Assembly: GCA_963809485.1 (NCBI GenBank)
Contig: CAWEJX010000006.1
Location: 160,001 to 224,000 of the forward strand
Direction of reading: 5' to 3'
From: an uncultured Acidobacteriota bacterium
Lineage (GTDB): Bacteria; Acidobacteriota; UBA6911
DNA length: 64,000 bases
The notes beneath the pieces are model-generated. The model was not told where the DNA came from. It searched no databases and worked only from the letters and a program-made list of their open reading frames with translations. Positions within the stretch are counted from its first letter, which is position 1; the number at the start of each line of letters is the position of its first letter. Below, in pieces: positions 1 through 64,000 of the stretch. The position numbers were made by a program, and so were the translations under genes.

Positions 1-1992
1 GGGGTGCCGTATGTTACCGATGGCCTGACAGCAGGTTTTCTTGGAGGAGGAAACGCGCTGTTCTCGATGTCGGGGCGAACCTTCAACGAGGCTTTCTGGA
101 ATCCAGGAACGCGCGCTGAATTGTCGCAGCAGGCGTATATCGGGCCGGACTCCGCTAATCCGGATGAGCATCCCTACGAGAGTGACTGGAATAACTTCGG
201 GCCTGCGGTAGGCTTTGCCTATCAGCTTCCATTCTGGGGCAAGGGCAAAACCACAATACGCGGCGGGTATCAGATGAGCTACATGCCGATTTCGCGGCTC
301 GATTCGCAGTTCGGGGCGTCAGGCGTCATCGGCAACGTGCCGGGTACCTATTACCCCAATACGTTTAGCGGAAACAGCACGAACGCCTTCCTCAGTATGG
401 CAAACGTTTCCAACTACATCCCCGTCCCTGTATATGCGGGATATGAAGCCGGAATGAAGATGATCCCCGTTTCACAGCGGGCTCGTACGGTATCGGTGTA
501 TGACCCCAATTTCAGAAATCCGTACGCTCAGACACTCACCTTGGCCGTAACCCGAAATATCACCTCGAATCTGACGATCGACGTCAAATACATCGGGACG
601 CTGAGCCGCAAGTCGCCCGGACAACAGAACCTGAATGCGGCAAACTTTCTCAAGAACGGGCTGAAGGATGCGTTCGATGCCGCCCGGAGAGGCGAGGACA
701 ACGTTCCCTTGCTGGATCAGATGCTGCAGGGCATAAACCTGGTGGCAGATCAATTCCCCTTCCAAAACTCGCATGGACCTGTAGGAACGATGGCTGGCGG
801 CGTTTTGCAGACCGGAGCGATGCATTTGCGCGCATCCACGTCTACTCAGGCAAACCTTGCCAACGGGGACTACGCGGCACTTGCCAACACTCTGGCCACC
901 TTGAACTACAGCAAGCAACAGTTCTTCCCCGGCGCCTATATGTATCCGGGCAACCAGAATCTTCCCGACATTCCCGATGGCGCAAACGGCGGCGTGCTCC
1001 GGTACAATAATTTCCCGGAGAATTTCATATACACGTCTCCGCAATTCAGCGCCGTGAACTACAGCGGAAACTTCAACCACGCCAACTATCACTCCATGCA
1101 GGCCCAGATAACGCTGCGGCCGACACACGGCCTCAGCGTCGTGGGAACATACACGTGGGCCAAAAACCTGGGCGTCAGCGGAGGGATTACTGACCCGCTT
1201 GACAGGGCGGCTGACTACACCCTATTGAGCGGCAGCCGTGCCCACACATTCATTGCCTATGGCTCGTACGATTTACCATTCGGTCCAAACAAGATGCTGT
1301 TCAGCGGGAGTTCCGGCGCCTTGGCGAGGATCGTTGAGGGCTGGCAGCTGAGCTGGATCTATAACTACTCCACCGGAAGTCCCCTGAGTGTCAATGCTCG
1401 AAGCGGGTTATACGGCAACGGCGTCCCGGACCTCGTCGATCCGTCCTTTGACACCAAATCCGCCCAATTGACCTGGTCGGCCAATGCGCCGTCGGGCAGC
1501 CTGTTCGGGATTGAAGGCGAGAATGTCACAGATTCCGTCTACGCAAAAAAAAGAGATCCGCAATGTGCCAACGTTACTGCGAAAGACGGCTTGAATGGGC
1601 AATGCACCCTTAATGCAATTGTTTTGGCCAGCGATCCCACTCACGTTATTTTCCAGAACCCGCAGCCCGGACAGCGAGGCAGCTTCGGGCGGAACAACCT
1701 TACGGGCCTGGGAATGTGGAGTGCTGACATAGCAATGAGCAAAAGGGTTCAGATTACGGAGAGCAAGAGCATCCAGGTTCGCGTGGATGCAAAAAACATA
1801 TTCAACCACCCCATGGCATCCTACGGCCAATTCAACTCGGGTGTCCGGATCGTGGTGCCGGGCGACGCATGGATGAACATGAACCCGACCTTCGACATGT
1901 CCACCTTTACCATGGCAGACTGGAACATCGGCTACTTCGACAGAAAAGTCGGGAACCGGACGTTCCAGGCCAAGATCCGATTAGATTTTTAG
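1..1992 (+). CDS. TonB-dependent receptor, Oar-like/acidobacterial type, C-terminal part (5' truncated by window)
   Basis: Motifs DWNNFGPAVGFAY, KTTIRGGY, NYHSMQ and RVDAKNIFNHP; C-terminal beta strand ending in Phe (KIRLDF). Confidence 0.9.
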   Translation, partial: GVPYVTDGLTAGFLGGGNALFSMSGRTFNEAFWNPGTRAELSQQAYIGPDSANPDEHPYESDWNNFGPAVGFAYQLPFWGKGKTTIRGGYQMSYMPISRLDSQFGASGVIGNVPGTYYPNTFSGNSTNAFLSMANVSNYIPVPVYAGYEAGMKMIPVSQRARTVSVYDPNFRNPYAQTLTLAVTRNITSNLTIDVKYIGTLSRKSPGQQNLNAANFLKNGLKDAFDAARRGEDNVPLLDQMLQGINLVADQFPFQNSHGPVGTMAGGVLQTGAMHLRASTSTQANLANGDYAALANTLATLNYSKQQFFPGAYMYPGNQNLPDIPDGANGGVLRYNNFPENFIYTSPQFSAVNYSGNFNHANYHSMQAQITLRPTHGLSVVGTYTWAKNLGVSGGITDPLDRAADYTLLSGSRAHTFIAYGSYDLPFGPNKMLFSGSSGALARIVEGWQLSWIYNYSTGSPLSVNARSGLYGNGVPDLVDPSFDTKSAQLTWSANAPSGSLFGIEGENVTDSVYAKKRDPQCANVTAKDGLNGQCTLNAIVLASDPTHVIFQNPQPGQRGSFGRNNLTGLGMWSADIAMSKRVQITESKSIQVRVDAKNIFNHPMASYGQFNSGVRIVVPGDAWMNMNPTFDMSTFTMADWNIGYFDRKVGNRTFQAKIRLDF

Positions 1993-2015
1993 ATCGGTTA
2001 ACCTGATTGCCAGCC

Positions 2016-2048
2016 AAGAGACTCCCCTGAGTTCTAGGGGAATCTCTT
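2016..2048 (+). terminator. Hairpin after the TonB receptor
   Basis: aagagactcccctga...ggggaatctctt imperfect inverted repeat. Confidence 0.4.
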
Positions 2049-2056
2049 CTGGAAAC

Positions 2057-2101
2057 AAAAAACGCCACGAATTATGCAGCGTAATTCGTGGCGCTTTTTT
2101 T
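2057..2101. terminator. Bidirectional intrinsic terminator
   Basis: A-tract, cgccacgaatta / taattcgtggcg stem, T-tract; lies between convergent genes. Confidence 0.8.
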
Positions 2102-2111
2102 CGATGCAGTG

Positions 2112-2888
2112 TTAGAACTCGGTTTTCCCCCCGATGGTCATCTTTTGCACTTTGAATTCCATGAAAGCTCTTCCGTCGCCCATCGTGTCGACGATCGGGT
2201 AGGCGAATTCCAGTTTAAGCGATTTGTCGTCCGGACCCAGGATAGGCTTTCCATCATACTGGCGTGGGAAAATGAACTGAAACTCGTGCTGGCCGCCCTG
2301 CGCGACGGCATACTGAGCAAGGGGAACCCTGACGCCCTTCGAGCTGATCAGATAAACGGAGTTTTTCAGCGTATCCGTCGTCCGGGATTGCCAATGGCGC
2401 GCCAGTTCCAGCTCATTTGTCTGGGAATTGGCCATATATGTCACGTGAACAACTATGGCATCCGGCGAACCGGCTGACAAAAACTCTTCAGCTCTCTTGT
2501 CGAGTTCCTGCTTCAACTCGGGAGATATACTGTCGTATTTTTGCGCGATCTGCATCTGGCGAACAATAGCCTGCCGGATCGGCGCCGCCGTTCGGAACTG
2601 AGCCTGGTATTTGACATAGGGCTGCTGCCCGCTGCCCATGGTGGCGTTTGCCGCGGTCTCCTGTGCCATGATCTCCACCTTGGTAAGCGTCAGAGTCTTG
2701 GCCCACGGCGAATCCTCGAGCATCTTGGCGCAGTCCTTCTGAGACCATTCCTTATATTGCTTTTTTTCCCAGAAATCGGCTCCAAGACACACCGCTGCGC
2801 CGGCAGTCAGCAACAGGCAAATGCCCAGAATTCTTTGCATTGCCGTCCCATTCAAAATTGCTGGAATCGATTTAAATAAATGTTTCAT
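2112..2888 (-). CDS. Conserved hypothetical exported protein
   Basis: Signal-peptide-like segment, then FWEKKQYKEWSQKDCAKMLEDSPWAK; GGAGAGG RBS before MKHLFK; start uncertain. Confidence 0.7.
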   Translation of the reverse strand: MKHLFKSIPAILNGTAMQRILGICLLLTAGAAVCLGADFWEKKQYKEWSQKDCAKMLEDSPWAKTLTLTKVEIMAQETAANATMGSGQQPYVKYQAQFRTAAPIRQAIVRQMQIAQKYDSISPELKQELDKRAEEFLSAGSPDAIVVHVTYMANSQTNELELARHWQSRTTDTLKNSVYLISSKGVRVPLAQYAVAQGGQHEFQFIFPRQYDGKPILGPDDKSLKLEFAYPIVDTMGDGRAFMEFKVQKMTIGGKTEF

Positions 2889-3082
2889 TTCCTCTCCCTG
2901 ATTCATTGCTTTAGTGTAAATGAGACGCATTTAATATAAATGTTACACGACTTATTAAATTTTTCACTATCCCGCACAAGAAAAAAGTTCTCCTCCAGGT
3001 TCCAGTGAGGACAGTGCTCCGGAGACCCGTCCCAACCACCAAGGAAAGGGGGAAAATTTGGTGCCGCTGCCGGACAAGAAAA

Positions 3083-4438
3083 TCAAAGGCCGTATTTCTG
3101 CATTTTTTCACGCAGCGTCTTGCGGTTGATTCCCAGGTATTCCGCCGCTTTCGTTTTATTGCCGTGAAACTGATTGAGCACACTCAGGATTTCGTTGCGT
3201 TCGAGGCGGGCAAGGCTGCCTCCGGCCGGCCTGCCGGATCGGGAAAAATCCGCCGGCCCGTAAGGCAGGTCTCTCATACCGATGGTTTTGCCTTCACAAG
3301 TCACGACAGCGAACTCCAGCGCATTGATCAGCTCGCGGACGTTGCCCGGCCATTCGCACCGTATCAGGAAACGCATCGCTTCGTCCGAAATGCCGAGCGC
3401 CGCGCGTTGTTTTTCAGCCGCGATTTTCTTGAGGTAATAATCGGCCAGAGCCGGTATGTCCTCGAGCCGCTCGCGCAGAGGCGGAACCGGAATGCGGATT
3501 ACATTCAGCCGGTAAAAGAGATCTTCGCGAAATCTGCCCTCGCGCAGAGCCTGTTCGAGGTCGCGGTTGGTGGCGGAAATGATGCGTACATCGATCTTCC
3601 GCCTGTGGGGGCTCCCTACCTTCGAGATTTCACGCTCCTGGACTGCGCGCAGCAGTTTCGCCTGCATATTGATGCTGATATTGGCGATTTCGTCGAGGAA
3701 TAGACTTCCTCCCTCAGCGAGCTCGATCTTTCCGGTGGCGTTTTCCACGGCGCCTGAGAAGGCACCCCTGACATGCCCGAACAGCTCGCTTTCGAAAAGG
3801 CTCTCGACCAGCGTTCCGCAATCGACCGTCACGAATCGCTTATCGGATCGGCGGCTCAGCCTGTGGATTGCCCGCGCCACCACTTCCTTGCCGACGCCCG
3901 TTTCACCGGTGATCAATACGGTGGAATCGACGGGCGCCGCCTTTTGGATGAGCCGCAGGACGCGGTTCATGGATTCGGACCGGCCGATAAGGACCTCGGA
4001 CAGCATCTTTCTCTCGAGCCCCTGACCGATGCAGGCATTCTCGAGCGCCATCCTTGCTGCATACCCGGCCTTCTCCACGAGCTCCATCAGACCTTCGGGC
4101 GTGAATGGTTTGGGAAGGTAGTCATAGGCTCCCAGTCTGACGGACTCCACAGCCGAATCGATCGTGGCTTCGCCGCTCATGACGATTACGGCCGTGTTCG
4201 GAGAATCCTGCCTGAGCCTCCTCAAAACCTCCATCCCGGACAAGCCCGGAACCGCAAGATCCAGCAAGGCAACATCAAACGATTCCTGGCGGGCCTTCAA
4301 CACCGCCTGTTCGCCGTTTTCTGCCAAAGCAAAGCTGAAACCGCCGGATTCGAGCGCGCGGCAGCAGTCGATGCGCTGGGATTCCTCTCCGTTGACGACG
4401 AGAACCTTGCCCCGCTGCAGCTGCCCGTTCTTCACCAT
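3083..4438 (-). CDS. Sigma-54-dependent NtrC-family response regulator
   Basis: REC domain, Walker A GETGVGKE, ESELFGH, GAFSGA, FREDLFYRL, WPGNVREL, Fis-type HTH. Confidence 0.95.
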   Translation of the reverse strand: MVKNGQLQRGKVLVVNGEESQRIDCCRALESGGFSFALAENGEQAVLKARQESFDVALLDLAVPGLSGMEVLRRLRQDSPNTAVIVMSGEATIDSAVESVRLGAYDYLPKPFTPEGLMELVEKAGYAARMALENACIGQGLERKMLSEVLIGRSESMNRVLRLIQKAAPVDSTVLITGETGVGKEVVARAIHRLSRRSDKRFVTVDCGTLVESLFESELFGHVRGAFSGAVENATGKIELAEGGSLFLDEIANISINMQAKLLRAVQEREISKVGSPHRRKIDVRIISATNRDLEQALREGRFREDLFYRLNVIRIPVPPLRERLEDIPALADYYLKKIAAEKQRAALGISDEAMRFLIRCEWPGNVRELINALEFAVVTCEGKTIGMRDLPYGPADFSRSGRPAGGSLARLERNEILSVLNQFHGNKTKAAEYLGINRKTLREKMQKYGL

Positions 4439-4462
4439 TTTTGATCGTCAATCGTCAATTGT

Positions 4463-4960
4463 TTACACCCGGACGTACTTTTCGCCTTTTATGCCGCAGA
4501 CCGGGCAGGCCGCAGGCGGCGCTCCAATCTCGATGTGGCCACATATGGGGCAGAGATAGACATTGGATTCGGCCAGATCCTTTCCCTGCGCGACAGCTTC
4601 AAGCGCTTTCTTATAGAGCTGAGCGTGGACCTCCTCAACCAGTTTGGCAAAGGCCAGCATACGCTTGCCCTTGTGATTTTCCGCCTGGGCGGCCTCGACC
4701 ATGGGAGGGTACATGACCGTATATTCGTGCGTTTCACCCTCGATCGCCGCGCGCAGGTTGTCGGCCGTAGACTTGATGCCGTCCATGGCGCTCAGGTGCG
4801 CCGCAGCATGAATGGCCTCGGCTTCCGCCGCTGTCCGGAACAGGCGGGCAACATTGACAAATCCCTCCTGTTCTGCCTTTTTGGCAAACGCCATATATTT
4901 GCGATTGGCCTGGCTTTCGCCGGCGTAAGCTTCCTTCAGATTGGCCTCAGTCTTCGACAC
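4463..4960 (-). CDS. rbr: Rubrerythrin
   Basis: GESQANRKY, ExxH di-iron motifs, C-terminal CPICG...CPVCG; GTG start after AAGGAGG. Confidence 0.95.
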   Translation of the reverse strand: MSKTEANLKEAYAGESQANRKYMAFAKKAEQEGFVNVARLFRTAAEAEAIHAAAHLSAMDGIKSTADNLRAAIEGETHEYTVMYPPMVEAAQAENHKGKRMLAFAKLVEEVHAQLYKKALEAVAQGKDLAESNVYLCPICGHIEIGAPPAACPVCGIKGEKYVRV

Positions 4961-4999
4961 GATTCCTCCTTTCAATATCCGCTGACCCTAAATTCGTAA

Positions 5000-6154
5000 T
5001 TACATTGGAGCCGTCATTTTTCGGTCGTTCGTTATATAAAAGAAGTACCTCACATCGTCGAACAATCGGTTTTCGCCCTTTTCGACAGTGAGATTTTTCC
5101 GGACGACGACCATCCGGTACGTCTTGTTGCAATGGGCGGGACGGTAATCGAATTCCGCGACGTGTTCGCTCTGGAGGCGGATGTTTTTGAACTCCCTTTC
5201 TTTGACTACTTTTTCCTTAACGTTTTCCGGTCGATCCCGCCCTTCCGTTTTCACCTTGTAGCGCGCAGGCCGTTGGAGCGGCTTCCAGAGGCTCTTGGGC
5301 AGGGCATCTGCCATCGCGATAAGATTCGGCTTGGCATCATAACCAAAGACAAATCCGACTCTTTCATCCCAACGATCAAAGTTGTGGGTGAGAGAAAAAT
5401 CGGTATCTCCCCGGAGCCATACTTTTTTGAAAACCGGAGTGACCCGATCGATCGCCAGATCCATCCATTCGGCCGCTCCATCAGAGGAGGGACGGCTGCC
5501 CGGTCGGTTCACCAGATAGAGCACCTCATTGGTATTGGCCAGCGTCACGATCAGCGGCGCGTATCCCCAGATCCCGTTATAGGCAATGTCCATCCCCTCC
5601 TTGCATTCGCCCGTGGTCCCGGCAATGGTGCCGTCGACATCGATAATGGCTTCTTTGCGGAACGAAGACTCCTGCATCTCCCAGACCTTCGCTCTCGTTT
5701 CGTTGATCGTTTCTTGCAGAGCCAAGATCCAGGTCTCATCCTCAAAACGGCGCAGAAAATCTCCGGCCGTTGTCGGATCCGGGATCCTTTCGGCGTCCAG
5801 CGCATTCATATAGGTTTCATCGTTGCGCAGTCGCTCGATGTCTTCCAAGCAGGTGCCGCCGGTGAGGACGTTGTAGGCGATATTCAGAACATGGTCCGAT
5901 TCCCAGTAAGGGACATGGACCTTCAGCAGCACGATGTTTTTGTTGATTGCCCTGTCCAATCCCAGTTTACACACCAGTTTGTGCAGGGCGCCGATTCCAC
6001 CGAAACCGATGGCCCGGCTTCTTTCTGCGATCTGGTAGCGGATGTTGGAATCCTTGAACATGGAATCGGGCTGATCATCGTACTGTTTTCTTACCAGCCG
6101 CGTCTCCAGATTTTGCTTGTCACGGAGGTAGATTTTGTGGTCTCTTTTATTCAC
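5000..6154 (-). pseudogene. IS1380-family transposase, C-terminally truncated
   Basis: IPDPTTAGDFLRRF, IDVDGT, LRGDTDF, YFFYITN; frame stops before the segment expected to carry the catalytic Glu. Confidence 0.85.
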
Positions 6155-6270
6155 CTGAAATGTGCTCCTTTTGGTTGTATTGGTTACTTGCAAGTTCCTA
6201 TTATAACCAATAGCGATGCACATTTCAGGACTATTTTCAAGTTTTCTCAACAAATCACGCTGGCTTAAGG
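5009..6270 (-). mobile_element. Partial IS1380 element (left end at 6270, right end lost)
   Basis: Minus strand begins CCTTAAGCC, a CC-initial IS1380-like end; abuts the right-end fragment of the IS200-derived element. Confidence 0.65.
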
Positions 6271-6335
6271 ACTAGTCCAACCGCTTTGAGCGGTTCCAAT
6301 CTTTCAAGCCTCCGGCTTTGCCGGAGGTACCTGAC
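6271..6335 (+). mobile_element. Right-end remnant of IS200/IS605-derived non-autonomous element (copy A)
   Basis: ccaaccgctttgagcggtt...aagcctccggctttgccggaggtacctgac matches the 3' ends of the copies at 9241, 32267 and 53672. Confidence 0.8.
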
Positions 6336-6352
6336 TCGTCATTCGTAACTCG

Positions 6353-7462
6353 TCATTTTAACAGCCTGTCCGGCGCCATAACGGCAGCCGCCGGCTGGCT
6401 GCTATTTCCTTCAACAATCCAATCGGCTGCCAGGTTTCCGATGAAAGGAGCACAGGTTATTCCGTGTCCGCCCAGGCCCGCAACCCAGAATAGCCCTTGC
6501 AGGCGCGGGTCTCTGCCGATCACGAACATTTCGTCGGGTGCAAACGTGCGCATCCCGGCCCAGGCCCTTGCAACCCGCGCATCCGCCAGAGTAGGCAGCC
6601 ATCGGGCTGCCTTGGCGGCGATGCGCTCCAGCTCCTCGTTATCGGTGTTTTCTCCCTGGGCTACGACAACTTTGACTGCATCGCAGCCGCTCATCAGCAA
6701 CCCGCCGCTCTCCGGCCGGAAATAAAACTCATCCCCCACCACCCAGATAACGGGCCACCGCGGATTTACCTGATCCAGGGGTTCAGTGATGAGCAGGTGC
6801 CGCCGGTGCGGCGTGAACGGCAAGGAATAGCCGCTGAACGTGTCCGACAGGGATGCCCAGCCCCCGTTGGCGACAACAACCTTCGAGGCTTCCACAAATC
6901 CGTCGCTGGTTTCCACTCCAATGACCCGGCCGTCGCGTGTCTTGAGTTGCCTGAATTCGCAGTTGAAGCGCAATTGCGCACCATTGCTGCAGGCGCCGCG
7001 AATGAACGCCTGCAGGATGGCATGGACATCGAGAACGCCGTCGTCAGGCTTGAAAGCGGTGGAAACAAGCCCCGGTCCCAGCACGGGAATCCTCTGGTAA
7101 ACCTTCTCCGCGTCACCCCGTTCCAGCACAGCCTCGGGATTGGCGTCACACCATGCTTTCAGCGTTTGGGCGTGCTCGGCGCGCGCGGTCAGGCAGACTC
7201 CTATGGGATCCACGAGTGGCTCGGACGCAAAACCTTCGGGAGGATGATAGTAAAATTCCGCACACTGGCGGGCAATCCGGTTCAGCAGCGGATTGGGGAT
7301 CATGGTCCGCAAAATCGCGGCATTGCGCCCGGTCGATTGGGCACCGGCTATCTTTCCCTTTTCCAGCAGAACGATATTGCTTAATCCCCTGCGCGCCACG
7401 AAATATGCGGTAGATGCCCCGGCCATGCCGGCGCCGATCACGACAACTCGATCATCACTCAT
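6353..7462 (-). CDS. FAD-dependent oxidoreductase, DadA/sarcosine oxidase family
   Basis: VVIGAGMAG, STGRNAA, WAGMRTFAPD, GLGGHGIT. Confidence 0.9.
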   Translation of the reverse strand: MSDDRVVVIGAGMAGASTAYFVARRGLSNIVLLEKGKIAGAQSTGRNAAILRTMIPNPLLNRIARQCAEFYYHPPEGFASEPLVDPIGVCLTARAEHAQTLKAWCDANPEAVLERGDAEKVYQRIPVLGPGLVSTAFKPDDGVLDVHAILQAFIRGACSNGAQLRFNCEFRQLKTRDGRVIGVETSDGFVEASKVVVANGGWASLSDTFSGYSLPFTPHRRHLLITEPLDQVNPRWPVIWVVGDEFYFRPESGGLLMSGCDAVKVVVAQGENTDNEELERIAAKAARWLPTLADARVARAWAGMRTFAPDEMFVIGRDPRLQGLFWVAGLGGHGITCAPFIGNLAADWIVEGNSSQPAAAVMAPDRLLK

Positions 7463-7574
7463 AGGAAGCAACCTTTCAATGTTCCTGTCAGGGCGCAGCG
7501 CTAGCCTGCGGCCATATGAAGCCGGCATGATACCACCGGCAGCAGAAGAGTCCAACTGCGATCAAAAAGGGAAC

Positions 7575-7797
7575 GAGGATCAGAGGGGTCGAGGATCAGA
7601 GGGATCGAGGATCAGAGGATCAAAGGATCAAAGGGATCTGAGGGATCGAGGATTTAAGTATCAAAGAGCAAAGGGGGCGAGGATCAAAGCGGCAAACAGA
7701 TGATTGGTGACAGGGAGTGCCCTATATCCAACCTGATCCCTATACCCCTCTGTCCACTCAATCCCATATTTTTTTAACCCTCTGATCCTCTGACCCC
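7575..7797. repeat. Degenerate (A/G)AGGATC tandem repeats with an inverted counterpart
   Basis: About ten gaggatc/agggatc units at 7575-7690; gatccc/gatcctct units at about 7735-7797. Confidence 0.7.
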
Positions 7798-7850
7798 GTT
7801 CCCCCAGCATCCTGATAGCAGCCCCACCCGAGGCGCAGCCCAATATCCTG

Positions 7851-7856
7851 TATAAT
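7851..7856 (+). promoter_or_regulatory. Perfect -10 box immediately before a start codon (possible leaderless mRNA)
   Basis: TATAAT, 6 nt, ATG at 7863; no Shine-Dalgarno between them. Confidence 0.45.
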
Positions 7857-7862
7857 GAAAAA

Positions 7863-8675
7863 ATGCAGGTCCTGATGGAGTTCATGGAGCATTTTGGCAT
7901 CCGCCCGGGCGGACCTCCGCGGCAGTTGCTCGAAAATGTGGTTACGGCTTTTGCCGGTCTGCCCTATGAAAATATCACCAAGATAATCAAGCGGGCAGAG
8001 GCCGGAAGCCCCGATAAAGCCAGGCGCTACCCGGAAGAAGTAATCCGGAATCACATCGACTGGGGAGCCGGCGGAACCTGTTTTTCGCTCACATCGGCGC
8101 TCATGCATCTGGTGCGCTGCCTCGGCTGGCAAGCGGAATATATCCTGGCCGACAGACGCTATGGGCAGAATACGCATTGTGCGCTGCTGGTGTGGGTGGA
8201 GGATGATCCTCATCTGCTGGATCCCGGATTCCTCATCGTCCGGCCGATACCGCTCTCCGGAGTCCCCGTTCGGAGCATCGATACCGGAGTCAATCGCCTC
8301 ATAATCGCGGCGGGAGAGCGCGCAGACCGGGTTTCCCTTTCCACCCTGCGTGATGGCGCCGAAACCTACCGCCTGACTTACAAAACGAATCCCGTGGATC
8401 AGGGGGAGTTCTTACGGGCATGGGATGCATCCTTCGGCTGGGAGATGATGCGGTATCCGCTTTTGACGCGCAATGCGGGCGCGGAGCAGATTTACCTCAG
8501 AGGGTCCAGGCTTCAGATCACCAGAACCGGTTTCGTTGAGAGTTCTGAGATTGCCGGTGAAAACCTGGCTGCGAGAATTGCCTCTGAATTCCGCTTGAAT
8601 CCATCGTTGATCCGTCAGGCCTTTTCCATTTTGGCGGAGAGGGGGGAAATGCATGGCAAAAGCTCAGGACGCTGA
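7863..8675 (+). CDS. Arylamine N-acetyltransferase family protein
   Basis: LPYENI, GGTCF (Cys), HCAL (His), LLDPG (Asp) triad. Confidence 0.85.
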   Translation: MQVLMEFMEHFGIRPGGPPRQLLENVVTAFAGLPYENITKIIKRAEAGSPDKARRYPEEVIRNHIDWGAGGTCFSLTSALMHLVRCLGWQAEYILADRRYGQNTHCALLVWVEDDPHLLDPGFLIVRPIPLSGVPVRSIDTGVNRLIIAAGERADRVSLSTLRDGAETYRLTYKTNPVDQGEFLRAWDASFGWEMMRYPLLTRNAGAEQIYLRGSRLQITRTGFVESSEIAGENLAARIASEFRLNPSLIRQAFSILAERGEMHGKSSGR

Positions 8676-9186
8676 TCCCGTCAAGCTTTTCGTTGCCGTG
8701 CTCTGGGCCCGCCCGGAAGCGCTGCAGAACGCGATGGCCGAGTTGATCTCCCACTGGGGGGAGATCGACTTCAGCGGCTCGGATCACCCTTTCGACGCTA
8801 CCGATTATTACGAGCCCGAGATGGGCAGGGATCTGAATCGCCGACTGGTGTCTTTTCTTCATCTGGTGCCGCCGGAAAGCCTGTGCCAGGCAAAGCATAT
8901 CTGCAATGAGATAGAGGACCGCCTCTCCGGAGGAAAGGGGCGGCTGGTGAATCTGGACATCGGATACCTGGACCACAACAAAATCGTCCTCGCCAGCTTC
9001 AAAAGCGCCGGGCAGAAAATATTCCTGGGCAATGGAGTTTGGGCCGACCTGGTCGCGCGCTACCGCGAAGGGAAATATCGGCCTTTTGAGTGGACTTTTC
9101 CCGATTTTCGCGACGACCGCTACGGTACGGAATTGCTTAGGATACGCTGGACCTATCTGGGGCAAATACGGGAAAAAATGACCTAG
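8653..9186 (+). CDS. DUF4416 family protein
   Basis: TDYYEPEMG, RLVNLDIGYL, FEWTFPDF. Confidence 0.85.
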   Translation: MAKAQDADPVKLFVAVLWARPEALQNAMAELISHWGEIDFSGSDHPFDATDYYEPEMGRDLNRRLVSFLHLVPPESLCQAKHICNEIEDRLSGGKGRLVNLDIGYLDHNKIVLASFKSAGQKIFLGNGVWADLVARYREGKYRPFEWTFPDFRDDRYGTELLRIRWTYLGQIREKMT

Positions 9187-9240
9187 CTCCATTCAGTCCA
9201 TTTTGGATAAAATCCTGCATTTTGCAATTTGTGTAATTAC

Positions 9241-9635
9241 ATTGGTAAATCCCCGGTTCTGCCGGGGGACTCAAAGAGTTTGACAGCTCCGTATTTTGAA
9301 ACGCTGAGAAACGCTGATAAAAGCGCTGACAAACGCCGATTTGTTCGGCGTGGGTCGGCGAGCAAAAGCCGATGAGGCGCTTCCGATGGAGTTTTCTGCG
9401 GCGGCACTGTGGCAAACGCCCGGTTTCTCATACCCTTCATCTCCTTGCCTCACGGCGCTTGCCACAGTGCCGCCGCAGAAAACTGTCCAGCGCGGAGCGC
9501 TGGCCCCTGCGGGGATCGGAAGCGCCTCATCGGCTTTTGCCCGCGTAAGTCAGCGTTCAAGACCGGCGTAACTCCTCCAACCGCTTTGAGCGGTTCAAAT
9601 CTTTCAAGCATCCGGCCTTGCCGAAGGTGCCTGAC
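9241..9635 (+). mobile_element. IS200/IS605-derived non-autonomous element (copy B, with nested palindromic insert)
   Basis: Follows TTAC; left hairpin ccccgg..gccggggg-actcaaagagtttgac; right end ccgctttgagcgg plus hairpin plus ctgac; no transposase. Confidence 0.8.
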
Positions 9636-9666
9636 TCCGGGATTTTTGCAGCGTCAAATAATAATT

Positions 9667-9940
9667 AGGGGCTCCGGTCGAGGGTGATCGGAGCCCCTTG
9701 TTCGCAGCAGGCTTTATTGGCGGGAACGGTCTCACGGGGATGAGACCGCCGTTTGGGATGGGTGTTTGCTCGCGCTCCTTGAATTATCTGGCGTGGGGGT
9801 ATTCTTCGCTGCCGGCCCCCCCTATCTTTGCCGGGAACGGAGGATGATCCCCCACAACTCGTTATCTGCGAAGGGATTAACCTTCGCATCATGATGACCG
9901 GTGGCGTGCCGGCATTCCCACAATTGCCATGCCGGCACGC
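9667..9940. ncRNA. Candidate structured RNA (cluster of 4-5 hairpins)
   Basis: Stems aggggctcc/ggagcccct, cggtctca/tgagaccg, tgcgaagg/ccttcgca, gcgtgccggcat/atgccggcacgc in a long intergenic region. Confidence 0.3.
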
Positions 9941-10143
9941 TTCCTGCTTTAGCCTTTGGATCTACCTGCTCAGGAAGAACCTGTTGCTGCCTTCAGCTCT
10001 TTTCTGAAACAGGTTCCGTTCCAACAAACAACTTATTATGATAGCCATTTAAGACCTTCTGCCTCAATTAAACAATTCGTGCAAATACCCATTTCAACAT
10101 GGGTAGAAGTACTCATCGGACCGCTCCTGCGCATGGACCTGAC

Positions 10144-10335
10144 AATCCGTTGGGAGATCCCGCGGCTCTGCCGGGGCGGCAGTACGAGTTTGACAAATCC
10201 CGGATTTTTTTATTCCCGGGTTCGGTAAAACCAAGAGGATATACACTGGAATATCGAATGTAGAATTTCGAATATCGAACCGCAGAAGCTATCGCCACAC
10301 TTCGATATTCATCATTCGTTATTCGACATTCTGCG
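10144..10335 (+). repeat. Second repeat family: IS200-like left end plus heptamer palindrome (copy 1)
   Basis: Collinear with 44112-44291; 3' half also present at 32963-33032. Confidence 0.7.
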
Positions 10336-10504
10336 TTTCAAATAGCTTGAAAGACATTTAATGCGCATGAAACTTCCTTTTTATCGGTAGCGACTAGGCC
10401 CTATTGAGAGGCCGGAAAACCCAGGATCGAGAGGATGGCATTTGCAGACCTGACATCGAATCCAAGCTATGCTATGCTGCCCCATCCCACTTTGGAGGAA
10501 AGTT

Positions 10505-11815
10505 ATGATCGACACGAAAATTACTTTGCCGGAATCTGAAATCCCTACGCATTTTTACAATATTCAGCCTGATCTGCCGACACCTCTTGCTCCGCCTCTG
10601 CATCCGGCGACTAAAGAACCTTTGGGTCCGGAAGCCCTGACACCGATTTTTCCCATGGGCGTCATCATGCAGGAAATGTCGCAGGAACGCATGATCGAAA
10701 TTCCCGACCAGGTCCGCGACATCTATCGCCTCTACCGGCCGAGTCCCATATTTCGCGCCAGGGCCCTGGAGGAGGTGCTCGATACGCCGGCCAAAATTTA
10801 CTATAAGTCCGAGCACGTAAGCCCGGTCGGCAGCCACAAGCTCAACACGGCTCTCATGCAGGCCTACATTAACAAACAGGAAGGCGTGAAGCGCATCGCC
10901 ACAGAAACCGGAGCCGGCCAGTGGGGAAGTGCGCTGGCCTGCGCCTGCAAATTGATGGGCCTCGAATGCATGGTTTATATGGTGCGGGTGAGCTACGATC
11001 AGAAGCCGTACCGCAAGATCATGATGAAGACCTACGGTGCCGACGTTGTCCCCAGCCCTTCTGAGCTGACCGAGGCTGGCAGAAAAGCTCTTGCGGAAGA
11101 TCCAGGATCTCCGGGGAGCCTCGGCCTTGCAATTTCTGAGGCCGTGGAGGACGCCGTCAAGCGCGATGATACCCGGTACTCCCTGGGCAGTGTGCTGAAT
11201 CACGTGCTGCTGCACCAATCCGTAATAGGTCAGGAGGCGATCAAACAGATGGAAATCGCGGGAGACTACCCGGACATACTGATAGCGTGCCACGGTGGAG
11301 GAAGCAATTTCGCCGGATTAGTCTTTCCGTTTTTGAATGATAAAATCAACGGATCCCGAAAGAACCTTCGGGCGATCGCCGTGGAGCCAAAAGCATGTCC
11401 GACGCTTACCCAAGGACCTCGCGAATACGACTTCGGAGATGTTGCAGGAAACACACCGCTTCTGCTGATGCACACGCTGGGGCATAAATTCATTCCGCCT
11501 CCCGTACATGCCGGCGGGCTGCGGTATCACGGCTCTGCGCCCCTGGTCAGCCACGTGCTTGCTGCCAAACTAATTGAAGCGGAAGCCTACAGTCAGGGAG
11601 AGGTCTTCGCCAGCGCCGTGAAATTCGCGCAGTGTGAAGGCACTATTCCGGCGCCCGAAAGCGCGCATGCGGTTCACAGCGCGATCGTGCATGCGCTCAA
11701 GGCGCGGGAATCCGGAGAGAAAAAGGTCATACTCTTCGGTCTTTCCGGACACGGCCACTTCGACCTGAGCGCTTATGAATCCTATCTTTCAGGGACGATG
11801 GATCTGAATTCGTAG
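10505..11815 (+). CDS. trpB: Tryptophan synthase beta chain, TrpB2 type
   Basis: [11 protein letters not shown] (PLP Lys), [30 protein letters not shown]; no trpA nearby. Confidence 0.95.
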
Positions 11816-11991
11816 GAATCCCCGGAAACAATATCGCACAATATTGCGCAACACCGCGCAACGCGGCGAGCCGAAGGGTGCGCGGACCATTATTCATTAG
11901 CAGGGGCGGCCGCAATGCCGCCCCCTGCAAAACCGCAATATTCGCCGGCGGCGCCCGGAGCAATGGAACGTCGGTGATGCGATGTTTCTGT

Positions 11992-12411
11992 CTATTTGGC
12001 GCGTTTTGCGACAAATTCCTCGTTGGCCATGTCGGCTACATTGCGCGTGAACTTGATCTCGTCTCCGGATACTTTCCCCTTGTAGACGATCTTGACTTCC
12101 TGACTCTGATACTTCTGCATTTCCGTGAACGAGATCTCGTCGCCGCTGATCTTGCCTTCCAGTATATCGGATTGCGAGGGCGCTCCCGCGATGTCAGCCG
12201 AAGCTTTGCCCGTCAGCTTGTCCCCTGCGTTCAATCTGATCCCGGCCAGGGCTTCAATAACGCCAATCACGGCCGAATTATCCAGCTCGGCCATGTTCAT
12301 GTACCGCCTCTCGGCTCCGGTTATGAACGACAAGGGGGAATCCGGCCCCTAATATGTTCCGGGCGATGGATTTGCCCATGATACCCAGTCCTATGTAGCC
12401 AATGATGGGCA
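11992..12411 (-). pseudogene. Chimeric remnant: N- and C-termini of a 2-hydroxy-3-oxopropionate reductase-like gene fused to the C-terminus of an unrelated beta-rich protein
   Basis: MPIIGYIGLGIMG...HNRS; then in another frame ELDNSAVIGVIEALAG; then GDKLTGK...GKISGDEISF...KGKVSGDEIKFTR. Confidence 0.65.
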
Positions 12412-12570
12412 TGAAACACTCCTTATAGAAAAAAAGGCGCGTCCGGAACAGCCTGTCCGCAGTCGCATGGAGGCTTGGGAGTTCCAGGTTTTCAATTGAA
12501 CAAAAGGCTCCGTCTGCATATACTTTGCGGTTTGCAGTTTTAAAATCCAATATAGCTAGCAGAGGGAATT

Positions 12571-14964
12571 ATGTACCAGGTGATTAGGCGAGAGCAATTC
12601 GGTCCGGTCACTTTTCTTTGGGAGGTTGTTGCTCCCGAGGTGGCCAAATCATGTCAGCCAGGTCATTTCGTCATGGTACGCATCGATGAGACGGGGGAAC
12701 GCATCCCCTTGACGGTTGCGGACTTCGACCGAGATAAGGGCACAGTGACAATTGTTGTCCAGGCTGTAGGCAAAACAACGCATCAGATGATGGCTCTTCC
12801 TGAGGCATCATCGGTGGTCGATTTCATCGGCCCGCTGGGATTGGCCTCCCATCTGGAAAAACGCAAAAAGGCAGTGCTTGTCGGCGGAGGTTTGGGAGTT
12901 GCTCCGGTCTTCCCGCAATTGAGACGCCATAAGGAGTTAGGAACCTACACGATATCGGTGATCGGCTTCCGGAACAAGGATCTGATGTTCTGGGCGGACC
13001 AGTTTTCCAGGCATTCGGACGAATTCCGTGTTGCGACGGACGACGGTTCCTACGGTACCAAAGGCTTCGTGACCGTCGTGCTCGACCAGGTTCTGAAGGA
13101 ACACAAGGATATCGAAGAAGTTATTGCCATCGGCCCCCTTCCGATGATGAAAGCCTGCGCCGAGATGACACGGCCGCTGGGCATACGCACCATGGTCAGC
13201 CTGAACTCCATCATGGTGGACGGTACCGGCATGTGCGGGTCCTGCCGCGTGACCATCGGCAACAAAATGAAGTTTGCCTGCGTCGACGGTCCCGATTTCG
13301 ATGGTCATCAGGTCAATTTTGACGAATTGATGCTTCGCCAGAAGCGTTTTGAATGTGAAGAGCAGGAATGCCTGAAGCGCTACGAGGAAGAGCGCAAAAA
13401 ACTGGCAGAAATTGGAAAGGGCGGACCCAATCCGGCGGTCGTTACGGCGCGTCAAAGGCCGAGAATTGAAGACATGCCGGAAGTTCCCGTCCCCGTGCCT
13501 CCTCCCGCCGGCAAAGTCGTAAAGAGCATCAAAACCATCGCTCCGAAACGCACGGCGATGCCCGAGCAGGACCCGGTTGTCCGCAGCAAAAATTTCGAAG
13601 AGGTTGCCCAGGGCTACACTCTGGAAATGGCGCTCGCCGAGGCAGACCGCTGCCTCCAGTGCAAGAAGCCGAAGTGCGTCCCCGGATGCCCGGTCGAGAT
13701 CGATATCCCGGGCTTTATTGGGGCGCTGGCGCGCAAGGACATCAGGGAGTCCTACAGGATTCTCAAGGACGCAAATGCGTTGCCGGCTGTCTGCGGCCGT
13801 GTCTGCCCGCAGGAGGTGCAGTGCGAGGCAACCTGCGTCCTCAACAACAAGCTTGAACCGGTTGCCGTCGGGCGCCTCGAGCGGTTCGTGGCCGATTTTG
13901 CCGTGGGACGCGGATGGGATAAGGCTCCCGAGTTCAAGCGCACGGGCAAGAAGGCGGCCATCATCGGTTCCGGCCCCGCAGGGCTTGCCTGTGCCGGCGA
14001 TCTGATCAAGGCAGGCGTGGATGTTACTGTTTACGAAGCCCTCCATGTTGCGGGCGGAGTGCTTAAGTACGGTATCCCGGAATTCCGTCTTCCCAACGAT
14101 ACTATTGACATCGAGATCGATGGCCTGGCCAAACTGGGAGTCAAGTTCGAGCGCGACTGCATCATCGGCAAACTTTTCACGATTCCCCAGTTGATGTCTG
14201 AGAAGGGATACAACACGGTATTCGTCGCCACGGGAGCGGGGAGCCCGAAATTCATGGGCATTCCGGGTGAAGCCTACAACGGCGTCGTCTCGGCCAACGA
14301 ACTCCTGACGCGCATCAACCTCATGCAAGGCTTCCGGCAGCCGCTTTACGACACTCCGGTGGGAATGGGAAAACGCGTGGCCGTCATCGGTGCAGGGAAC
14401 ACTGCCATGGACGCAATGCGCGTTTCGATGCGCATGGGCGCCGAGAAGGTGTACCTGGTGTACCGGCGGAGCATCAAGGAATCGCCGGCGCGTGCCGAGG
14501 AACTGCATCACGCCATCGAGGAAGGCATCATCGCCAAATGGCTCACCAATCCTGTGCGCATCATAGGCAACGATGCGGGCTGGGTGACGGGCATGGAAGT
14601 GATTTCGATGGAGCTCGGCGAGCCCGATGCCTCCGGCCGGCGCAGCCCGATCCCCAAGAAGGGCTCCGAGCACATGTTGGATGTGGATATGGCGGTCTAT
14701 GCTTTGGGCACCTCGGCCAATCCGATCATTGCCCAGAGCACGCCCGGTTTGAAGGTCAACCGCTGGGGATATATAGAAATCGACGAGGTCACCGGCATGA
14801 CATCCGTGCCGGGATTGTTTGCCGGCGGCGACATCGTGACCGGGTCGGCAACCGTTATTTTGGCCATGGGAGCCGGGCGGCGTGCCGCCCGCGGCATGCT
14901 GCATTACATGGAGCTGGGACCCATGCCGGAAAAGAAGGCAGCCGTACCGGCCAAAGGCGAATAG
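12571..14964 (+). CDS. Fused NfnAB/SudAB-type electron-bifurcating ferredoxin:NADP oxidoreductase (GltD-like fusion)
   Basis: ERIPLT and MVDGTGMCGSCR...CVDGPDF, Pro-rich linker, then RCLQC, CGRVCPQE, GSGPAG, GAGNTAMD, GGDIVTG. Confidence 0.92.
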   Translation: MYQVIRREQFGPVTFLWEVVAPEVAKSCQPGHFVMVRIDETGERIPLTVADFDRDKGTVTIVVQAVGKTTHQMMALPEASSVVDFIGPLGLASHLEKRKKAVLVGGGLGVAPVFPQLRRHKELGTYTISVIGFRNKDLMFWADQFSRHSDEFRVATDDGSYGTKGFVTVVLDQVLKEHKDIEEVIAIGPLPMMKACAEMTRPLGIRTMVSLNSIMVDGTGMCGSCRVTIGNKMKFACVDGPDFDGHQVNFDELMLRQKRFECEEQECLKRYEEERKKLAEIGKGGPNPAVVTARQRPRIEDMPEVPVPVPPPAGKVVKSIKTIAPKRTAMPEQDPVVRSKNFEEVAQGYTLEMALAEADRCLQCKKPKCVPGCPVEIDIPGFIGALARKDIRESYRILKDANALPAVCGRVCPQEVQCEATCVLNNKLEPVAVGRLERFVADFAVGRGWDKAPEFKRTGKKAAIIGSGPAGLACAGDLIKAGVDVTVYEALHVAGGVLKYGIPEFRLPNDTIDIEIDGLAKLGVKFERDCIIGKLFTIPQLMSEKGYNTVFVATGAGSPKFMGIPGEAYNGVVSANELLTRINLMQGFRQPLYDTPVGMGKRVAVIGAGNTAMDAMRVSMRMGAEKVYLVYRRSIKESPARAEELHHAIEEGIIAKWLTNPVRIIGNDAGWVTGMEVISMELGEPDASGRRSPIPKKGSEHMLDVDMAVYALGTSANPIIAQSTPGLKVNRWGYIEIDEVTGMTSVPGLFAGGDIVTGSATVILAMGAGRRAARGMLHYMELGPMPEKKAAVPAKGE

Positions 14965-15025
14965 CTTTTTCTCGCCTGTCCTCTAATCGGTCGAATGTGC
15001 AGGGGACAGCGGATCGGCAAATTTT

Positions 15026-15066
15026 TAAAGGGGGATTCCGGGCGTATGTCCGGAATCCCCCTTTAA
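15026..15066. terminator. Strong hairpin/terminator
   Basis: ttaaagggggattccgg / ccggaatccccctttaa perfect 17-bp inverted repeat. Confidence 0.7.
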
Positions 15067-15460
15067 TCACAAGACCCATCCCGCCCGATCGTCATACCGG
15101 GATCCACCCGGATCATCATCCTCCAAATTGCCATTGCCGCTTGCGGAGAATGATTGCCGCCGGTAGATGGGTTCCGAGTGAATTCGTGTGTTCCGCGGCC
15201 CCAAAATGAGGGACTCCGAGCGGCCTTATTATTTCTTGAATTCGGGACATAAACGAGAGTATGGTGATCCGACACCTCATTTTCGCGCGGTTTGGGTGTG
15301 CATCATGGTTATGTATTTCTTATAACCTTCAACCGGGCAATTAAAGTTTCAGGGTAATTCGTCAGGGGCAAAGGAATCCACCGATTCCAGGGAAACGTGG
15401 GCGACAAGCTCATAGGATTGTTTTTAGCCTCAGGTTTTACCAATTCAGACGGAGGATAGA

Positions 15461-16822
15461 ATGGCCACCGAAGAAAAGAAAATGACCAAGGAGGAGTTGC
15501 TGGCCAAGGCATACAAGCCCGCACAGGATGCGATGAAACTTCATCCGTTCTTCACGGGAAAGCTGGAGACTTCACCGAAGTGCTGCATTCGGGATTTTGA
15601 TGATTTTGCCATCTGGTACACGCCAGGCGTGGCTGAAGTGTGCAAGGACATCTTCAAGCATCCCGAGAAGGTATTCGAGCATACCAACAAAGGGAACATG
15701 GTAGCAGTTGTTTCAGACGGCACCCGCATCCTGGGCCTGGGCGACATCGGCCCCGAAGCCGGATTGCCGGTCATGGAAGGGAAAGGCATTCTCTTTAAAT
15801 ACCTCGGGGGTGTGGATGCATTCCCGATCTGCCTTAATACCAAAGATCCGGATGAGATCATCCGGACAGTAGAGCTTCTCCAGCCGTCTTTCGGCGGGGT
15901 GAACCTCGAAGATATCTCACAGCCCAAATGTTTCTACATCCTCGCTGAATTGCGCAAGCGCTGCAAGATCCCGGTCTGGCATGACGACCAGCAGGGAACT
16001 GCGACAGTTTGCCTGGCCGGGTTGATCAACGCCCTGAAGATCGTCGGAAAGCGAATTGAGGACGCAAAAATCACCCTGGTCGGCGCGGGCGCGGCGAACA
16101 TCCGGATCGGCACGGTCTATATGGCCTATGGAGCGAGGCCCGAGAATCTGATCTTCGTGGATACGAAGGGAACGCTGCACAGGGGCCGTACCGAGCTTAA
16201 GGATACGCACCCGGATAAATGGCACATGTGCCAGATCACGAATAAAAACAATCTGGTTGGCAATGTCGAAGAAGCGATGCGCGGAGCCGATGTGCTTTCC
16301 GCCGCCTCCACGCCCGGACCGGATACTATCAAAAAAGAATGGGTAGCCGGCATGGCAAAGGATCCCGTCGTTTTCATCACGGCCAACCCGATCCCGGAGA
16401 TGTGGCCATGGGATGCCAAGGAAGTTGGCGCCCGCGTCATCGGAACCGGCCGGTCGGATTTCCCGAATCAGATCAACAATTCCCTTGGATTCCCCGGCAT
16501 CTTCAGAGGAACGCTGGATGTGTCGGCTACAACCATCACGGATGAGATGTGCATTGCCGCGGCGTCCGAGCTTGCGAAATGTGCCGAGGATCGGGGCATT
16601 TCTCCGGACTATATAGTCCCGAAGATGGATGAGCCCGATGTTTTTGTCCGGGAAGCTGTCGCCGTCGGCATGAAGGCGATCGAGCAAGGTGTGGCGCGCA
16701 AAATCCTGACGCGGGATCAGCTTTTCAAACAGGCCGATTTCATGATCAGCCGAGCCCGCAGGGAAACCCAATTAAAGATGAGGGAGCAAATTATCCCTAC
16801 CGTTCCCGACGCTTTGAAATAA
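15461..16822 (+). CDS. NAD(P)-dependent malic enzyme
   Basis: YTPGVA, DGTRILGLGDIG, HDDQQGT, GAGAA, TGRSDFPNQINN. Confidence 0.95.
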   Translation: MATEEKKMTKEELLAKAYKPAQDAMKLHPFFTGKLETSPKCCIRDFDDFAIWYTPGVAEVCKDIFKHPEKVFEHTNKGNMVAVVSDGTRILGLGDIGPEAGLPVMEGKGILFKYLGGVDAFPICLNTKDPDEIIRTVELLQPSFGGVNLEDISQPKCFYILAELRKRCKIPVWHDDQQGTATVCLAGLINALKIVGKRIEDAKITLVGAGAANIRIGTVYMAYGARPENLIFVDTKGTLHRGRTELKDTHPDKWHMCQITNKNNLVGNVEEAMRGADVLSAASTPGPDTIKKEWVAGMAKDPVVFITANPIPEMWPWDAKEVGARVIGTGRSDFPNQINNSLGFPGIFRGTLDVSATTITDEMCIAAASELAKCAEDRGISPDYIVPKMDEPDVFVREAVAVGMKAIEQGVARKILTRDQLFKQADFMISRARRETQLKMREQIIPTVPDALK

Positions 16823-16847
16823 GCCGGACTGGACTTGGTTGATGCAC

Positions 16848-16905
16848 AAAACGGGGACGCCCGCTCGAACGACCACAGCATTGAGCGACGCGTCCCCCGT
16901 TTTTT
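16848..16905 (+). terminator. Terminator-like hairpin
   Basis: aaaacggggacgc...gcgtcccccgtttttt. Confidence 0.6.
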
Positions 16906-17031
16906 GCAGGGCGGCAATCCCTCCTGCGTCGACCGAGCAACCGCGCGCTGCACGCGGATCCTGCCGATATCCGGACTGGAATTCATTCCATTCGTGCCTA
17001 TTCGTGGCTGATTTTTCTTTTCTGGAGAGGA

Positions 17032-18183
17032 ATGGCAAGGAATATTGTAGTGTGCTGTGACGGCACCGGCAACGAATACGGAGACAATAATACAAACGTT
17101 CTCAAGCTTTATTCCATCCTGCCCAAAAATGACGACGGGCAAATATCGTTTTATGATCCCGGCGTCGGCACTTACGCACTCCCTGCAACGCTTACAAAAG
17201 CCGTCAGGTCCGCTGCGAAAATCCTGGGTTTGGCTTTCGGGCGGGGGATTACGGCCAACATCGCCGATGCCTACCGGTTTCTGATGCGGACCTATGAACG
17301 CGGCGACCGTGTGTTTCTGTTCGGGTTCAGCCGCGGCGCATACACGGTCCGCGCCGTAGCGGCGATGCTGTATAAATGCGGGCTTCTGGATCAGCGGAAC
17401 GACAACCTGCTGCCCTGCGCGCTCAACCTCTTCAGGCATGAAATGCGGCCCAGGATTTATGCCGGATTCCGCCGCACCTTTTCCAGGCAATGTCCCGTTC
17501 ACTTTTTAGGAATATGGGATACGGTGAAATCCGTGGGCTGGATCTATGACCCGCTTACGCTTCAATTCACCAGAAGCAATCCCTGCGTGCGGGTCGTGAG
17601 GCACGCCGTAGCCATCGACGAGCGGCGATGTTTCTATCGACAGAACCTGTGGGGCTCGCCCGATGCGGGACAGGATGTGAAGCAGGCGTGGTTCGCCGGC
17701 TCGCATTCGGACGTCGGGGGGTCCTACCCCGAAAGGGAAAGCGGCCTTTCCCAGATTGCGCTGCAGTGGATGATAGAAGAAGCGATGCGCTGCGGGCTTG
17801 CGACCGACCGCAAACGGTATGAGACCGTGGTGCCGCGGACGGCTTCCACTGCGGAATACAGGACGGATGACGAGGATCAGGAAACCGAGTTTCACAGCCC
17901 TCCGGACTTCCGCGGCCCGATTCACGAATCCCTCAGAGGCTTCTGGTGGATCCCCGAATTCATCCCGAAGATGTATTTCGATCCGCGCGATGAGTACCGC
18001 AGAAAACTCATGATTCCGCGGGGCAGGAGACGCTGGATTCCCGAGGGTTCGGTTATTCACGAATCGGTGCTGCGTCGCATGCGGGACCCAGCGATGAACT
18101 ATCATCCTCCCAACCTGCCCAGGCAATACCAGGTGATCCCAAACACGGCGGAGTCCGGCGCCGCGGCAGAAAGCCTGTCTTGA
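17032..18183 (+). CDS. DUF2235 (Tle1-like) alpha/beta hydrolase, putative phospholipase
   Basis: CCDGTGN, YDPGVGT, GFSRGA nucleophile elbow, GIWDTV, HAVAIDERR, WFAGSHSDVGG. Confidence 0.92.
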   Translation: MARNIVVCCDGTGNEYGDNNTNVLKLYSILPKNDDGQISFYDPGVGTYALPATLTKAVRSAAKILGLAFGRGITANIADAYRFLMRTYERGDRVFLFGFSRGAYTVRAVAAMLYKCGLLDQRNDNLLPCALNLFRHEMRPRIYAGFRRTFSRQCPVHFLGIWDTVKSVGWIYDPLTLQFTRSNPCVRVVRHAVAIDERRCFYRQNLWGSPDAGQDVKQAWFAGSHSDVGGSYPERESGLSQIALQWMIEEAMRCGLATDRKRYETVVPRTASTAEYRTDDEDQETEFHSPPDFRGPIHESLRGFWWIPEFIPKMYFDPRDEYRRKLMIPRGRRRWIPEGSVIHESVLRRMRDPAMNYHPPNLPRQYQVIPNTAESGAAAESLS

Positions 18184-18244
18184 AACAACCAGCCGCGAAT
18201 CGATGCAAATTTGGTATGAGTGAAACCGGCGGCACCATTTTGGG

Positions 18245-18457
18245 CTACGGGAAAATCAGCCTGTGAAGCCGGTGGAGGCAATAAATCAAAAACAGGATTT
18301 GTGCAGCAATTATGACCCGGTACAATGCCGGCTTTGGCCTTTTTGCAGCGCCGCTCGCCTCGGCTTGGGCTTTCATTTTGGGTATACCGAAGAGGATCTG
18401 ATATAAAACCCAGGCTCCCATACCGCAAAGCGCAACCAGGACCAGAATGAATTCCAT
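18245..18457 (-). CDS. Small two-TM membrane protein, last gene of the ESCRT-like cluster
   Basis: Two hydrophobic segments (MEFILVLVALCGMGAWVLYQILFG; VIIAAQILFLIYCL) around a basic loop. Confidence 0.55.
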   Translation of the reverse strand: MEFILVLVALCGMGAWVLYQILFGIPKMKAQAEASGAAKRPKPALYRVIIAAQILFLIYCLHRLHRLIFP

Positions 18458-18512
18458 AGATTTTGCACGGTAGAATCCTGCGGATCCTACCCCGGAATTG
18501 ATTGGCGCAAAC

Positions 18513-19937
18513 TCAGCCCGCAACCGGTGGAAGAGGCTTCACGGGAGTCTGGGCGGAGCGAGCCGACGTGATATCAATGGCACATTGGAAGTCATCAGGC
18601 TTCTCCAGAAGCAGTTCCATGCCTTGGGCTATGCATTCATCGAAGCTTTTAGGCACGCTGGCCGTGAATGTGGTCGAATTCATCGGAATCCAGTCGCCGC
18701 TCGATACCAGGGCCGCTGCAGCCCGATGATCGTGAAGGACAGGGCTGTTGAGCATTTTCTCCTGTGTCCACACGCCGAAGAAAGCATGACCCCGGATTAT
18801 GAAGACGAGAGGGTGAAGCCCTATTCTTTCCAGACACGATGCGCAAAGAACCGCAAGGTCGAGGCAGGTCCCGTGGCGATGCTCGAGTATCTGCTCGGGG
18901 AAAAAGATCTTTTGCCACAATGTAAAACTTCCGTCCGGCAGCTTTTCCCCCCGCTCGAAGCTGGCCGGAGGATTGATATAACCCAGCTGCAGGTCCTCCT
19001 GAAGAACCAGGTAGAGGGCTCCGATCATCTCGAGTGCTTTTTCGGGGCTTCCGCTCTGATAACCGCTCAGGCTGGCGTCGTGACGCTCGCGCCGAAGGCG
19101 TGCCTGTGCCAGGGAAACGATTTTTTCGACGGCAACAGAATTCGGTTGTACGAAGCAGGCGAGGGTTTGGGCAATAGCCGGGTGGTAATACCAGTCGTTA
19201 TAGGCAAGTACCTCAATGGGCAGGGTCTCGGAATACTGCAGGGAACCTTCCGTGTAGACATCCGCGCGCAACCCTGCTCTTTCAGCTTCGCGAACCTCCT
19301 GCAGCCGGCTCCTGTTCAGAGGGATCACGATATCAGATTCGGTGTGCGTGCCTCCCGGTGAGACAGAGGGCACGCTCTTCTGCCAGGGTTCGCCGTAATC
19401 AGGCGCCACCCAGGCTTTTATCAGAAGGTCGTGGGCAGGTTCCGCCGAGGTATTTCGGACAGCAAGGGAACGGATGAGCGGCAGCCCTGCGTGAGTCAGC
19501 GCATAGCTCAAGCGGGGAAGCATCTGAATCTGGACCTCAAGGTTGCGTGTTGTCACTTGTTCCAACGATGGACGCTGTACGGTTCGGGAAAGCCCGGCCG
19601 CGTCCGCTGCCGGCAGTCTGGATTCCGGAAATGCAGCGGGCGTGCCGCGATCCTGCCGGTCAGACATCTGGGTGCGGAAGTCGGGCAAGCCCGGCATGGA
19701 GCTGTCCAGATCCGAAATGGAGGAGTTTGCCTCGCGCAGGGCGTCAGACAACTCTCTCTGGATGTCCTTGAGGATACCGCTCCTCTGTTGCCGAAGCACG
19801 TCGCGCACTCCGTGCACGCTGCTCTGAAGGTTTTTGCTCTCTCCTTTTTCAGGGAGGGGGGCCGGCAGCGGTTTGCCGCAGTTCTGACAAAACTTTCCCC
19901 CGCCGCCTTCTTCGTTGCAGTTTGGGCATAAAGCCAT
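18513..19937 (-). CDS. Zinc ribbon + Ig-like + transglutaminase/papain-like domain protein
   Basis: CPNC...FCQNCG; YINPPASFE...QKI, GTCLDL (Cys), GHAFFGVW (His); resembles the N-terminal region of DUF4011/DUF3320 helicases; GAGGAGG RBS. Confidence 0.75.
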   Translation of the reverse strand: MALCPNCNEEGGGGKFCQNCGKPLPAPLPEKGESKNLQSSVHGVRDVLRQQRSGILKDIQRELSDALREANSSISDLDSSMPGLPDFRTQMSDRQDRGTPAAFPESRLPAADAAGLSRTVQRPSLEQVTTRNLEVQIQMLPRLSYALTHAGLPLIRSLAVRNTSAEPAHDLLIKAWVAPDYGEPWQKSVPSVSPGGTHTESDIVIPLNRSRLQEVREAERAGLRADVYTEGSLQYSETLPIEVLAYNDWYYHPAIAQTLACFVQPNSVAVEKIVSLAQARLRRERHDASLSGYQSGSPEKALEMIGALYLVLQEDLQLGYINPPASFERGEKLPDGSFTLWQKIFFPEQILEHRHGTCLDLAVLCASCLERIGLHPLVFIIRGHAFFGVWTQEKMLNSPVLHDHRAAAALVSSGDWIPMNSTTFTASVPKSFDECIAQGMELLLEKPDDFQCAIDITSARSAQTPVKPLPPVAG

Positions 19938-19960
19938 AATTCGCTGCCTCCTCTGTGGAC

Positions 19961-22018
19961 CTAATCGAAGAATTTGTGGCCGCAGTTTTCGCAGAATTTG
20001 CTGCCTTCAAGGGTTTCTGCGTGGCAATTCGGGCATACGGTCAGGCGTCCGCCCGAGCCTGAGGCGGACCCGGTCTGAACCATTCCACCTGCTCCCATGC
20101 CCGGAGTTATCACCGTCATCCCCGGCTGCGTGGCCCGCGTCGCCGCCATGGCAGTATCTCTCTGCGTTTCCATTCCCTTGGTGTACATTTCCTGCATCAT
20201 CTGGGCATACTGGCGGCTCATTTCCTTCAGGTCCGCCGTCCCCTGGTCCTTCATGGCCAGCATCCGGTCATAGACTCGCTGGATGTCCGCCGCCGAAGCA
20301 TTCTTGAACTTCTCCTGGAAAGCCTGTGCGACGGCGCCGCTTTTTTCGGCAGCCATGGCCAGGATCTGGTCTTCGCTGAATCCCTTGAGCGCTTCCGTGC
20401 GCTTGAGCTCCGCCAGCATCGCCGCCCGGTCTGCCGGTGCGGCGGCAATCAATGCCTCCGTCGACAAGGTGGATAGGGCCTGTATCTTTACCAGCTCCTG
20501 TTGGTGCCGTTGTGCTTCCGCTTTCATCTCGATTTCGGATACGCCGGCACGGGCCCGCAACTGACGCTCGATCTCCCGATCGGCATCCATCTGTTTTCTT
20601 TCCTTCATGAGATCCACCAGCTTCAGGCCGTCCGTTGCCTCCTGCATATCCAGCTCCTGTTCGGTCTGCCGCTCCAGGCGCTTTGCTTCAACCCGCTGCT
20701 TGATCGCCGCCCACTCCTGGGATTGGCGCGTCTCCATCTCCTTGCGGGATGCTTCCAGGCGGTGATCTAGCTGTGCCATTTCCTCGTCTCTCGTTGCATC
20801 CGTGATCGTGCGCTGCAAGGACAGCTTGCCAAGCATCTCGGCCTTCTGGAGCTCCGCCTGTTGCTCCAGCTTCAGCCGCTGTATCAGATGCTGGCGCAAT
20901 TGATCGTGATCTTCCTGTTTTTCGCTGAATTCACGCTGCAGCGTCTCATACTCGTCCTTGCGAAGGAACTTCTCCCTGTCCATTTCCATCATGAACTTCT
21001 CGAAATCGTCGTCGCTGCGGACTTTATCCATGCGATCGGATGCAACCGCCTTCCGCATCCGTTCGTAAACCCTGGCGCGCTCTTCGAACACATCCAGTTC
21101 CATGGCTGCCTTGGCGGTCTCCTGATCCAGGAGCTTGCGTTCGAGTCCGATGGTCTGGGCTCCCGCAAGCTGGGCCTCGAGGTCCTGGGCGTGCAGCCAG
21201 TATTCTTCCTTCTTTCCTGTCAATTCGTTCATGCGCGGATGCCGGAAATCAAAAATGCGCACATTGAGGAACGAAAGCCCTTTGCGGTCGAATGTTTTGG
21301 CCAGGTGCTGGGCGACGCCCTTTTCCATCTGCTGTTTGAAGGCAATGTCGGAGGAGAGCTCCAGCAAAGAGCGGCTCCGGATAAATTCCTGCAGGCAATT
21401 GTGCAGCTCCCCTTCCAGGAAGCTTTTGAGTTCGGCCAGCGGATAGTTTTGCCGGCTCTTCATCATGTTTTCGAAAAACTGCGTCGGATTGTCCATCTGC
21501 GCAACAAGGCGCGCATCGGCTGTAAGCCGGACCGGATCGCGCGTCAGCAGATCGGAAAACGAAAAAGGCAGCTCGATGTCGCCCGTATCGACCAGTACCG
21601 CCGTCGTAGTTTTCGAATTAAAGACATTCTTGATCTTTTGCAGCAGGCCGCCCATGTCATAGCGGCCCGGGTCAAGAATGCCCGATACCGCCCCGTTCAC
21701 GAAGAAAATGGCTTTCGTGCCGGCTTCAACAATCAGCCCACGTTTGAAGAATCCCTCGACATCGTCGACTTCCACTTTGGTAGCGAAGTCCTCGACTCGC
21801 CGGGCCCAACGATTGCCGGTCAGGGTGGGAGCGGCGCTTTCCGCGAGCGGCTTGCCGCAGTTGCCGCAGAACTTTTTATCTGCCGGAACCACGGCTCCGC
21901 AATTGTTGCACTTGATTTCCGATCCGGGCAGCCGTTCGCCGCAGCTTCCACAAAATCTGGAACCGGACTTGTTGGTGGCGTGGCATTTGGGACATTCGGT
22001 CTGAAATAATGGAACCAT
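19961..22018 (-). CDS. Double zinc ribbon + SPFH (band 7) + long coiled coil + C-terminal zinc ribbon protein
   Basis: CPKC/FCGSCG/CNNCG/FCGNCG; LIVEAGTKAIFFVNG...DPGRY; LLTRDPVRL; long E/K/Q/A-rich helical region; CPNC...FCENCG at C-terminus. Confidence 0.85.
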   Translation of the reverse strand: MVPLFQTECPKCHATNKSGSRFCGSCGERLPGSEIKCNNCGAVVPADKKFCGNCGKPLAESAAPTLTGNRWARRVEDFATKVEVDDVEGFFKRGLIVEAGTKAIFFVNGAVSGILDPGRYDMGGLLQKIKNVFNSKTTTAVLVDTGDIELPFSFSDLLTRDPVRLTADARLVAQMDNPTQFFENMMKSRQNYPLAELKSFLEGELHNCLQEFIRSRSLLELSSDIAFKQQMEKGVAQHLAKTFDRKGLSFLNVRIFDFRHPRMNELTGKKEEYWLHAQDLEAQLAGAQTIGLERKLLDQETAKAAMELDVFEERARVYERMRKAVASDRMDKVRSDDDFEKFMMEMDREKFLRKDEYETLQREFSEKQEDHDQLRQHLIQRLKLEQQAELQKAEMLGKLSLQRTITDATRDEEMAQLDHRLEASRKEMETRQSQEWAAIKQRVEAKRLERQTEQELDMQEATDGLKLVDLMKERKQMDADREIERQLRARAGVSEIEMKAEAQRHQQELVKIQALSTLSTEALIAAAPADRAAMLAELKRTEALKGFSEDQILAMAAEKSGAVAQAFQEKFKNASAADIQRVYDRMLAMKDQGTADLKEMSRQYAQMMQEMYTKGMETQRDTAMAATRATQPGMTVITPGMGAGGMVQTGSASGSGGRLTVCPNCHAETLEGSKFCENCGHKFFD

Positions 22019-22133
22019 GGCGAGTCTCCAAGATAGATGCTCAGTCCAACTGCAGCATGGAAACAGAGCAGTCATTTAATGGCCAGGGAACGAAAATTGA
22101 TGCAATCGAGCAAATACCCGTGGCCTGATATTA

Positions 22134-23744
22134 TCATGGCTTGAGCCCCTGTGTTCTTGGAATCTGAGGGATCCGCACAGTAATTTGGGCGGCGGAGCCT
22201 CCCAGCAATTCGATCGGCAGCGACCGGGAACCCAGAGGAAGCATGCTTGCCTCGCCCGGGCGAATTTCCTGCACCAGCCGGCGGCTTCCCGGCGAGCCCT
22301 GAACCTCAAAAAAAGCCTTGCAGGACGATTCTTTAAGCCAGAAAAAACCATGACGGCGGGTTCCTATGCGTGTGAGGCGGATGTGCCATAAATTTTCACC
22401 GTCAAAGCTCCGCCAGCCTTCTCCCACTTTCAAAGTGTGTTCCCCTTGCAGTCCCGCAAAAGGATCAAATATGGAAAACTCGATACCGCCATCGCGGGCA
22501 ATGGAGGATAGCACCTCCTCGGGCGCACGGAAGGGCTTCTGCCTGGCCTGAAGGATTCTCCGGATCTGCTCCCTTTCCTGAGGTGAAAAGGGTGAATTGG
22601 AAGAGCCGAGGACATTGCTTTCAAAGACCTCGCACAGCCTTGCGGTCAGTTCCTCGGAGCTCTGCTGCGAAATCATAGTATTTTCCAGCACCTGTTTCAG
22701 AATCAGATATTTTTTGCGGGAGATTTCGATCTTGCCTCGCAGCTCGTCAATCTCTTTCTGCTCCAGCTCCATGCGCAAGGTTTTCTCTTTGAGAGCCTGG
22801 TCTTTTTGCAGTGCGCGTACAACCTCATCAAAATGCTCTGCGTCCTCGATCTCGCGAAGTTTTCCCGCAAGGATCTCCTGGCGCCAGGCTCCGCGCAATC
22901 GGCTGATTTCCAATTCCGCTGCCAGTTTGCTCTTCTCCTGGGAAGCTTGTTCGAGTTTCTCATAAAGACTATCCAGGAATTCGCTGCGCAGCCTCGCCCG
23001 GAAAACTCGAACCAGTTCAAGCCCCGAATCCTCCGATGCCCTTGGGAGCCAGATGGATGCTTTTTCCATGCATGCGGATTCCATCCCCCGTGCCCCAACG
23101 ATGTCTTCACCGGAAAGTGAGGCCGCCCACTCTCGTGCCTCAGCCTGCAGGCCCTCGACGAGCTTGCCCCTGAATCCGGACGGCATCAGCGATGCGAGGT
23201 CTTGTGCAATGTCGATAAGCCTGTCCGGCCGCAATCGGAAGCACGCGTGGATCTGCAGGGAGAGCTGGCAATGGTCGGCGGCAAATAGGGGCTCGATGCA
23301 GAGTTCAAGCGGGAATTCGGCCTGGTTATACAGTACGGCCCTGGCATCGCTGTTGAGCCCTTTCCGGCCGGCAATCCTGTCGAGTGCTTTTGAACCATGT
23401 CGCCCGCCGGCAAGCCGCTCCTGAACGACGCATGCGTGCACAATCGCACATCGCCAGCCTTTGGGGACTACGAGGCCGCGTCTGGCTGTGTCCCACTCCA
23501 CCTGCCGAACAAGCGGTTCTTCCGCGGCGGAAACCCTTTGAGTCTCCTGCCTGGCTGCCTTCTCATCCTGCGGCCGCCCGGCTGTGGTCCCTCCAAAGCC
23601 GAAGATCTTCGCTGCCGGTTTCCGGATTTTTCGCGCAAAGCCGAGCAAAAGAGTAGTTGTAACGGCGCAGGTGAACGGTTTCCAGTAATCCCGTAGCCAT
23701 TCCAAAAGAGAAACCAGAAAGGAGCCCTCAGCCGGGAGTGCCAT
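22134..23744 (-). CDS. Membrane-anchored divergent SPFH-like coiled-coil protein
   Basis: N-terminal hydrophobic segment; RRGLVVPKGWRCAIV and AVLYNQAEFPLEL parallel the neighbouring SPFH domain; coiled coil; beta-rich C-terminus. Confidence 0.6.
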   Translation of the reverse strand: MALPAEGSFLVSLLEWLRDYWKPFTCAVTTTLLLGFARKIRKPAAKIFGFGGTTAGRPQDEKAARQETQRVSAAEEPLVRQVEWDTARRGLVVPKGWRCAIVHACVVQERLAGGRHGSKALDRIAGRKGLNSDARAVLYNQAEFPLELCIEPLFAADHCQLSLQIHACFRLRPDRLIDIAQDLASLMPSGFRGKLVEGLQAEAREWAASLSGEDIVGARGMESACMEKASIWLPRASEDSGLELVRVFRARLRSEFLDSLYEKLEQASQEKSKLAAELEISRLRGAWRQEILAGKLREIEDAEHFDEVVRALQKDQALKEKTLRMELEQKEIDELRGKIEISRKKYLILKQVLENTMISQQSSEELTARLCEVFESNVLGSSNSPFSPQEREQIRRILQARQKPFRAPEEVLSSIARDGGIEFSIFDPFAGLQGEHTLKVGEGWRSFDGENLWHIRLTRIGTRRHGFFWLKESSCKAFFEVQGSPGSRRLVQEIRPGEASMLPLGSRSLPIELLGGSAAQITVRIPQIPRTQGLKP

Positions 23745-23836
23745 ATATCCAGGTGCCTCTATTTGTCAGCCTTCGTTTTTGGATAGCGGCCGTTAACCAT
23801 CGTGATTTTGCCAAATGCTTCCTGGGAAGCCATGGG

Positions 23837-25048
23837 TCAGTTGCTTCGCGCGAATTCCTGAAAGCGGGATTCAAGCTTCCTGCCCCGCGCGGCATCCACA
23901 CGGATGCGATCGAATGCCGTATCAAAATCGTTTTTGTTGAGCGGACGCGTCCTGATCCGGTACCCCTGTATTTTCTCCCTGCCCCCGTCCACGCATCGAG
24001 GGATATCCCCGTTCAGGTCTTCCACCATGATGTTCACCGCCTGGTTCGTAAGCCTTTCAAGATCCCTCCCGCTAAACCATTCTGTACGCCTGACAATATC
24101 GTCGAGCGCATAATCCAGCGCATGTCCTTCCTTGAGGATCAGGATATCCAGGATGGACCGGCGGGCTTGATCGTCGGGAAGAGGAATGTAGATCCGTTTC
24201 TGGAACCGGCTCAGCACTGCGTCGTCAAGATCCCAGGGCGCGTTGGTGGCGGCGATGGTCAGAACGAAACGGTCTTCGCCCTTGTCGGCGAGGCCGTCCA
24301 GTTCCGACAGAATGGTGGACAATACCCTGCGCTCGGCTCCGGATTCGGAACCCTCTCCTCGCGGAAGGCAAAGGGATTCCACCTCGTCGATGAAGACAAC
24401 GGCGAAACCTTCATCCGCTTCGCTTCGCGCCGCATCGAAAAGAGCCGTGATCAGCTTGGACGATTCGCCAAAATATTTCGAAAGCAGACTGCCGGATTTG
24501 ACGTTGAAAAAGGTTGCACCAAGCCCGTTGCTGGTGGCGGCGGCAAGCAGCGTTTTTCCCGTCCCGGGCGGTCCGTAAAAAAGGATCCGGCGCCAGCCTT
24601 CGAGCTTCACTCCTTCGGGCTTCTGCGCAAGGGCAAGTCCGTAAGTGAATTTGATTTCCCGCTTGGTTTCCTCCAGTCCGCCGATCTGGTCCCAGGTTAC
24701 TTTGGACCGATGGATCATCGCCGCGATGTCGCGTGTGTATTCCCCGCGTTCTCCCGATTCCGGCTCCCGCAGGTCTTTGGGCGCAATCGGGGGCGACGGT
24801 TTCGCGGCGATCCTTCTTTTGCCTGATTTCAAGGCCTCGGCAATAGCAAGGTACTGCGCGGCTTTCTGCCTGCGCCGTTGCTCATCCTCACGCGTCAGCG
24901 CATAGTCGGCGTACGTTTTCATCAATTTGGCTGCTGCCACATAAGCAGCCGCGGCCTCAGCCCCATTGTTTTCCGCTTCCAGGGACCTTGCCTCAGCCAA
25001 AGCTTTATCGAGCGACATCTTCACGGCGCCGCTGAGATCGACCTTCAT
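23837..25048 (-). CDS. MIT-domain AAA ATPase, Vps4/CdvC/katanin-like (ATPase 2)
   Basis: N-terminal three-helix MIT-like region (AEAAAAYVAAAKLM...KAAQYLAIAEALK); VTWDQIGGL, WRRILFYGPPGTGKT, SKYFG, FIDE, ATNAPWDLD, SRFQKRIYIPLP. Confidence 0.88.
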   Translation of the reverse strand: MKVDLSGAVKMSLDKALAEARSLEAENNGAEAAAAYVAAAKLMKTYADYALTREDEQRRRQKAAQYLAIAEALKSGKRRIAAKPSPPIAPKDLREPESGERGEYTRDIAAMIHRSKVTWDQIGGLEETKREIKFTYGLALAQKPEGVKLEGWRRILFYGPPGTGKTLLAAATSNGLGATFFNVKSGSLLSKYFGESSKLITALFDAARSEADEGFAVVFIDEVESLCLPRGEGSESGAERRVLSTILSELDGLADKGEDRFVLTIAATNAPWDLDDAVLSRFQKRIYIPLPDDQARRSILDILILKEGHALDYALDDIVRRTEWFSGRDLERLTNQAVNIMVEDLNGDIPRCVDGGREKIQGYRIRTRPLNKNDFDTAFDRIRVDAARGRKLESRFQEFARSN

Positions 25049-25073
25049 GAATGACTCCCTTCACAGGCGAGGC

Positions 25074-25691
25074 CTATTCGTCCCGGACTTTTTCTGCCTT
25101 GATGGCCCGATTGATTTCCTCCTGATAGCGGTCGAGATCCTCTTCATCCGTGCCGCTTTCTTCTGCTTTTGCCATTTCCCCAATCGCCTTGTCGAACTGA
25201 GCGAACCCGGCGTCCTCCTTGACCTTGCCCCGGGTGACATCGATCTCCGCTTCACCCAGGATCTCCTCCAGCATATCCTGGAAAGCCTCGTCATCCACCT
25301 CGGCTGCGTCGATGGCCTTCTGGATGGAGCTTTCGCGGAAACGCACAATTATGTTCTGGAGGCTTTTGCGGTCCTTTTTCTTCTCCAGCATTTCCATTTT
25401 GCGCAGGAAAGAAGTCAGCGCAGTTTTTGAGAGCGACAGGCGGCGGAGATCCGTGTTGGTATAGCTGTTGTCGATCTCCAGCTGCCGCATCTCCCGGAAA
25501 AGGTCGCGCAGCAACTCCTGCTTTCCGGACCTCTTTGCCGCAACAGCTTCGCGGATCTTCTCCTGTTTGGTGCGCTCACTGACTTCCAGGTCGCGTCGTT
25601 TCTTCTTTTGTTCCCTGTCGATTTCCTTGAGCTGAACCTTGAGATCCGGGGCCGTTGGGGTTTTGCTGAAAAGACTGTTCCAGAAGTTCAT
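25074..25691 (-). CDS. ESCRT-III/Snf7-like protein 3
   Basis: 205 aa all-helical; amphipathic MNFWNSLFSK start; basic N-half with AKRSGKQE hairpin turn; acidic C-half; AAGGAG RBS. Confidence 0.72.
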   Translation of the reverse strand: MNFWNSLFSKTPTAPDLKVQLKEIDREQKKKRRDLEVSERTKQEKIREAVAAKRSGKQELLRDLFREMRQLEIDNSYTNTDLRRLSLSKTALTSFLRKMEMLEKKKDRKSLQNIIVRFRESSIQKAIDAAEVDDEAFQDMLEEILGEAEIDVTRGKVKEDAGFAQFDKAIGEMAKAEESGTDEEDLDRYQEEINRAIKAEKVRDE

Positions 25692-25741
25692 GATCTGTTC
25701 TCCTTTGCGTGATACGGTAACTTGGGGACCTGTGTATGCTT

Positions 25742-26353
25742 CTATTCCAGGTCGGCCTCTTTGTGTGTCCGCGGCGGCCGCTCCCGGCTGCTTTCCGGTC
25801 CTGGTCCGATGATTCGATTTTTGATTTCAGCCAGACGCTTTCGTTCGGCGGAATTGTTGACCGCCTCGGGCATCTGTGCGGTATTCTCGCCCGCGAGGCT
25901 CTCCCTTTTGTAAATTTCCAGGTTTTCCTCCACCTCTCCGATGAGCCGGTCAATCTGGTCTTCACTGACGCCGCGCGAGCGCATCGCCTCCATTTCCTGA
26001 ATTTTCGCGATCAGGTTGATGTGGAAATTTACATTCCCGTTATAAATACCTACCAGTTTCTCCAGGCTGTCGCGCTGGTTGCCGTAGCGCTCAATCCGAC
26101 GCAGGATGGTTGCCTCTTCCGTCGGAGAAAGCCCGCCTTTGCGGATCCTGTCCTCTTCCAGGAGCAGGGACTTTTCGAGCGCGATCAGCTGATCCTCGTG
26201 CTCCCTCAGTTCCATTTCATTCCTGCCCCGCTGCGCTTCCAGGCCCTTGAGCAGCTCGCGGGAATTCGCGGCCTTCAGGTATATATCCCGGGCATCATCG
26301 GGAACTTCAGCTCTTTGAAACAGGTTTTTCAGCTTGTCCATGACAGATAGCAT
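25742..26353 (-). CDS. ESCRT-III/Snf7-like protein 2
   Basis: 203 aa; amphipathic MDKLKNLF; helical hairpin around KGG; EDQIDRL helix; MIM1-like RLAEIK near the C-terminus; GGAGG RBS. Confidence 0.62.
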   Translation of the reverse strand: MLSVMDKLKNLFQRAEVPDDARDIYLKAANSRELLKGLEAQRGRNEMELREHEDQLIALEKSLLLEEDRIRKGGLSPTEEATILRRIERYGNQRDSLEKLVGIYNGNVNFHINLIAKIQEMEAMRSRGVSEDQIDRLIGEVEENLEIYKRESLAGENTAQMPEAVNNSAERKRLAEIKNRIIGPGPESSRERPPRTHKEADLE

Positions 26354-26362
26354 AGCGCCTCC

Positions 26363-27091
26363 CTAGTGTGCCGTTCTTTGTATCGCAAATCTTCCTTTGT
26401 GTTCGATGATTTGATAGCGCCCCTGGGAGGTTTCCACAGCTTCCTGCAAACCCGGGCGGCTGAGATGAAAATCAACGAGAAACGCATCCAGCGGGACTTG
26501 TCCGCCGGGGAAAAGCAAATCCGGGGCGGTGTTCATCGCTTTTTCAGCGCGTGTTCTTTCCTCTTCTGCCGTTTCCGGATTAAACAGATTTTTCCACGGA
26601 CCCTCACTGCCGAAAACCTGCCAGGCCGTTCCTTCAAAATGCTCCACGAGGTAGAAATGGATGTCGCTTCGATCAGGGGCATGGATCTTCCATGATTCCG
26701 GCCACCCTACGGGAGAATAGACTCCTATGCCGTGGGGGATGCCTTCCCTAATGTCGAGCCCCAAAGGGCCGGAAATTTGCTCCAAAAGGTTGTCGGCAGG
26801 GCGGAGCAGATCCTTTTCGCCCGTCAGCCCTGTGCCTTTGAGAGCGATGGCTGCCAGGCATAGACGGATCCGTTTAAGCAGACCGCTGCCAAATACAAAT
26901 CGCCGGACGTCGCCGAAGACTCTCTGCGGGGTTTGAACCTGAATTCCGGGGTCCGGGCGTATGATCTCGCCGGCTGAGGGGACTGCAATCTCGCGGCACG
27001 ATCGAACCTTCAGTTCGAAACGGCTCAGAAAGGCATCGCCAAGTCGTGTCTTTCCGTTAACGTCGCTTGTGTATGGATTCATCGGATTCAT
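26363..27091 (-). CDS. Hypothetical protein, possible C-terminal winged-helix domain
   Basis: Start overlaps the upstream ATPase stop (ATGA); C-terminal helices then beta hairpin RYQIIEHKGRFAIQR. Confidence 0.6.
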   Translation of the reverse strand: MNPMNPYTSDVNGKTRLGDAFLSRFELKVRSCREIAVPSAGEIIRPDPGIQVQTPQRVFGDVRRFVFGSGLLKRIRLCLAAIALKGTGLTGEKDLLRPADNLLEQISGPLGLDIREGIPHGIGVYSPVGWPESWKIHAPDRSDIHFYLVEHFEGTAWQVFGSEGPWKNLFNPETAEEERTRAEKAMNTAPDLLFPGGQVPLDAFLVDFHLSRPGLQEAVETSQGRYQIIEHKGRFAIQRTAH

Positions 27092-28221
27092 GCCGGTCCA
27101 CCGCCTTTGGCGAACTTTTTGTAGCGTTCCAGCATTGAAGGTGTAACCGACGGCGCCACCTCCGAAATTGCCCGTCTGACATCCTGGAGCGTCAGGACGG
27201 CCTCAGCGCCGCTGCGTATCTGACGCTGAAATGGAAAGTCCGTAGCTTTGATGCACACACCCACGATATCGGCTCCGCTGTAGCCTTCCAGGGAGCCGGC
27301 GACTTCATGCAAATCGATTCCGGGATCCATGGGTATGCCATCGAGGTTCAGGTGCAATATCTGCTCCCGGGCTTCGGCATCCGGAAGACCGATATAGAAT
27401 TTCTCGCCGAAGCGGCCTGTGCGAAGCGCTGCCTCATCCAAATCCCACGGACGGTTCGTGGCGCCCATCAGCAAAAGGCAGTTGGTGTTCGAATTCAGCC
27501 CGTCGACCTGGGAAAGGAATTCGGGGACTACGCGGTTCATCACCGTGGAGTTGCCACCGCGCTTGCCGACCAGCGCTTCTGTTTCATCCAGGAAAACGAT
27601 GGAGACCGGATAGCGCCGCGCCACGTCAAACAGCCGCGCGAGGTTTTGCTCGGCCACTCCCACCCACTGAGACATGATGCTGGAGCATTTCACGCTGAGA
27701 AACCGGGCATCCAGCTCGGTCGCGACGGCTTTGGCGATCATGGTTTTACCGGTTCCCGGAGGGCCGTAGAGCAGGATGCCGCCGCCCGCCCTCTTTTTAA
27801 ATCGATGGGCTGCATCCGGATGGCGAAAGGGATATAGGACGCGCAGATCGATAGCTTCTTTTACGGATTTCAGGCCCGCAATCTGATCAAACCGGATGTC
27901 CGGCTTTTCCGAGACTATCCATTTATCCTCCGGCGTCAGGTGATCATCCGCTTCCCTGGGCGATGCCGTCTGGAGTCTGCTTTGGTCCGCCCCCCGTTTG
28001 GGTGAGATTTGCTGCAGCGGAAGGCCGAAGGCCATATCGCGCAGGCGCAGGCTCTTTTCCCATCGGATTCGCTTCAGGCTGCCATCCGAATTCCGGGCTG
28101 CTTTGAGCAGGTATTTGGCGGCACGCAGCAGATGAATGCGAGCCCGGGCTTTATCTCCGGCTGTAAGATAATCGATACCCTGATCCTTGTTTTTTTCGTA
28201 TTGATCCAGGTAGAACTGCAT
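27088..28221 (-). CDS. MIT-domain AAA ATPase, Vps4/CdvC-like (ATPase 1)
   Basis: N-terminal three-helix region; IVSEKPDIRFDQIAGL, GILLYGPPGTGKT, SQWVG, FLDE, ATNRPWDLD; C-terminal PSVTPSMLERYKKF like the Vps4 C-helix. Confidence 0.9.
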   Translation of the reverse strand: MQFYLDQYEKNKDQGIDYLTAGDKARARIHLLRAAKYLLKAARNSDGSLKRIRWEKSLRLRDMAFGLPLQQISPKRGADQSRLQTASPREADDHLTPEDKWIVSEKPDIRFDQIAGLKSVKEAIDLRVLYPFRHPDAAHRFKKRAGGGILLYGPPGTGKTMIAKAVATELDARFLSVKCSSIMSQWVGVAEQNLARLFDVARRYPVSIVFLDETEALVGKRGGNSTVMNRVVPEFLSQVDGLNSNTNCLLLMGATNRPWDLDEAALRTGRFGEKFYIGLPDAEAREQILHLNLDGIPMDPGIDLHEVAGSLEGYSGADIVGVCIKATDFPFQRQIRSGAEAVLTLQDVRRAISEVAPSVTPSMLERYKKFAKGGGPA

Positions 28222-28252
28222 GGGAGCTGATCCGCGATGGCAAGCGGACTCC

Positions 28253-28855
28253 TTATTTTTGTTCCTTGTTCAGTTCCTCTTCAATGTCGGCAATGTCTTT
28301 GTCAATCTGATCATCAATCCCCTTGCGCTCCTCGTGAGCCACTTCCTCTTCAAGCATCTTCTCGATATCGCGATCACTTACCAGCTCCTCCTCGGAGCTT
28401 CCCTCGTAACCGAACATCGACTCCGATGTGGTTTCCAGGAAAGCATCCATGCGCTCTTCGATGCTTTCGGCCTTGGACATGGCCTTTTCAAAATTCACCT
28501 GGGTTTTGGCCATGTCCGTGGACCCGAAAACCTCGGCGATCGACTTGGAGAAAGCGTTCATAGCCTTGGCAAAATCGTAATGGCCTTCGGCCTGGTCCTT
28601 TAGTTGTGTGGCGGATTCCAGCGCCAAAAGCTGGCGTTCGAGCCGGATTTTGATGGTTGCTGTCTTTTTGATGGCCTTTTTAAGGAATTCATATTGATTC
28701 GTCCAGCCCAGCTTGCGCGCCCGCTTTGCTTTTTCGATGTAATCCAGTTCGTATTTCTCGTTGGCCTTGAGCTGACGCCGGATTTGGGTTAACGCCTTGC
28801 GCACCTGGATGTTTCGCTCGATTCGCCTTTCCTCTTTGGACTTGAAGAGACTCAT
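28253..28855 (-). CDS. ESCRT-III/Snf7-like protein 1 (Vps2/Vps24/Did2-like)
   Basis: 200 aa; MSLFKSK start; very basic helices 1-2 with ARKLG turn; QVNFEKAMSKAESIEERMD recalls CHMP2/3 helix 4; acidic tail. Confidence 0.82.
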   Translation of the reverse strand: MSLFKSKEERRIERNIQVRKALTQIRRQLKANEKYELDYIEKAKRARKLGWTNQYEFLKKAIKKTATIKIRLERQLLALESATQLKDQAEGHYDFAKAMNAFSKSIAEVFGSTDMAKTQVNFEKAMSKAESIEERMDAFLETTSESMFGYEGSSEEELVSDRDIEKMLEEEVAHEERKGIDDQIDKDIADIEEELNKEQK

Positions 28856-28996
28856 GCCTGGCCCCTTTCTTAAATCTTTTTGCGAGCTGCTTCCTGAACC
28901 CTGATCCCGGACTTGAGGAAGTGATCCCGGAGATCCTGCCTTGGCGGATAGCCGCGGAACCAGACTCTCCGCCGACAGGCTAATCGCCCGGGATTT

Positions 28997-29260
28997 TTAA
29001 AGCCATGTATGACCTTCCGAGCACTGGTGGGAGGAATAATGGCCTTGCGTCAGACAACAAGCGCGCAGGCAAGCCGGGCAGGCGTAGGCGCATTGGGTCG
29101 TATTGTCCATGATTCCCGTTGCGCCTGCCGGCGTGCCGTCCTTCGTTCTCTCCTTTGAAGCGCCGGATCCTGAAATTCTCTCAATTTCACCCTGTGTTTC
29201 TTTCAGCTTTTTGCTGATCTCTGCCTTAATCCTTTCCAGGTCGTCCTCGATGGTTCCCAT
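28997..29260 (-). CDS. Small coiled-coil plus Cys/His zinc-finger protein
   Basis: N-terminal amphipathic helix; C-x3-C-x2-C-x3-CC-x4-H-x3-H-x-C-x3-H-x-W; GAGG RBS. Confidence 0.7.
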   Translation of the reverse strand: MGTIEDDLERIKAEISKKLKETQGEIERISGSGASKERTKDGTPAGATGIMDNTTQCAYACPACLRACCLTQGHYSSHQCSEGHTWL

Positions 29261-29356
29261 AGCCGCATCCTCGGGTGGGGATAATTTTCGGATTTCAACA
29301 CCTGCCTGCTTGATCCAGCCCCGGGCGATAGAGACGGAGTGCCTGACTCCATCGGC

Positions 29357-30358
29357 TCAGGGAAGAGTAGCGTTCAACCGCTGCAGCAGCATATCTGTGA
29401 TTTTGCGAACATCGGCGGCGCCCCGCCCATAATCCAGCAGTTGAGGAATTTTCCTGCTGCTGGAAATGTGTATCGTAAAGCCTTCGGGGAGGGGGTGGAT
29501 CGTCGCCGAAATCGTCTGCCCGTAGGTCTGCCAGTTCCAACCGGTGCTGCCTCTAAGAGTCCGGGCGTTCGAATCCCACAGCAAATTCTTCGCTCCATAG
29601 GATTGGAAGACTTCCTCGATGATGGTTATGAGCTTCTGCTCGGGCAGATTGGTTTTTAGTATTCCTTCACCCATAAGCTGAACCATTGGCGGTTTTTGTT
29701 CTGCAGCGGGCTGATCTTGCTTTTCCGTGGGTTGCCGGGAACTCTGCCGCTTGGGATACATTTCGTGGTCGAGGCTCAACGCTTCCATACGTCGGCGCTC
29801 CATTTCGGCCCGGCGATTCTCGTCGTCCGATTTCCGACGATTTTCCTCTGCCAGCCGCAGTTTCTCCGCCTTGAGCACTTCCACTTCTTTTCGCGCTCTT
29901 TCGGCGGATGCGCAATGCTGGCAGCAGTTCAGTTCCTCATCCCGGTGGCGCACGCATATCCAGTCGCGATTGCATCGAAGACAACGGAAACTGGTGCTCC
30001 TTTCGGCGTATCCTCCACAGATGGGGCATACGGCTTGGGAGGCATGGGATTCCGGCGCGTGCGGTATGCCGATAATAATGTTGCCGACTTGTGCTCCCGC
30101 GTGGGAGTTATGAGTCGAGGCGTCGATATTTCCCTTGAGAATTCCGATATCGCCGGCGCGAAATCCTCCCGGGGCCTGCTGAGAAGCTCCCGTATCCTGT
30201 TCCGATAACAGAAAAGCGCATTCGGAGCAAAACCTCGCTCTTCCCTCTATTTTACTGCCGCAGTTGGGACACAGCCGCTCCTGGGCCAGAGGCTTTCCGC
30301 AATTTTCGCAAAACCTGCCTTCCCCGCCCTCCTGGTTGCATTGAACACAGATAGCCAT
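29357..30358 (-). CDS. Double zinc ribbon + B-box-like finger + coiled coil + C-terminal helix-grip-like domain protein
   Basis: CVQC/FCENCG/CPNCG/FCSEC; CPICG...CLRC...CVRH...CCQHC; E/R coiled coil; GWNWQTYGQ...QLLDYG. Confidence 0.75.
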   Translation of the reverse strand: MAICVQCNQEGGEGRFCENCGKPLAQERLCPNCGSKIEGRARFCSECAFLLSEQDTGASQQAPGGFRAGDIGILKGNIDASTHNSHAGAQVGNIIIGIPHAPESHASQAVCPICGGYAERSTSFRCLRCNRDWICVRHRDEELNCCQHCASAERARKEVEVLKAEKLRLAEENRRKSDDENRRAEMERRRMEALSLDHEMYPKRQSSRQPTEKQDQPAAEQKPPMVQLMGEGILKTNLPEQKLITIIEEVFQSYGAKNLLWDSNARTLRGSTGWNWQTYGQTISATIHPLPEGFTIHISSSRKIPQLLDYGRGAADVRKITDMLLQRLNATLP

Positions 30359-30837
30359 TGAAAATCCCTCGCAATGACGGTCGTCGCCGGAGCCGGGTAC
30401 GATCCTGACTATGCTGCCGCGAGCTGAACTATATAATCCGAACGGGCTTTTCGTTTCTCTCTATAATAAACTTCATGAAATGCCGAAATGCCTTGGACTT
30501 GGGCCGATTATACACCCGTCCTCATCGCCGGGAAATGCTCTTCAGGGATTGCAGGCACATTTGCATTCTTTTCTCGGCCCTGCGCCGATGTCCCCGTCGC
30601 AGAGTCTTTTCATAGGTCTCTGCTGCATCAACGGCGCCATACACGAAGTGGAAGCAATTCCCGATCCATACCCCCAATCTGAATTGACTGTTTGATCCGA
30701 GTATCGCGGAGAGCGTATACGTGCTGGCGACACGGATATTTGACAACGCCGATAATGGCGCTGACGAAGGCTGCAAATCAGGTTGAAGCCCGGCTCTTCC
30801 GGTCTCGCCCATCCAATGAAAGGAACCTCATCAGCCG

Positions 30838-32145
30838 CTAAGTGACGCGGGAATTATCGAGCAGGGTGCTAAAATCGACAAGCGTGATCGGCGCGTATGC
30901 CGCACTGATTTTGTCCAGGGTGATTTCGCGACAATCCATGGGCTGTGGAATCCAGGCACCGGTCAGATGCAGGTGGGCGGGCGCCCCGGCGGCTTTGGCC
31001 TTGATGACAATCCCAAGAGGCTGGCCTTTGGCCACAAAGGTGCCCGGCAAGCCCGCTTCCGGCTTGATATGGCTATATAGGATGCAAAACACCTGGCCGC
31101 GCGAATTCAAAATGGACGGATGCCGGACGACAACCGTTTTGTTTATATAATCGTCAAGGATGGTGACGATCTCCCCGTCGGCGATCGCGCGGACCGGCGT
31201 CCCTTGCGGAATTGCCTGAACACTTCCGTCGGACCCATACCCTTGCGCAAAATCCACTCCCTCATGTTCGGTCCGGCGCCGGTTTTTCTCTCCCCACCAT
31301 TCAATATGCTCTCCAAAACCCGTTCCGGGAGGAAATATCCAGGATTGCAGACAGCATTCCTCCGTGAACCCTTTTAGCCACTCCCTGAACTCAGGTGCGA
31401 CAGACGCCGGCGGTTGCATTTGGATACTCCGTATCTCCTGATAATCCCGGAAGCTGATCCATTGGCTCTTTGGTTCGGGATTTGGTTCCAGGCTCAATTC
31501 GACCTGCACGAAAACCGGCAGGACCTCTCCGGACGGTTGCTTGTCTCCCCGCTGCAAGGCAATCCTGGCCATAATCCCGCTGGCCAATCGATCCTGGGGC
31601 ATTTTCCTGATTTCCGGTGTGATCTCAGTCGGCATCCCTGATGGATCCAGTGCAACGTAGCCGCAATCTCTTAAAATCACGCCCCAATGTTCCCTGGTGG
31701 GGGCGAAATAAGCGTATTGCCCTGGAATTGGACATATCCGGCCGGCTTGTTTTTCAACCCATCGGGCGGCGTATCTGCAGAATTCTTCGACTCCTGTTTT
31801 TGTGTCCTGGAATAATATTTCGATCGCCTCATAGCGCCGGTTTGGCTGCAGTCGATAAATGATCACAAGTCCGTCCGGATCAGCCGGGCGGGATTTGCGG
31901 ATCACATATCCGTGACCGGATTGGCGCTGATATGGAATCGAGACCGGGCAATTGCTGCTCGGAACGGTAGCCATGAAGGACATAGCGCCAATCGGCAGGC
32001 TTTGATAAAGAAATTCGGGAAGACCGGCGTTGCCGGCTCCCTGCACGCGGACCCGCAAGGCAGCCATGTCTGCGGCTGAAATGCGAAGTGTGCTAAGAGG
32101 CAGTGCCTGGATGTCTTTGTCTTTGCTGTTATTATGCGATCTCAT
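30838..32145 (-). CDS. M23 family metallopeptidase with uncharacterised N-terminal domain
   Basis: HEGVD (HxxxD), GTPVRAIADG, YSH, HLH (HxH). Confidence 0.8.
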   Translation of the reverse strand: MRSHNNSKDKDIQALPLSTLRISAADMAALRVRVQGAGNAGLPEFLYQSLPIGAMSFMATVPSSNCPVSIPYQRQSGHGYVIRKSRPADPDGLVIIYRLQPNRRYEAIEILFQDTKTGVEEFCRYAARWVEKQAGRICPIPGQYAYFAPTREHWGVILRDCGYVALDPSGMPTEITPEIRKMPQDRLASGIMARIALQRGDKQPSGEVLPVFVQVELSLEPNPEPKSQWISFRDYQEIRSIQMQPPASVAPEFREWLKGFTEECCLQSWIFPPGTGFGEHIEWWGEKNRRRTEHEGVDFAQGYGSDGSVQAIPQGTPVRAIADGEIVTILDDYINKTVVVRHPSILNSRGQVFCILYSHIKPEAGLPGTFVAKGQPLGIVIKAKAAGAPAHLHLTGAWIPQPMDCREITLDKISAAYAPITLVDFSTLLDNSRVT

Positions 32146-32266
32146 CTTCTCGGGCCGGCAATAAGTCGTTTATTCGCCGCAAGAATAGCATCGGGACGGC
32201 ATATCTCACCAGAAATTGATGGGATTTGTTTCCTGGCCCTCGTTTTCGGAATCGCGGCCCAATTAC

Positions 32267-32497
32267 ATTGGTAAACCGGCTCTGCCGGGGGACTCAAAGA
32301 GTTTGACAGCTCCGTATTTTGAAACGCCGAGAAACGCTGATAAAAGCGCTGACAAACACCGATTTGTTCGGCGGGGATCGGAAACGCCTCATCGGCTTTT
32401 GCCCGCGTAAGTCAGCGTTCAAGACCGGCGTAACTTCTCCAACCGCTTTGAGCGGTTCAAATTTTTCAAGCCTCCGGCTTTGCCGGAGCTACCTGAC
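32267..32497 (+). mobile_element. IS200/IS605-derived non-autonomous element (copy C)
   Basis: Follows TTAC; same ends and core as copy B; keeps only the right arm of B's inner palindrome. Confidence 0.8.
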
Positions 32498-32545
32498 TCG
32501 TGATTTCTCCTAACGTCTCCGGCCCTTGCGACCGATTGAACACAC

Positions 32546-32839
32546 ATGAACAGGCGAAATCGAGCCCGGTTTAAAACCGACCTGACAGCCCATGTGACCC
32601 TCGCCGGCCTTTCAGGCGCAACCTTCAAGGGAAGGCTGGCGGACCTTTCGGTCCACGGTCTCAGTTTGATCCTGAGCATGGAACTGCCGATTGGTTCCCG
32701 CGTCAAGGTCGAATGGGGGAACACCACATTTGAAGGGGAATCGATTTACTGCCGGAACCAGGGCAAAGAATATCTTGTGGGACTAAAGGTCGACGCCGCC
32801 GTTTATGCCGCCACGAAAAACCTTCGTCCCGTTCAATAG
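32546..32839 (+). CDS. PilZ domain protein
   Basis: RRNRAR (RxxxR) and DLSVHG (DxSxxG). Confidence 0.85.
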   Translation: MNRRNRARFKTDLTAHVTLAGLSGATFKGRLADLSVHGLSLILSMELPIGSRVKVEWGNTTFEGESIYCRNQGKEYLVGLKVDAAVYAATKNLRPVQ

Positions 32840-32962
32840 CCGCCTTTTGTCCACGCAAAACTCCACCCATCCAATGGGAGAACACCTGCTCCCCCGGTGA
32901 GGCAGTATCCGTTTAGCAGATACCGGCGAATTCCCATTCCCCGCTGTTCTAACAAAAATACT

Positions 32963-33032
32963 GAATATCGAATTTCGAATGTCGAACCGCAGAAGAATTT
33001 CGAAATTCGCCATTCGTTATCCGACATTCTGC
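32963..33032. repeat. Heptamer-based palindrome (REP-like)
   Basis: gaatatcgaatttcgaatgtcgaaccgcagaa...ttcgttatccgacattctgcg, similar to 10249-10335 and 44205-44291. Confidence 0.7.
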
Positions 33033-33112
33033 GGTTCTGGAGGAGGACACTTCCTTTATACCCTTTCTGTTCCCTGAAGCAGAGGGTTCCTCCAAATTTC
33101 CAGATACTGTCT

Positions 33113-33931
33113 CTATCTGAAGGTGATCCTGGGTTTCTGGCGTTCCGGGAGCCTATAGTACTTCACGTCGGGATAGCCGAGCATCAGCGCATAGTGGTGC
33201 GGATGGTCCGCAGGTATGCCGACAGCGGCTTTCACGGAGGGATTCGCGAGAAGAGCGCCATGAAGCAAGCCGGCCCAGCAAGTGCCCAGCCCCATGGCCG
33301 GTGCCATCAGTTCGAGATATGACAGCGCCAGGGTCAGGTCTACCATGCCGTTCATGGCTTCCCTCGGCGCCGAAGCCACGATGAGAACCGGCGCATCCCT
33401 GAGCACGCAATCATGTCCGGCTTCCCAGGCAGTGATCAATGGCAGCAAATAGGAATTTTCTTCCGCCGCCTGGGGATCCTTGAGGATCTGTCGCATCCAT
33501 TTTATGGTGAGGCCGGATATATTTCTGAGATGGGATTTGTCGCTCAATACCAGCCATTCGACCGGCTGTCGGTTGGCTCCCGTGGGGGCGTAGCGGGCAA
33601 CTTCAATCAGCCGCTGGATTTTATCTTTTTCTACGGGGATATTTTTATAGCGGCGGATGGACCGCCGGGAGCGCAAAAACTGCACGGCCTGGGCCTCATT
33701 GATGCGAAGCTCCTCCCTTATTTCGGGCGAGTCTTTCGCCAGGACCTGCTCATGGCTCAGGGCTCCATGAGGGCAGACGGCCACACAGTGTCCGCAAACC
33801 AGGCATATCCCGTCGCGGGCTATCTCGGGGCAACCATCCTCTTTTCGGAGTTGAATGACAGTCGTGGGGCACTCCCGCGCGCAGATCCCGTCTTTTTGGC
33901 ATTTGCTCTCATCAACGATAAGATAATCCAT
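33113..33931 (-). CDS. Nitroreductase family protein with N-terminal 4Fe-4S domain
   Basis: CQKDGICARECP, CLVCGHCVAVCP, RRSIRRY, APTGANRQP, GLGTCW. Confidence 0.92.
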   Translation of the reverse strand: MDYLIVDESKCQKDGICARECPTTVIQLRKEDGCPEIARDGICLVCGHCVAVCPHGALSHEQVLAKDSPEIREELRINEAQAVQFLRSRRSIRRYKNIPVEKDKIQRLIEVARYAPTGANRQPVEWLVLSDKSHLRNISGLTIKWMRQILKDPQAAEENSYLLPLITAWEAGHDCVLRDAPVLIVASAPREAMNGMVDLTLALSYLELMAPAMGLGTCWAGLLHGALLANPSVKAAVGIPADHPHHYALMLGYPDVKYYRLPERQKPRITFR

Positions 33932-34213
33932 GGCTCCCTCCCGGTTTTGCAGCGAATAGATTCCAGACAGCAATGAACGCTGCGACTCCGAGCATAGTGG
34001 GCGCAACTCCCTTTGTCAAATTGATGCCTTGGGGGCTTAGGACCCGTCTGACGGCTGTATTTTGGCAAAGCCAACTGTGTTTTCCTGAAACCCTGTCGGC
34101 GGGAACACGTAGTTCTGACTGGCATAGCCGAAATCTGCATTTGCGACAATGCCCCCCTTTGGTTGTAAAATCGACCGGGCTCGTGCATCATCCATGGTGT
34201 CAGGAGGATTTAG

Positions 34214-36115
34214 ATGAGATACTGCTGCTTCAAGCCGGCCTTGTTAATCGCCCTGTGCGCAACCTGGCTGTCTCCCCAGGCATACCTATTCGCGCAATCC
34301 CAGGATCAGGACTTTCCCCAGATAAGCAACTACAAGACCAATGACTCCGGATTTTTCTCAGGCGTTTTCGGGATCTACCAGGAGAAAACTGTTCCGCCCC
34401 TGGTCCTGGATAACTCACCAAGAATTGGGGGGCTTATCCAGGAGGGCAAACTGAAGCTTACGCTTGCCGATGCCATGGCGCTGGCACTGGAAAATAACCT
34501 GGATATAGCCGTGCAGCGCTTTATACCGGAGTATTCCCAGACAGACCTGCTGCGCAGCAAAGCCGGGCAGTCGCCGCGCGGCTTCACGGGCGGCACAACG
34601 CCGGGCGGGCTTACCGCGGGGGCTCTGGGCGCAGGTATTACGGGAACGGGCGCCGGCTCGGGAGTCGGAAGCGCGGGCGGCATCACGGGAGGTGGGGGAG
34701 CCGTGCAGGTTGGAGCGGCCGGCAATTTTGACCCTACCTTAAACGTTAATTTCAGCTATGACCACGTCAAATCCCCGTTGAACACCAAAGTCGTTTCGGG
34801 GATATATGACGTTACCGGGGAAAATACGGCATTCTCGACCAGCTATGCCCAACTCTTCTCTCTCGGCACCAGCTTTACGCTCAACCTGAATATGCAGGCG
34901 CAAAACTCCACCCAGCAGAACCTGTTGTACAATCCCGCATCCGTTTCGCGCTTTGCGTTCGGGATCAACCAGCCGCTGCTGAACGGTTTCGGGCGCCTTT
35001 ACAACGAACGCTACATTACAGTGGCCCGCAACAACACGAATGTCGCGGAGCATGTCTTCCGGCAGCAGGTCATCAACACGATCGTGGCCGTCGAAAATGC
35101 CTACTGGGACCTCGCCTCGCTTCAGCAGAGCGTGCGTGTGGCCGAGCGGTCGCTGGCCGTTGCTCAGCAGCTTCTAAAAGACAATCAGATCCGCCTGGAA
35201 GTCGGCACCATGTCGCCGCTCGACGTTACTTCGGCCGAGTCGGAAGTGGCCGCTCGTACCAGGGATTTGACGGTCGCTTCCACCAATTTGCAGCTTCAGG
35301 AAGCTACGCTGAAAAACATGCTGGTCAAAAGGGTTAGTCCTGAGCTGGATACAGCCAGCATTGAACTCAAGGACCCCATGCCTGAACCCAAACAGGCGGA
35401 TACCCCTGAGCTTGAAAGCGCCCTGACCACGGCTATGGAATCGCGCCCCGAATTGAAGCAGGCCGACATGAATTTAACCAACCAGGACATTTCCGTGCGC
35501 TTCACCGAACAGGCCCTGAAGCCGAGCCTGTCGATTTTCGGCTTCTATGCCGGGGCCGGGCTGCAGGGCACCACAGCAGAAACCACTACGGGAATGATAG
35601 ACGCTCTGGGCCAAAGCTTCAAAGCCGAGTATCCCGAATATGCCGGTGGGCTTAGCCTGGGCTTCCCGATTCGCAACCGCACGGCCCAGGCGGACAACCT
35701 GCGTTCCCAGCTGGAAAAAAACCAGCTGCTGATCGTGCGGCAGCGGTCGCGCAACACAATTGCCCTGGAAGTGCGCAAGGCCATCATCGGGTTGATCCAG
35801 GGCAAAGCGCAGGTGGAGGCCGCGCAGAAGGCGACCAAACTGGCGCGCGAGATGTGGGAAGGAGAGAAGATCAAGCTGGAGGCAGGCGCATCCACCTCCT
35901 ATGACGTGATCCTGCGGGAACGGGATTATATCAACGCACTGTATGCGGAAGTCGGGGCCAGGATCACCTATGTGAAAGCGATGGTGGAAATGGATAGAGC
36001 ACGGGGTGTGACGCTGGAGCGCAATGGCATCGAATACGCCGACGCTTTAAGCGGAACTCTTGCCAAGCCTCCAGTAACCCGATTCAACATTTCCGGATCG
36101 AAGGAGGGCAATTGA
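34214..36115 (+). CDS. TolC family outer membrane protein with Gly-rich insert
   Basis: Signal peptide, ALENNLDI, QPLLNGFG, ENAYWDL, RPEL. Confidence 0.9.
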   Translation: MRYCCFKPALLIALCATWLSPQAYLFAQSQDQDFPQISNYKTNDSGFFSGVFGIYQEKTVPPLVLDNSPRIGGLIQEGKLKLTLADAMALALENNLDIAVQRFIPEYSQTDLLRSKAGQSPRGFTGGTTPGGLTAGALGAGITGTGAGSGVGSAGGITGGGGAVQVGAAGNFDPTLNVNFSYDHVKSPLNTKVVSGIYDVTGENTAFSTSYAQLFSLGTSFTLNLNMQAQNSTQQNLLYNPASVSRFAFGINQPLLNGFGRLYNERYITVARNNTNVAEHVFRQQVINTIVAVENAYWDLASLQQSVRVAERSLAVAQQLLKDNQIRLEVGTMSPLDVTSAESEVAARTRDLTVASTNLQLQEATLKNMLVKRVSPELDTASIELKDPMPEPKQADTPELESALTTAMESRPELKQADMNLTNQDISVRFTEQALKPSLSIFGFYAGAGLQGTTAETTTGMIDALGQSFKAEYPEYAGGLSLGFPIRNRTAQADNLRSQLEKNQLLIVRQRSRNTIALEVRKAIIGLIQGKAQVEAAQKATKLAREMWEGEKIKLEAGASTSYDVILRERDYINALYAEVGARITYVKAMVEMDRARGVTLERNGIEYADALSGTLAKPPVTRFNISGSKEGN

Positions 36116-37992
36116 TGACTCCCTCGATGCCCGACAGGGGAATGGAACGGATCGCGCCCCGAATTGCGCGGGCTTCTCTCGGACGCGCATTCTGGCTGAT
36201 ACTGATGGCGGGCTGCATTTCGCTGCCCTGCGCCGCCCAGGGGGGATTGAAGTATGATGCCGACTTCAGCAAAAATCCCGAGTGGTTTCCCCGAATACAA
36301 AAGCCCTATGTGATGCGGTCTATTCCGGAGGTCGAACTGAAAAACTCGACAAACCTCTGGCAGCTCATTCAGGACGGGAAGCTCCGGCTGTCCCTGGACC
36401 AACTGAAGACCGCCGTCACCGACAACAATCTCGATATTCTATCGTCGAAGAACACCGCAAGATATGCTCAAACCGATATGCTGAGGGCCAAGGGCGGGGG
36501 CGCACCGCGGGGCGGAGCAGGCGTCCAGATACCCAGCAGCCTGTTTGCAGGGGCGATCGGAGCGGGCGTCGGAGGCGCAGGCGGCCTGGGCGGATTCGGA
36601 TCGGCAGGCGGAATTACCGGGGGGGCGCGCCAGGTATTCGGCTTTTCACGCGGGAGCTACGATCCATCGTTCGCACTGGGACTCAGCTTCGACCGGACGA
36701 ACAGCCCGCTGAACACGATCATCGTGTCAGGGGTGCCGCAGGTGACCACGGCCTCCACGGCGCTGCAAACCCGCTATTCGCAGGCCTTCACCACCGGGTC
36801 CAGTCTCAGCGTCTCCTTCAACAATATGCGCCAGAGCTCAACCCAGCAATTTCTGCTCTACAATCCCGATTTTGTTTCCCAGCTTTCCGTAAGTTTTACG
36901 CAGCAGTTGCTGAGTGGATTCGGCAGCAATGTGGGCCGGCGCTTCATTGAAACCGCAAGGCGGGAGATGGACGCCGCAAAGGAAGTGGTGCGGTTGCAGG
37001 TCAACACGACGATGGCGCAGGCTCAGAACACTTACTGGGACCTGGTTGCTGCCCGGGAAAATGTTCATGTTGCGGAGCAATCGCTGGAGGTTGCGCAGCA
37101 CTTTTTCGAGGACAACAAGGTCCGGGAAGAGGTGGGCACGGTTTCGGGCCTGGAGGTTGTGACGGCGGAATCGGAAGTCGCGGCCCGCCAGCGCGACCTG
37201 GTAAGTGCCCAGACCACGATGCAGATGCGTGAGGTCGAGCTGAAAAATTTTATCAGCAAGGACCTGAGGGACATTTTGGGCACTGTGCCCATCGAGCCCA
37301 CGGATGCTCTGCCGGAACCCAAAGACAGCGACATTCCCAAAATAAACGACGCCATGGCCATCGCCATGGCCAACCGTCCGGAGATCCACCAGGCGGAGAC
37401 AAATATACTGATTCAGGATATTGCGATCCGTTATGGTAAGGATCTTTTGAAGCCGACCCTGCTGTTTTTCGCCAATTTCAACAGCGCCGGCCTTTATGGC
37501 GACCGAACGATTGAAAATCCGGATGGCACCCGCATCGTCCTCCCCGGAGGCTTGTCGCAGGCAATCTCCCAGGTGGGCAGATGGCGCTATCCCGAGTACG
37601 CGGTCGGCTTATCCTTTTCTCTGAATATTCGCAACCGGGCTGCCGAGGCGGATTTATACAGGGCAAAGAGAGAGAAGCAGCAGACGGAAACCGGCCTGCA
37701 GCGCACGCGCAACAGCATCGCGCTGGAAGTGCGCAAGGCCATGATCGGCCTGGCTCAGGCGAAAGCGCGGGTGGAAGCAGCTCACAAGGCTGTGGAACTC
37801 AGCGGCCAGGCGCTCGCGGCCGAGGAAGCCAGGCTGCTGGAAGGAGTCGCGATCCCCTACGATGTCATACGACGGCAGCGCGATTTCCGGTCCGCCCGGT
37901 TTGCAGAAGTGCAGTCCCTGGCCAATTATGCCAAAGCCCTGGTCGAACGCGACCGCGCAATGGGCGTCCTGGAACCGGCCGCAACCAAATGA
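36112..37992 (+). CDS. TolC family outer membrane protein, paralog 2
   Basis: Same architecture: NNLDI, QQLLSGFG, NTYWDL, RPEI; start uncertain. Confidence 0.9.
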   Translation: MMTPSMPDRGMERIAPRIARASLGRAFWLILMAGCISLPCAAQGGLKYDADFSKNPEWFPRIQKPYVMRSIPEVELKNSTNLWQLIQDGKLRLSLDQLKTAVTDNNLDILSSKNTARYAQTDMLRAKGGGAPRGGAGVQIPSSLFAGAIGAGVGGAGGLGGFGSAGGITGGARQVFGFSRGSYDPSFALGLSFDRTNSPLNTIIVSGVPQVTTASTALQTRYSQAFTTGSSLSVSFNNMRQSSTQQFLLYNPDFVSQLSVSFTQQLLSGFGSNVGRRFIETARREMDAAKEVVRLQVNTTMAQAQNTYWDLVAARENVHVAEQSLEVAQHFFEDNKVREEVGTVSGLEVVTAESEVAARQRDLVSAQTTMQMREVELKNFISKDLRDILGTVPIEPTDALPEPKDSDIPKINDAMAIAMANRPEIHQAETNILIQDIAIRYGKDLLKPTLLFFANFNSAGLYGDRTIENPDGTRIVLPGGLSQAISQVGRWRYPEYAVGLSFSLNIRNRAAEADLYRAKREKQQTETGLQRTRNSIALEVRKAMIGLAQAKARVEAAHKAVELSGQALAAEEARLLEGVAIPYDVIRRQRDFRSARFAEVQSLANYAKALVERDRAMGVLEPAATK

Positions 37993-38293
37993 CGAATGAC
38001 GAATTTCGAATGACGAATTGAATCAGACCTCCTTATTCCAGAAGCTGGAATATACAATCCGTCATTCACCGGACTTGGCTTTTGACAGAGAGATGAATCA
38101 CGCAGCGTGTTCATAGATTGCGATCCACCATGGCGCGCAATCCGGCTTTGAGGGTGAATCATGAATTGTGAAGTACAGGCTCTTGCCCGTCGTTAAATCG
38201 CAATAAGCCGTGCAGCCGAAGAATTACTAATAGAGAAATCGACTACCCACCCGTATGGCCTAATTCGTAATTCGTCAATCGTAAATCGTCATT
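37988..38293. repeat. Inverted heptamer arrays (AATGACG)n ... (TTCGTAA/ATCGTCA)n bracketing about 240 bp
   Basis: aatgacgaatgacgaatttcgaatgacgaat at left; aattcgtaattcgtcaatcgtaaatcgtcatt at right. Confidence 0.6.
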
Positions 38294-39860
38294 CTGTTTT
38301 GTCCTGGTCTTTCAGCAGCTTGTACCTTACGCCGTCGGCGAGCGCGTGATAGCTGGCTTCCAGGATGTCTTCCGACACGCCGACAGTGGTCCAGCTTTCC
38401 TCTCCATCGGTCTGCTGGATATGAACTCTCACCCTGGAGCCGGTGCCCTGGCTCCCTTCCAGCACGCGCACTTTGTAATCCGTCAGCTGCAGGCAGTGCA
38501 ACGATTTGAAAAACTGATTGAGCGCCGCGTGAAGAGCCTTGTCCAGGGCATGCACGGGGCCGTCCCCTTCCGCGACCGTGTGCACGAACCTGTCGCCGAC
38601 GCGGATCTTTACGGTTGCTTCGGAAGTGACCTCCCCGCTGCGGTGCATGTTGGTGACGACACGGAAATTATCGATGGTGAAGAACTCCTTCTCGCCGTTC
38701 AGCGCCGTCTCGAGGAGCACACGCACGGAGGCCTCGGCCGCTTCAAACTCGTAACCCTGGTTTTCGAGCTTTTTGATCCTGTTCAATGCCGGCCTCAACT
38801 TTTCCTCATTTTCGGAGATTTTCAGGTTCATTTCCCTGGCTTTGAACAGCAGGTTGCTTTTCCCCGATAATTCCGAGACAAGGACGCGCCGGGCGTTGCC
38901 GACCCGTTCGGGAGTCACATGCTCGTAAGTTGCCGCATCCCGGATCACGGCGCTTACATGGACTCCGCCTTTGTGAGCAAATGCGCTTTCGCCGACGAAC
39001 GGCAGGTCCTTCCGGTGGGGCAGGTTGGCTATCTGACTTATAAACCGGGAGGTGCTGGCCAGACGCTTCAGCCGCTCGGGCCCGATGACGCTATGGCCCA
39101 TCTTGATCTCGAGGTTGGGAATGATCGAGCACAGGTTGGCGTTTCCGCAGCGTTCGCCGTATCCGTTCATAGTGCCCTGCACTTGAACAATGCCGCACTC
39201 CACGGCAGCCAGCGTATTCGCCACTGCGAGCTCGGAATCATTGTGGCAATGAATGCCCAGCGGGAGTTGGATCACTGACTGGACGCGGCGGATCGCATTC
39301 TGTATATGAGCCGGCAGGCTCCCGCCATTGGTATCGCAGAGAACTATGATCCCGGCGCCCCCCTCTTCGGCCGCGCGCAGGGTCTGAAGAGCGTACTCCG
39401 GATTGGCGGAGAATCCGTCGAAGAAGTGTTCCGCATCGTAGACCACCTCTCTGCCTTTTGATCGGATATACGCGACGGACGCCTTGATGAGTTCGCAGTT
39501 CCTGTTGAGCGGGATCCGCAGCGCCGTCGTCACGTGAAAATCCCACGATTTGCCGAATATTGTGACAACGGGGGTTGCGGCATTCAGCAAGGCCTGCAGG
39601 TTGGGATCCGAATCCGTCAGATTGCCGGCATGCGCCGTGCTGCCGAAGGCGGCAATTTTGGCTGTGTGCCAGGTTTGAGCAGCCGCACGGGAAAAGAATT
39701 CGGCGTCCTTGTCATTGGAACCCGGCCATCCGCCCTCAATGTAGCTGATACCGAAATCGTCCAGCCTGCGGGCCACTCTGAGTTTGTCCTGCACGGTGAA
39801 GGCCACGCTCTCGCCCTGGGTTCCATCCCTCAATGTCGTATCGTAAATTTGTATATTCAC
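38289..39860 (-). CDS. cimA: Citramalate synthase
   Basis: DTTLRDGTQGE, YIEGGWPGSN, FGKSW, YDAEHFFDG, GERCGNA, AHKGGVH, C-terminal regulatory domain. Confidence 0.93.
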   Translation of the reverse strand: MNIQIYDTTLRDGTQGESVAFTVQDKLRVARRLDDFGISYIEGGWPGSNDKDAEFFSRAAAQTWHTAKIAAFGSTAHAGNLTDSDPNLQALLNAATPVVTIFGKSWDFHVTTALRIPLNRNCELIKASVAYIRSKGREVVYDAEHFFDGFSANPEYALQTLRAAEEGGAGIIVLCDTNGGSLPAHIQNAIRRVQSVIQLPLGIHCHNDSELAVANTLAAVECGIVQVQGTMNGYGERCGNANLCSIIPNLEIKMGHSVIGPERLKRLASTSRFISQIANLPHRKDLPFVGESAFAHKGGVHVSAVIRDAATYEHVTPERVGNARRVLVSELSGKSNLLFKAREMNLKISENEEKLRPALNRIKKLENQGYEFEAAEASVRVLLETALNGEKEFFTIDNFRVVTNMHRSGEVTSEATVKIRVGDRFVHTVAEGDGPVHALDKALHAALNQFFKSLHCLQLTDYKVRVLEGSQGTGSRVRVHIQQTDGEESWTTVGVSEDILEASYHALADGVRYKLLKDQDKTE

Positions 39861-39885
39861 TCGAGTCTCCGTTTAAGCTCCGATC

Positions 39886-39922
39886 AAAAAAAAAGCCCTC
39901 AACCGGATGGCGGATGAGGGCT
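39886..39922 (-). terminator. Attenuator terminator upstream of cimA
   Basis: Minus strand AGCCCTCA-tccgccatccggt-TGAGGGCT followed by a T-run. Confidence 0.85.
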
Positions 39923-39946
39923 CGGTGCACGCACCTTGGCCGGCCT

Positions 39947-40009
39947 CTATCCGCCGGGCGAAATCCCGGTAATGCTGATAATGGCGATGCCGGCAAGCAT
40001 AGTATTCAT
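39947..40009 (-). promoter_or_regulatory. Ile-rich leader peptide MNTMLAGIAIISITGISPGG of a cimA attenuator
   Basis: 5 Ile in 20 codons; GGCGGAT(A)GAGG over the stop codon can pair with CCTCATCCGCC of the terminator (antiterminator). Confidence 0.8.
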
Positions 40010-40273
40010 GAAACGAGCCCTGGAATATATATCGACATTACATTGCCATACCGCAATCCCTCTTGCAAACAAAAATGAAGGACCGCCGACAGGCAACGGG
40101 CAAAGACAGCCATAGACTGCGCAGCTTGTGATCGAGAACCGCGCGGCCCATGGCCGCCTTTTTCCTTGACAAATTTTGGCTGTTTCCGTAAGAGGGACAT
40201 GCCCGGATAGCATTATGGACAGGCGCTTTGCATGAAAATCCGGTGTCTCAGCCCATCGCGGAGGCCACAGAAT

Positions 40274-42739
40274 ATGGCAGATACTGAAGAATTCCAGCCC
40301 TGGAAATGGAGGATGTCGGAAAACCCCGATGAGGAGCATCCCTTGGGCATCCGCCAGGATGCCCGGGACAGGGTGAGCGGAGAGGCGGTTTATACAAGGG
40401 ACCTGCGCCTGCCCGGAATGCTGTACGCCAAAATCATGTCTTCTCCCTATGCCCACGCCAGGATCGCGGACATGGATGTCAGCGAAGCCAGAGCTGTGCC
40501 GGGTGTGCGCGACGTGCTCCGGTACGATGATCCCGACATCGCGGTGGACAACGTGACGGGCTGTTCCAGCGCCAGCAGGTACAACATCCTTACCCTTCCC
40601 GGAACCGGCGATTTTTACCAGCACCCGATGGGCGCCGCGGTTGTGGCCGACAGCGAGGAAATATGCGACCGGGCGCTGAGACGAATCAAAATAAAATGGG
40701 AAGAGAGGCCGTTCGTCCTGGATATGGAAGAGTCGCTGAAGCCGGATTCCCCCAGGATCATGGATGAAGTGATGCGCCTGGACCCAACCGCTGCGGAGCC
40801 CAATCTTATACAGACAGCGGAGGCCGAGATCGGCGATGTGAAGAAGGGCTTCTCCGAAGCGGACAAGATCCTCGAATATCAGATCCAAAGGGCCGTAAAC
40901 ACGCCGGCCGGCGTCGAAGCCATGGTTTGCATCGCCCAATGGCGGGGGGATTTCCTGGATCTCTGGCTTCACCACCAGCACGACATGGCGGAAATTCTCA
41001 GTTCCGAAAGCACGCCCTCGATCGCATGGGACCTCATCGGCCGGGACGAAGCCTCCAGGCCAAAAATCGGGCCGGACTACAGGCCTTCAGGCAGAAATGA
41101 TTATCACCCGCCCTTCGCGCACTGGAGCAAAATAACCCTCACCTACCCTTACCAGGGCTCCCAGTTCGGAGGATTGTCCTGGCTGGCCTATTCCTACAGC
41201 TTCATCCGCCTCGCCATCAAGCTGGCTCGAAGGGCAGGCGGCCGGCCGGTGAAGCTGCTTTACGACGAGAGCAATTTCTACTGCGGAGGCGATGAGTTCG
41301 GTACCTATAACTGCAAGGTGGGCGCGAAGAAGGACGGAACGATTACGGCCTACGAGTGGAACGTGTTGGGGCTGAGGAATCCCGCAGTGGACAAGACGCC
41401 TGAATGCACGACGATCCGCAATGCCCGGGGCACCCAGAGGTGGGCATTCACCAACAGGGGTTACATGGAGAGCGTGCGTCACGGAGCGCCAGCCTGCGTG
41501 CCTCACAACGTCATGTTCGACCGCGTGGCCGCCGAATTCGGGCTCGATCCGACGGAGGTTGCGCTTAAAAATGACGGATGCCACGGCCACTCCTGGGATT
41601 GGGTGACGCGGTATCAGCGGGAAAATGGCTTTCCCGAAAGGCAAAGCCTCAAAGAAGTCATCGATCGGGGCAAGAAAGCCATAGACTGGGACCGCAAATG
41701 GCATCCCCCGGGAACAAAGCGCCTCACGGGCCACAGGATGCACGGCCTCGGCTTCATGTCCATCAACGAGTGGGGCAACGGGCTGGCCGGGATCCTTGCG
41801 GGCGGGTATTCCTGCGTGATGCTGCGGGACGGGAAAGCCGCCATTATCGGCATGCGTTGCGATCCCGGTATCGATACCGAATCGGGTTTCCGCCGCTGCG
41901 TGGCTGCGGAAATGGGCTTGAGGTTCGAGGATACCGTAATACAGGAAAGGCGCTCCGACAACAACGTCTACCACTTCGCGGAGCCGGGCGGGTCCTACGG
42001 CACCATCAGCACGACGCCTCAATTGATCCTTGCCGCCAGGCAGCTCAAAAGGAAGATCCTGCAGTATGCGGTCACTCCCGGGCAAAAAGGGGCAGCCTTT
42101 TTCCCGGGCAAAAATGCCGAAGACCTGGACATCAGAGACAGCATGATTTTCGAAAAGGCCAATCCCGGCAGCAGGAAAACGGTGGCGGAAGTAGCCAATG
42201 GGTTCTGGAATGCGGATCCCGCAATCGCCCATCCCGTGATGCCCGCCCTGACCGGACTGACTTCGGAAGGGAAGCCGGACCCGCGGCTGTATTTCATGAG
42301 CCGGCAGGCGCATTTTCTGGAAGTGGAGGTGGACACGGAAACCGGGGCAGTGTCCGTCGTCAACCTCGTTTGCGTGAATGACGTGGGGCAGGTGTTCAAT
42401 GCAAGAGGCGCCGAGGGCCAGCAGTATGGCGGCGCCATCATGGCACTCGGCAGGAATGCGACGGAGGAAAAAATCTGCTGCCCGCGGACCGGGGTGGGAT
42501 TGAACTTCGACCACATCGGCTATCAGATCGGCACCATGAATGACTACCCGACGATCCAATGCCTCCTGAACGAAAGCCACCTGGGATACTCCGCCTACGG
42601 CTCCTGCGGCATCGGCGAAAATGTGGGAGCCGCCTTGTCGGGAATCGCCGCCGGCGCCGTCTACAACGCGATCGGCAAATGGGTCCTGGATTATCCTATT
42701 ACGCCGGACAAAGTCCTGAGGGCGATGGGTGTCATTTAG
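40274..42739 (+). CDS. Xanthine dehydrogenase/aldehyde oxidase family molybdopterin-binding subunit
   Basis: RQDARDRVSGEAVYTRD, SPYAHARI, QGSQFGG, EVEVDTETG, GQQYGG, GIGE, PITPDKVL. Confidence 0.9.
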   Translation: MADTEEFQPWKWRMSENPDEEHPLGIRQDARDRVSGEAVYTRDLRLPGMLYAKIMSSPYAHARIADMDVSEARAVPGVRDVLRYDDPDIAVDNVTGCSSASRYNILTLPGTGDFYQHPMGAAVVADSEEICDRALRRIKIKWEERPFVLDMEESLKPDSPRIMDEVMRLDPTAAEPNLIQTAEAEIGDVKKGFSEADKILEYQIQRAVNTPAGVEAMVCIAQWRGDFLDLWLHHQHDMAEILSSESTPSIAWDLIGRDEASRPKIGPDYRPSGRNDYHPPFAHWSKITLTYPYQGSQFGGLSWLAYSYSFIRLAIKLARRAGGRPVKLLYDESNFYCGGDEFGTYNCKVGAKKDGTITAYEWNVLGLRNPAVDKTPECTTIRNARGTQRWAFTNRGYMESVRHGAPACVPHNVMFDRVAAEFGLDPTEVALKNDGCHGHSWDWVTRYQRENGFPERQSLKEVIDRGKKAIDWDRKWHPPGTKRLTGHRMHGLGFMSINEWGNGLAGILAGGYSCVMLRDGKAAIIGMRCDPGIDTESGFRRCVAAEMGLRFEDTVIQERRSDNNVYHFAEPGGSYGTISTTPQLILAARQLKRKILQYAVTPGQKGAAFFPGKNAEDLDIRDSMIFEKANPGSRKTVAEVANGFWNADPAIAHPVMPALTGLTSEGKPDPRLYFMSRQAHFLEVEVDTETGAVSVVNLVCVNDVGQVFNARGAEGQQYGGAIMALGRNATEEKICCPRTGVGLNFDHIGYQIGTMNDYPTIQCLLNESHLGYSAYGSCGIGENVGAALSGIAAGAVYNAIGKWVLDYPITPDKVLRAMGVI

Positions 42740-42800
42740 AAATTGAATTGCGAATGACGAACTACGAATGACGGGCAGGCGCCGGAAAGGGGAGGCGGAT

Positions 42801-44093
42801 ATGGGAGGAAATGCGTCGGGCGAAAATAAAAAGGGGTGGATGGTTCCATTTCTGGCAACGATTTTTGCGATGATGGCGCTCCAGATGTCGAGCCTGGGAT
42901 TTTCGCCTCTGCTCCCCGATATTCAGAAAGAATTCGGGATGAACTTTTCCCAGGTCGGTTTGTTCACGGGAATGTATGGTCTGTCTGCGCTGCTTCTCAG
43001 CGTGCCCGGCGGAATGCTCGCCAAACGCTTCGGGGAAAAGAAGGTCCTGTCCGCAGGCCTCATCGTTGTGATGCTGGGCCTCATCCTGCTCAGCCAGGCC
43101 TGGAATATCGGCTCGGCCTTTGGCGGCCGCGCCTTCTGGCTCCTGGGCTACCGCCCCGCCTTTGTGTGCGTAATGACGGCTATTGCGGTTACCGCTCCAC
43201 TGTCTCTGAGAAGCCGTTCGATGGGTATGGTCGGCGCCATATCGGCCTTCGGGGCCGTTGTGGGTGCGCCTTTCGGAAGCGCCATTGAAAATGCTTTCGG
43301 CTGGCGCAATGGTATTCTCGCTTACGCGGGCATGGCTCTTCTGGGAGTGATCGTCTACTATTCGTTCTACCGGATACGGCCGCAAGCAGGTGCGCCGTCG
43401 GCAAAATCTGTTCCTGAGACCAGAGGGTCCAAAGCGGAAACGCCTCGTCCGGATCCAAAACCCGACTCCCCGCAGCCCGCTCCGAAATCCGGAGTCCCCA
43501 AAGCCAAAAGCATCTTCCGGAATCCCATTGTCTATGCCATTGCCCTGCTGGAAGGCATGGTGGGCGTGGGATATTTCAGCTCCAATTTCTTCATCCCACC
43601 GGCGGTTGCTGCGGTGTTCGGCACGAAAGCCATGAACGCGGCCTATATCCTCAGCACAGGATTTATCGCCGCAATCTGCGCCAATATCTTTTTCGGCTAT
43701 CTCATGGACCGGTTCAACAAATGGAATGTCATGGGCTGGATGATGGCGGCTCTCATTCCGGCCTCGCTATGCCTGAACAGCACGAGCCTGCCGGTGTTCT
43801 GGATCGCCACAGCAGTGGTGCTGGCCCTGGGGCTTTCCTCCGCTCAACAGTGTTTTTCCCTGGCCGCCGAGCTTGTGTCGGGCCGTGAAATGGGCAACGT
43901 GATGGGAGTTGTGTCTCTGGGACCGGGGATATTCGGCTACGTGGGCCCGCAAATGCTGGGATGGCTGAGAGACTGGACAGGCGGTTTCACCGCCGGCTGG
44001 TACTTCCTGGCTGTGGTGGCGGCCCTGTCTCTTGCCATCATCATCTACATCAAGCACTACCTTAAAACTCAAATAGCACCCGCGCAGCAATGA
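42801..44093 (+). CDS. MFS transporter
   Basis: Two bundles of six hydrophobic segments; GMLAKRFGEKK and GYLMDRF motif A; Pro-rich central loop. Confidence 0.9.
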   Translation: MGGNASGENKKGWMVPFLATIFAMMALQMSSLGFSPLLPDIQKEFGMNFSQVGLFTGMYGLSALLLSVPGGMLAKRFGEKKVLSAGLIVVMLGLILLSQAWNIGSAFGGRAFWLLGYRPAFVCVMTAIAVTAPLSLRSRSMGMVGAISAFGAVVGAPFGSAIENAFGWRNGILAYAGMALLGVIVYYSFYRIRPQAGAPSAKSVPETRGSKAETPRPDPKPDSPQPAPKSGVPKAKSIFRNPIVYAIALLEGMVGVGYFSSNFFIPPAVAAVFGTKAMNAAYILSTGFIAAICANIFFGYLMDRFNKWNVMGWMMAALIPASLCLNSTSLPVFWIATAVVLALGLSSAQQCFSLAAELVSGREMGNVMGVVSLGPGIFGYVGPQMLGWLRDWTGGFTAGWYFLAVVAALSLAIIIYIKHYLKTQIAPAQQ

Positions 44094-44111
44094 GCGTCCT
44101 GATACGTCCCT

Positions 44112-44291
44112 AATCCGTCGGGAGAGCTACCGGGTCTGACGGCGAGGCAGTACGGGTTTGTCAAATCCTGGATTTTTTTCCCAGGTCCGGACAATAACCA
44201 GAAGGAATATCGAATGTCGAATTTCGAATATTGAACCGCAGAAGTTATCGCTACACTTCGAGATTCATCATTCGTTATTCGACATTCTGCG
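44112..44291 (+). repeat. Second repeat family (copy 2)
   Basis: Collinear with 10144-10335. Confidence 0.7.
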
Positions 44292-44428
44292 GTTCCAGGA
44301 CATCTATGGCGCCTGGAACCCCTTCCATTATTTATCCGTTGCGATCAGCCCTTTTTGAGGGGCCTGTAACCGTAAAGCCTTCGGCTCTGCGGGATGATAC
44401 TTGCTAAGGAAGCTTTGAAGGCCAGGGG

Positions 44429-45091
44429 CTACAGCTCCATCTCCTTCAGGTCATCGGCTATGATGAGCCGGGGCTCGGTCAGCTCCTGCACTTCTCCCGC
44501 AGTCCAGCCCGGCGCCACCTCTCTTAGGACGAGCCCTTCCTTCGTCACATCAATGGCTGCCAGATCCGTGAATATCTTGTTCACGCAACTCCGGGCCGTT
44601 AAGGGGAAACTGCACCGGTTCACGATGCGCGCGCCGCCTTCCCTGGTGGTGTGAAGCATCATCACGATCAGGCGTCGGCATCCCCCAGCCAGATCCATTG
44701 CGCCGCCCATGCCGGTCGCCGGCCTTCCCGGCCGTCCCCAGTTGGCCAGATCTCCCTTTTCGGAGACCTGGTAAGCGCCCAGCACGACCATGTCGACATG
44801 CCCGCCCCGGATCATGTCGAAGGATAGAGCACTGTCAAAAAAGCACATGCCCGGCATCGGAGTCACGGGTTGATCGGAGGCATTGATCAGCTCATAGTCC
44901 TTTTCCTCATCGACGCCCAGGGCTCCATATCCAAGCACGCCATTTTCGCTGTGAAAGTAGATAGTCCTGCCTTCAGGTATCAGGTTGGCGCACAATGCCG
45001 GCATCCCATACCCCAGGTTAATGACCATGCCATCCTCGAACTCCTTGGCTACCCTGAGGGCGATGGTCTGTTCGTCCAGACGCGTTTTCAT
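44429..45091 (-). CDS. 3-oxoacid CoA-transferase subunit B
   Basis: [13 protein letters not shown] (catalytic Glu), [15 protein letters not shown]. Confidence 0.92.
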
Positions 45092-45801
45092 TGTTGCACC
45101 TCCACGATGCGGCTTACGAAAAGATGGGGAGTGACGACAGCCTCCGGATCCAGTTCTCCCGGCTCCACCAGCTGATCCACTTCCACGATCGTGGTCCTGG
45201 CGGCCATTGCCATGACGGGATTGAAGCACCTTGCCGTTCCTCTATAAACAAGATTTCCCAGCCTGTCGGCCTTATGAGCCTTGATGAGAGCAAAATCCGC
45301 GGTTAAGGGAAGCTCGAGCAAATACTCTCTGCCGTTAATGACTTTTTTCTCCTTGCCGGTCTCGACCGGAGTGCCGACGCCCGTCGTCGTGTAGAAACCT
45401 CCAAGGCCGCCGGCTCCCGCCCGTATCCTTTCGGCCAGGGTTCCCTGGGGAACCATTTCCAGCTCGACCTTGCCTTCCCGATGCAGGATTTCGAGTGGGG
45501 AGGTGGGCGGCATGCCGCCCAGAGCAGGCACCGATCCAATGAACTTTTTCACCTGGCCTTTCGCATATAAGGCGCCGATGTCCTGGTAGCCTTCGGGTTT
45601 GATCCTTTTGCTCAACTCGAAACCGACGCCGCCTTGATTGGCTATGAGGGTCAGGTTCATTGCCCCCTGCCTGGCCAGAGCCTCAATCAGATGGACCGGC
45701 AAGCCGCCCCAGGAACCGAATCCTCCGATCATGACGGTGGCGCCGTCGAAAATATCCGCTATTGCACTGTCGCAGTCTGAAAAGACTTTATGAATCGCCA
45801 T
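45088..45801 (-). CDS. 3-oxoacid CoA-transferase subunit A
   Basis: DGATVMIGGFG, PQGTLAERIRAG, DRLGNLVY. Confidence 0.92.
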   Translation of the reverse strand: MAIHKVFSDCDSAIADIFDGATVMIGGFGSWGGLPVHLIEALARQGAMNLTLIANQGGVGFELSKRIKPEGYQDIGALYAKGQVKKFIGSVPALGGMPPTSPLEILHREGKVELEMVPQGTLAERIRAGAGGLGGFYTTTGVGTPVETGKEKKVINGREYLLELPLTADFALIKAHKADRLGNLVYRGTARCFNPVMAMAARTTIVEVDQLVEPGELDPEAVVTPHLFVSRIVEVQQ

Positions 45802-46079
45802 GTCTTCGTCCTCCGCGCTGAACTGATATCCCATTTCGCCAGGCCGATGCAATGACTTTTTACTCCGAATGCACCGGCACTCACCCTCTTTGCAGGCCTC
45901 GTCCCGATGCTGGTCCATAACCTTAATCGAGCGGCTGCTGAAGGGCCGTCTTCAGTAGCATCGGGGGAGCGCCGGCATGGTCCCGATGATTGCCGGCTTT
46001 GGAGCAAAAAAGTTTTAGACTGGTGCAGATCCAGCTTTATGGATGTAAGATAGTTGCCGCCTTAACAAAGGACAGACAT

Positions 46080-46799
46080 ATGACAAACAAGATTTATGCC
46101 GCTCTCAGTGAGGCAGTGGCCGATATCCCGGACGGCGCCACCGTCATGATCGGCGGTTTCGGGCACGCGGCGGACAAGCCGCAGAATCTCATCCGGGCAT
46201 TACGGGACCACGGGGCCAGAAACCTCACAATCATATCCAACAGCGCCGGTGGAGCCGGCAGGCTGGGGATCGGCGCACTCGGGGGCGCGCCCTTTATCGA
46301 TGAAGAAATCCTGGTAGAAAACAGGCAGGTGAGAAAGGCTATCTGCAGCGTCCCCGCTTCCCTCGTCATGTCCAAACCGGGCGCTTTCGAAAAGCAATAC
46401 CTGGCGCGTGAAGTGGAACTGGAATATGTGCCGCAAGGGACGCTCGCGGAAAGGATCCGGGCGGGAGGCGCCGGCCTGGGAGGATTCTTTTCGCCGACGG
46501 GGGTGGGAACTCTTGTCGAAAAAGGCAAGGAAAAGAGGCTGATCGACGGCCGGGAGATGCTTTTCGAATCGGCTTTGAAAGCCGACTTTGCCCTCATCAA
46601 AGCCTATCAATCGGACACGATGGGAAATCTCGTCTATCGCGGCATCATGAGATCCTTCAACGCGGTTATGGCGACAGCGGCAAAGGTGACCATTGCGGAG
46701 GTCGAGCAGATCGTCGAAGCCGGAAAAATCGATCCCGAAATTATCGTGACTCCCGGAATATTTGTTGACCGCATTGTTGAAACACGGGGACAGGGGTAA
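46080..46799 (+). CDS. 3-oxoacid CoA-transferase subunit A (second pair)
   Basis: DGATVMIGGFG, PQGTLAERIRAGG, TPGIFVDRIV. Confidence 0.92.
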   Translation: MTNKIYAALSEAVADIPDGATVMIGGFGHAADKPQNLIRALRDHGARNLTIISNSAGGAGRLGIGALGGAPFIDEEILVENRQVRKAICSVPASLVMSKPGAFEKQYLAREVELEYVPQGTLAERIRAGGAGLGGFFSPTGVGTLVEKGKEKRLIDGREMLFESALKADFALIKAYQSDTMGNLVYRGIMRSFNAVMATAAKVTIAEVEQIVEAGKIDPEIIVTPGIFVDRIVETRGQG

Positions 46800-46801
46800 T
46801 T

Positions 46802-47467
46802 ATGAAAGATCGTCTCGACAAGCAGACCATTGCCCTGCGGGTAGCTAAGGAATTTCCCGACGGGGCCGTCGTCAATCTGGGCGGCGGAATACCGACGCTG
46901 GCCGCCAACTTCGTGCCTGAAGGCAGAACCGTAATATTTCACGCCGAGAACGGCGCTTTGGGTTTCGGCGGGGTGCCCGGCACCAAGGACGAAGAAAAAT
47001 CCTATTACCTGGGCGCCAACGGTTTGCCGTTCAGCCTGCTACCGGGGGCCAGTTTCTTCCATCATGCGGATTCCTTCGCAATGATCCGGGGCGGGCATAT
47101 CGATATCACGGTCCTCGGCGCCCTGCAGGTTTCCGAAAAAGGCGATCTGGCCAACTGGACCTTTCCGGAGAGAGGCATCGGAAACATCGGCGGAGCCATG
47201 GATCTGGCATCAGGCTGCGGCAGGCTCTTCGTGGCGATGGAGCATGCGACTCCCAAAGGGCAGCTCAAGATTCTCAAAGAATGCAGCTACCCGCTCACCG
47301 CTTCGCGATGCGTGAACCTGATTTTTACCGATATCGCCGTAATTAGAGTGGCGCCTGAAGGTCTTGTCCTTCAGGAAATCGCCCCGGCCTGGACGGTTGA
47401 GGAGGTCCAAGCCCTAACCGAACCGAGGTTGAACGTAGCGGCGGATCTGAAGGAGATTGAACTGTAA
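46802..47467 (+). CDS. 3-oxoacid CoA-transferase subunit B (second pair)
   Basis: VNLGGGIP, HAENG, IRGGHID, IGGAMDL. Confidence 0.92.
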   Translation: MKDRLDKQTIALRVAKEFPDGAVVNLGGGIPTLAANFVPEGRTVIFHAENGALGFGGVPGTKDEEKSYYLGANGLPFSLLPGASFFHHADSFAMIRGGHIDITVLGALQVSEKGDLANWTFPERGIGNIGGAMDLASGCGRLFVAMEHATPKGQLKILKECSYPLTASRCVNLIFTDIAVIRVAPEGLVLQEIAPAWTVEEVQALTEPRLNVAADLKEIEL

Positions 47468-47536
47468 AAGCTGCCTTCCGGGGAATCCCTGACATCCATG
47501 GGACCGCGGGCATCTAAGAAAGGAGAAGGTGGGGGA

Positions 47537-48961
47537 ATGGCGGGAATTACATCAATCGGGGCATATATCCCCAAATATAGAATTAACCTTGAAGAGGTCG
47601 CCAAATTCTGGCGCGCCAGGAGCGCGGGCGGCGAAAAAGCTGTGGCCGGATACGACGAGGACAGCATCACCATGGCCGTGGGCGCCGCTTTTGAGTGTAT
47701 GCGCTGCAGCAAAGATGAGGTCGATGGAGTGTATTTTGCCACGACCACACATCCCTATAAGGAAAAACAGGGAGCCTCGATTATTGCGAGCGCCATCGAT
47801 CTGAAGAGAGAAAGTCTTACGGCCGATTTTTCCAACTCGCTGCGGTCCGCAACCATCGCCCTGGGGTCCGCGTTGAACGCAGTCCGGTGCGGGGCGGCGA
47901 AGAATATCATGGTGACGGCCTCCGACTGCCGACTGGGCGCCCCACAGGGCAAGTTCGAGCAGCAACTGGGCGAGGGGGCCGCCGCAGTGATCCTGGGATC
48001 GGCCCATGTCATCGCCGAGATCGAGGGCCAATACTCCATCTTCAGCGATTTCACCGACCTCTGGAGGACCGCCGGGGACGCCTTCGTTCAGTCAGCGGAA
48101 GGAAGATTCATCAGTCAGTCCGGCTATGGGCCGACCATGAAGGAAGCCATATCGGGGATACTGAAAAAGTGCTCGGCCAATCCGGCGGATTTTTCCAAAA
48201 TCGTCTTTTATGCTTCCGACCTCAGGGAGCATGCGGATCTGGCTAAAGCCCTGGGATTCGAGAAGACCCAGGTCCAGGACCCCCTGTTCGCCCGGATCGG
48301 CAACACCGGTTCGGCTGCGGCAATCATGGCGCTGGCGGCTGCCCTTGAGGAGGCGAAGCCCGGCGACCGGATTCTACTTGCCGGCTATGGGGATGGCTGC
48401 GATACTTTCATTCTTCGTGTTACCCCGGAGATCGCCGGTTTTCAAACTAAATCCGGCCTCAAGGACAGGCTGGCAAAAACGACGTTCATCGATTACGGCA
48501 AGTATCTCAGCTGGCGCGACCTGATGACGATCGATGCCCCCAACCTGCCCGCACGCTCCGAGCCTTCGCTGCAGAGCCGATGGAGGGAACACAGAAGCAT
48601 TACCGCCCTGTATGGCGTGAAATGCAAAAAATGCGGGACTCCCCAGTTGCACCCGATCGGGCAAAATATCAGGATCTGTGCGGTATGCCAATCCAAGGAT
48701 GATTTTGAGGACTACCGCTTTTCCGATAAAAAAGGCAAGCTCTTCAGCTACGCCATCGATCAGCTTCAGCCGACCAAAAATCCTCCCGGCCTGAACGGGG
48801 TGGTGGATTTTGATGAAGGCGGCCGGTTGATCTGCGAGCTGACCGACTACGACCTCGACAAAGTCAGAATAGGCATGGCCGTCGAAATGACTTACCGGAA
48901 AATGTCTCAAGGGCAGGGGATGAACAATTATTTTTGGAAAGCAAAACCCGTTGCGGAATAG
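47537..48961 (+). CDS. HMG-CoA-synthase-like (catalytic Cys absent) plus DUF35 zinc ribbon/OB-fold fusion
   Basis: DEDSITMA, IGNTG; NSLRSAT where a catalytic Cys is expected; CKKCG...CAVC; YFWKA. Confidence 0.85.
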   Translation: MAGITSIGAYIPKYRINLEEVAKFWRARSAGGEKAVAGYDEDSITMAVGAAFECMRCSKDEVDGVYFATTTHPYKEKQGASIIASAIDLKRESLTADFSNSLRSATIALGSALNAVRCGAAKNIMVTASDCRLGAPQGKFEQQLGEGAAAVILGSAHVIAEIEGQYSIFSDFTDLWRTAGDAFVQSAEGRFISQSGYGPTMKEAISGILKKCSANPADFSKIVFYASDLREHADLAKALGFEKTQVQDPLFARIGNTGSAAAIMALAAALEEAKPGDRILLAGYGDGCDTFILRVTPEIAGFQTKSGLKDRLAKTTFIDYGKYLSWRDLMTIDAPNLPARSEPSLQSRWREHRSITALYGVKCKKCGTPQLHPIGQNIRICAVCQSKDDFEDYRFSDKKGKLFSYAIDQLQPTKNPPGLNGVVDFDEGGRLICELTDYDLDKVRIGMAVEMTYRKMSQGQGMNNYFWKAKPVAE

Positions 48962-48990
48962 GCTTGCCAAGATCAGCAGGAGGAGACGAG

Positions 48991-50184
48991 ATGGAAAGCA
49001 TGAAGGATAGGGTAGCCATCGTGGGCATGGGGTGCACGCGATTCGGCGAACGTTGGGATATGGGAGTGGAAGATCTTCTGGTGGAGGCTGCCTATGAGGC
49101 GTTCGAGGACGCGGGCATTGGTCCCAAGGATATTCAGGCGGGCTGGATAGGCACCGTGTTTTCCGGCTTGAGCGCAATCACCCTGTCGCCGCTGGGACTA
49201 CAATATATCCCGATGACCCGCGTGGAGAACATGTGCGCCACGGGAACGGAAGCCCTCCGGGCTGCGACCTATGCAATTCTGGCCGGGGCCTGTGACATAG
49301 CTCTGGCCATCGGTGTGGAAAAGCTGAAAGATGCGGGCACGACCGGGGTCAAAGGCCCGGCCATTGTCGGGGACAATCCCGACGGGACATCGGGCGTAGG
49401 GCCCGGGTACAGCGCCCCCGCGTCCTTTGCCTACATGGCGACACGCTACTTCCACGACTACAAGCTCAGCCCCGAGGAAGGCAAAACGCTCCTGGCCGAA
49501 ATAGCCGTGAAGAATCACTACAACGGCAGTCTGAATCCGAAGGCCCACTTCAAGAACCGGCTGAGTGTCGAGCAGGTGGTGAAGGCGCCGATCGTGGCCT
49601 GGCCGCTGGGCCTGTTTGACTGCTGCGGAGTCAGCGACGGCTCTGCGGCAGCCGTCGTGGTGCGCGCGGACCTGGCAAAAAATTTCAAGGCCAATCCCAT
49701 CTATGTCAAAGCCCTGAGCATTTGCGTCGGCGCCCGCCAGGGGGCCATCCGGCAGGATTATGATTTTGTCCACATCGAGGAGAACTTCCGGGCTGCCCGG
49801 AAAGCCTACGAAATGGCCGGGATCAAAGACCCGCGCAAGGAAATCAGCTGTGCCGAAGTGCACGACTGCTTCACGATTCACGAGATGATCGTGTACGAAG
49901 ACCTGGGGTTCAGCCCGAGAGGGAAGGCCGGCGAGGATGTGAAAGCCGGTACGTTCACCCTTCAGGGCGAACTGCCCGTGAACACCGACGGCGGGCTCAA
50001 GTGCTTCGGGCATCCTTTGGGCGCGAGCGGGCTGCGCATGCTGTACGAGGTATACAACCAGCTTCAGGAGAAGGCGGGCCCTCGGCAAGTGAAGAATCCG
50101 CGGCTGGGGCTGACCCACAACCTGGGAGGCAATGCGGGGACAGGGATCGGCAGCATCTGCATCGTCGGCAACGAGAAAGGCTAA
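48991..50184 (+). CDS. Thiolase, SCP2/archaeal type
   Basis: VENMCATG, AEVHDCF, NTDGGL, GHPLGASG, HNLGG. Confidence 0.93.
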   Translation: MESMKDRVAIVGMGCTRFGERWDMGVEDLLVEAAYEAFEDAGIGPKDIQAGWIGTVFSGLSAITLSPLGLQYIPMTRVENMCATGTEALRAATYAILAGACDIALAIGVEKLKDAGTTGVKGPAIVGDNPDGTSGVGPGYSAPASFAYMATRYFHDYKLSPEEGKTLLAEIAVKNHYNGSLNPKAHFKNRLSVEQVVKAPIVAWPLGLFDCCGVSDGSAAAVVVRADLAKNFKANPIYVKALSICVGARQGAIRQDYDFVHIEENFRAARKAYEMAGIKDPRKEISCAEVHDCFTIHEMIVYEDLGFSPRGKAGEDVKAGTFTLQGELPVNTDGGLKCFGHPLGASGLRMLYEVYNQLQEKAGPRQVKNPRLGLTHNLGGNAGTGIGSICIVGNEKG

Positions 50185-50190
50185 AGGCTC

Positions 50191-50592
50191 ATGTTAAAGA
50201 AGCTGCGTCATATCGGGGTCATGGTCGGGAATTTCGACCAGGCGATTCAACAGTTCACCGGCTTCGGCCTCACCTGTTCCGAAATCAAAGAAGATAAGAA
50301 AATCGATCTCCAGGTAGGCTTCCTGTCGATCGGGGACACCGCAATCGAGATCCTGCATCACACGAAGCCGGACAGAGGCGACAACCTCATGTCCAGCGTA
50401 GTGCGGGGCCAGAAAGGGACCATCAATCACCTCTGCTTCGAGGTCGATGACCTGGATGCATCCATCAGGGATTTTGAGCGGAACGGAGCCAGAATTATCG
50501 AGGGCTGCCCCCGGCCGGGAGCCCACGGCCGGATCGCATTCTTCTATCCGGAGACGACCGGGGGCGTTTTGATCGAGCTTTGCGAATTGTGA
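50191..50592 (+). CDS. VOC family protein, methylmalonyl-CoA epimerase-like
   Basis: HIGV, IEIL, NHLCFEV, GAHG, GVLIEL. Confidence 0.85.
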   Translation: MLKKLRHIGVMVGNFDQAIQQFTGFGLTCSEIKEDKKIDLQVGFLSIGDTAIEILHHTKPDRGDNLMSSVVRGQKGTINHLCFEVDDLDASIRDFERNGARIIEGCPRPGAHGRIAFFYPETTGGVLIELCEL

Positions 50593-50631
50593 GGAATCGG
50601 CGCGGCCGCAGGAATCAGGAAGGGAATTGCT

Positions 50632-51033
50632 ATGATTAAGAAGTTTGATCATGTAGCCATGGTGGTGAGGGACTCCGAAAAAACCGTCCGCCTGCTTTCG
50701 AGCCTGTTTGGATTTGAAGCTGTCGAGTCCCGCGCCAATCCGGAAGGGGGATTCAAATCGACCTTGATATCCAAGTCGGATGTGACGCTCGAGCTGATTG
50801 AACCTACGGGGCCGCAAGGGCCGATACAGAGTTTTATCGAGAAGCGCGGAGGCGGACTGCACCACGTTTCCATCCAGGTGACCGATCTGGACGAAGAAAT
50901 GGCGCGCCTGCGTTCGCGCGGCGCTCAATTCGTAAGCAACGAACCCGTGCAGGTCACGGAAGACACACGGGTCGTTTTCATTCATCCGAAATCCACCGAT
51001 GGGTTGATGGTTGAGCTCATCGAGAGGAAGTAA
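50632..51033 (+). CDS. VOC family protein, methylmalonyl-CoA epimerase-like
   Basis: DHVA, LELIEP, GGGLHHV, FIHPKSTDGLMVEL. Confidence 0.88.
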   Translation: MIKKFDHVAMVVRDSEKTVRLLSSLFGFEAVESRANPEGGFKSTLISKSDVTLELIEPTGPQGPIQSFIEKRGGGLHHVSIQVTDLDEEMARLRSRGAQFVSNEPVQVTEDTRVVFIHPKSTDGLMVELIERK

Positions 51034-51040
51034 TCCGCGC

Positions 51041-51084
51041 GCAGGGGCAGCCGGAAGGCGCGCCGCCTTCCGGCCGCCCCCTGC
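51041..51084. terminator. GC-rich hairpin between convergent genes (REP-like; related to 11899-11928)
   Basis: gcaggggcagccggaaggcg / cgccttccggccgccccctgc. Confidence 0.55.
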
Positions 51085-51112
51085 AAAGAAGGAACAGTCT
51101 CTTTTCCGCGAT

Positions 51113-52258
51113 TCAGAGAAACGCTTCCATCAGGTTTGAGATGACCTCGTCCAGGCTGCCGGGATTCTCAGTTTCAATACGGTTTAAAATCCGGTCCACG
51201 CGTATCCTGAGATCGGGATTCGCCAGATCGCTCAGGGACCGGTAATATCCGGCTCTTCTGCCGAGGCGGAAATTGTCCCTCTCGGATTTTGGCAGCGATA
51301 GGTACCGGTCAATAGTTGCCAGCATTCGCTCTTTGGCTTCCGGGAAAGTCCCTTCCAGCTCTTCCAGCAGATTGAGGATGTGGTCGCTGGCGAATTGACT
51401 GGTGATGCCATCCAGGTTCTCGATCAGCAGCTTCTCCTCGGCTATGATCTCATCGTCGCTCAGGAGCTCCATCTCCCCAGACTCAATTTTCCGATACAGC
51501 GGCATGATCTTCAGGGCTTTAAGCGTCCGGACACGGATAAAATCGGGATTGATCCGGCTGAGAACCCTGGCCGTTTCCACGGCATGCTCCTTCCACATCG
51601 ATTTTCCCCCGAGGCCGGGCATGATGTATTCCGACAGCGAGATCCCCGCTTCTTTCACTTTCCGGCCCGCCTCGATATGCTCCCGGGCGGTTACGCCCTT
51701 CTGCACGTATTTCAGGAGCGGGTCATAGCCGGATTCCAATCCAATGTGGATTCTCAAAAGACCAGCGCCGTGCAGATCCCGAAGCTCCTCAACGGATTTG
51801 CGGGAAACCGTCCTGGCCCTCGAGTAGGTCGTTACCCTTTGTACCGAAGGGAAAACCTCTTTGAGGTAATGGAGAATCTCCACCAGATCTTTCGTGCGAA
51901 GGACAAGATTGTTGGCATCCTGCAGAAATACGTTCCTGGCGCCCGTATAAAGCCAGAGAAGCACGCTCCGGTATCCTTCCGGATATTGAAGCGGACGGTT
52001 CAAAACCGAGCCGGCAAACTCCGACGTGATTTTCCCTCCCAGCCCCTGATGCCAGGATAAGGATGTGATTTCCGAGACGATCTCCCGGATTGCCTCGATA
52101 TCTTTTTTTACTTCTTCGACGGTGCGCAAACTGAAACGCTGGCCTTTGTAAATATGGCAGAATTCACATTGATTCCACGAACAATTGCGCGTGACCCTGA
52201 GCAAAAGGCTGTGTGCCTCGCTTGGCGGCCGAATTGGGCCCTGTTCAATAGCTGGCAT
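51113..52258 (-). CDS. Radical SAM protein
   Basis: CSWNQCEFC cluster motif after IRPPSEA; GLESG. Confidence 0.9.
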   Translation of the reverse strand: MPAIEQGPIRPPSEAHSLLLRVTRNCSWNQCEFCHIYKGQRFSLRTVEEVKKDIEAIREIVSEITSLSWHQGLGGKITSEFAGSVLNRPLQYPEGYRSVLLWLYTGARNVFLQDANNLVLRTKDLVEILHYLKEVFPSVQRVTTYSRARTVSRKSVEELRDLHGAGLLRIHIGLESGYDPLLKYVQKGVTAREHIEAGRKVKEAGISLSEYIMPGLGGKSMWKEHAVETARVLSRINPDFIRVRTLKALKIMPLYRKIESGEMELLSDDEIIAEEKLLIENLDGITSQFASDHILNLLEELEGTFPEAKERMLATIDRYLSLPKSERDNFRLGRRAGYYRSLSDLANPDLRIRVDRILNRIETENPGSLDEVISNLMEAFL

Positions 52259-52382
52259 AAATGTCTCGAACTCTCGTTAAAAAGAATAATTGTAGCATAG
52301 CGGCTCGCGGCGCCCTGAATGCCCGTGCGCTCTCAGGGCAGGTTTTTGGGCAAAATACAAGGCCGTCTTTGGGCCCGGTTGT

Positions 52383-53540
52383 CTACCTGAAATTTAGCCT
52401 GAGGTGAACAATCTCTGGGCGATTTCCTATGCGCACGGGAGGGCCCCAGGTGCCTACCCCGTTGGAAACGTAAAATTGCGTGCCGGCAATTTTCTTGTAG
52501 CCCCAGGGAAGCTCGTACACCGCATCTACGATGTAATTGACCGGCCAGAGCTGTCCCGCGTGAGTGTGACCCGACAACTGCAGATCGACGCCCTGTCCGA
52601 CGGCTTCCTCGAGCCCGAAGGGTTGATGATCCATCAAAATCACGGGATAGCTTCTGTCGACGCCCGCCATGAGTTCGGCAAGCGACTTTCGCTGGCGCCC
52701 GCCAAATCGGTTGCAGGACCGGTCTTCCCGGCCCACAATAAAAACCGTATCGCCGACCTTTACGCTCTGATCGCGCAGCACGGTGATGTTGTGCTCGGTC
52801 AGGTAAGCACAAGCTTCCTCAGCTCCGCCGATGTACTCATGATTGCCCGTTACGGCGTAGATACCCAGCCGCGAACGGATGCTTCGGAGCGCTTCGCCCA
52901 GATTTTGCTTGATGACAGGATGCAAATCCTCATCGACGATATCTCCCGGAAGAAGGACCAGGTCCGGATCCAGGCGGTTGATTCTGTCGACGATCTGATC
53001 GATGCGGGATCGGCCCACAATGGTGCCCAGATGTATATCCGAAACCGCAACGACATCGAGACTTTCCAGCCGTGCGGACTTTCTCGCCAGGGACAGGCTG
53101 ATGTTTTTTTCCCGCGGCATTACGGCATTGATGTGTCCGGCCAGCATCAAAAATCCCACCAGACCCGTAATCCCGGCCAGAATCAGGTATTTTGCCTGGG
53201 AGTAATTGTTGGTTACGGCTGAAGGGAAAAACGGGAGAAAATGGTTGACCATGCGCATCACATCTAGTGCTGCAGCCGCCATCAGAAAATAGAGCATGGC
53301 CGCAATCCAGAACGATCCTATCCATATAAAGAGATCGGAAAGAGCCGAAGACAGAACATTTTCCAGCATCCTCCCGCCTACGAAGGAAAGTGCAACAGTC
53401 CAGAAGACGATTGCATACGCATGCCGGAGACTGGAATCCGCAGGTATGGACTGCAGTCCCCGAATGTAGATGTAGAAGCTGAACAGCCCCATTATTCCGA
53501 AAAAAACGCCGAAGAACAGAATTTGCATTGGTAGTCTCAT
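52383..53540 (-). CDS. Membrane metallophosphoesterase (YkuE-like)
   Basis: Four N-terminal TMs; SDIHLG, GDIVD, GNHE, SGHTHAGQ. Confidence 0.92.
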   Translation of the reverse strand: MRLPMQILFFGVFFGIMGLFSFYIYIRGLQSIPADSSLRHAYAIVFWTVALSFVGGRMLENVLSSALSDLFIWIGSFWIAAMLYFLMAAAALDVMRMVNHFLPFFPSAVTNNYSQAKYLILAGITGLVGFLMLAGHINAVMPREKNISLSLARKSARLESLDVVAVSDIHLGTIVGRSRIDQIVDRINRLDPDLVLLPGDIVDEDLHPVIKQNLGEALRSIRSRLGIYAVTGNHEYIGGAEEACAYLTEHNITVLRDQSVKVGDTVFIVGREDRSCNRFGGRQRKSLAELMAGVDRSYPVILMDHQPFGLEEAVGQGVDLQLSGHTHAGQLWPVNYIVDAVYELPWGYKKIAGTQFYVSNGVGTWGPPVRIGNRPEIVHLRLNFR

Positions 53541-53671
53541 GGCAGGAGTCTACCCCAGGTGCACCTTGGCTGCGGCAGAAAATGCGGACGAAAGTTTCCT
53601 GCAGCGGTGCGATGGTTTCGCCGGTTAAGATTTGAAAAACAGGAAGCCAGAAGCAAGAAGCTGCTGATTAA

Positions 53672-53892
53672 ATTGGTAAACCCCCCGGCTTTGATGGGGG
53701 ACTAAAAGAGTTTGACAGCTCCGTATTTTGAAACGCTGAGAAACGCTGATAAAAGCGCTGACAAACGCCGATTTGTTCGGCGAGGGTCGGCCTTTCCCCG
53801 CGTAAGTCAGCGTTCAAGACCGGCGTAACCCGTCCAACCGCTTTGAGCGGTTCAAATCTTACAAGCCTCCGGCTTTGCCGGAGGTACCTGAC
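53672..53892 (+). mobile_element. IS200/IS605-derived non-autonomous element (copy D, minimal)
   Basis: Same ends and core as copies B and C; preceded by TTAA. Confidence 0.8.
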
Positions 53893-53917
53893 TTATTCCT
53901 ACCGGCTTCTTAGTGAT

Positions 53918-54922
53918 CTATTTCCGGATACAAATCTTTCCGAAGTGCCCGCCGGTTTCCATGAGGCGGAAGGCTTCCGGGACCTCATCAAATCCGAATG
54001 TCCGGTGGATGACGGGATGCAGTCCGTGAAGTGCGATGGCGGCGTTCATTTCCGAAAACATGTCGCGCGAGCCTACAAAGATGCCCTGGACACGAATGTT
54101 GTTCATGAGGACCGGAACAAGGTTTGCCTCGGTCCCGGGCGCCAGCGCGCCGATGAGGCAGAGGGTCCCCCCGCGTCTGACGGCTGAAATCGATTGGTTA
54201 AAGGTCCCGGAGCCGCCCAATTCCACAACCAGATCGACACCGCGTCCCGCTGTCAGCTGCCGGGCACGCTTTCCCCAGTCGGATTCCTTTTTATAGTTAA
54301 TGATTTCGCCGGCGCCCAGTTCCCTGGCTTTGGCCAGTTTTTCGTCACTGCCGGATGTTATCAGGACCCGCGCGCCGCTCAGCAGAGCGAACTGGAGGGC
54401 AAAAATGGAAACTCCGCCGGTACCGAGCGTGAGCACGGTATCGCCCGGCTTTACCTTTCCCTCTGTCACAATTGCGTGCCAGGCGGTCAGCGCGGCGCAG
54501 GGCAGGGTAGCCGCCTCTGCGTAGCTCAGATGATCCGGCATGGGGAGGACGCCTTCCTCGTGAAGCACAACATATTCTGCCAGAACCCCGTCGCGACCTG
54601 CCCCCAGAGCCGTTCTGGCTTTTTCATCCGTAGCTTCGCCGGAAACCCATCGTTCGAAAAAGGTGTTGGCGACCCGGTCTCCCGCCTTGAAATTTTTCAC
54701 CCCGGATCCTACGGCGGCAATTTCGCCGGTGCCGTCGGACAGGGGCACCTGGGGCAGTTTCAGACGCGGATTGTAGCGTCCGGTCACCGTCATCAGGTCG
54801 CGGTAGTTCAGGGACCAGGCATGCATTTTGATCAGGACCTGATGGGCTTCAGGCTCCGGAATCGGGCGGTCCACGACAGCCAGCCCGTCCAGCCCGAATT
54901 TTTGAAGCTCGTATGCTTTCAT
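53918..54922 (-). CDS. NAD(P)-dependent alcohol dehydrogenase, MDR family
   Basis: SLNYRD, PLSDG, PCAALTAW, GTGGVS, HFGKI. Confidence 0.92.
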   Translation of the reverse strand: MKAYELQKFGLDGLAVVDRPIPEPEAHQVLIKMHAWSLNYRDLMTVTGRYNPRLKLPQVPLSDGTGEIAAVGSGVKNFKAGDRVANTFFERWVSGEATDEKARTALGAGRDGVLAEYVVLHEEGVLPMPDHLSYAEAATLPCAALTAWHAIVTEGKVKPGDTVLTLGTGGVSIFALQFALLSGARVLITSGSDEKLAKARELGAGEIINYKKESDWGKRARQLTAGRGVDLVVELGGSGTFNQSISAVRRGGTLCLIGALAPGTEANLVPVLMNNIRVQGIFVGSRDMFSEMNAAIALHGLHPVIHRTFGFDEVPEAFRLMETGGHFGKICIRK

Positions 54923-55307
54923 AATCGATCCTTTCCAGGTATCTGCACCGGCTGTGACGATCGTCACACTGAATGGCCAAACCTCATTCTAGAATGAATT
55001 TAGCGACAAGAAAACGACTTACCGAAATAAACAATCGGAGGCAGTTATGGGAATTTGCCCGCATATGCGGGCACGTTTCCGGACTGCCGGGGGATGGCCG
55101 GGATTGCGCAAGGAGATCCGGGCTATCCCCCAGCCGTTTTTTTTGGTGCCTTTCCGCCGGGCATGTCCGTTCTGTTTCGCCGCAAATCCGCTTTCGTAAT
55201 CTTTGGCCCAGTTCATGGTTTTGTTCACTACCATCAAAAATTTTGAGCTTGCTTTATCAGGGGATTCGGGGATAGATATAGGAAAAATTCTCCCCGGAGA
55301 TCCTCAG

Positions 55308-56966
55308 ATGGAAAAGGCATCCATGCGAGTTTTGCTGGTGGGTGTCGGTTCGCCCGATGCCCGCCATCTGCAGAAGCAGTTGCATGGAATCGGGTGCGCA
55401 ATATCTGACATCGTATGTGTCAACCGGCAGCGCAGGGCTCTGGATCGGCTTGGCGATGAGGAGTTCGATATTGTGCTGCTCAACATTTCGGCTCGGAGCA
55501 CTTTTGAACCGGGCATCGTAACAAGTTTAAGACGAAAATGGCCCTATATCCCCATAGTGGGTTTGATTGGATCCGGCGATGATCCCGGGATTAAGGCCCG
55601 GCAAAACAGCTTGTGGGAGGGCCTGGTCGAAAGCCGTACCGATCCGCAGGCGATCTTGCGCGCCATCCGCTACGCCATCCGGCAGAAATGGTACGAGGAC
55701 GCTTTGCGCGACAGCGAGGAGCGATTCCGCCTGGCCTGCGAAACCTCCCGTTCCATGGTTTATGACATTGATGCCAATAGCGGCCGTGCCATCCTGGTCC
55801 AAGGGCTTCCTCTCTTGCTGGGGTATGGTCCGGAGGAAGAACTGCAAAGCCGGGAATGGTGGTTCGCTCAGATTCATGCGGATGATGTAAGGGAAGTCCG
55901 GCGCATGCTGCAGGAGGCAAGGAGACGAGGGGAAGATTACCACCTTCAATACAGGGTCCGCCACAGGGACGGATCCTGCCTTTTCGTGGAAGATGCCGGG
56001 CGATATATTGAAGATGCGAAGCGGCAAATAATTCGGGCTGTCGGGAGCGTTGTCGATGTTACCCAGCGCAAGCGGGCGGAGGAGGCTTTGCGCCGGAGCG
56101 AGCACCAGTATCACGACCTTGCGGAGCAGCTTGAAAAGAGAGTGGAACAGAGAACGGCGGACCTGGTCAAGCGCAGCCGTCAGCTTCATGCCCTGGCGGC
56201 TCAGCTGACGCAGGCAGAAGAACACGAACGGAAGCGCCTGGCGCAAGCCATTCACGACAACCTCCAGCAATTGCTGGTCGGCGCCAAGTTTTGCGCGGAA
56301 ACTCTTGCAGGCGAAATTCCCGGCAATGCCCGGCGGGAAATAGTGCGGCGGTTAAGTCAATTCCTGAATGATGCCATCGCAAGCTCGCGCTCGCTCGCCT
56401 TCGAGTTGAGTCCACCCTTGCTCCATAGTGCCGGGCTGGCAAGGTCGCTGCACTGGCTCGCACGGCACATGGAAACGAAACACGATCTGAGAGTGGAGGT
56501 GAACGCCGATGATCATGCCAATCCGGCAGATGAAGACTTGGGCAGTCTCCTTTTCCAGTCTGTGCGTGAACTGCTGTTCAATGTCGTGAAGCACGCGCAG
56601 GTGCGGACGGTGGAACTTGAAATGAGCCGCTTTGATACGGATTTTGTGAGAATTACGGTTACCGATGCCGGAGTGGGTTTTGACCCGGGACAATTGCGGG
56701 AAGATACCCAGCAGGGCTTCGGGCTCAATAGTATCCGCGGGCGGCTCGACCTGGTGGGTGGAAAACTGGAAATAAACAGCGCTGCCGGCAGCGGATGCCG
56801 TATTACCCTGATGGCGCCGCTGGGCAGGCTCGAAGCGGCGGAAGGGGCAACGAAAGGCGCGGGCCGGGGCGCCGTCGAGCCGTCCAGACCCCGCGGCGAG
56901 CTTTTGCGCGCCGGCCGCAAAAAACAGGCTCCCGATCAGGATAAGACCTCCATCAAGTCCAATTGA
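55308..56966 (+). CDS. PAS sensor histidine kinase (HisKA_3) with degenerate N-terminal receiver
   Basis: PAS (IHADD, YRVRHRDG), ERKRLAQAIHD, ELLFNVVKHA, DAGVGF, GFGL. Confidence 0.9.
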   Translation: MEKASMRVLLVGVGSPDARHLQKQLHGIGCAISDIVCVNRQRRALDRLGDEEFDIVLLNISARSTFEPGIVTSLRRKWPYIPIVGLIGSGDDPGIKARQNSLWEGLVESRTDPQAILRAIRYAIRQKWYEDALRDSEERFRLACETSRSMVYDIDANSGRAILVQGLPLLLGYGPEEELQSREWWFAQIHADDVREVRRMLQEARRRGEDYHLQYRVRHRDGSCLFVEDAGRYIEDAKRQIIRAVGSVVDVTQRKRAEEALRRSEHQYHDLAEQLEKRVEQRTADLVKRSRQLHALAAQLTQAEEHERKRLAQAIHDNLQQLLVGAKFCAETLAGEIPGNARREIVRRLSQFLNDAIASSRSLAFELSPPLLHSAGLARSLHWLARHMETKHDLRVEVNADDHANPADEDLGSLLFQSVRELLFNVVKHAQVRTVELEMSRFDTDFVRITVTDAGVGFDPGQLREDTQQGFGLNSIRGRLDLVGGKLEINSAAGSGCRITLMAPLGRLEAAEGATKGAGRGAVEPSRPRGELLRAGRKKQAPDQDKTSIKSN

Positions 56967-57203
56967 CAGTCAGCAAAGCCGGCGGACTCGCGGAGTTTGG
57001 AATCTCCGGGCTCATACTGCGCTGACAGACACCGATACCACAGGCAAATGCCGGCGAATTTCCGCGGTCGAAAGCCGAGGATCTCATCCAGTCGCTTTGA
57101 ACGGTATTCCATCGGAGGTTGATGCCCTCGGTCAAATTGTGGCGCACTCCTGTTTTTGTGTTCCGGCGGAATCGCGGTCAACCGCCCTCCGATCGTTTTC
57201 ACC

Positions 57204-57232
57204 TTGAACCGGGGCTCCTAATGACTTATAAA
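57204..57232 (+). promoter_or_regulatory. Putative sigma70 promoter of ilvC
   Basis: TTGAAC-N17-TATAAA. Confidence 0.5.
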
Positions 57233-57288
57233 AAACCTTTTATGTATTGATTTGGGTGCACACTATAACGAGACGGAGGAAAGCCATA

Positions 57289-58389
57289 ATGGCCTTAATC
57301 GACTTTGGAGGTACAAAAGAACAGGTAGTGACCCGCAAGGAGTTCCCCATGACCAGGGCGCGCAAGGCGCTCAAGGGCGAGACAATCGCCGTGATCGGCT
57401 ATGGCGTCCAGGGCCCCGCGCAGGCTCTGAACATGAAGGATAACGGGTTCAAGGTCATCATCGGTCAGTCCAGGCAGTTTCGAAAGGACTGGGATCGTGC
57501 CAGGAAAGACGGCTGGGTGCCCGGCAAGGACCTCTTTGATATCGCGGAAGCCTGCGAACGTGGAACCATCATTGAAATGCTTGTGTCGGATGCGGCGCAG
57601 AGGGCCATCTGGCCTTTGATGAAGCATCATCTCACGGCCGGCAAAGCTCTTTATTTTTCGCACGGATTTTCGATTGCCTACAAAAAGCTGACTCAAGTCA
57701 TCCCTCCCAAGGATGTCGATGTCATTATGGTCGCTCCTAAAGGATCGGGCACGTCTCTGCGCCGCAATTTCCTCTCCGGCGCGGGGATCAACTCGAGTTT
57801 TGCCATAGAGCAGGACGCCACGGGTCGCGCCCGGGAGAGATGTCTCGCACTGGGCATCGCGATCGGTTCCGGATACCTGTTCCCCACGACCTTCCGCAAT
57901 GAAGTCTTCAGCGACCTTACCGGGGAACGGGGCGTTCTCATGGGCGCCATAGCGGGCGTGATGGAAGCCCAGTATGACGTGCTCAGGAAGCACGGGCACA
58001 GCCCCAGCGAGGCTTTCAACGAAACCGTCGAAGAATTTACAGAAAGCCTGATACGGCTGGTCGCGGAAAACGGCATGGACTGGATGTATGCCAACTGCTC
58101 CGCCACCGCCCAGCGCGGCGCGCTTGACTGGAAGCCCAAGTTCAAAAAGGCGGTGAAGCCCGTATTCGACGCGCTCTACAAGAGGGTGGCTTCGGGTGAA
58201 GAGACGAAGCGTGTCCTGACCAGTTGCGGCAAGCCGGACTACCAGCAGCAGCTCACCAAAGAGCTGAATGTCATGGCCAATTCGGAAATGTGGCTGGCCG
58301 GAAAAGCCACCCGGGCCCTGCGTCCCAAGGAGCCGGCGAAGAAATTCATCGGCACCGCGAAGGGCACTTACGGCAGGGCGTCCAACTGA
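57289..58389 (+). CDS. ilvC: Ketol-acid reductoisomerase
   Basis: GYGVQG, SHGF, APKGSG, SDLTGERGVLMG, NCSATAQRGA. Confidence 0.95.
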   Translation: MALIDFGGTKEQVVTRKEFPMTRARKALKGETIAVIGYGVQGPAQALNMKDNGFKVIIGQSRQFRKDWDRARKDGWVPGKDLFDIAEACERGTIIEMLVSDAAQRAIWPLMKHHLTAGKALYFSHGFSIAYKKLTQVIPPKDVDVIMVAPKGSGTSLRRNFLSGAGINSSFAIEQDATGRARERCLALGIAIGSGYLFPTTFRNEVFSDLTGERGVLMGAIAGVMEAQYDVLRKHGHSPSEAFNETVEEFTESLIRLVAENGMDWMYANCSATAQRGALDWKPKFKKAVKPVFDALYKRVASGEETKRVLTSCGKPDYQQQLTKELNVMANSEMWLAGKATRALRPKEPAKKFIGTAKGTYGRASN

Positions 58390-58480
58390 TTTCTGATTTG
58401 CGGTTGGCGATTGGCCAATAATGGGTCATATTTATCGAGGCAAATGTTGGAGTGGAGGGTTTGTCTTTGGGAGGAAAACC

Positions 58481-58690
58481 ATGAAAACCGGTGCGAGAAA
58501 CAGCTTCGAGGCGACGGTCCAATCCATAAAGAGCGACGAGATAATGTCGCTCGTAAAATTTGATGTCAAGGCTCCCCACGAAATGGCCTCCGTCCTGACA
58601 ACGGAATCGGTGAAAGACATGAACCTTAAGGTCGGCGACAAAATCCTGCTGATCGTTAAGGCGATTCACGTCCTGCCGGTCAAGGAGTAA
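58481..58690 (+). CDS. TOBE/Mop molybdate-binding protein
   Basis: GARN...SVLTTESV...L.VGD...KA. Confidence 0.85.
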   Translation: MKTGARNSFEATVQSIKSDEIMSLVKFDVKAPHEMASVLTTESVKDMNLKVGDKILLIVKAIHVLPVKE

Positions 58691-58701
58691 AGCGAATCCA
58701 G

Positions 58702-59070
58702 ATGACAGGTCATTCGGAGATCCAGGGGATCCGCGGTTCCACCGTGATCGTGATCAACAACGACGGGATGGGTTGCGCCGAAGAACCATTGCGGCATAAG
58801 CTCCTGGGTATTTATCTGGGCATGCTCCGGGCCAACGAGTCCTACCCCGGAGCCATCTGCTTTTACGCGGCGGGAGTCAAAATGGCGGTCGAGGATTCCC
58901 CCGTGCTGGAAGAGTTGCGCGAACTTGAGGCCAAGGGAGTGCGCCTTATAGTCTGCCGCACGTGCCTCCAGTATTACGGCTTGACCGAAAAGGCAGCCGC
59001 CGGTGCGATCGGAGGCATGAACGACATCGTTCAGGCCCAGCGGACGGCAAGCAAAGTAATCACCTTATAA
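58702..59070 (+). CDS. DsrE/YedF-like sulfur-relay protein
   Basis: GVK...CRTCLQYYGL...GGMNDI. Confidence 0.8.
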   Translation: MTGHSEIQGIRGSTVIVINNDGMGCAEEPLRHKLLGIYLGMLRANESYPGAICFYAAGVKMAVEDSPVLEELRELEAKGVRLIVCRTCLQYYGLTEKAAAGAIGGMNDIVQAQRTASKVITL

Positions 59071-59131
59071 AACATTCGAGATTCGAAATTCGAAATTTAA
59101 TGCCGAATCTCGAATTTCGATTCCCGAATCC

Positions 59132-60079
59132 ATGAACAAAGACGAACTATATCAGACTCCGTATAATTTCCTCGGGCTTCCGGCGGAACTTGCGGATCCG
59201 GCGCGCGCCCGCGGATGGCTTCTGCCGATTCCCTACGAATCCACAACCTCCTACGGCGCCGGCACCCGCGACGGGCCGGCGGCAATCCTGGCCGCATCTC
59301 GCCAGGTGGAGCTCTACGACCACGAATTCAGGGGGGAACCTGCGCTCGATTACGGGATTCACACGACGCTCCCGCTGAATCTTGTGCACCGCTCGCCGGA
59401 AGCTATGATCCAATCCGTGGAAAGCGCCGTTGCGGAGCTTTTGTCCGGGCCGCAACGGCCGGAGGTCCTCGGAGTGCTCGGCGGAGAGCACAGCATTTCC
59501 GCCGGTGTTGTGCGCGGCCTGGCACGGGCATCATCTGCCCGAAACCTGGTCGTGGTTCACATCGATGCGCACGCCGACCTGCGGGAAGAGTACGAGGACT
59601 CCCCTTACAGCCATGCCTGTGCGGCAAAAAGGATCCTGGAGACCTGCCCGATTTTTCAGATCGGGATCCGGAACTTCTCGATGGAAGAGGCAGTCTTCAT
59701 GCGTGGCAACCGCCGTGTACGGACGGTTTTTGCCGAAGAAGCGGTTGAGCCCGGAGGGCGTTTTTTGCGGGAGCTGGCTCAGTTCGTCAGGGGCAAGCGC
59801 GTATTTTTAACCCTGGACCTGGACGGCCTGGATCCGTCCATCATGCCGGCAGTGGGAACGCCGGAGCCCGGCGGGATTTCCTGGCAGCGGACGCTCGAAA
59901 TCATCCGGACCGTCTGCAAAAATGCCGCCGGAGTGCCTGTATTTGATGTTGTGGAGCTGGCGCCGATCGCGGGCTTTCGAGCCCCGGATTTTCTGGCGGC
60001 CAGGCTGGTTTACAAGCTTTTTACATACACGCTGATTCAGAAACAGAAGAGAAACAAAAGGAGAAGCGGGAATGGGTAA
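59132..60079 (+). CDS. speB: Agmatinase
   Basis: GGEHS, DAHAD, DLDGLDP, GTPEPGG. Confidence 0.92.
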
Positions 60080-61229
60080 TGTCAAGCTGCCCAAAAGGTT
60101 TATAAGCAAATACCCGCACAAGTTTTCCAAGGGGAAACAGCAGTTTCTGCGCGGGAAGCGCATCCTTCCGAAGCCGATCACGGGCCGGGAGTCGGTGCGG
60201 GACCTGATCGACAATACCTTCCTGGCATACAACGCGGGGCGTTTGCAGGAGGCTTGCGGCCTGTTCGTGGAGAAAATGCTCCGGCCGAACGTCACTGTCG
60301 GCATGAGTCTTTCGGGTGCGCTGACTCCGGCGGGGTTGGGATCTTCGGTGGTTATTCCGCTCATCAACGCCGGTTTCGTGGACTGGATCGTCTCGACGGG
60401 CGCGAATCTCTATCACGACATGCACCACGCAATGAACATGCCTCTCTATCGCGGATCTCCTTTTTCCCCGGACCCGGAACTCAGGAAACTGGGTGTTGTA
60501 CGTATTTACGACATCCTGCTGGACTACAACGATGTGCTGATGGCTACGGATCACGTGTTGCGGCAGGTGCTCATGCAGCCCGAGTTTCAGCACGAAATGG
60601 GCACTTCCGAGCTCCACTACCTGCTGGGCAAGTATTGCGCCCAATTTGAGGAGCAGACCGGCAGAAAGAACTCCTCCGTTCTGGCGGCCGCGTACCGCGC
60701 GGGAGTCCCCTGCTTTTGCCCCTCGCCGGGCGATTCGACGATTGGTATGAACATCGCGGGATTGGAGCTGCGCAACAATGCGCTGCGCATCAATTCGTCG
60801 CGCGACGTGAATGAAACGACGGGGATTGTCCTGGCCGCAAAGCGCGCGGGCTTCAAGACCGGCACGCTTCTCATCGGCGGCGGGTCTCCCAAAAACTTCA
60901 CGCTCCAGACCGAGCCGCAGATTCAGGAAGTGCTCCGGGTCAAGGAAGAGGGACACGACTACTTCATTCAATTCACCGACGCGAGGCCCGATACGGGAGG
61001 CCTGTCGGGGGCGACACCGCATGAAGCCGTCACATGGGGCAAGGTCGATCCCCTGCAGCTTCCCGATGCGGTGGTGTGCTATGTGGATTCAACCGTCGCC
61101 TTCCCGCTGCTGGCGCACTATGCGCTGTCGCGGCACCGGCCCCGGAAGCTCAAACGTCTCTATCACAAGCTCCCGGCCATCATGGATTTGGTCACGAAAG
61201 AGTATTGGAAAAACAATAAACAACTGTAA
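60072..61229 (+). CDS. Deoxyhypusine synthase-like protein (probable homospermidine synthase)
   Basis: [41 protein letters not shown]. Confidence 0.88.
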
Positions 61230-61295
61230 CCCAATTACGAATGACAAATGGACTCATACGCTTTTTATTTCGTCATTCGTAATTCGTGATTATAA

Positions 61296-62433
61296 ATGAT
61301 TAAGACCTCGTTACTGAAAGAGCTGGCCCGGCAACACGGGACTCCTTTGTTTGTCGTGGATCACGACGCTGTTCGCAGCAACTATGCGGCGTTCAAACGT
61401 CATCTGCCCCGCGTGCAGGCCTATTATGCGGTCAAGGCGAATTCGGATCCGGCGATCGTCCGAACCCTCTATGATGCAGGGTCCAGCTTCGACGTCGCTT
61501 CCATTGCCGAGTTCATGCTGGTCTATGACAATATCAAACACCTGCCGGCCGAAGCCCGCCAGAGCTTTATCTGGGACAAGATCGTTTATGCAAATCCGAT
61601 CAAAGACCGGCGCACGCTGGAGGAACTGGATCCCTTACAAGCCCCTGGTGGCTTTCGACAACATCGAGGAAGTCAAAAAGATCCGCAGGCATGCGCCCCA
61701 TGCCGGGCTGATGCTGCGGATCCGCGTTCCCAATACGGGATCCATGGTCGAACTGTCCAGCAAATTCGGCGCTTCCCCTGCCGAAGCCGTGGACCTGATC
61801 GCTACGGCGTTCAACGCCGGCCTGGTGGTCGAGGGATTGAGTTTCCATGTCGGCAGCCAGTGCACGAATTTTGAAAACTATGTCCAGGCGCTCTCGACGT
61901 CTGCGGCGCTTATGGAAGAAGCGGAGTCACGCGGGTTTTCGATGAAGCTGCTCGACATCGGCGGCGGATTCCCGGTGCGCTACGACCGGCACGTGCGGCC
62001 GTTCCGGGAATTGGCGAGGATCCTAAACACCGAACTGAACCGGCTGTTCCCGAGAGAGATGGAAATTCTCGCAGAGCCCGGAAGGTTCATGGTGGGCACG
62101 GCGGCGATCCTGGTCGCCGAAGTCATCGGCAAATCGGAGCGCGACGGCAAGCGCTGCTACTATGTGAACGACGGGATCTACCACACTTTTTCCGGCATCT
62201 TGTTCGACCACTGCCAGTACCAGGTGAAGGCCTTCAAGAAAGGCCCCAAACGCATATCCGCAGTTTTCGGACCTACGTGCGACGCCCTGGATGCCATCTC
62301 CCAGGCCGAGGCGCTTCCCGAGCTGAAACTGGGCGATCTCGTTTACAGTGAAAACATCGGCGCCTACAGCCACGCGTCGTCAACCTGGTTCAACGGCTTT
62401 CCCCCGGCGAAGGTCGTCCACATCAACCAGTAA
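61296..62433 (+). CDS. Type III PLP ornithine/lysine decarboxylase, split by a +1 frameshift at 61632-61637
   Basis: YAVKAN and FDVAS in the first frame; SKFG, SFHVGSQ, DIGGG, EPGR, GPTCD, GAY in the +1 frame; joined reading LEELDP-YKPLV. Confidence 0.85.
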
Positions 62434-62835
62434 TTGATGGCTAATGGCAAGTCTCGATTCGGGGCACATTGCAGAAAATATTCCTGTGGTTTCGTTTCCT
62501 TTCCTGTTTCCTTTCCTGTGGACACCCATAATTTTTCCGCCCGATTTATCTTCACGCAATATAATCTTCATTTTGCCCCGCTGAATCCAAGTCTCGTCTA
62601 TTGAACGACCAAGGGTTTCCAGAACCAAAGGTTCCAGGCCGTCATTTGAAGAGAGCGCATCCGACCGCAGTATACTCACTGGAAGATTTCCCTTGATTTT
62701 TTTTGAACTAACCTAAGATCTACGCATTACCGAAAACCGGCAGTTCGGCATTTCCCAAAAGATCATTAAGAACCAGTCCTTAAGCATTCAGCGATTGATT
62801 TGCATTTGTATGCCTTAAATCGTATGGAGGCAACC

Positions 62836-63273
62836 ATGCGCTTGGCATGCGGCATTCTTTTGGCCCTGCTGTTGTCGGCGACAGTATTCCCGCAATCCCG
62901 CCTGACCATAGACAGACTCAACCGGCAGGATATCCAGACAATTGATCAAGAAGTGTCCTACAGCACCCTGCTCGAAGGCACGATCGATGATCCCCTCCTG
63001 GCGGTCTACGTCCTTGTGTATGAACCGGGCATCGGCGGCTGGAAAACCTATCCCGCAACCGTCGATGAAATCCGCATCGATGAAGCAGGCGGCTACCGGT
63101 GGAGGGCCATATGCCATTTTGGTGAATACGGCGGCCGGGGTGTGGGGCTCTCCTACCAGGTGCGGGTGATCGCGATCGAGCCGGAGCGCATCACGCCCGG
63201 CAATCTGCTGGATTCCTTGCAGTCAATCCGGCTTCAAAGCAGCGACCTGACCATCAAGCGCGTGAAGAGATAG
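62836..63273 (+). CDS. Hypothetical exported protein
   Basis: GGAGG RBS, signal peptide, beta-rich body; 9 nt upstream of the RHS gene. Confidence 0.65.
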   Translation: MRLACGILLALLLSATVFPQSRLTIDRLNRQDIQTIDQEVSYSTLLEGTIDDPLLAVYVLVYEPGIGGWKTYPATVDEIRIDEAGGYRWRAICHFGEYGGRGVGLSYQVRVIAIEPERITPGNLLDSLQSIRLQSSDLTIKRVKR

Positions 63274-63282
63274 GGGGGCGCC

Positions 63283-64000
63283 ATGAAAAAGTCCATTCTC
63301 TTCGTCGTGATTGCGCTTTTGGGCTTCCCGGTCCTTCCCAGGACAGCGCTGATGGAAACGGAGTTGACCCACAAACCGAGGAATGCGCGCGGGATTTATT
63401 CCTTCGGGACCTATCTTGACGGTACAGGCCGGATCAATCTGGTCAACGGCAACCTGGTGTACGGCCGGCGGCTTATATCGCGCCCGGGCCGGGCCGGTTT
63501 CAATCTGGATATTTCGATCTATTACAACAGCAAGATCTGGGACCGTAATGGCAACGGGATGTATGTCAAGGATACCGGGAGCTGGGTAGGCATAGGATGG
63601 TATCTGGGATTTGCCAGACTTGTTCAGGGCGCCTCAAGCTATGCCCTTGTGGACCCGGACGGCTCGTCGCATGAGATCCAGCAGCATGACAACGGAGTGT
63701 GGAAATCGGTCGATTCGACCTACATTGTGCTGGATGTTGCGTCCAAAACAGCCACGCTCAAGGGAGGGATCCGGCTCGTATTCGGTAATACCGTGGGTAA
63801 TACCAGCTACATGACCGAGATGAAGGACGCGAACGGAAATAAAATTACGGCCACGTATGTTGCAGGGACAGGCAAGCTCAACGAGGTATTCGACAGTTTG
63901 GGCAAAGCCGCGGCATTTTCCTACAACGCCACCACAGGCTGCCTGGAGACCTTAACCTCCTATGGAACGTTCCGGGGCACGATTACGTTCAACACCAGCG
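63283..64000 (+). CDS. RHS/YD-repeat protein, N-terminal part (runs off window; not in ORF track)
   Basis: MKKSILF signal peptide; INLVNGNL, YNS, GIGW, DPDGSSH, DANGN..T.TY, DSLG. Confidence 0.85.
   Translation, partial: MKKSILFVVIALLGFPVLPRTALMETELTHKPRNARGIYSFGTYLDGTGRINLVNGNLVYGRRLISRPGRAGFNLDISIYYNSKIWDRNGNGMYVKDTGSWVGIGWYLGFARLVQGASSYALVDPDGSSHEIQQHDNGVWKSVDSTYIVLDVASKTATLKGGIRLVFGNTVGNTSYMTEMKDANGNKITATYVAGTGKLNEVFDSLGKAAAFSYNATTGCLETLTSYGTFRGTITFNTS

Follow-up and report, generated by a model that had tools for sequence, protein, structure and literature searches.

Gene content and organisation of the island

The analysed DNA (the window, a stretch of 64,000 nt from an uncultured Acidobacteriota bacterium) contains 12 open reading frames at positions 18245–30358, all on the minus strand (Table 1), which are separated by intergenic distances, calculated from the coordinates in the order g01 to g12, of 96, 141, 31, −4, 9, 50, 25, 92, 58, 23 and −11 nt. 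A first-pass annotation, made from the sequence alone, had described this region as 12 co-directional genes, which the ORF coordinates confirmed, and its order of domain types was right for g01, g04, g08, g10 and g11, judged by Pfam, and for g12, judged by hydrophobicity. By its predicted products, the region is an accessory island of a soil bacterium, in which a Snf7-type ESCRT-III gene is combined with genes for two Vps4-like ATPases and for SPFH partners.

Table 1. Positions of the island, its genes and the adjoining genes in the window
Feature	Position	Strand	Length	Remark
g01	29357-30358	-	333 aa	
g02	28997-29260	-	87 aa	
g03 (E3a)	28253-28855	-	200 aa	
g04 (AAA1)	27088-28221	-	377 aa	
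g05	26363-27091	-	242 aa	
g06 (E3b)	25742-26353	-	203 aa	
g07 (E3c)	25074-25691	-	205 aa	
g08 (AAA2)	23837-25048	-	403 aa	
g09	22134-23744	-	536 aa	
g10	19961-22075	-	704 aa	
g11	18513-19937	-	474 aa	
g12	18245-18523	-	92 aa	TTG start
Whole accessory island	18184..30837		12.7 kb	everything between two conserved flank genes
Flank gene	17032-18183	+		conserved
Flank gene	30838-32145	-		conserved

Flanking regions and integrity of the assembly

The flanks encode a sigma-54 response regulator, two TolC-family outer-membrane proteins and a citramalate synthase, and the GC content was 0.54–0.58 in the cluster and 0.53–0.59 in the window; both the ordinary bacterial flanks of similar base composition and the diderm bacterial chromosome of the first-pass annotation were hereby verified. 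An empty site was located in a same-genus genome (G290, contig C191), where the two flank genes lie ~55 bp apart; using blastn, this genome was collinear with the window on either side of the island, with the segment 18122–31117 missing. Direct or inverted repeats bordering the island were not seen. The left junction was bridged by independent soil contigs from two metagenome runs, and read depth was alike on flanks and island. The cluster is not a misassembly, because of the empty site in the same-genus genome and the soil contigs bridging the left junction; together with the similar depth and the collinearity, this left no sign of chimerism. Members of the genus can do without the island, which is therefore not the division machine of the cell.

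The Snf7-family protein g03

The product of g03, encoded directly upstream of AAA1, is classed as a Snf7-family ESCRT-III protein and as the core subunit. This assignment rests on the family, for which 190 homologues were found, because the sequence from the window itself scores only E = 3.4 in one search with the Pfam Snf7 model and 0.077 in another. The model was matched by 21 of 39 aligned relatives (best 6.5e-8), the matches of the family spanning nearly its whole length (positions about 5–157). In 401 Planctomycetota genomes, 48 of the 68 Snf7-model matches fell inside g03 orthologues, as did all five matches above the Snf7 cut-off. Profile searches against the PDB gave yeast Snf7 as the two best matches (0.018–0.019) and CHMP2A as the third (0.056). 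The AlphaFold2 model, of modest confidence (pLDDT 69.8), consists of helices at residues 7–49, 52–110, 115–148 and 161–199, and the ten best-ranked Foldseek matches obtained with it were all ESCRT-III proteins, each of them at E > 0.001. The N-terminal half has a pI of 10.1 and the C-terminal half a pI of 4.2.

The ATPases g04 and g08

For both ATPases the sequences support a Vps4 layout, i.e. a three-helix MIT-like N-domain, a single AAA cassette and a Vps4_C-type C-terminal signal. AAA1 comprises the N-domain (residues 2–65), a disordered linker (72–92), one AAA cassette (Pfam AAA 1e-36, plus AAA_lid_3), a lid and a Vps4_C-type C-terminal helix, with a classical R-x-G-R-F in the second region of homology. 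Its AlphaFold2 model (pLDDT 87.3) shows the N-domain as a confident three-helix bundle, and the N-terminal profile matched 2mpk_A best in the PDB (0.0025). AAA2 has an N-domain of the same kind, a linker and one AAA cassette (Pfam AAA 1.5e-34); the six best PDB matches of its N-terminal profile were MIT domains of VPS4B/SKD1 (1.6e-4 to 3.1e-3), and the two N-domains are homologous to each other (hhalign, 95.4%). CdvC was the best NCBIfam model for both, at 213.8 bits for AAA1 and 174.3 bits for AAA2, each below the cut-off of 650 bits. Two adjacent arginines are typical of Vps4-like ATPases. AAA2 lacks the first of them and carries Ser instead, its second region of homology reading L-S-R-F-x-K, with S280, R281 and F282 unchanged in all 28 members of the family.

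The Vps4_C tail was detected in AAA1, where it scored 23.1 bits, above the cut-off and as the only such match in the 6-Mb genome, and in orthologues of both ATPases, 11 matches above cut-off being located on that side of E3a where AAA2 lies. Of the 48 Vps4_C matches in the Planctomycetota sample, 29 shared the strand of a g03 orthologue and were no more than 4 kb away from it, and 34 of 40 genomes with Vps4_C also carry g03. The AAA modules are equally near to Cdc48-D2 and to spastin/katanin, and AAA1 alone is closest to Cdc48/p97 D2, which was also the top Foldseek match of its ATPase module; for AAA2, the first single-AAA protein among the PDB matches was katanin p60-like 1 (171.8 bits), and the C-terminal profile scored about 57–58 bits for p97 D2 and 59–60 bits for spastin/katanin. 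The Pfam MIT model found no match in the two ATPases of the window; in two sets of N-domains of relatives it matched 3 of 31 and 1 of 24, and TPR_2 matched 11 of 31 and 6 of 24. The label MIT-AAA therefore stands as to the MIT-like N-domains, the single cassette and the Vps4_C-type signal, but not as to a match with Pfam MIT, nor is the AAA1 module nearest to Vps4.

The conserved partners g05, g06 and g07

The genes g05, g06, g07 and g08 recur together in relatives. By homology, g05 encodes a conserved partner, present in 18 of 70 loci using tblastn and with homologues in 31 loci after BLASTP clustering; its earlier label as a winged-helix protein found no support in Pfam or PDB profiles, which stayed blank for the family apart from one weak GntR match (0.064) in one of 10 members.

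The proposal of three ESCRT-III-like proteins held for g03, on the Pfam matches of its relatives, the PDB profiles and Foldseek, but g06 and g07 were not tied to ESCRT-III. Conserved as a protein of ~200 aa in 27 of 70 loci, g06 gave 0.5–0.7% with E3a in hhalign, one Pfam Snf7 match among 22 family members (0.0077) and no precomputed Pfam family in any of 73 homologues; PspA_IM30 was its nearest named Atlas cluster (0.82), to be read as a lead, and its halves show no charge asymmetry. The conserved g07, directly upstream of AAA2, was found in 16 of 70 loci (tblastn) and has a homologous second family of ~200 aa (hhalign, 95.4%), encoded in 13 loci upstream of AAA2. With E3a, g07 gave 3.4–13.5% in hhalign, Pfam Snf7 matched none of 16 family members, and two of 30 Atlas matches were clusters with Snf7 on 16% of their members (score 0.94). 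The size of g07 and its distribution of charge, with a pI of 10.0 in the N-terminal half and 4.5 in the C-terminal half, are similar to those of ESCRT-III proteins. PDB profile searches with g06 and g07 returned nothing, and no sequence method tried connects the two to g03 or to each other.

Zinc-ribbon, SPFH and small proteins

The protein g10 is identified by its domains as a zinc-ribbon SPFH protein, in agreement with its earlier DZR-SPFH label (Pfam Band_7 57.2 bits, cut-off 23.6; DZR 55.9; Zn_Ribbon_1 63.2), with a double zinc ribbon, the SPFH/Band_7 domain, a long charged coiled region and a C-terminal zinc ribbon in this order; it shares 64% identity with its homologue in the related locus L003. 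Its neighbour g09, with relatives among the loci in L003 only, has no Pfam family and probably represents a diverged paralogue of g10 with SPFH and coiled-coil parts (hhalign, 78.5%, E 1.7e-5; residues 76–320 on 95–373 of g10), followed by a C-terminal domain without a named fold. Of the label TM-SPFH, the SPFH part is hence likely, but the transmembrane part was not retained, no 19-residue window having a mean Kyte–Doolittle value > 1.6.

The protein g11, earlier called zinc-ribbon peptidase-like, proved to be a predicted zinc-ribbon transglutaminase-fold (papain-like) protein with the ribbon at the N-terminus. Residues 144–470 aligned to positions 1–313 of the 1903 of NCBIfam NF058533 (4.7e-76; 256 bits, far under the 1500-bit cut-off), the domain being common to the N-terminus of the protein that NCBI names anti-phage ProA, and the transglutaminase-like Pfam DUF553 matched weakly (0.0059). 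C358, H384, D415 and the four zinc-ribbon cysteines are kept in both of two sequences, and the Cys-His-Asp triad is apparently intact.

In g01, an N-terminal double zinc ribbon (Pfam DZR 7.7e-6 and Zn_Ribbon_1 2.1e-5, each slightly below its cut-off) is followed by a middle part rich in Cys, a charged coiled segment and a C-terminal domain without a named fold. Relatedness of the zinc ribbons in g01, g10 and g11 extends to the DNA sequence. Neither g01 nor the small g02, with its Cys/His-rich C-terminus, is conserved in relatives; g01 is island-specific (one of 70 loci, tblastn) and unrelated to its positional counterpart in L003. Among the contig pieces listed, those of X1, X2 and X4 were mostly missing from the g02 region (28857–29285), and X7 covers 28676–29057; g02 varies between strains. 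Profile searches gave no family match for g02 and g12. The predicted gene g12 encodes two hydrophobic segments by Kyte–Doolittle (residues 21–48 and 65–84), as expected from its annotation as a small transmembrane protein.

Occurrence in other bacteria

Other bacteria have the core arrangement in 70 loci at species level; it is therefore not due to chance. One or both ATPases are encoded in 63 of these loci, and both in 28; 33 of 52 AAA1 genes start −100 to +150 nt from the end of the g03 ORF. The distribution among phyla is patchy: Planctomycetota had the core in 74 of the 401 genomes sampled, the phylum of the window in only two of 401, and g03 was present in none of three same-genus genomes. 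The accessory genes, among which are kinases and TPR proteins, differ from one related locus to another. Relatives were not found in viral contigs.

Comparison with known systems

Passages of reviews from 2024–2025 describe such systems as absent from bacteria, and the island's Snf7 protein, Vps4-like ATPases and SPFH proteins form the very combination which these reviews deny to bacteria. A 2024 paper does, in part of its text, link bacterial Snf7/PspA with AAA+ ATPases.

The island resembles the Euryarchaeota ESCRT systems ('Main', Halo_FHA, Meth_adaptin), as treated in passages of Makarova et al. 2024 (PMC10936438), in an ESCRT-III gene directly upstream of that of a MIT-type single-cassette AAA ATPase, in extra conserved proteins encoded upstream and in a non-essential, patchy distribution; Ser/Thr kinases occur there in some loci (Main and FHA types), as they do in the related bacterial loci, and the SPFH–coiled-coil–zinc-ribbon architecture is likewise known from archaeal ESCRT loci. 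In contrast, the host of the island is bacterial, there are two different ATPases to a locus, searches of the island revealed neither an adaptin-appendage or FHA protein nor a recognised wH protein, two of its three ~200-aa proteins were not tied to ESCRT-III, its ATPases score far under the CdvC equivalog cut-off (214 and 174 vs. 650 bits), and the lineage of the window adds the transglutaminase-fold protein.

With Cdv (CdvA/CdvB/CdvC) and eukaryotic ESCRT-III/Vps4, the island shares the pairing of a Snf7-family subunit with a Vps4-like ATPase, the best fold matches of g03 being CdvB, CHMP and Snf7 and those of the AAA2 N-domain the MIT of VPS4B. Unlike crenarchaeal Cdv, it is without CdvA, and it is no division system, being absent from same-genus genomes. 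Set against Cdv/Vps4, it is a prediction here that the N-domain binds the tail, AAA1 has a Cdc48-like second region of homology, and in AAA2 the first arginine is replaced by Ser.

Bacterial PspA/Vipp1, with the SPFH partner YdjI, is likewise an ESCRT-III-superfamily protein encoded with SPFH proteins and likely serves membrane maintenance; however, g03 belongs to Snf7 rather than PspA_IM30, and the island has dedicated MIT-like AAA ATPases, where PspA systems are described in review passages as being without a Vps4-like ATPase (PMC7619361). Ravi et al. 2024 (PMC11237479) report, in part of their text, VPS4-like ATPases transferred to bacteria; in their example a TPR-6TM protein replaces snf7, and their Snf7/PspA operons contain either an AAA+ ATPase with two domains or parts of an ABC transporter. 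Main-text passages of that paper do not mention the SPFH-linked system of several subunits and two ATPases or its frequency in Planctomycetota; with the supplements there may be overlap.

Proposed function and alternative readings

The island probably encodes a bacterial ESCRT-III/Vps4-type machine of two gene-adjacent sub-modules, g03–g04 and g05–g08, whose biological role may be conditional membrane remodelling or repair, vesicles and defence being further candidate roles. In this model, g03 would polymerise on the inner membrane from the cytoplasmic side via its basic N-terminal half and an N-terminal M-x-L-F motif, and its acidic C-terminal tail would be bound by the N-domain of the AAA1 hexamer, which would thread the g03 subunit through its pore, whereby the polymer is remodelled or recycled. 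g06 and g07 may be additional polymer or adaptor subunits serviced by AAA2; the SPFH proteins could, by analogy with PspA, form a membrane microdomain or cage localising the polymer, and the shared zinc ribbons may gather the parts of the island together.

A different role for the same core mechanism, that of an inducible anti-phage or stress-defence island, is possible, though clearly less probable. The zinc-ribbon proteins, g11 and, elsewhere, the kinases would act as sensors or effectors, leading to membrane remodelling, repair or abortive infection. The accessory character of the island (the empty site, its absence from the three same-genus genomes, two of 401 genomes in the phylum), the patchiness across phyla, the domain shared with 'anti-phage protein ProA' and the variable accessory genes, kinases and TPR proteins among them, are consistent with defence. 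On the other hand, PADLOC returned only generic AAA matches (IetA, TRIP13) and left the remaining ten proteins without a match, the island was not seen to adjoin any known defence genes, relatives were not found in viral contigs, no literature on ProA was found, and the presence in 74 of 401 Planctomycetota genomes would fit a housekeeping accessory as well.

It is unlikely that the ATPases are generic Cdc48-like AAA+ unfoldases, with the coiled-coil neighbours as adaptors or substrates, a merely structural Snf7 likeness of g03 and no membrane remodelling. The proximity of the AAA1 module to p97 D2, the similar scores of AAA2 for p97 D2 and spastin/katanin, the generic helical appearance of g06 and g07 in every search and the N-domain matches, more often to TPR_2 than to MIT, point in this direction; against it stand the specificity of the g03 family for Snf7 over nearly the whole model, the VPS4B MIT matches of the AAA2 N-domain, the linkage of Vps4_C to g03 and the membrane association of SPFH partners. 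A canonical PspA/Vipp1-type envelope stress operon is improbable to a much greater degree: the nearest named Atlas cluster of g06 and the known SPFH partners of PspA, mentioned in passages of PMC10936438, would suit it, but Pfam PspA_IM30 finds a single gene genome-wide, an unrelated one outside the island (contig C15), the g03 family matches Snf7 instead, and PspF, PspB and PspC are absent, in line with the first-pass annotation, which had set the island apart from canonical PspA. Misassembled or contaminant archaeal DNA, which an estimated contamination of the assembly of 7.3% and the archaeal-looking gene content might suggest, is for practical purposes refuted by the collinearity of the same-genus genome with both flanks, the even GC throughout the window, the bridged left junction with similar depth, and the origin of the 71 related loci, which come from bacterial genome bins of several phyla.

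Genomic context and origin of the island

Open reading frames were called across the window, and twelve genes (g01–g12) were placed on the minus strand at 18245–30358 with spacings of −11 to 141 nt, in the positions and the order that the first-pass annotation had given. The host genome (6.04 Mb in 21 contigs, estimated 95.7% complete with 7.3% contamination; window on contig C6) was compared with a 98% complete genome of the same genus, G290, in which the left flank gene had a match at 78% identity and the right flank gene had matches at 54–55%, both on one contig and about 55 bp apart. By blastn, window and G290 were collinear on both sides at 66–82% identity, with one 53-nt match at 91%, and window positions 18122–31117 were missing. 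Since the flank genes are adjacent in G290 and this stretch is missing there, the twelve genes are an accessory insertion of approximately 12.65 kb. No attachment-site-like or flanking repeats were found at the island ends, no tRNA gene was found in the window and no integrase was seen by the island; screening of the whole window against Rfam returned no RNA genes, and promoter-like and terminator-like sites were no commoner than in shuffled sequence. Among RNA data sets none was listed for the locus, from which nothing follows about its expression.

The flank genes are bacterial and the window is even in base composition, as had been proposed from the sequence alone. With the TolC subfamily model the two TolC-family products (633 and 626 aa) both stayed well under the cut-off. 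A gene for an IS1380-family transposase (204 bits, over cut-off) lies 12 kb from the island with no evident link to it.

An archaeal segment joined to the contig by misassembly was excluded for practical purposes by the collinear flanks in G290, similar depth on flanks and island and bridging contigs. Contigs from soil and wetland metagenomes with at least 90% identity (most 90–99%) covered flanks and island at similar depth, which was 8–24 in the runs X1, X2 and X4 across bins 16851–31658, except for 4.6 in X4 in the bin over g01 (29191–29807). The left junction was bridged by two contigs (X1, 17251–19406; X2, 17805–19850). For the right junction (30316–30769) no bridging piece was present among the contig pieces listed, which is not evidence of a break. 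The coverage check for chimerism suggested earlier thus came out in favor of the assembly, and the locus is genuine and bacterial.

Coordinates of features in the window and in related loci (window positions unless a locus or genome is named)
Feature	Coordinates	Remarks
Accessory insertion	18184–30837	island with g01–g12
g01	29357–30358	upstream-most gene
g12	18245–18523	last gene
35-nt zinc-ribbon repeat, copy in g11	19862–19896
35-nt zinc-ribbon repeat, copy in g10	21841–21875
35-nt zinc-ribbon repeat, copy in g10	21925–21959
35-nt zinc-ribbon repeat, copy in g01	30283–30317
Strain-variable stretch	28857–29356	upstream of g03
Repeat element, about 230 nt	32270–32500	outside island
IS1380-family transposase gene	5000–6253
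Two TolC-family outer-membrane proteins, tandem genes	34214–37992	flank of island; bacterial
Sigma-54 response regulator		flank of island; bacterial
TrpB-like enzyme		flank of island; bacterial
Glutamate synthase		flank of island; bacterial
Malic enzyme		flank of island; bacterial
Citramalate synthase		flank of island; bacterial
Ser/Thr kinase	L006:12568–14052	with zinc ribbon and DnaJ_C-like domain
Ser/Thr kinase	L052:14145–16118	with RDD domain
Ser/Thr kinase	L053:10610–12010
Conserved protein, about 280–340 aa	L003:9042–9956	example; adjoins core
Snf7-model and Vps4_C pair	G672:C95:2086–3737	Planctomycetota genome

The Snf7-family protein g03

Homologues of g03 (n = 190) were collected, and Pfam Snf7 (PF03357) was matched at E ≤ 0.01 by 21 of 39 aligned relatives, the best at 6.5e-8. 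Across 401 Planctomycetota genomes, all five Snf7 matches over the curated cut-off (5/5) lay inside g03 orthologues, and 48 of 68 Snf7-model matches did so. The family profile searched against the PDB gave yeast Snf7 and CHMP2A as best matches. Membership of g03 in the Snf7 family was shown in this way at the level of the family, the window's own protein being sub-threshold against Pfam Snf7 (E 3.4 in one search, 0.077 in another). The AlphaFold (AF2) model had the long-hairpin helix pattern expected of ESCRT-III, but at a pLDDT of 69.8, and the ten best-ranked Foldseek matches were all ESCRT-III proteins (CHMP2A/3, Loki CHMP4-7, CHMP1B, CdvB, CHMP3 and Snf7 among them), but with a best E of only 0.021. 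A basic N-terminal and an acidic C-terminal half are a hallmark of ESCRT-III, and the halves of g03 have pI values of 10.1 and 4.2. A canonical PspA/Vipp1 identity of the island proteins was rejected, PspA_IM30 (PF04012) matching one gene in the whole genome, on contig C15, and neither g03 nor any other gene of the island.

The two ATPases, AAA1 (g04) and AAA2 (g08)

In domain layout, AAA1 and AAA2 were both shown to carry a helical N-domain (about 70 residues), then a variable linker and one AAA stretch each (Pfam AAA, 1e-36 and 1.5e-34); over the aligned AAA region they are 35% identical. Their family alignments keep G-P-P-G-T-G-K-T, D-E and the pore-loop motifs S-K-W-V-G / S-K-Y-F-G-E-S, and both are single-cassette AAA proteins with Walker A/B and an aromatic pore loop.

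The N-domains are homologous to each other (hhalign 95.4%), and residues 1–70 of AAA1 were modelled as a three-helix bundle (block pLDDT 92–98). Searched against the PDB, the AAA2 N-terminal profile returned VPS4B/SKD1 MIT domains as its six best matches, from 1.6e-4, and the AAA1 profile returned 2mpk_A (0.0025; entry title "Chitin synthase 1"), which we take to be a MIT domain. Pfam MIT matched neither ATPase of the window, and in the N-domains of relatives it matched 3/31 and 1/24, TPR_2 matching more. For the MIT fold that the first-pass annotation had wanted checked on both N-termini, the evidence points both ways, the VPS4B/SKD1 structures found with the AAA2 profile speaking for it and the Pfam model on the window's proteins against it.

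Vps4_C (PF09336) was matched by AAA1 at 23.1 bits (cut-off 21.3), the only such match in the genome; AAA2 of the window had none, but orthologues of it did. In the 401 Planctomycetota genomes, matches over cut-off near g03 orthologues fell on the AAA1 side in 18 cases and on the AAA2 side in 11; of 48 matches, 29 lay within 4 kb of g03 on the same strand, all over cut-off, and g03 was present in 34 of the 40 genomes that had Vps4_C. In a control of 14 genomes Methanocaldococcus also gave a match, which means that the model is not confined to partners of ESCRT.

Among NCBIfam models CdvC (NF041006) scored best with both ATPases, and because they reached 213.8 and 174.3 bits against a cut-off of 650, AAA1 and AAA2 are, judged by these scores, not orthologues of crenarchaeal CdvC. 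In structure, the AAA1 ATPase module was nearest to p97/Cdc48 D2, and the fold matches of the full AAA1 model come through its AAA module. The first single-AAA PDB match was Vps4 for AAA1 and katanin for AAA2, and with the AAA2 C-terminal profile p97 D2 and spastin/katanin scored alike; since two-cassette p97 entries fill most of the PDB tables, these are of little use for ranking the ATPases. With AAA2 as query, the representative search gave orthologues together with multi-cassette proteins, the scores of the latter being summed. Taken as proxies for the clade of AAA1 and AAA2, CdvC, p97 D2, Vps4, katanin and spastin gave a mixed result. Complex prediction with AAA1 residues 1–72 and g03 residues 140–200 (score 0.01, mark 0.32) speaks neither for nor against binding.

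Related loci and their distribution

A scan with one genome per species yielded 71 loci, 70 of which entered synteny analysis. By record title, most belong to Planctomycetota, the closest to the window to Acidobacteriota, and single loci were found in Sumerlaeota, Hydrogenedentes, a "Proteobacteria" bin and Christensenellaceae. Tight linkage of g03 to the ATPases was shown across these bacteria, as the first reading had suggested looking for: among the 70 loci, many of them cut by contig ends, at least one ATPase was present in 63, an AAA1-type in 51, an AAA2-type in 40 and both in 28. The other components were recovered in fewer loci, g06 in 27, g07 in 16 (with a homologous family in 13 further loci) and g05 in 18 by tblastn or 31 by clustering. 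The nearest Acidobacteriota locus has the order g03-g04-g05-g06-g07-g08-g09-g10-g11, and Planctomycetota loci the order g05-g06-g07-g08-g03-g04. Presence of g03 was recorded in 74 of 401 Planctomycetota genomes sampled. For the window's own phylum the figure was only 2 of 401, one of the two being the genome of the window, and none of three same-genus genomes had it. Among viral contigs, 519 pattern matches were obtained, none of them a relative.

Accessory genes vary between loci; among their products are TPR proteins, a protein of about 300 aa and Ser/Thr kinases, one of which has a zinc ribbon. Kinase genes lie inside or beside the core in three loci (L006, L052 and L053), and the window's island has no kinase. 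The conserved protein of about 280–340 aa, with no Pfam match, adjoins the core in 16 loci. In the three Acidobacteriota loci and L031 it is encoded upstream of g03, most of the remaining loci have it downstream of AAA1, and the window lacks it. In the Planctomycetota genome G672, Snf7-model and Vps4_C matches are separated by 1.2 kb on one strand where the g03 profile had no match at 1e-10, possibly a further-diverged form of the Snf7/Vps4_C pair.

Partner proteins g05, g06 and g07

The proteins g06 and g07 are conserved and about 200 aa each. Profile comparison linking g03, g06 and g07 failed with small and large alignments alike (hhalign against g03: g06, 0.5% and 0.7%; g07, 13.5% and 3.4%), and PDB profile searches with g06 and g07 gave no ESCRT-III match. 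Pfam Snf7 was matched by 1 of 22 g06 members and 0 of 16 g07 members, and a precomputed Pfam family was assigned to none of 73 listed g06 homologues and none of 120 listed g07 homologues. With two protein-atlas leads as the sole exception, no sequence method tried ties either protein to g03, to the other or to Snf7/PspA. The halves of g07 (pI 10.0 and 4.5) have a charge asymmetry as in g03, and those of g06 (pI 5.5 and 5.3) do not. At the start of all three proteins stands a short hydrophobic motif of the M-x-x-[LF]-F type, which resembles the N-termini of ESCRT-III proteins. Of the three ESCRT-III paralogues counted in the first-pass annotation, g03 stands, at family level, and the inclusion of g06 and g07 went too far. 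The winged-helix label given there to g05 was likewise an overstatement: g05 is conserved, and PDB profile and Pfam searches with it gave no match.

SPFH, zinc-ribbon and membrane partners

Pfam Band_7 (PF01145) was matched by g10 at 57.2 bits (cut-off 23.6), and the protein is ordered as a double zinc ribbon, SPFH domain, coiled region and C-terminal zinc ribbon, in agreement with the zinc-ribbon SPFH partner described before; the transmembrane SPFH protein described beside it was overstated. Across the SPFH region g09 aligned with g10 (hhalign 78.5%, E 1.7e-5); without a Pfam match of its own, g09 is probably a divergent paralogue of g10. The product of g11 combines a zinc ribbon with a transglutaminase-fold domain, with conserved candidate Cys-His-Asp residues, and g12 encodes two hydrophobic segments. 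The domain of g11 is common to the N-terminus of NCBI's "anti-phage ProA" (NF058533), and assignment to that family was rejected, the match covering profile positions 1–313 of 1903 only and reaching 256 bits against a cut-off of 1500; literature searches for "ProA" turned up only proline-biosynthesis or probiotic papers. A 35-nt repeat coding for zinc ribbon occurs in four copies, 66–77% alike in DNA, which suggests a common, duplicated zinc-ribbon module.

Interpretation and comparison with described systems

A bacterial Snf7/Vps4-like system is the likely reading of the locus. By analogy with ESCRT-III/Vps4, g03 would polymerize on membrane and the ATPase N-domains would recognize its tail; by analogy with SPFH-PspA, the SPFH proteins might recruit the machine. 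The dispensability of the island favors a conditional function, be it repair, vesicle formation or defence, over one in cell division. A wider proposal, of which we are rather doubtful, is a complete ESCRT-like machine in bacteria, with g03, g06 and g07 as polymer, two Vps4-like ATPases, g05 as adaptor and SPFH scaffolds, frequent among Planctomycetota (roughly a fifth of species-level genomes) and with enough mobility to have entered Acidobacteriota and further phyla. If this were true, the ESCRT-SPFH-kinase link would predate or cross the divide between archaea and bacteria, and the system might serve the unusual membrane invagination and uptake of Planctomycetota.

The closest described systems are the euryarchaeal ESCRT loci of Makarova et al. 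2024 (PMC10936438), in which ESCRT-III lies upstream of Vps4 and is accompanied by wH proteins, SPFH-coiled-coil-zinc-ribbon proteins and kinases; the kinases of the related bacterial loci parallel these. PMC10936438 and a 2025 review describe bacteria as being without such systems or without a Vps4-like ATPase, and in the wording of PMC7619361 the ATPase "appears absent in bacteria". Ravi et al. 2024 (PMC11237479) report transfers of VPS4-like ATPases to bacteria. Literature searches returned no description of a system with two ATPases such as this one, nor of how often it occurs in Planctomycetota, and among the listed papers naming both ESCRT and Planctomycetota none had a title on a bacterial ESCRT/Vps4 system; the supplements of PMC11237479 and PMC10936438 may list overlapping loci.

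A Snf7-family gene tightly linked to MIT-like, Vps4_C-bearing AAA ATPases in an ordinary bacterial chromosome opens several questions to testing: how ESCRT-III and a partner ATPase operate in cells that have peptidoglycan and an outer membrane, whether the ESCRT-III-Vps4 pairing, with its SPFH and kinase links, moved from one domain to another or has an earlier origin than supposed, and what such a machine does as an accessory and not a division system. In practical terms, small, bacterial and probably easily expressed proteins would become available for mechanistic work on ESCRT-III remodelling.

Strain variation upstream of g03 and a repeat element

Conservation does not extend to the upstream genes g01 and g02. 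Three metagenome runs have contigs from related strains that end at 28856 (start of g03), and in the same contigs 29286 (or 29282) is joined to 32488 with 8–11 extra letters; the stretch upstream of g03, g02 included, therefore varies between strains, and it may hold inside it a copy of the repeat element found outside the island. For this element, 40 copies were listed of 472 first-look candidates in its own genome, with 88–100% identity and the window copy included. No Rfam family was matched by it. Summed depth of soil and wetland metagenome contigs reached 1100–4000 in bin 32276–32892, where sharp loose ends fall at 32276 and 32498; the repeat is possibly MITE-like, or else a multi-copy RNA that has yet to be described.
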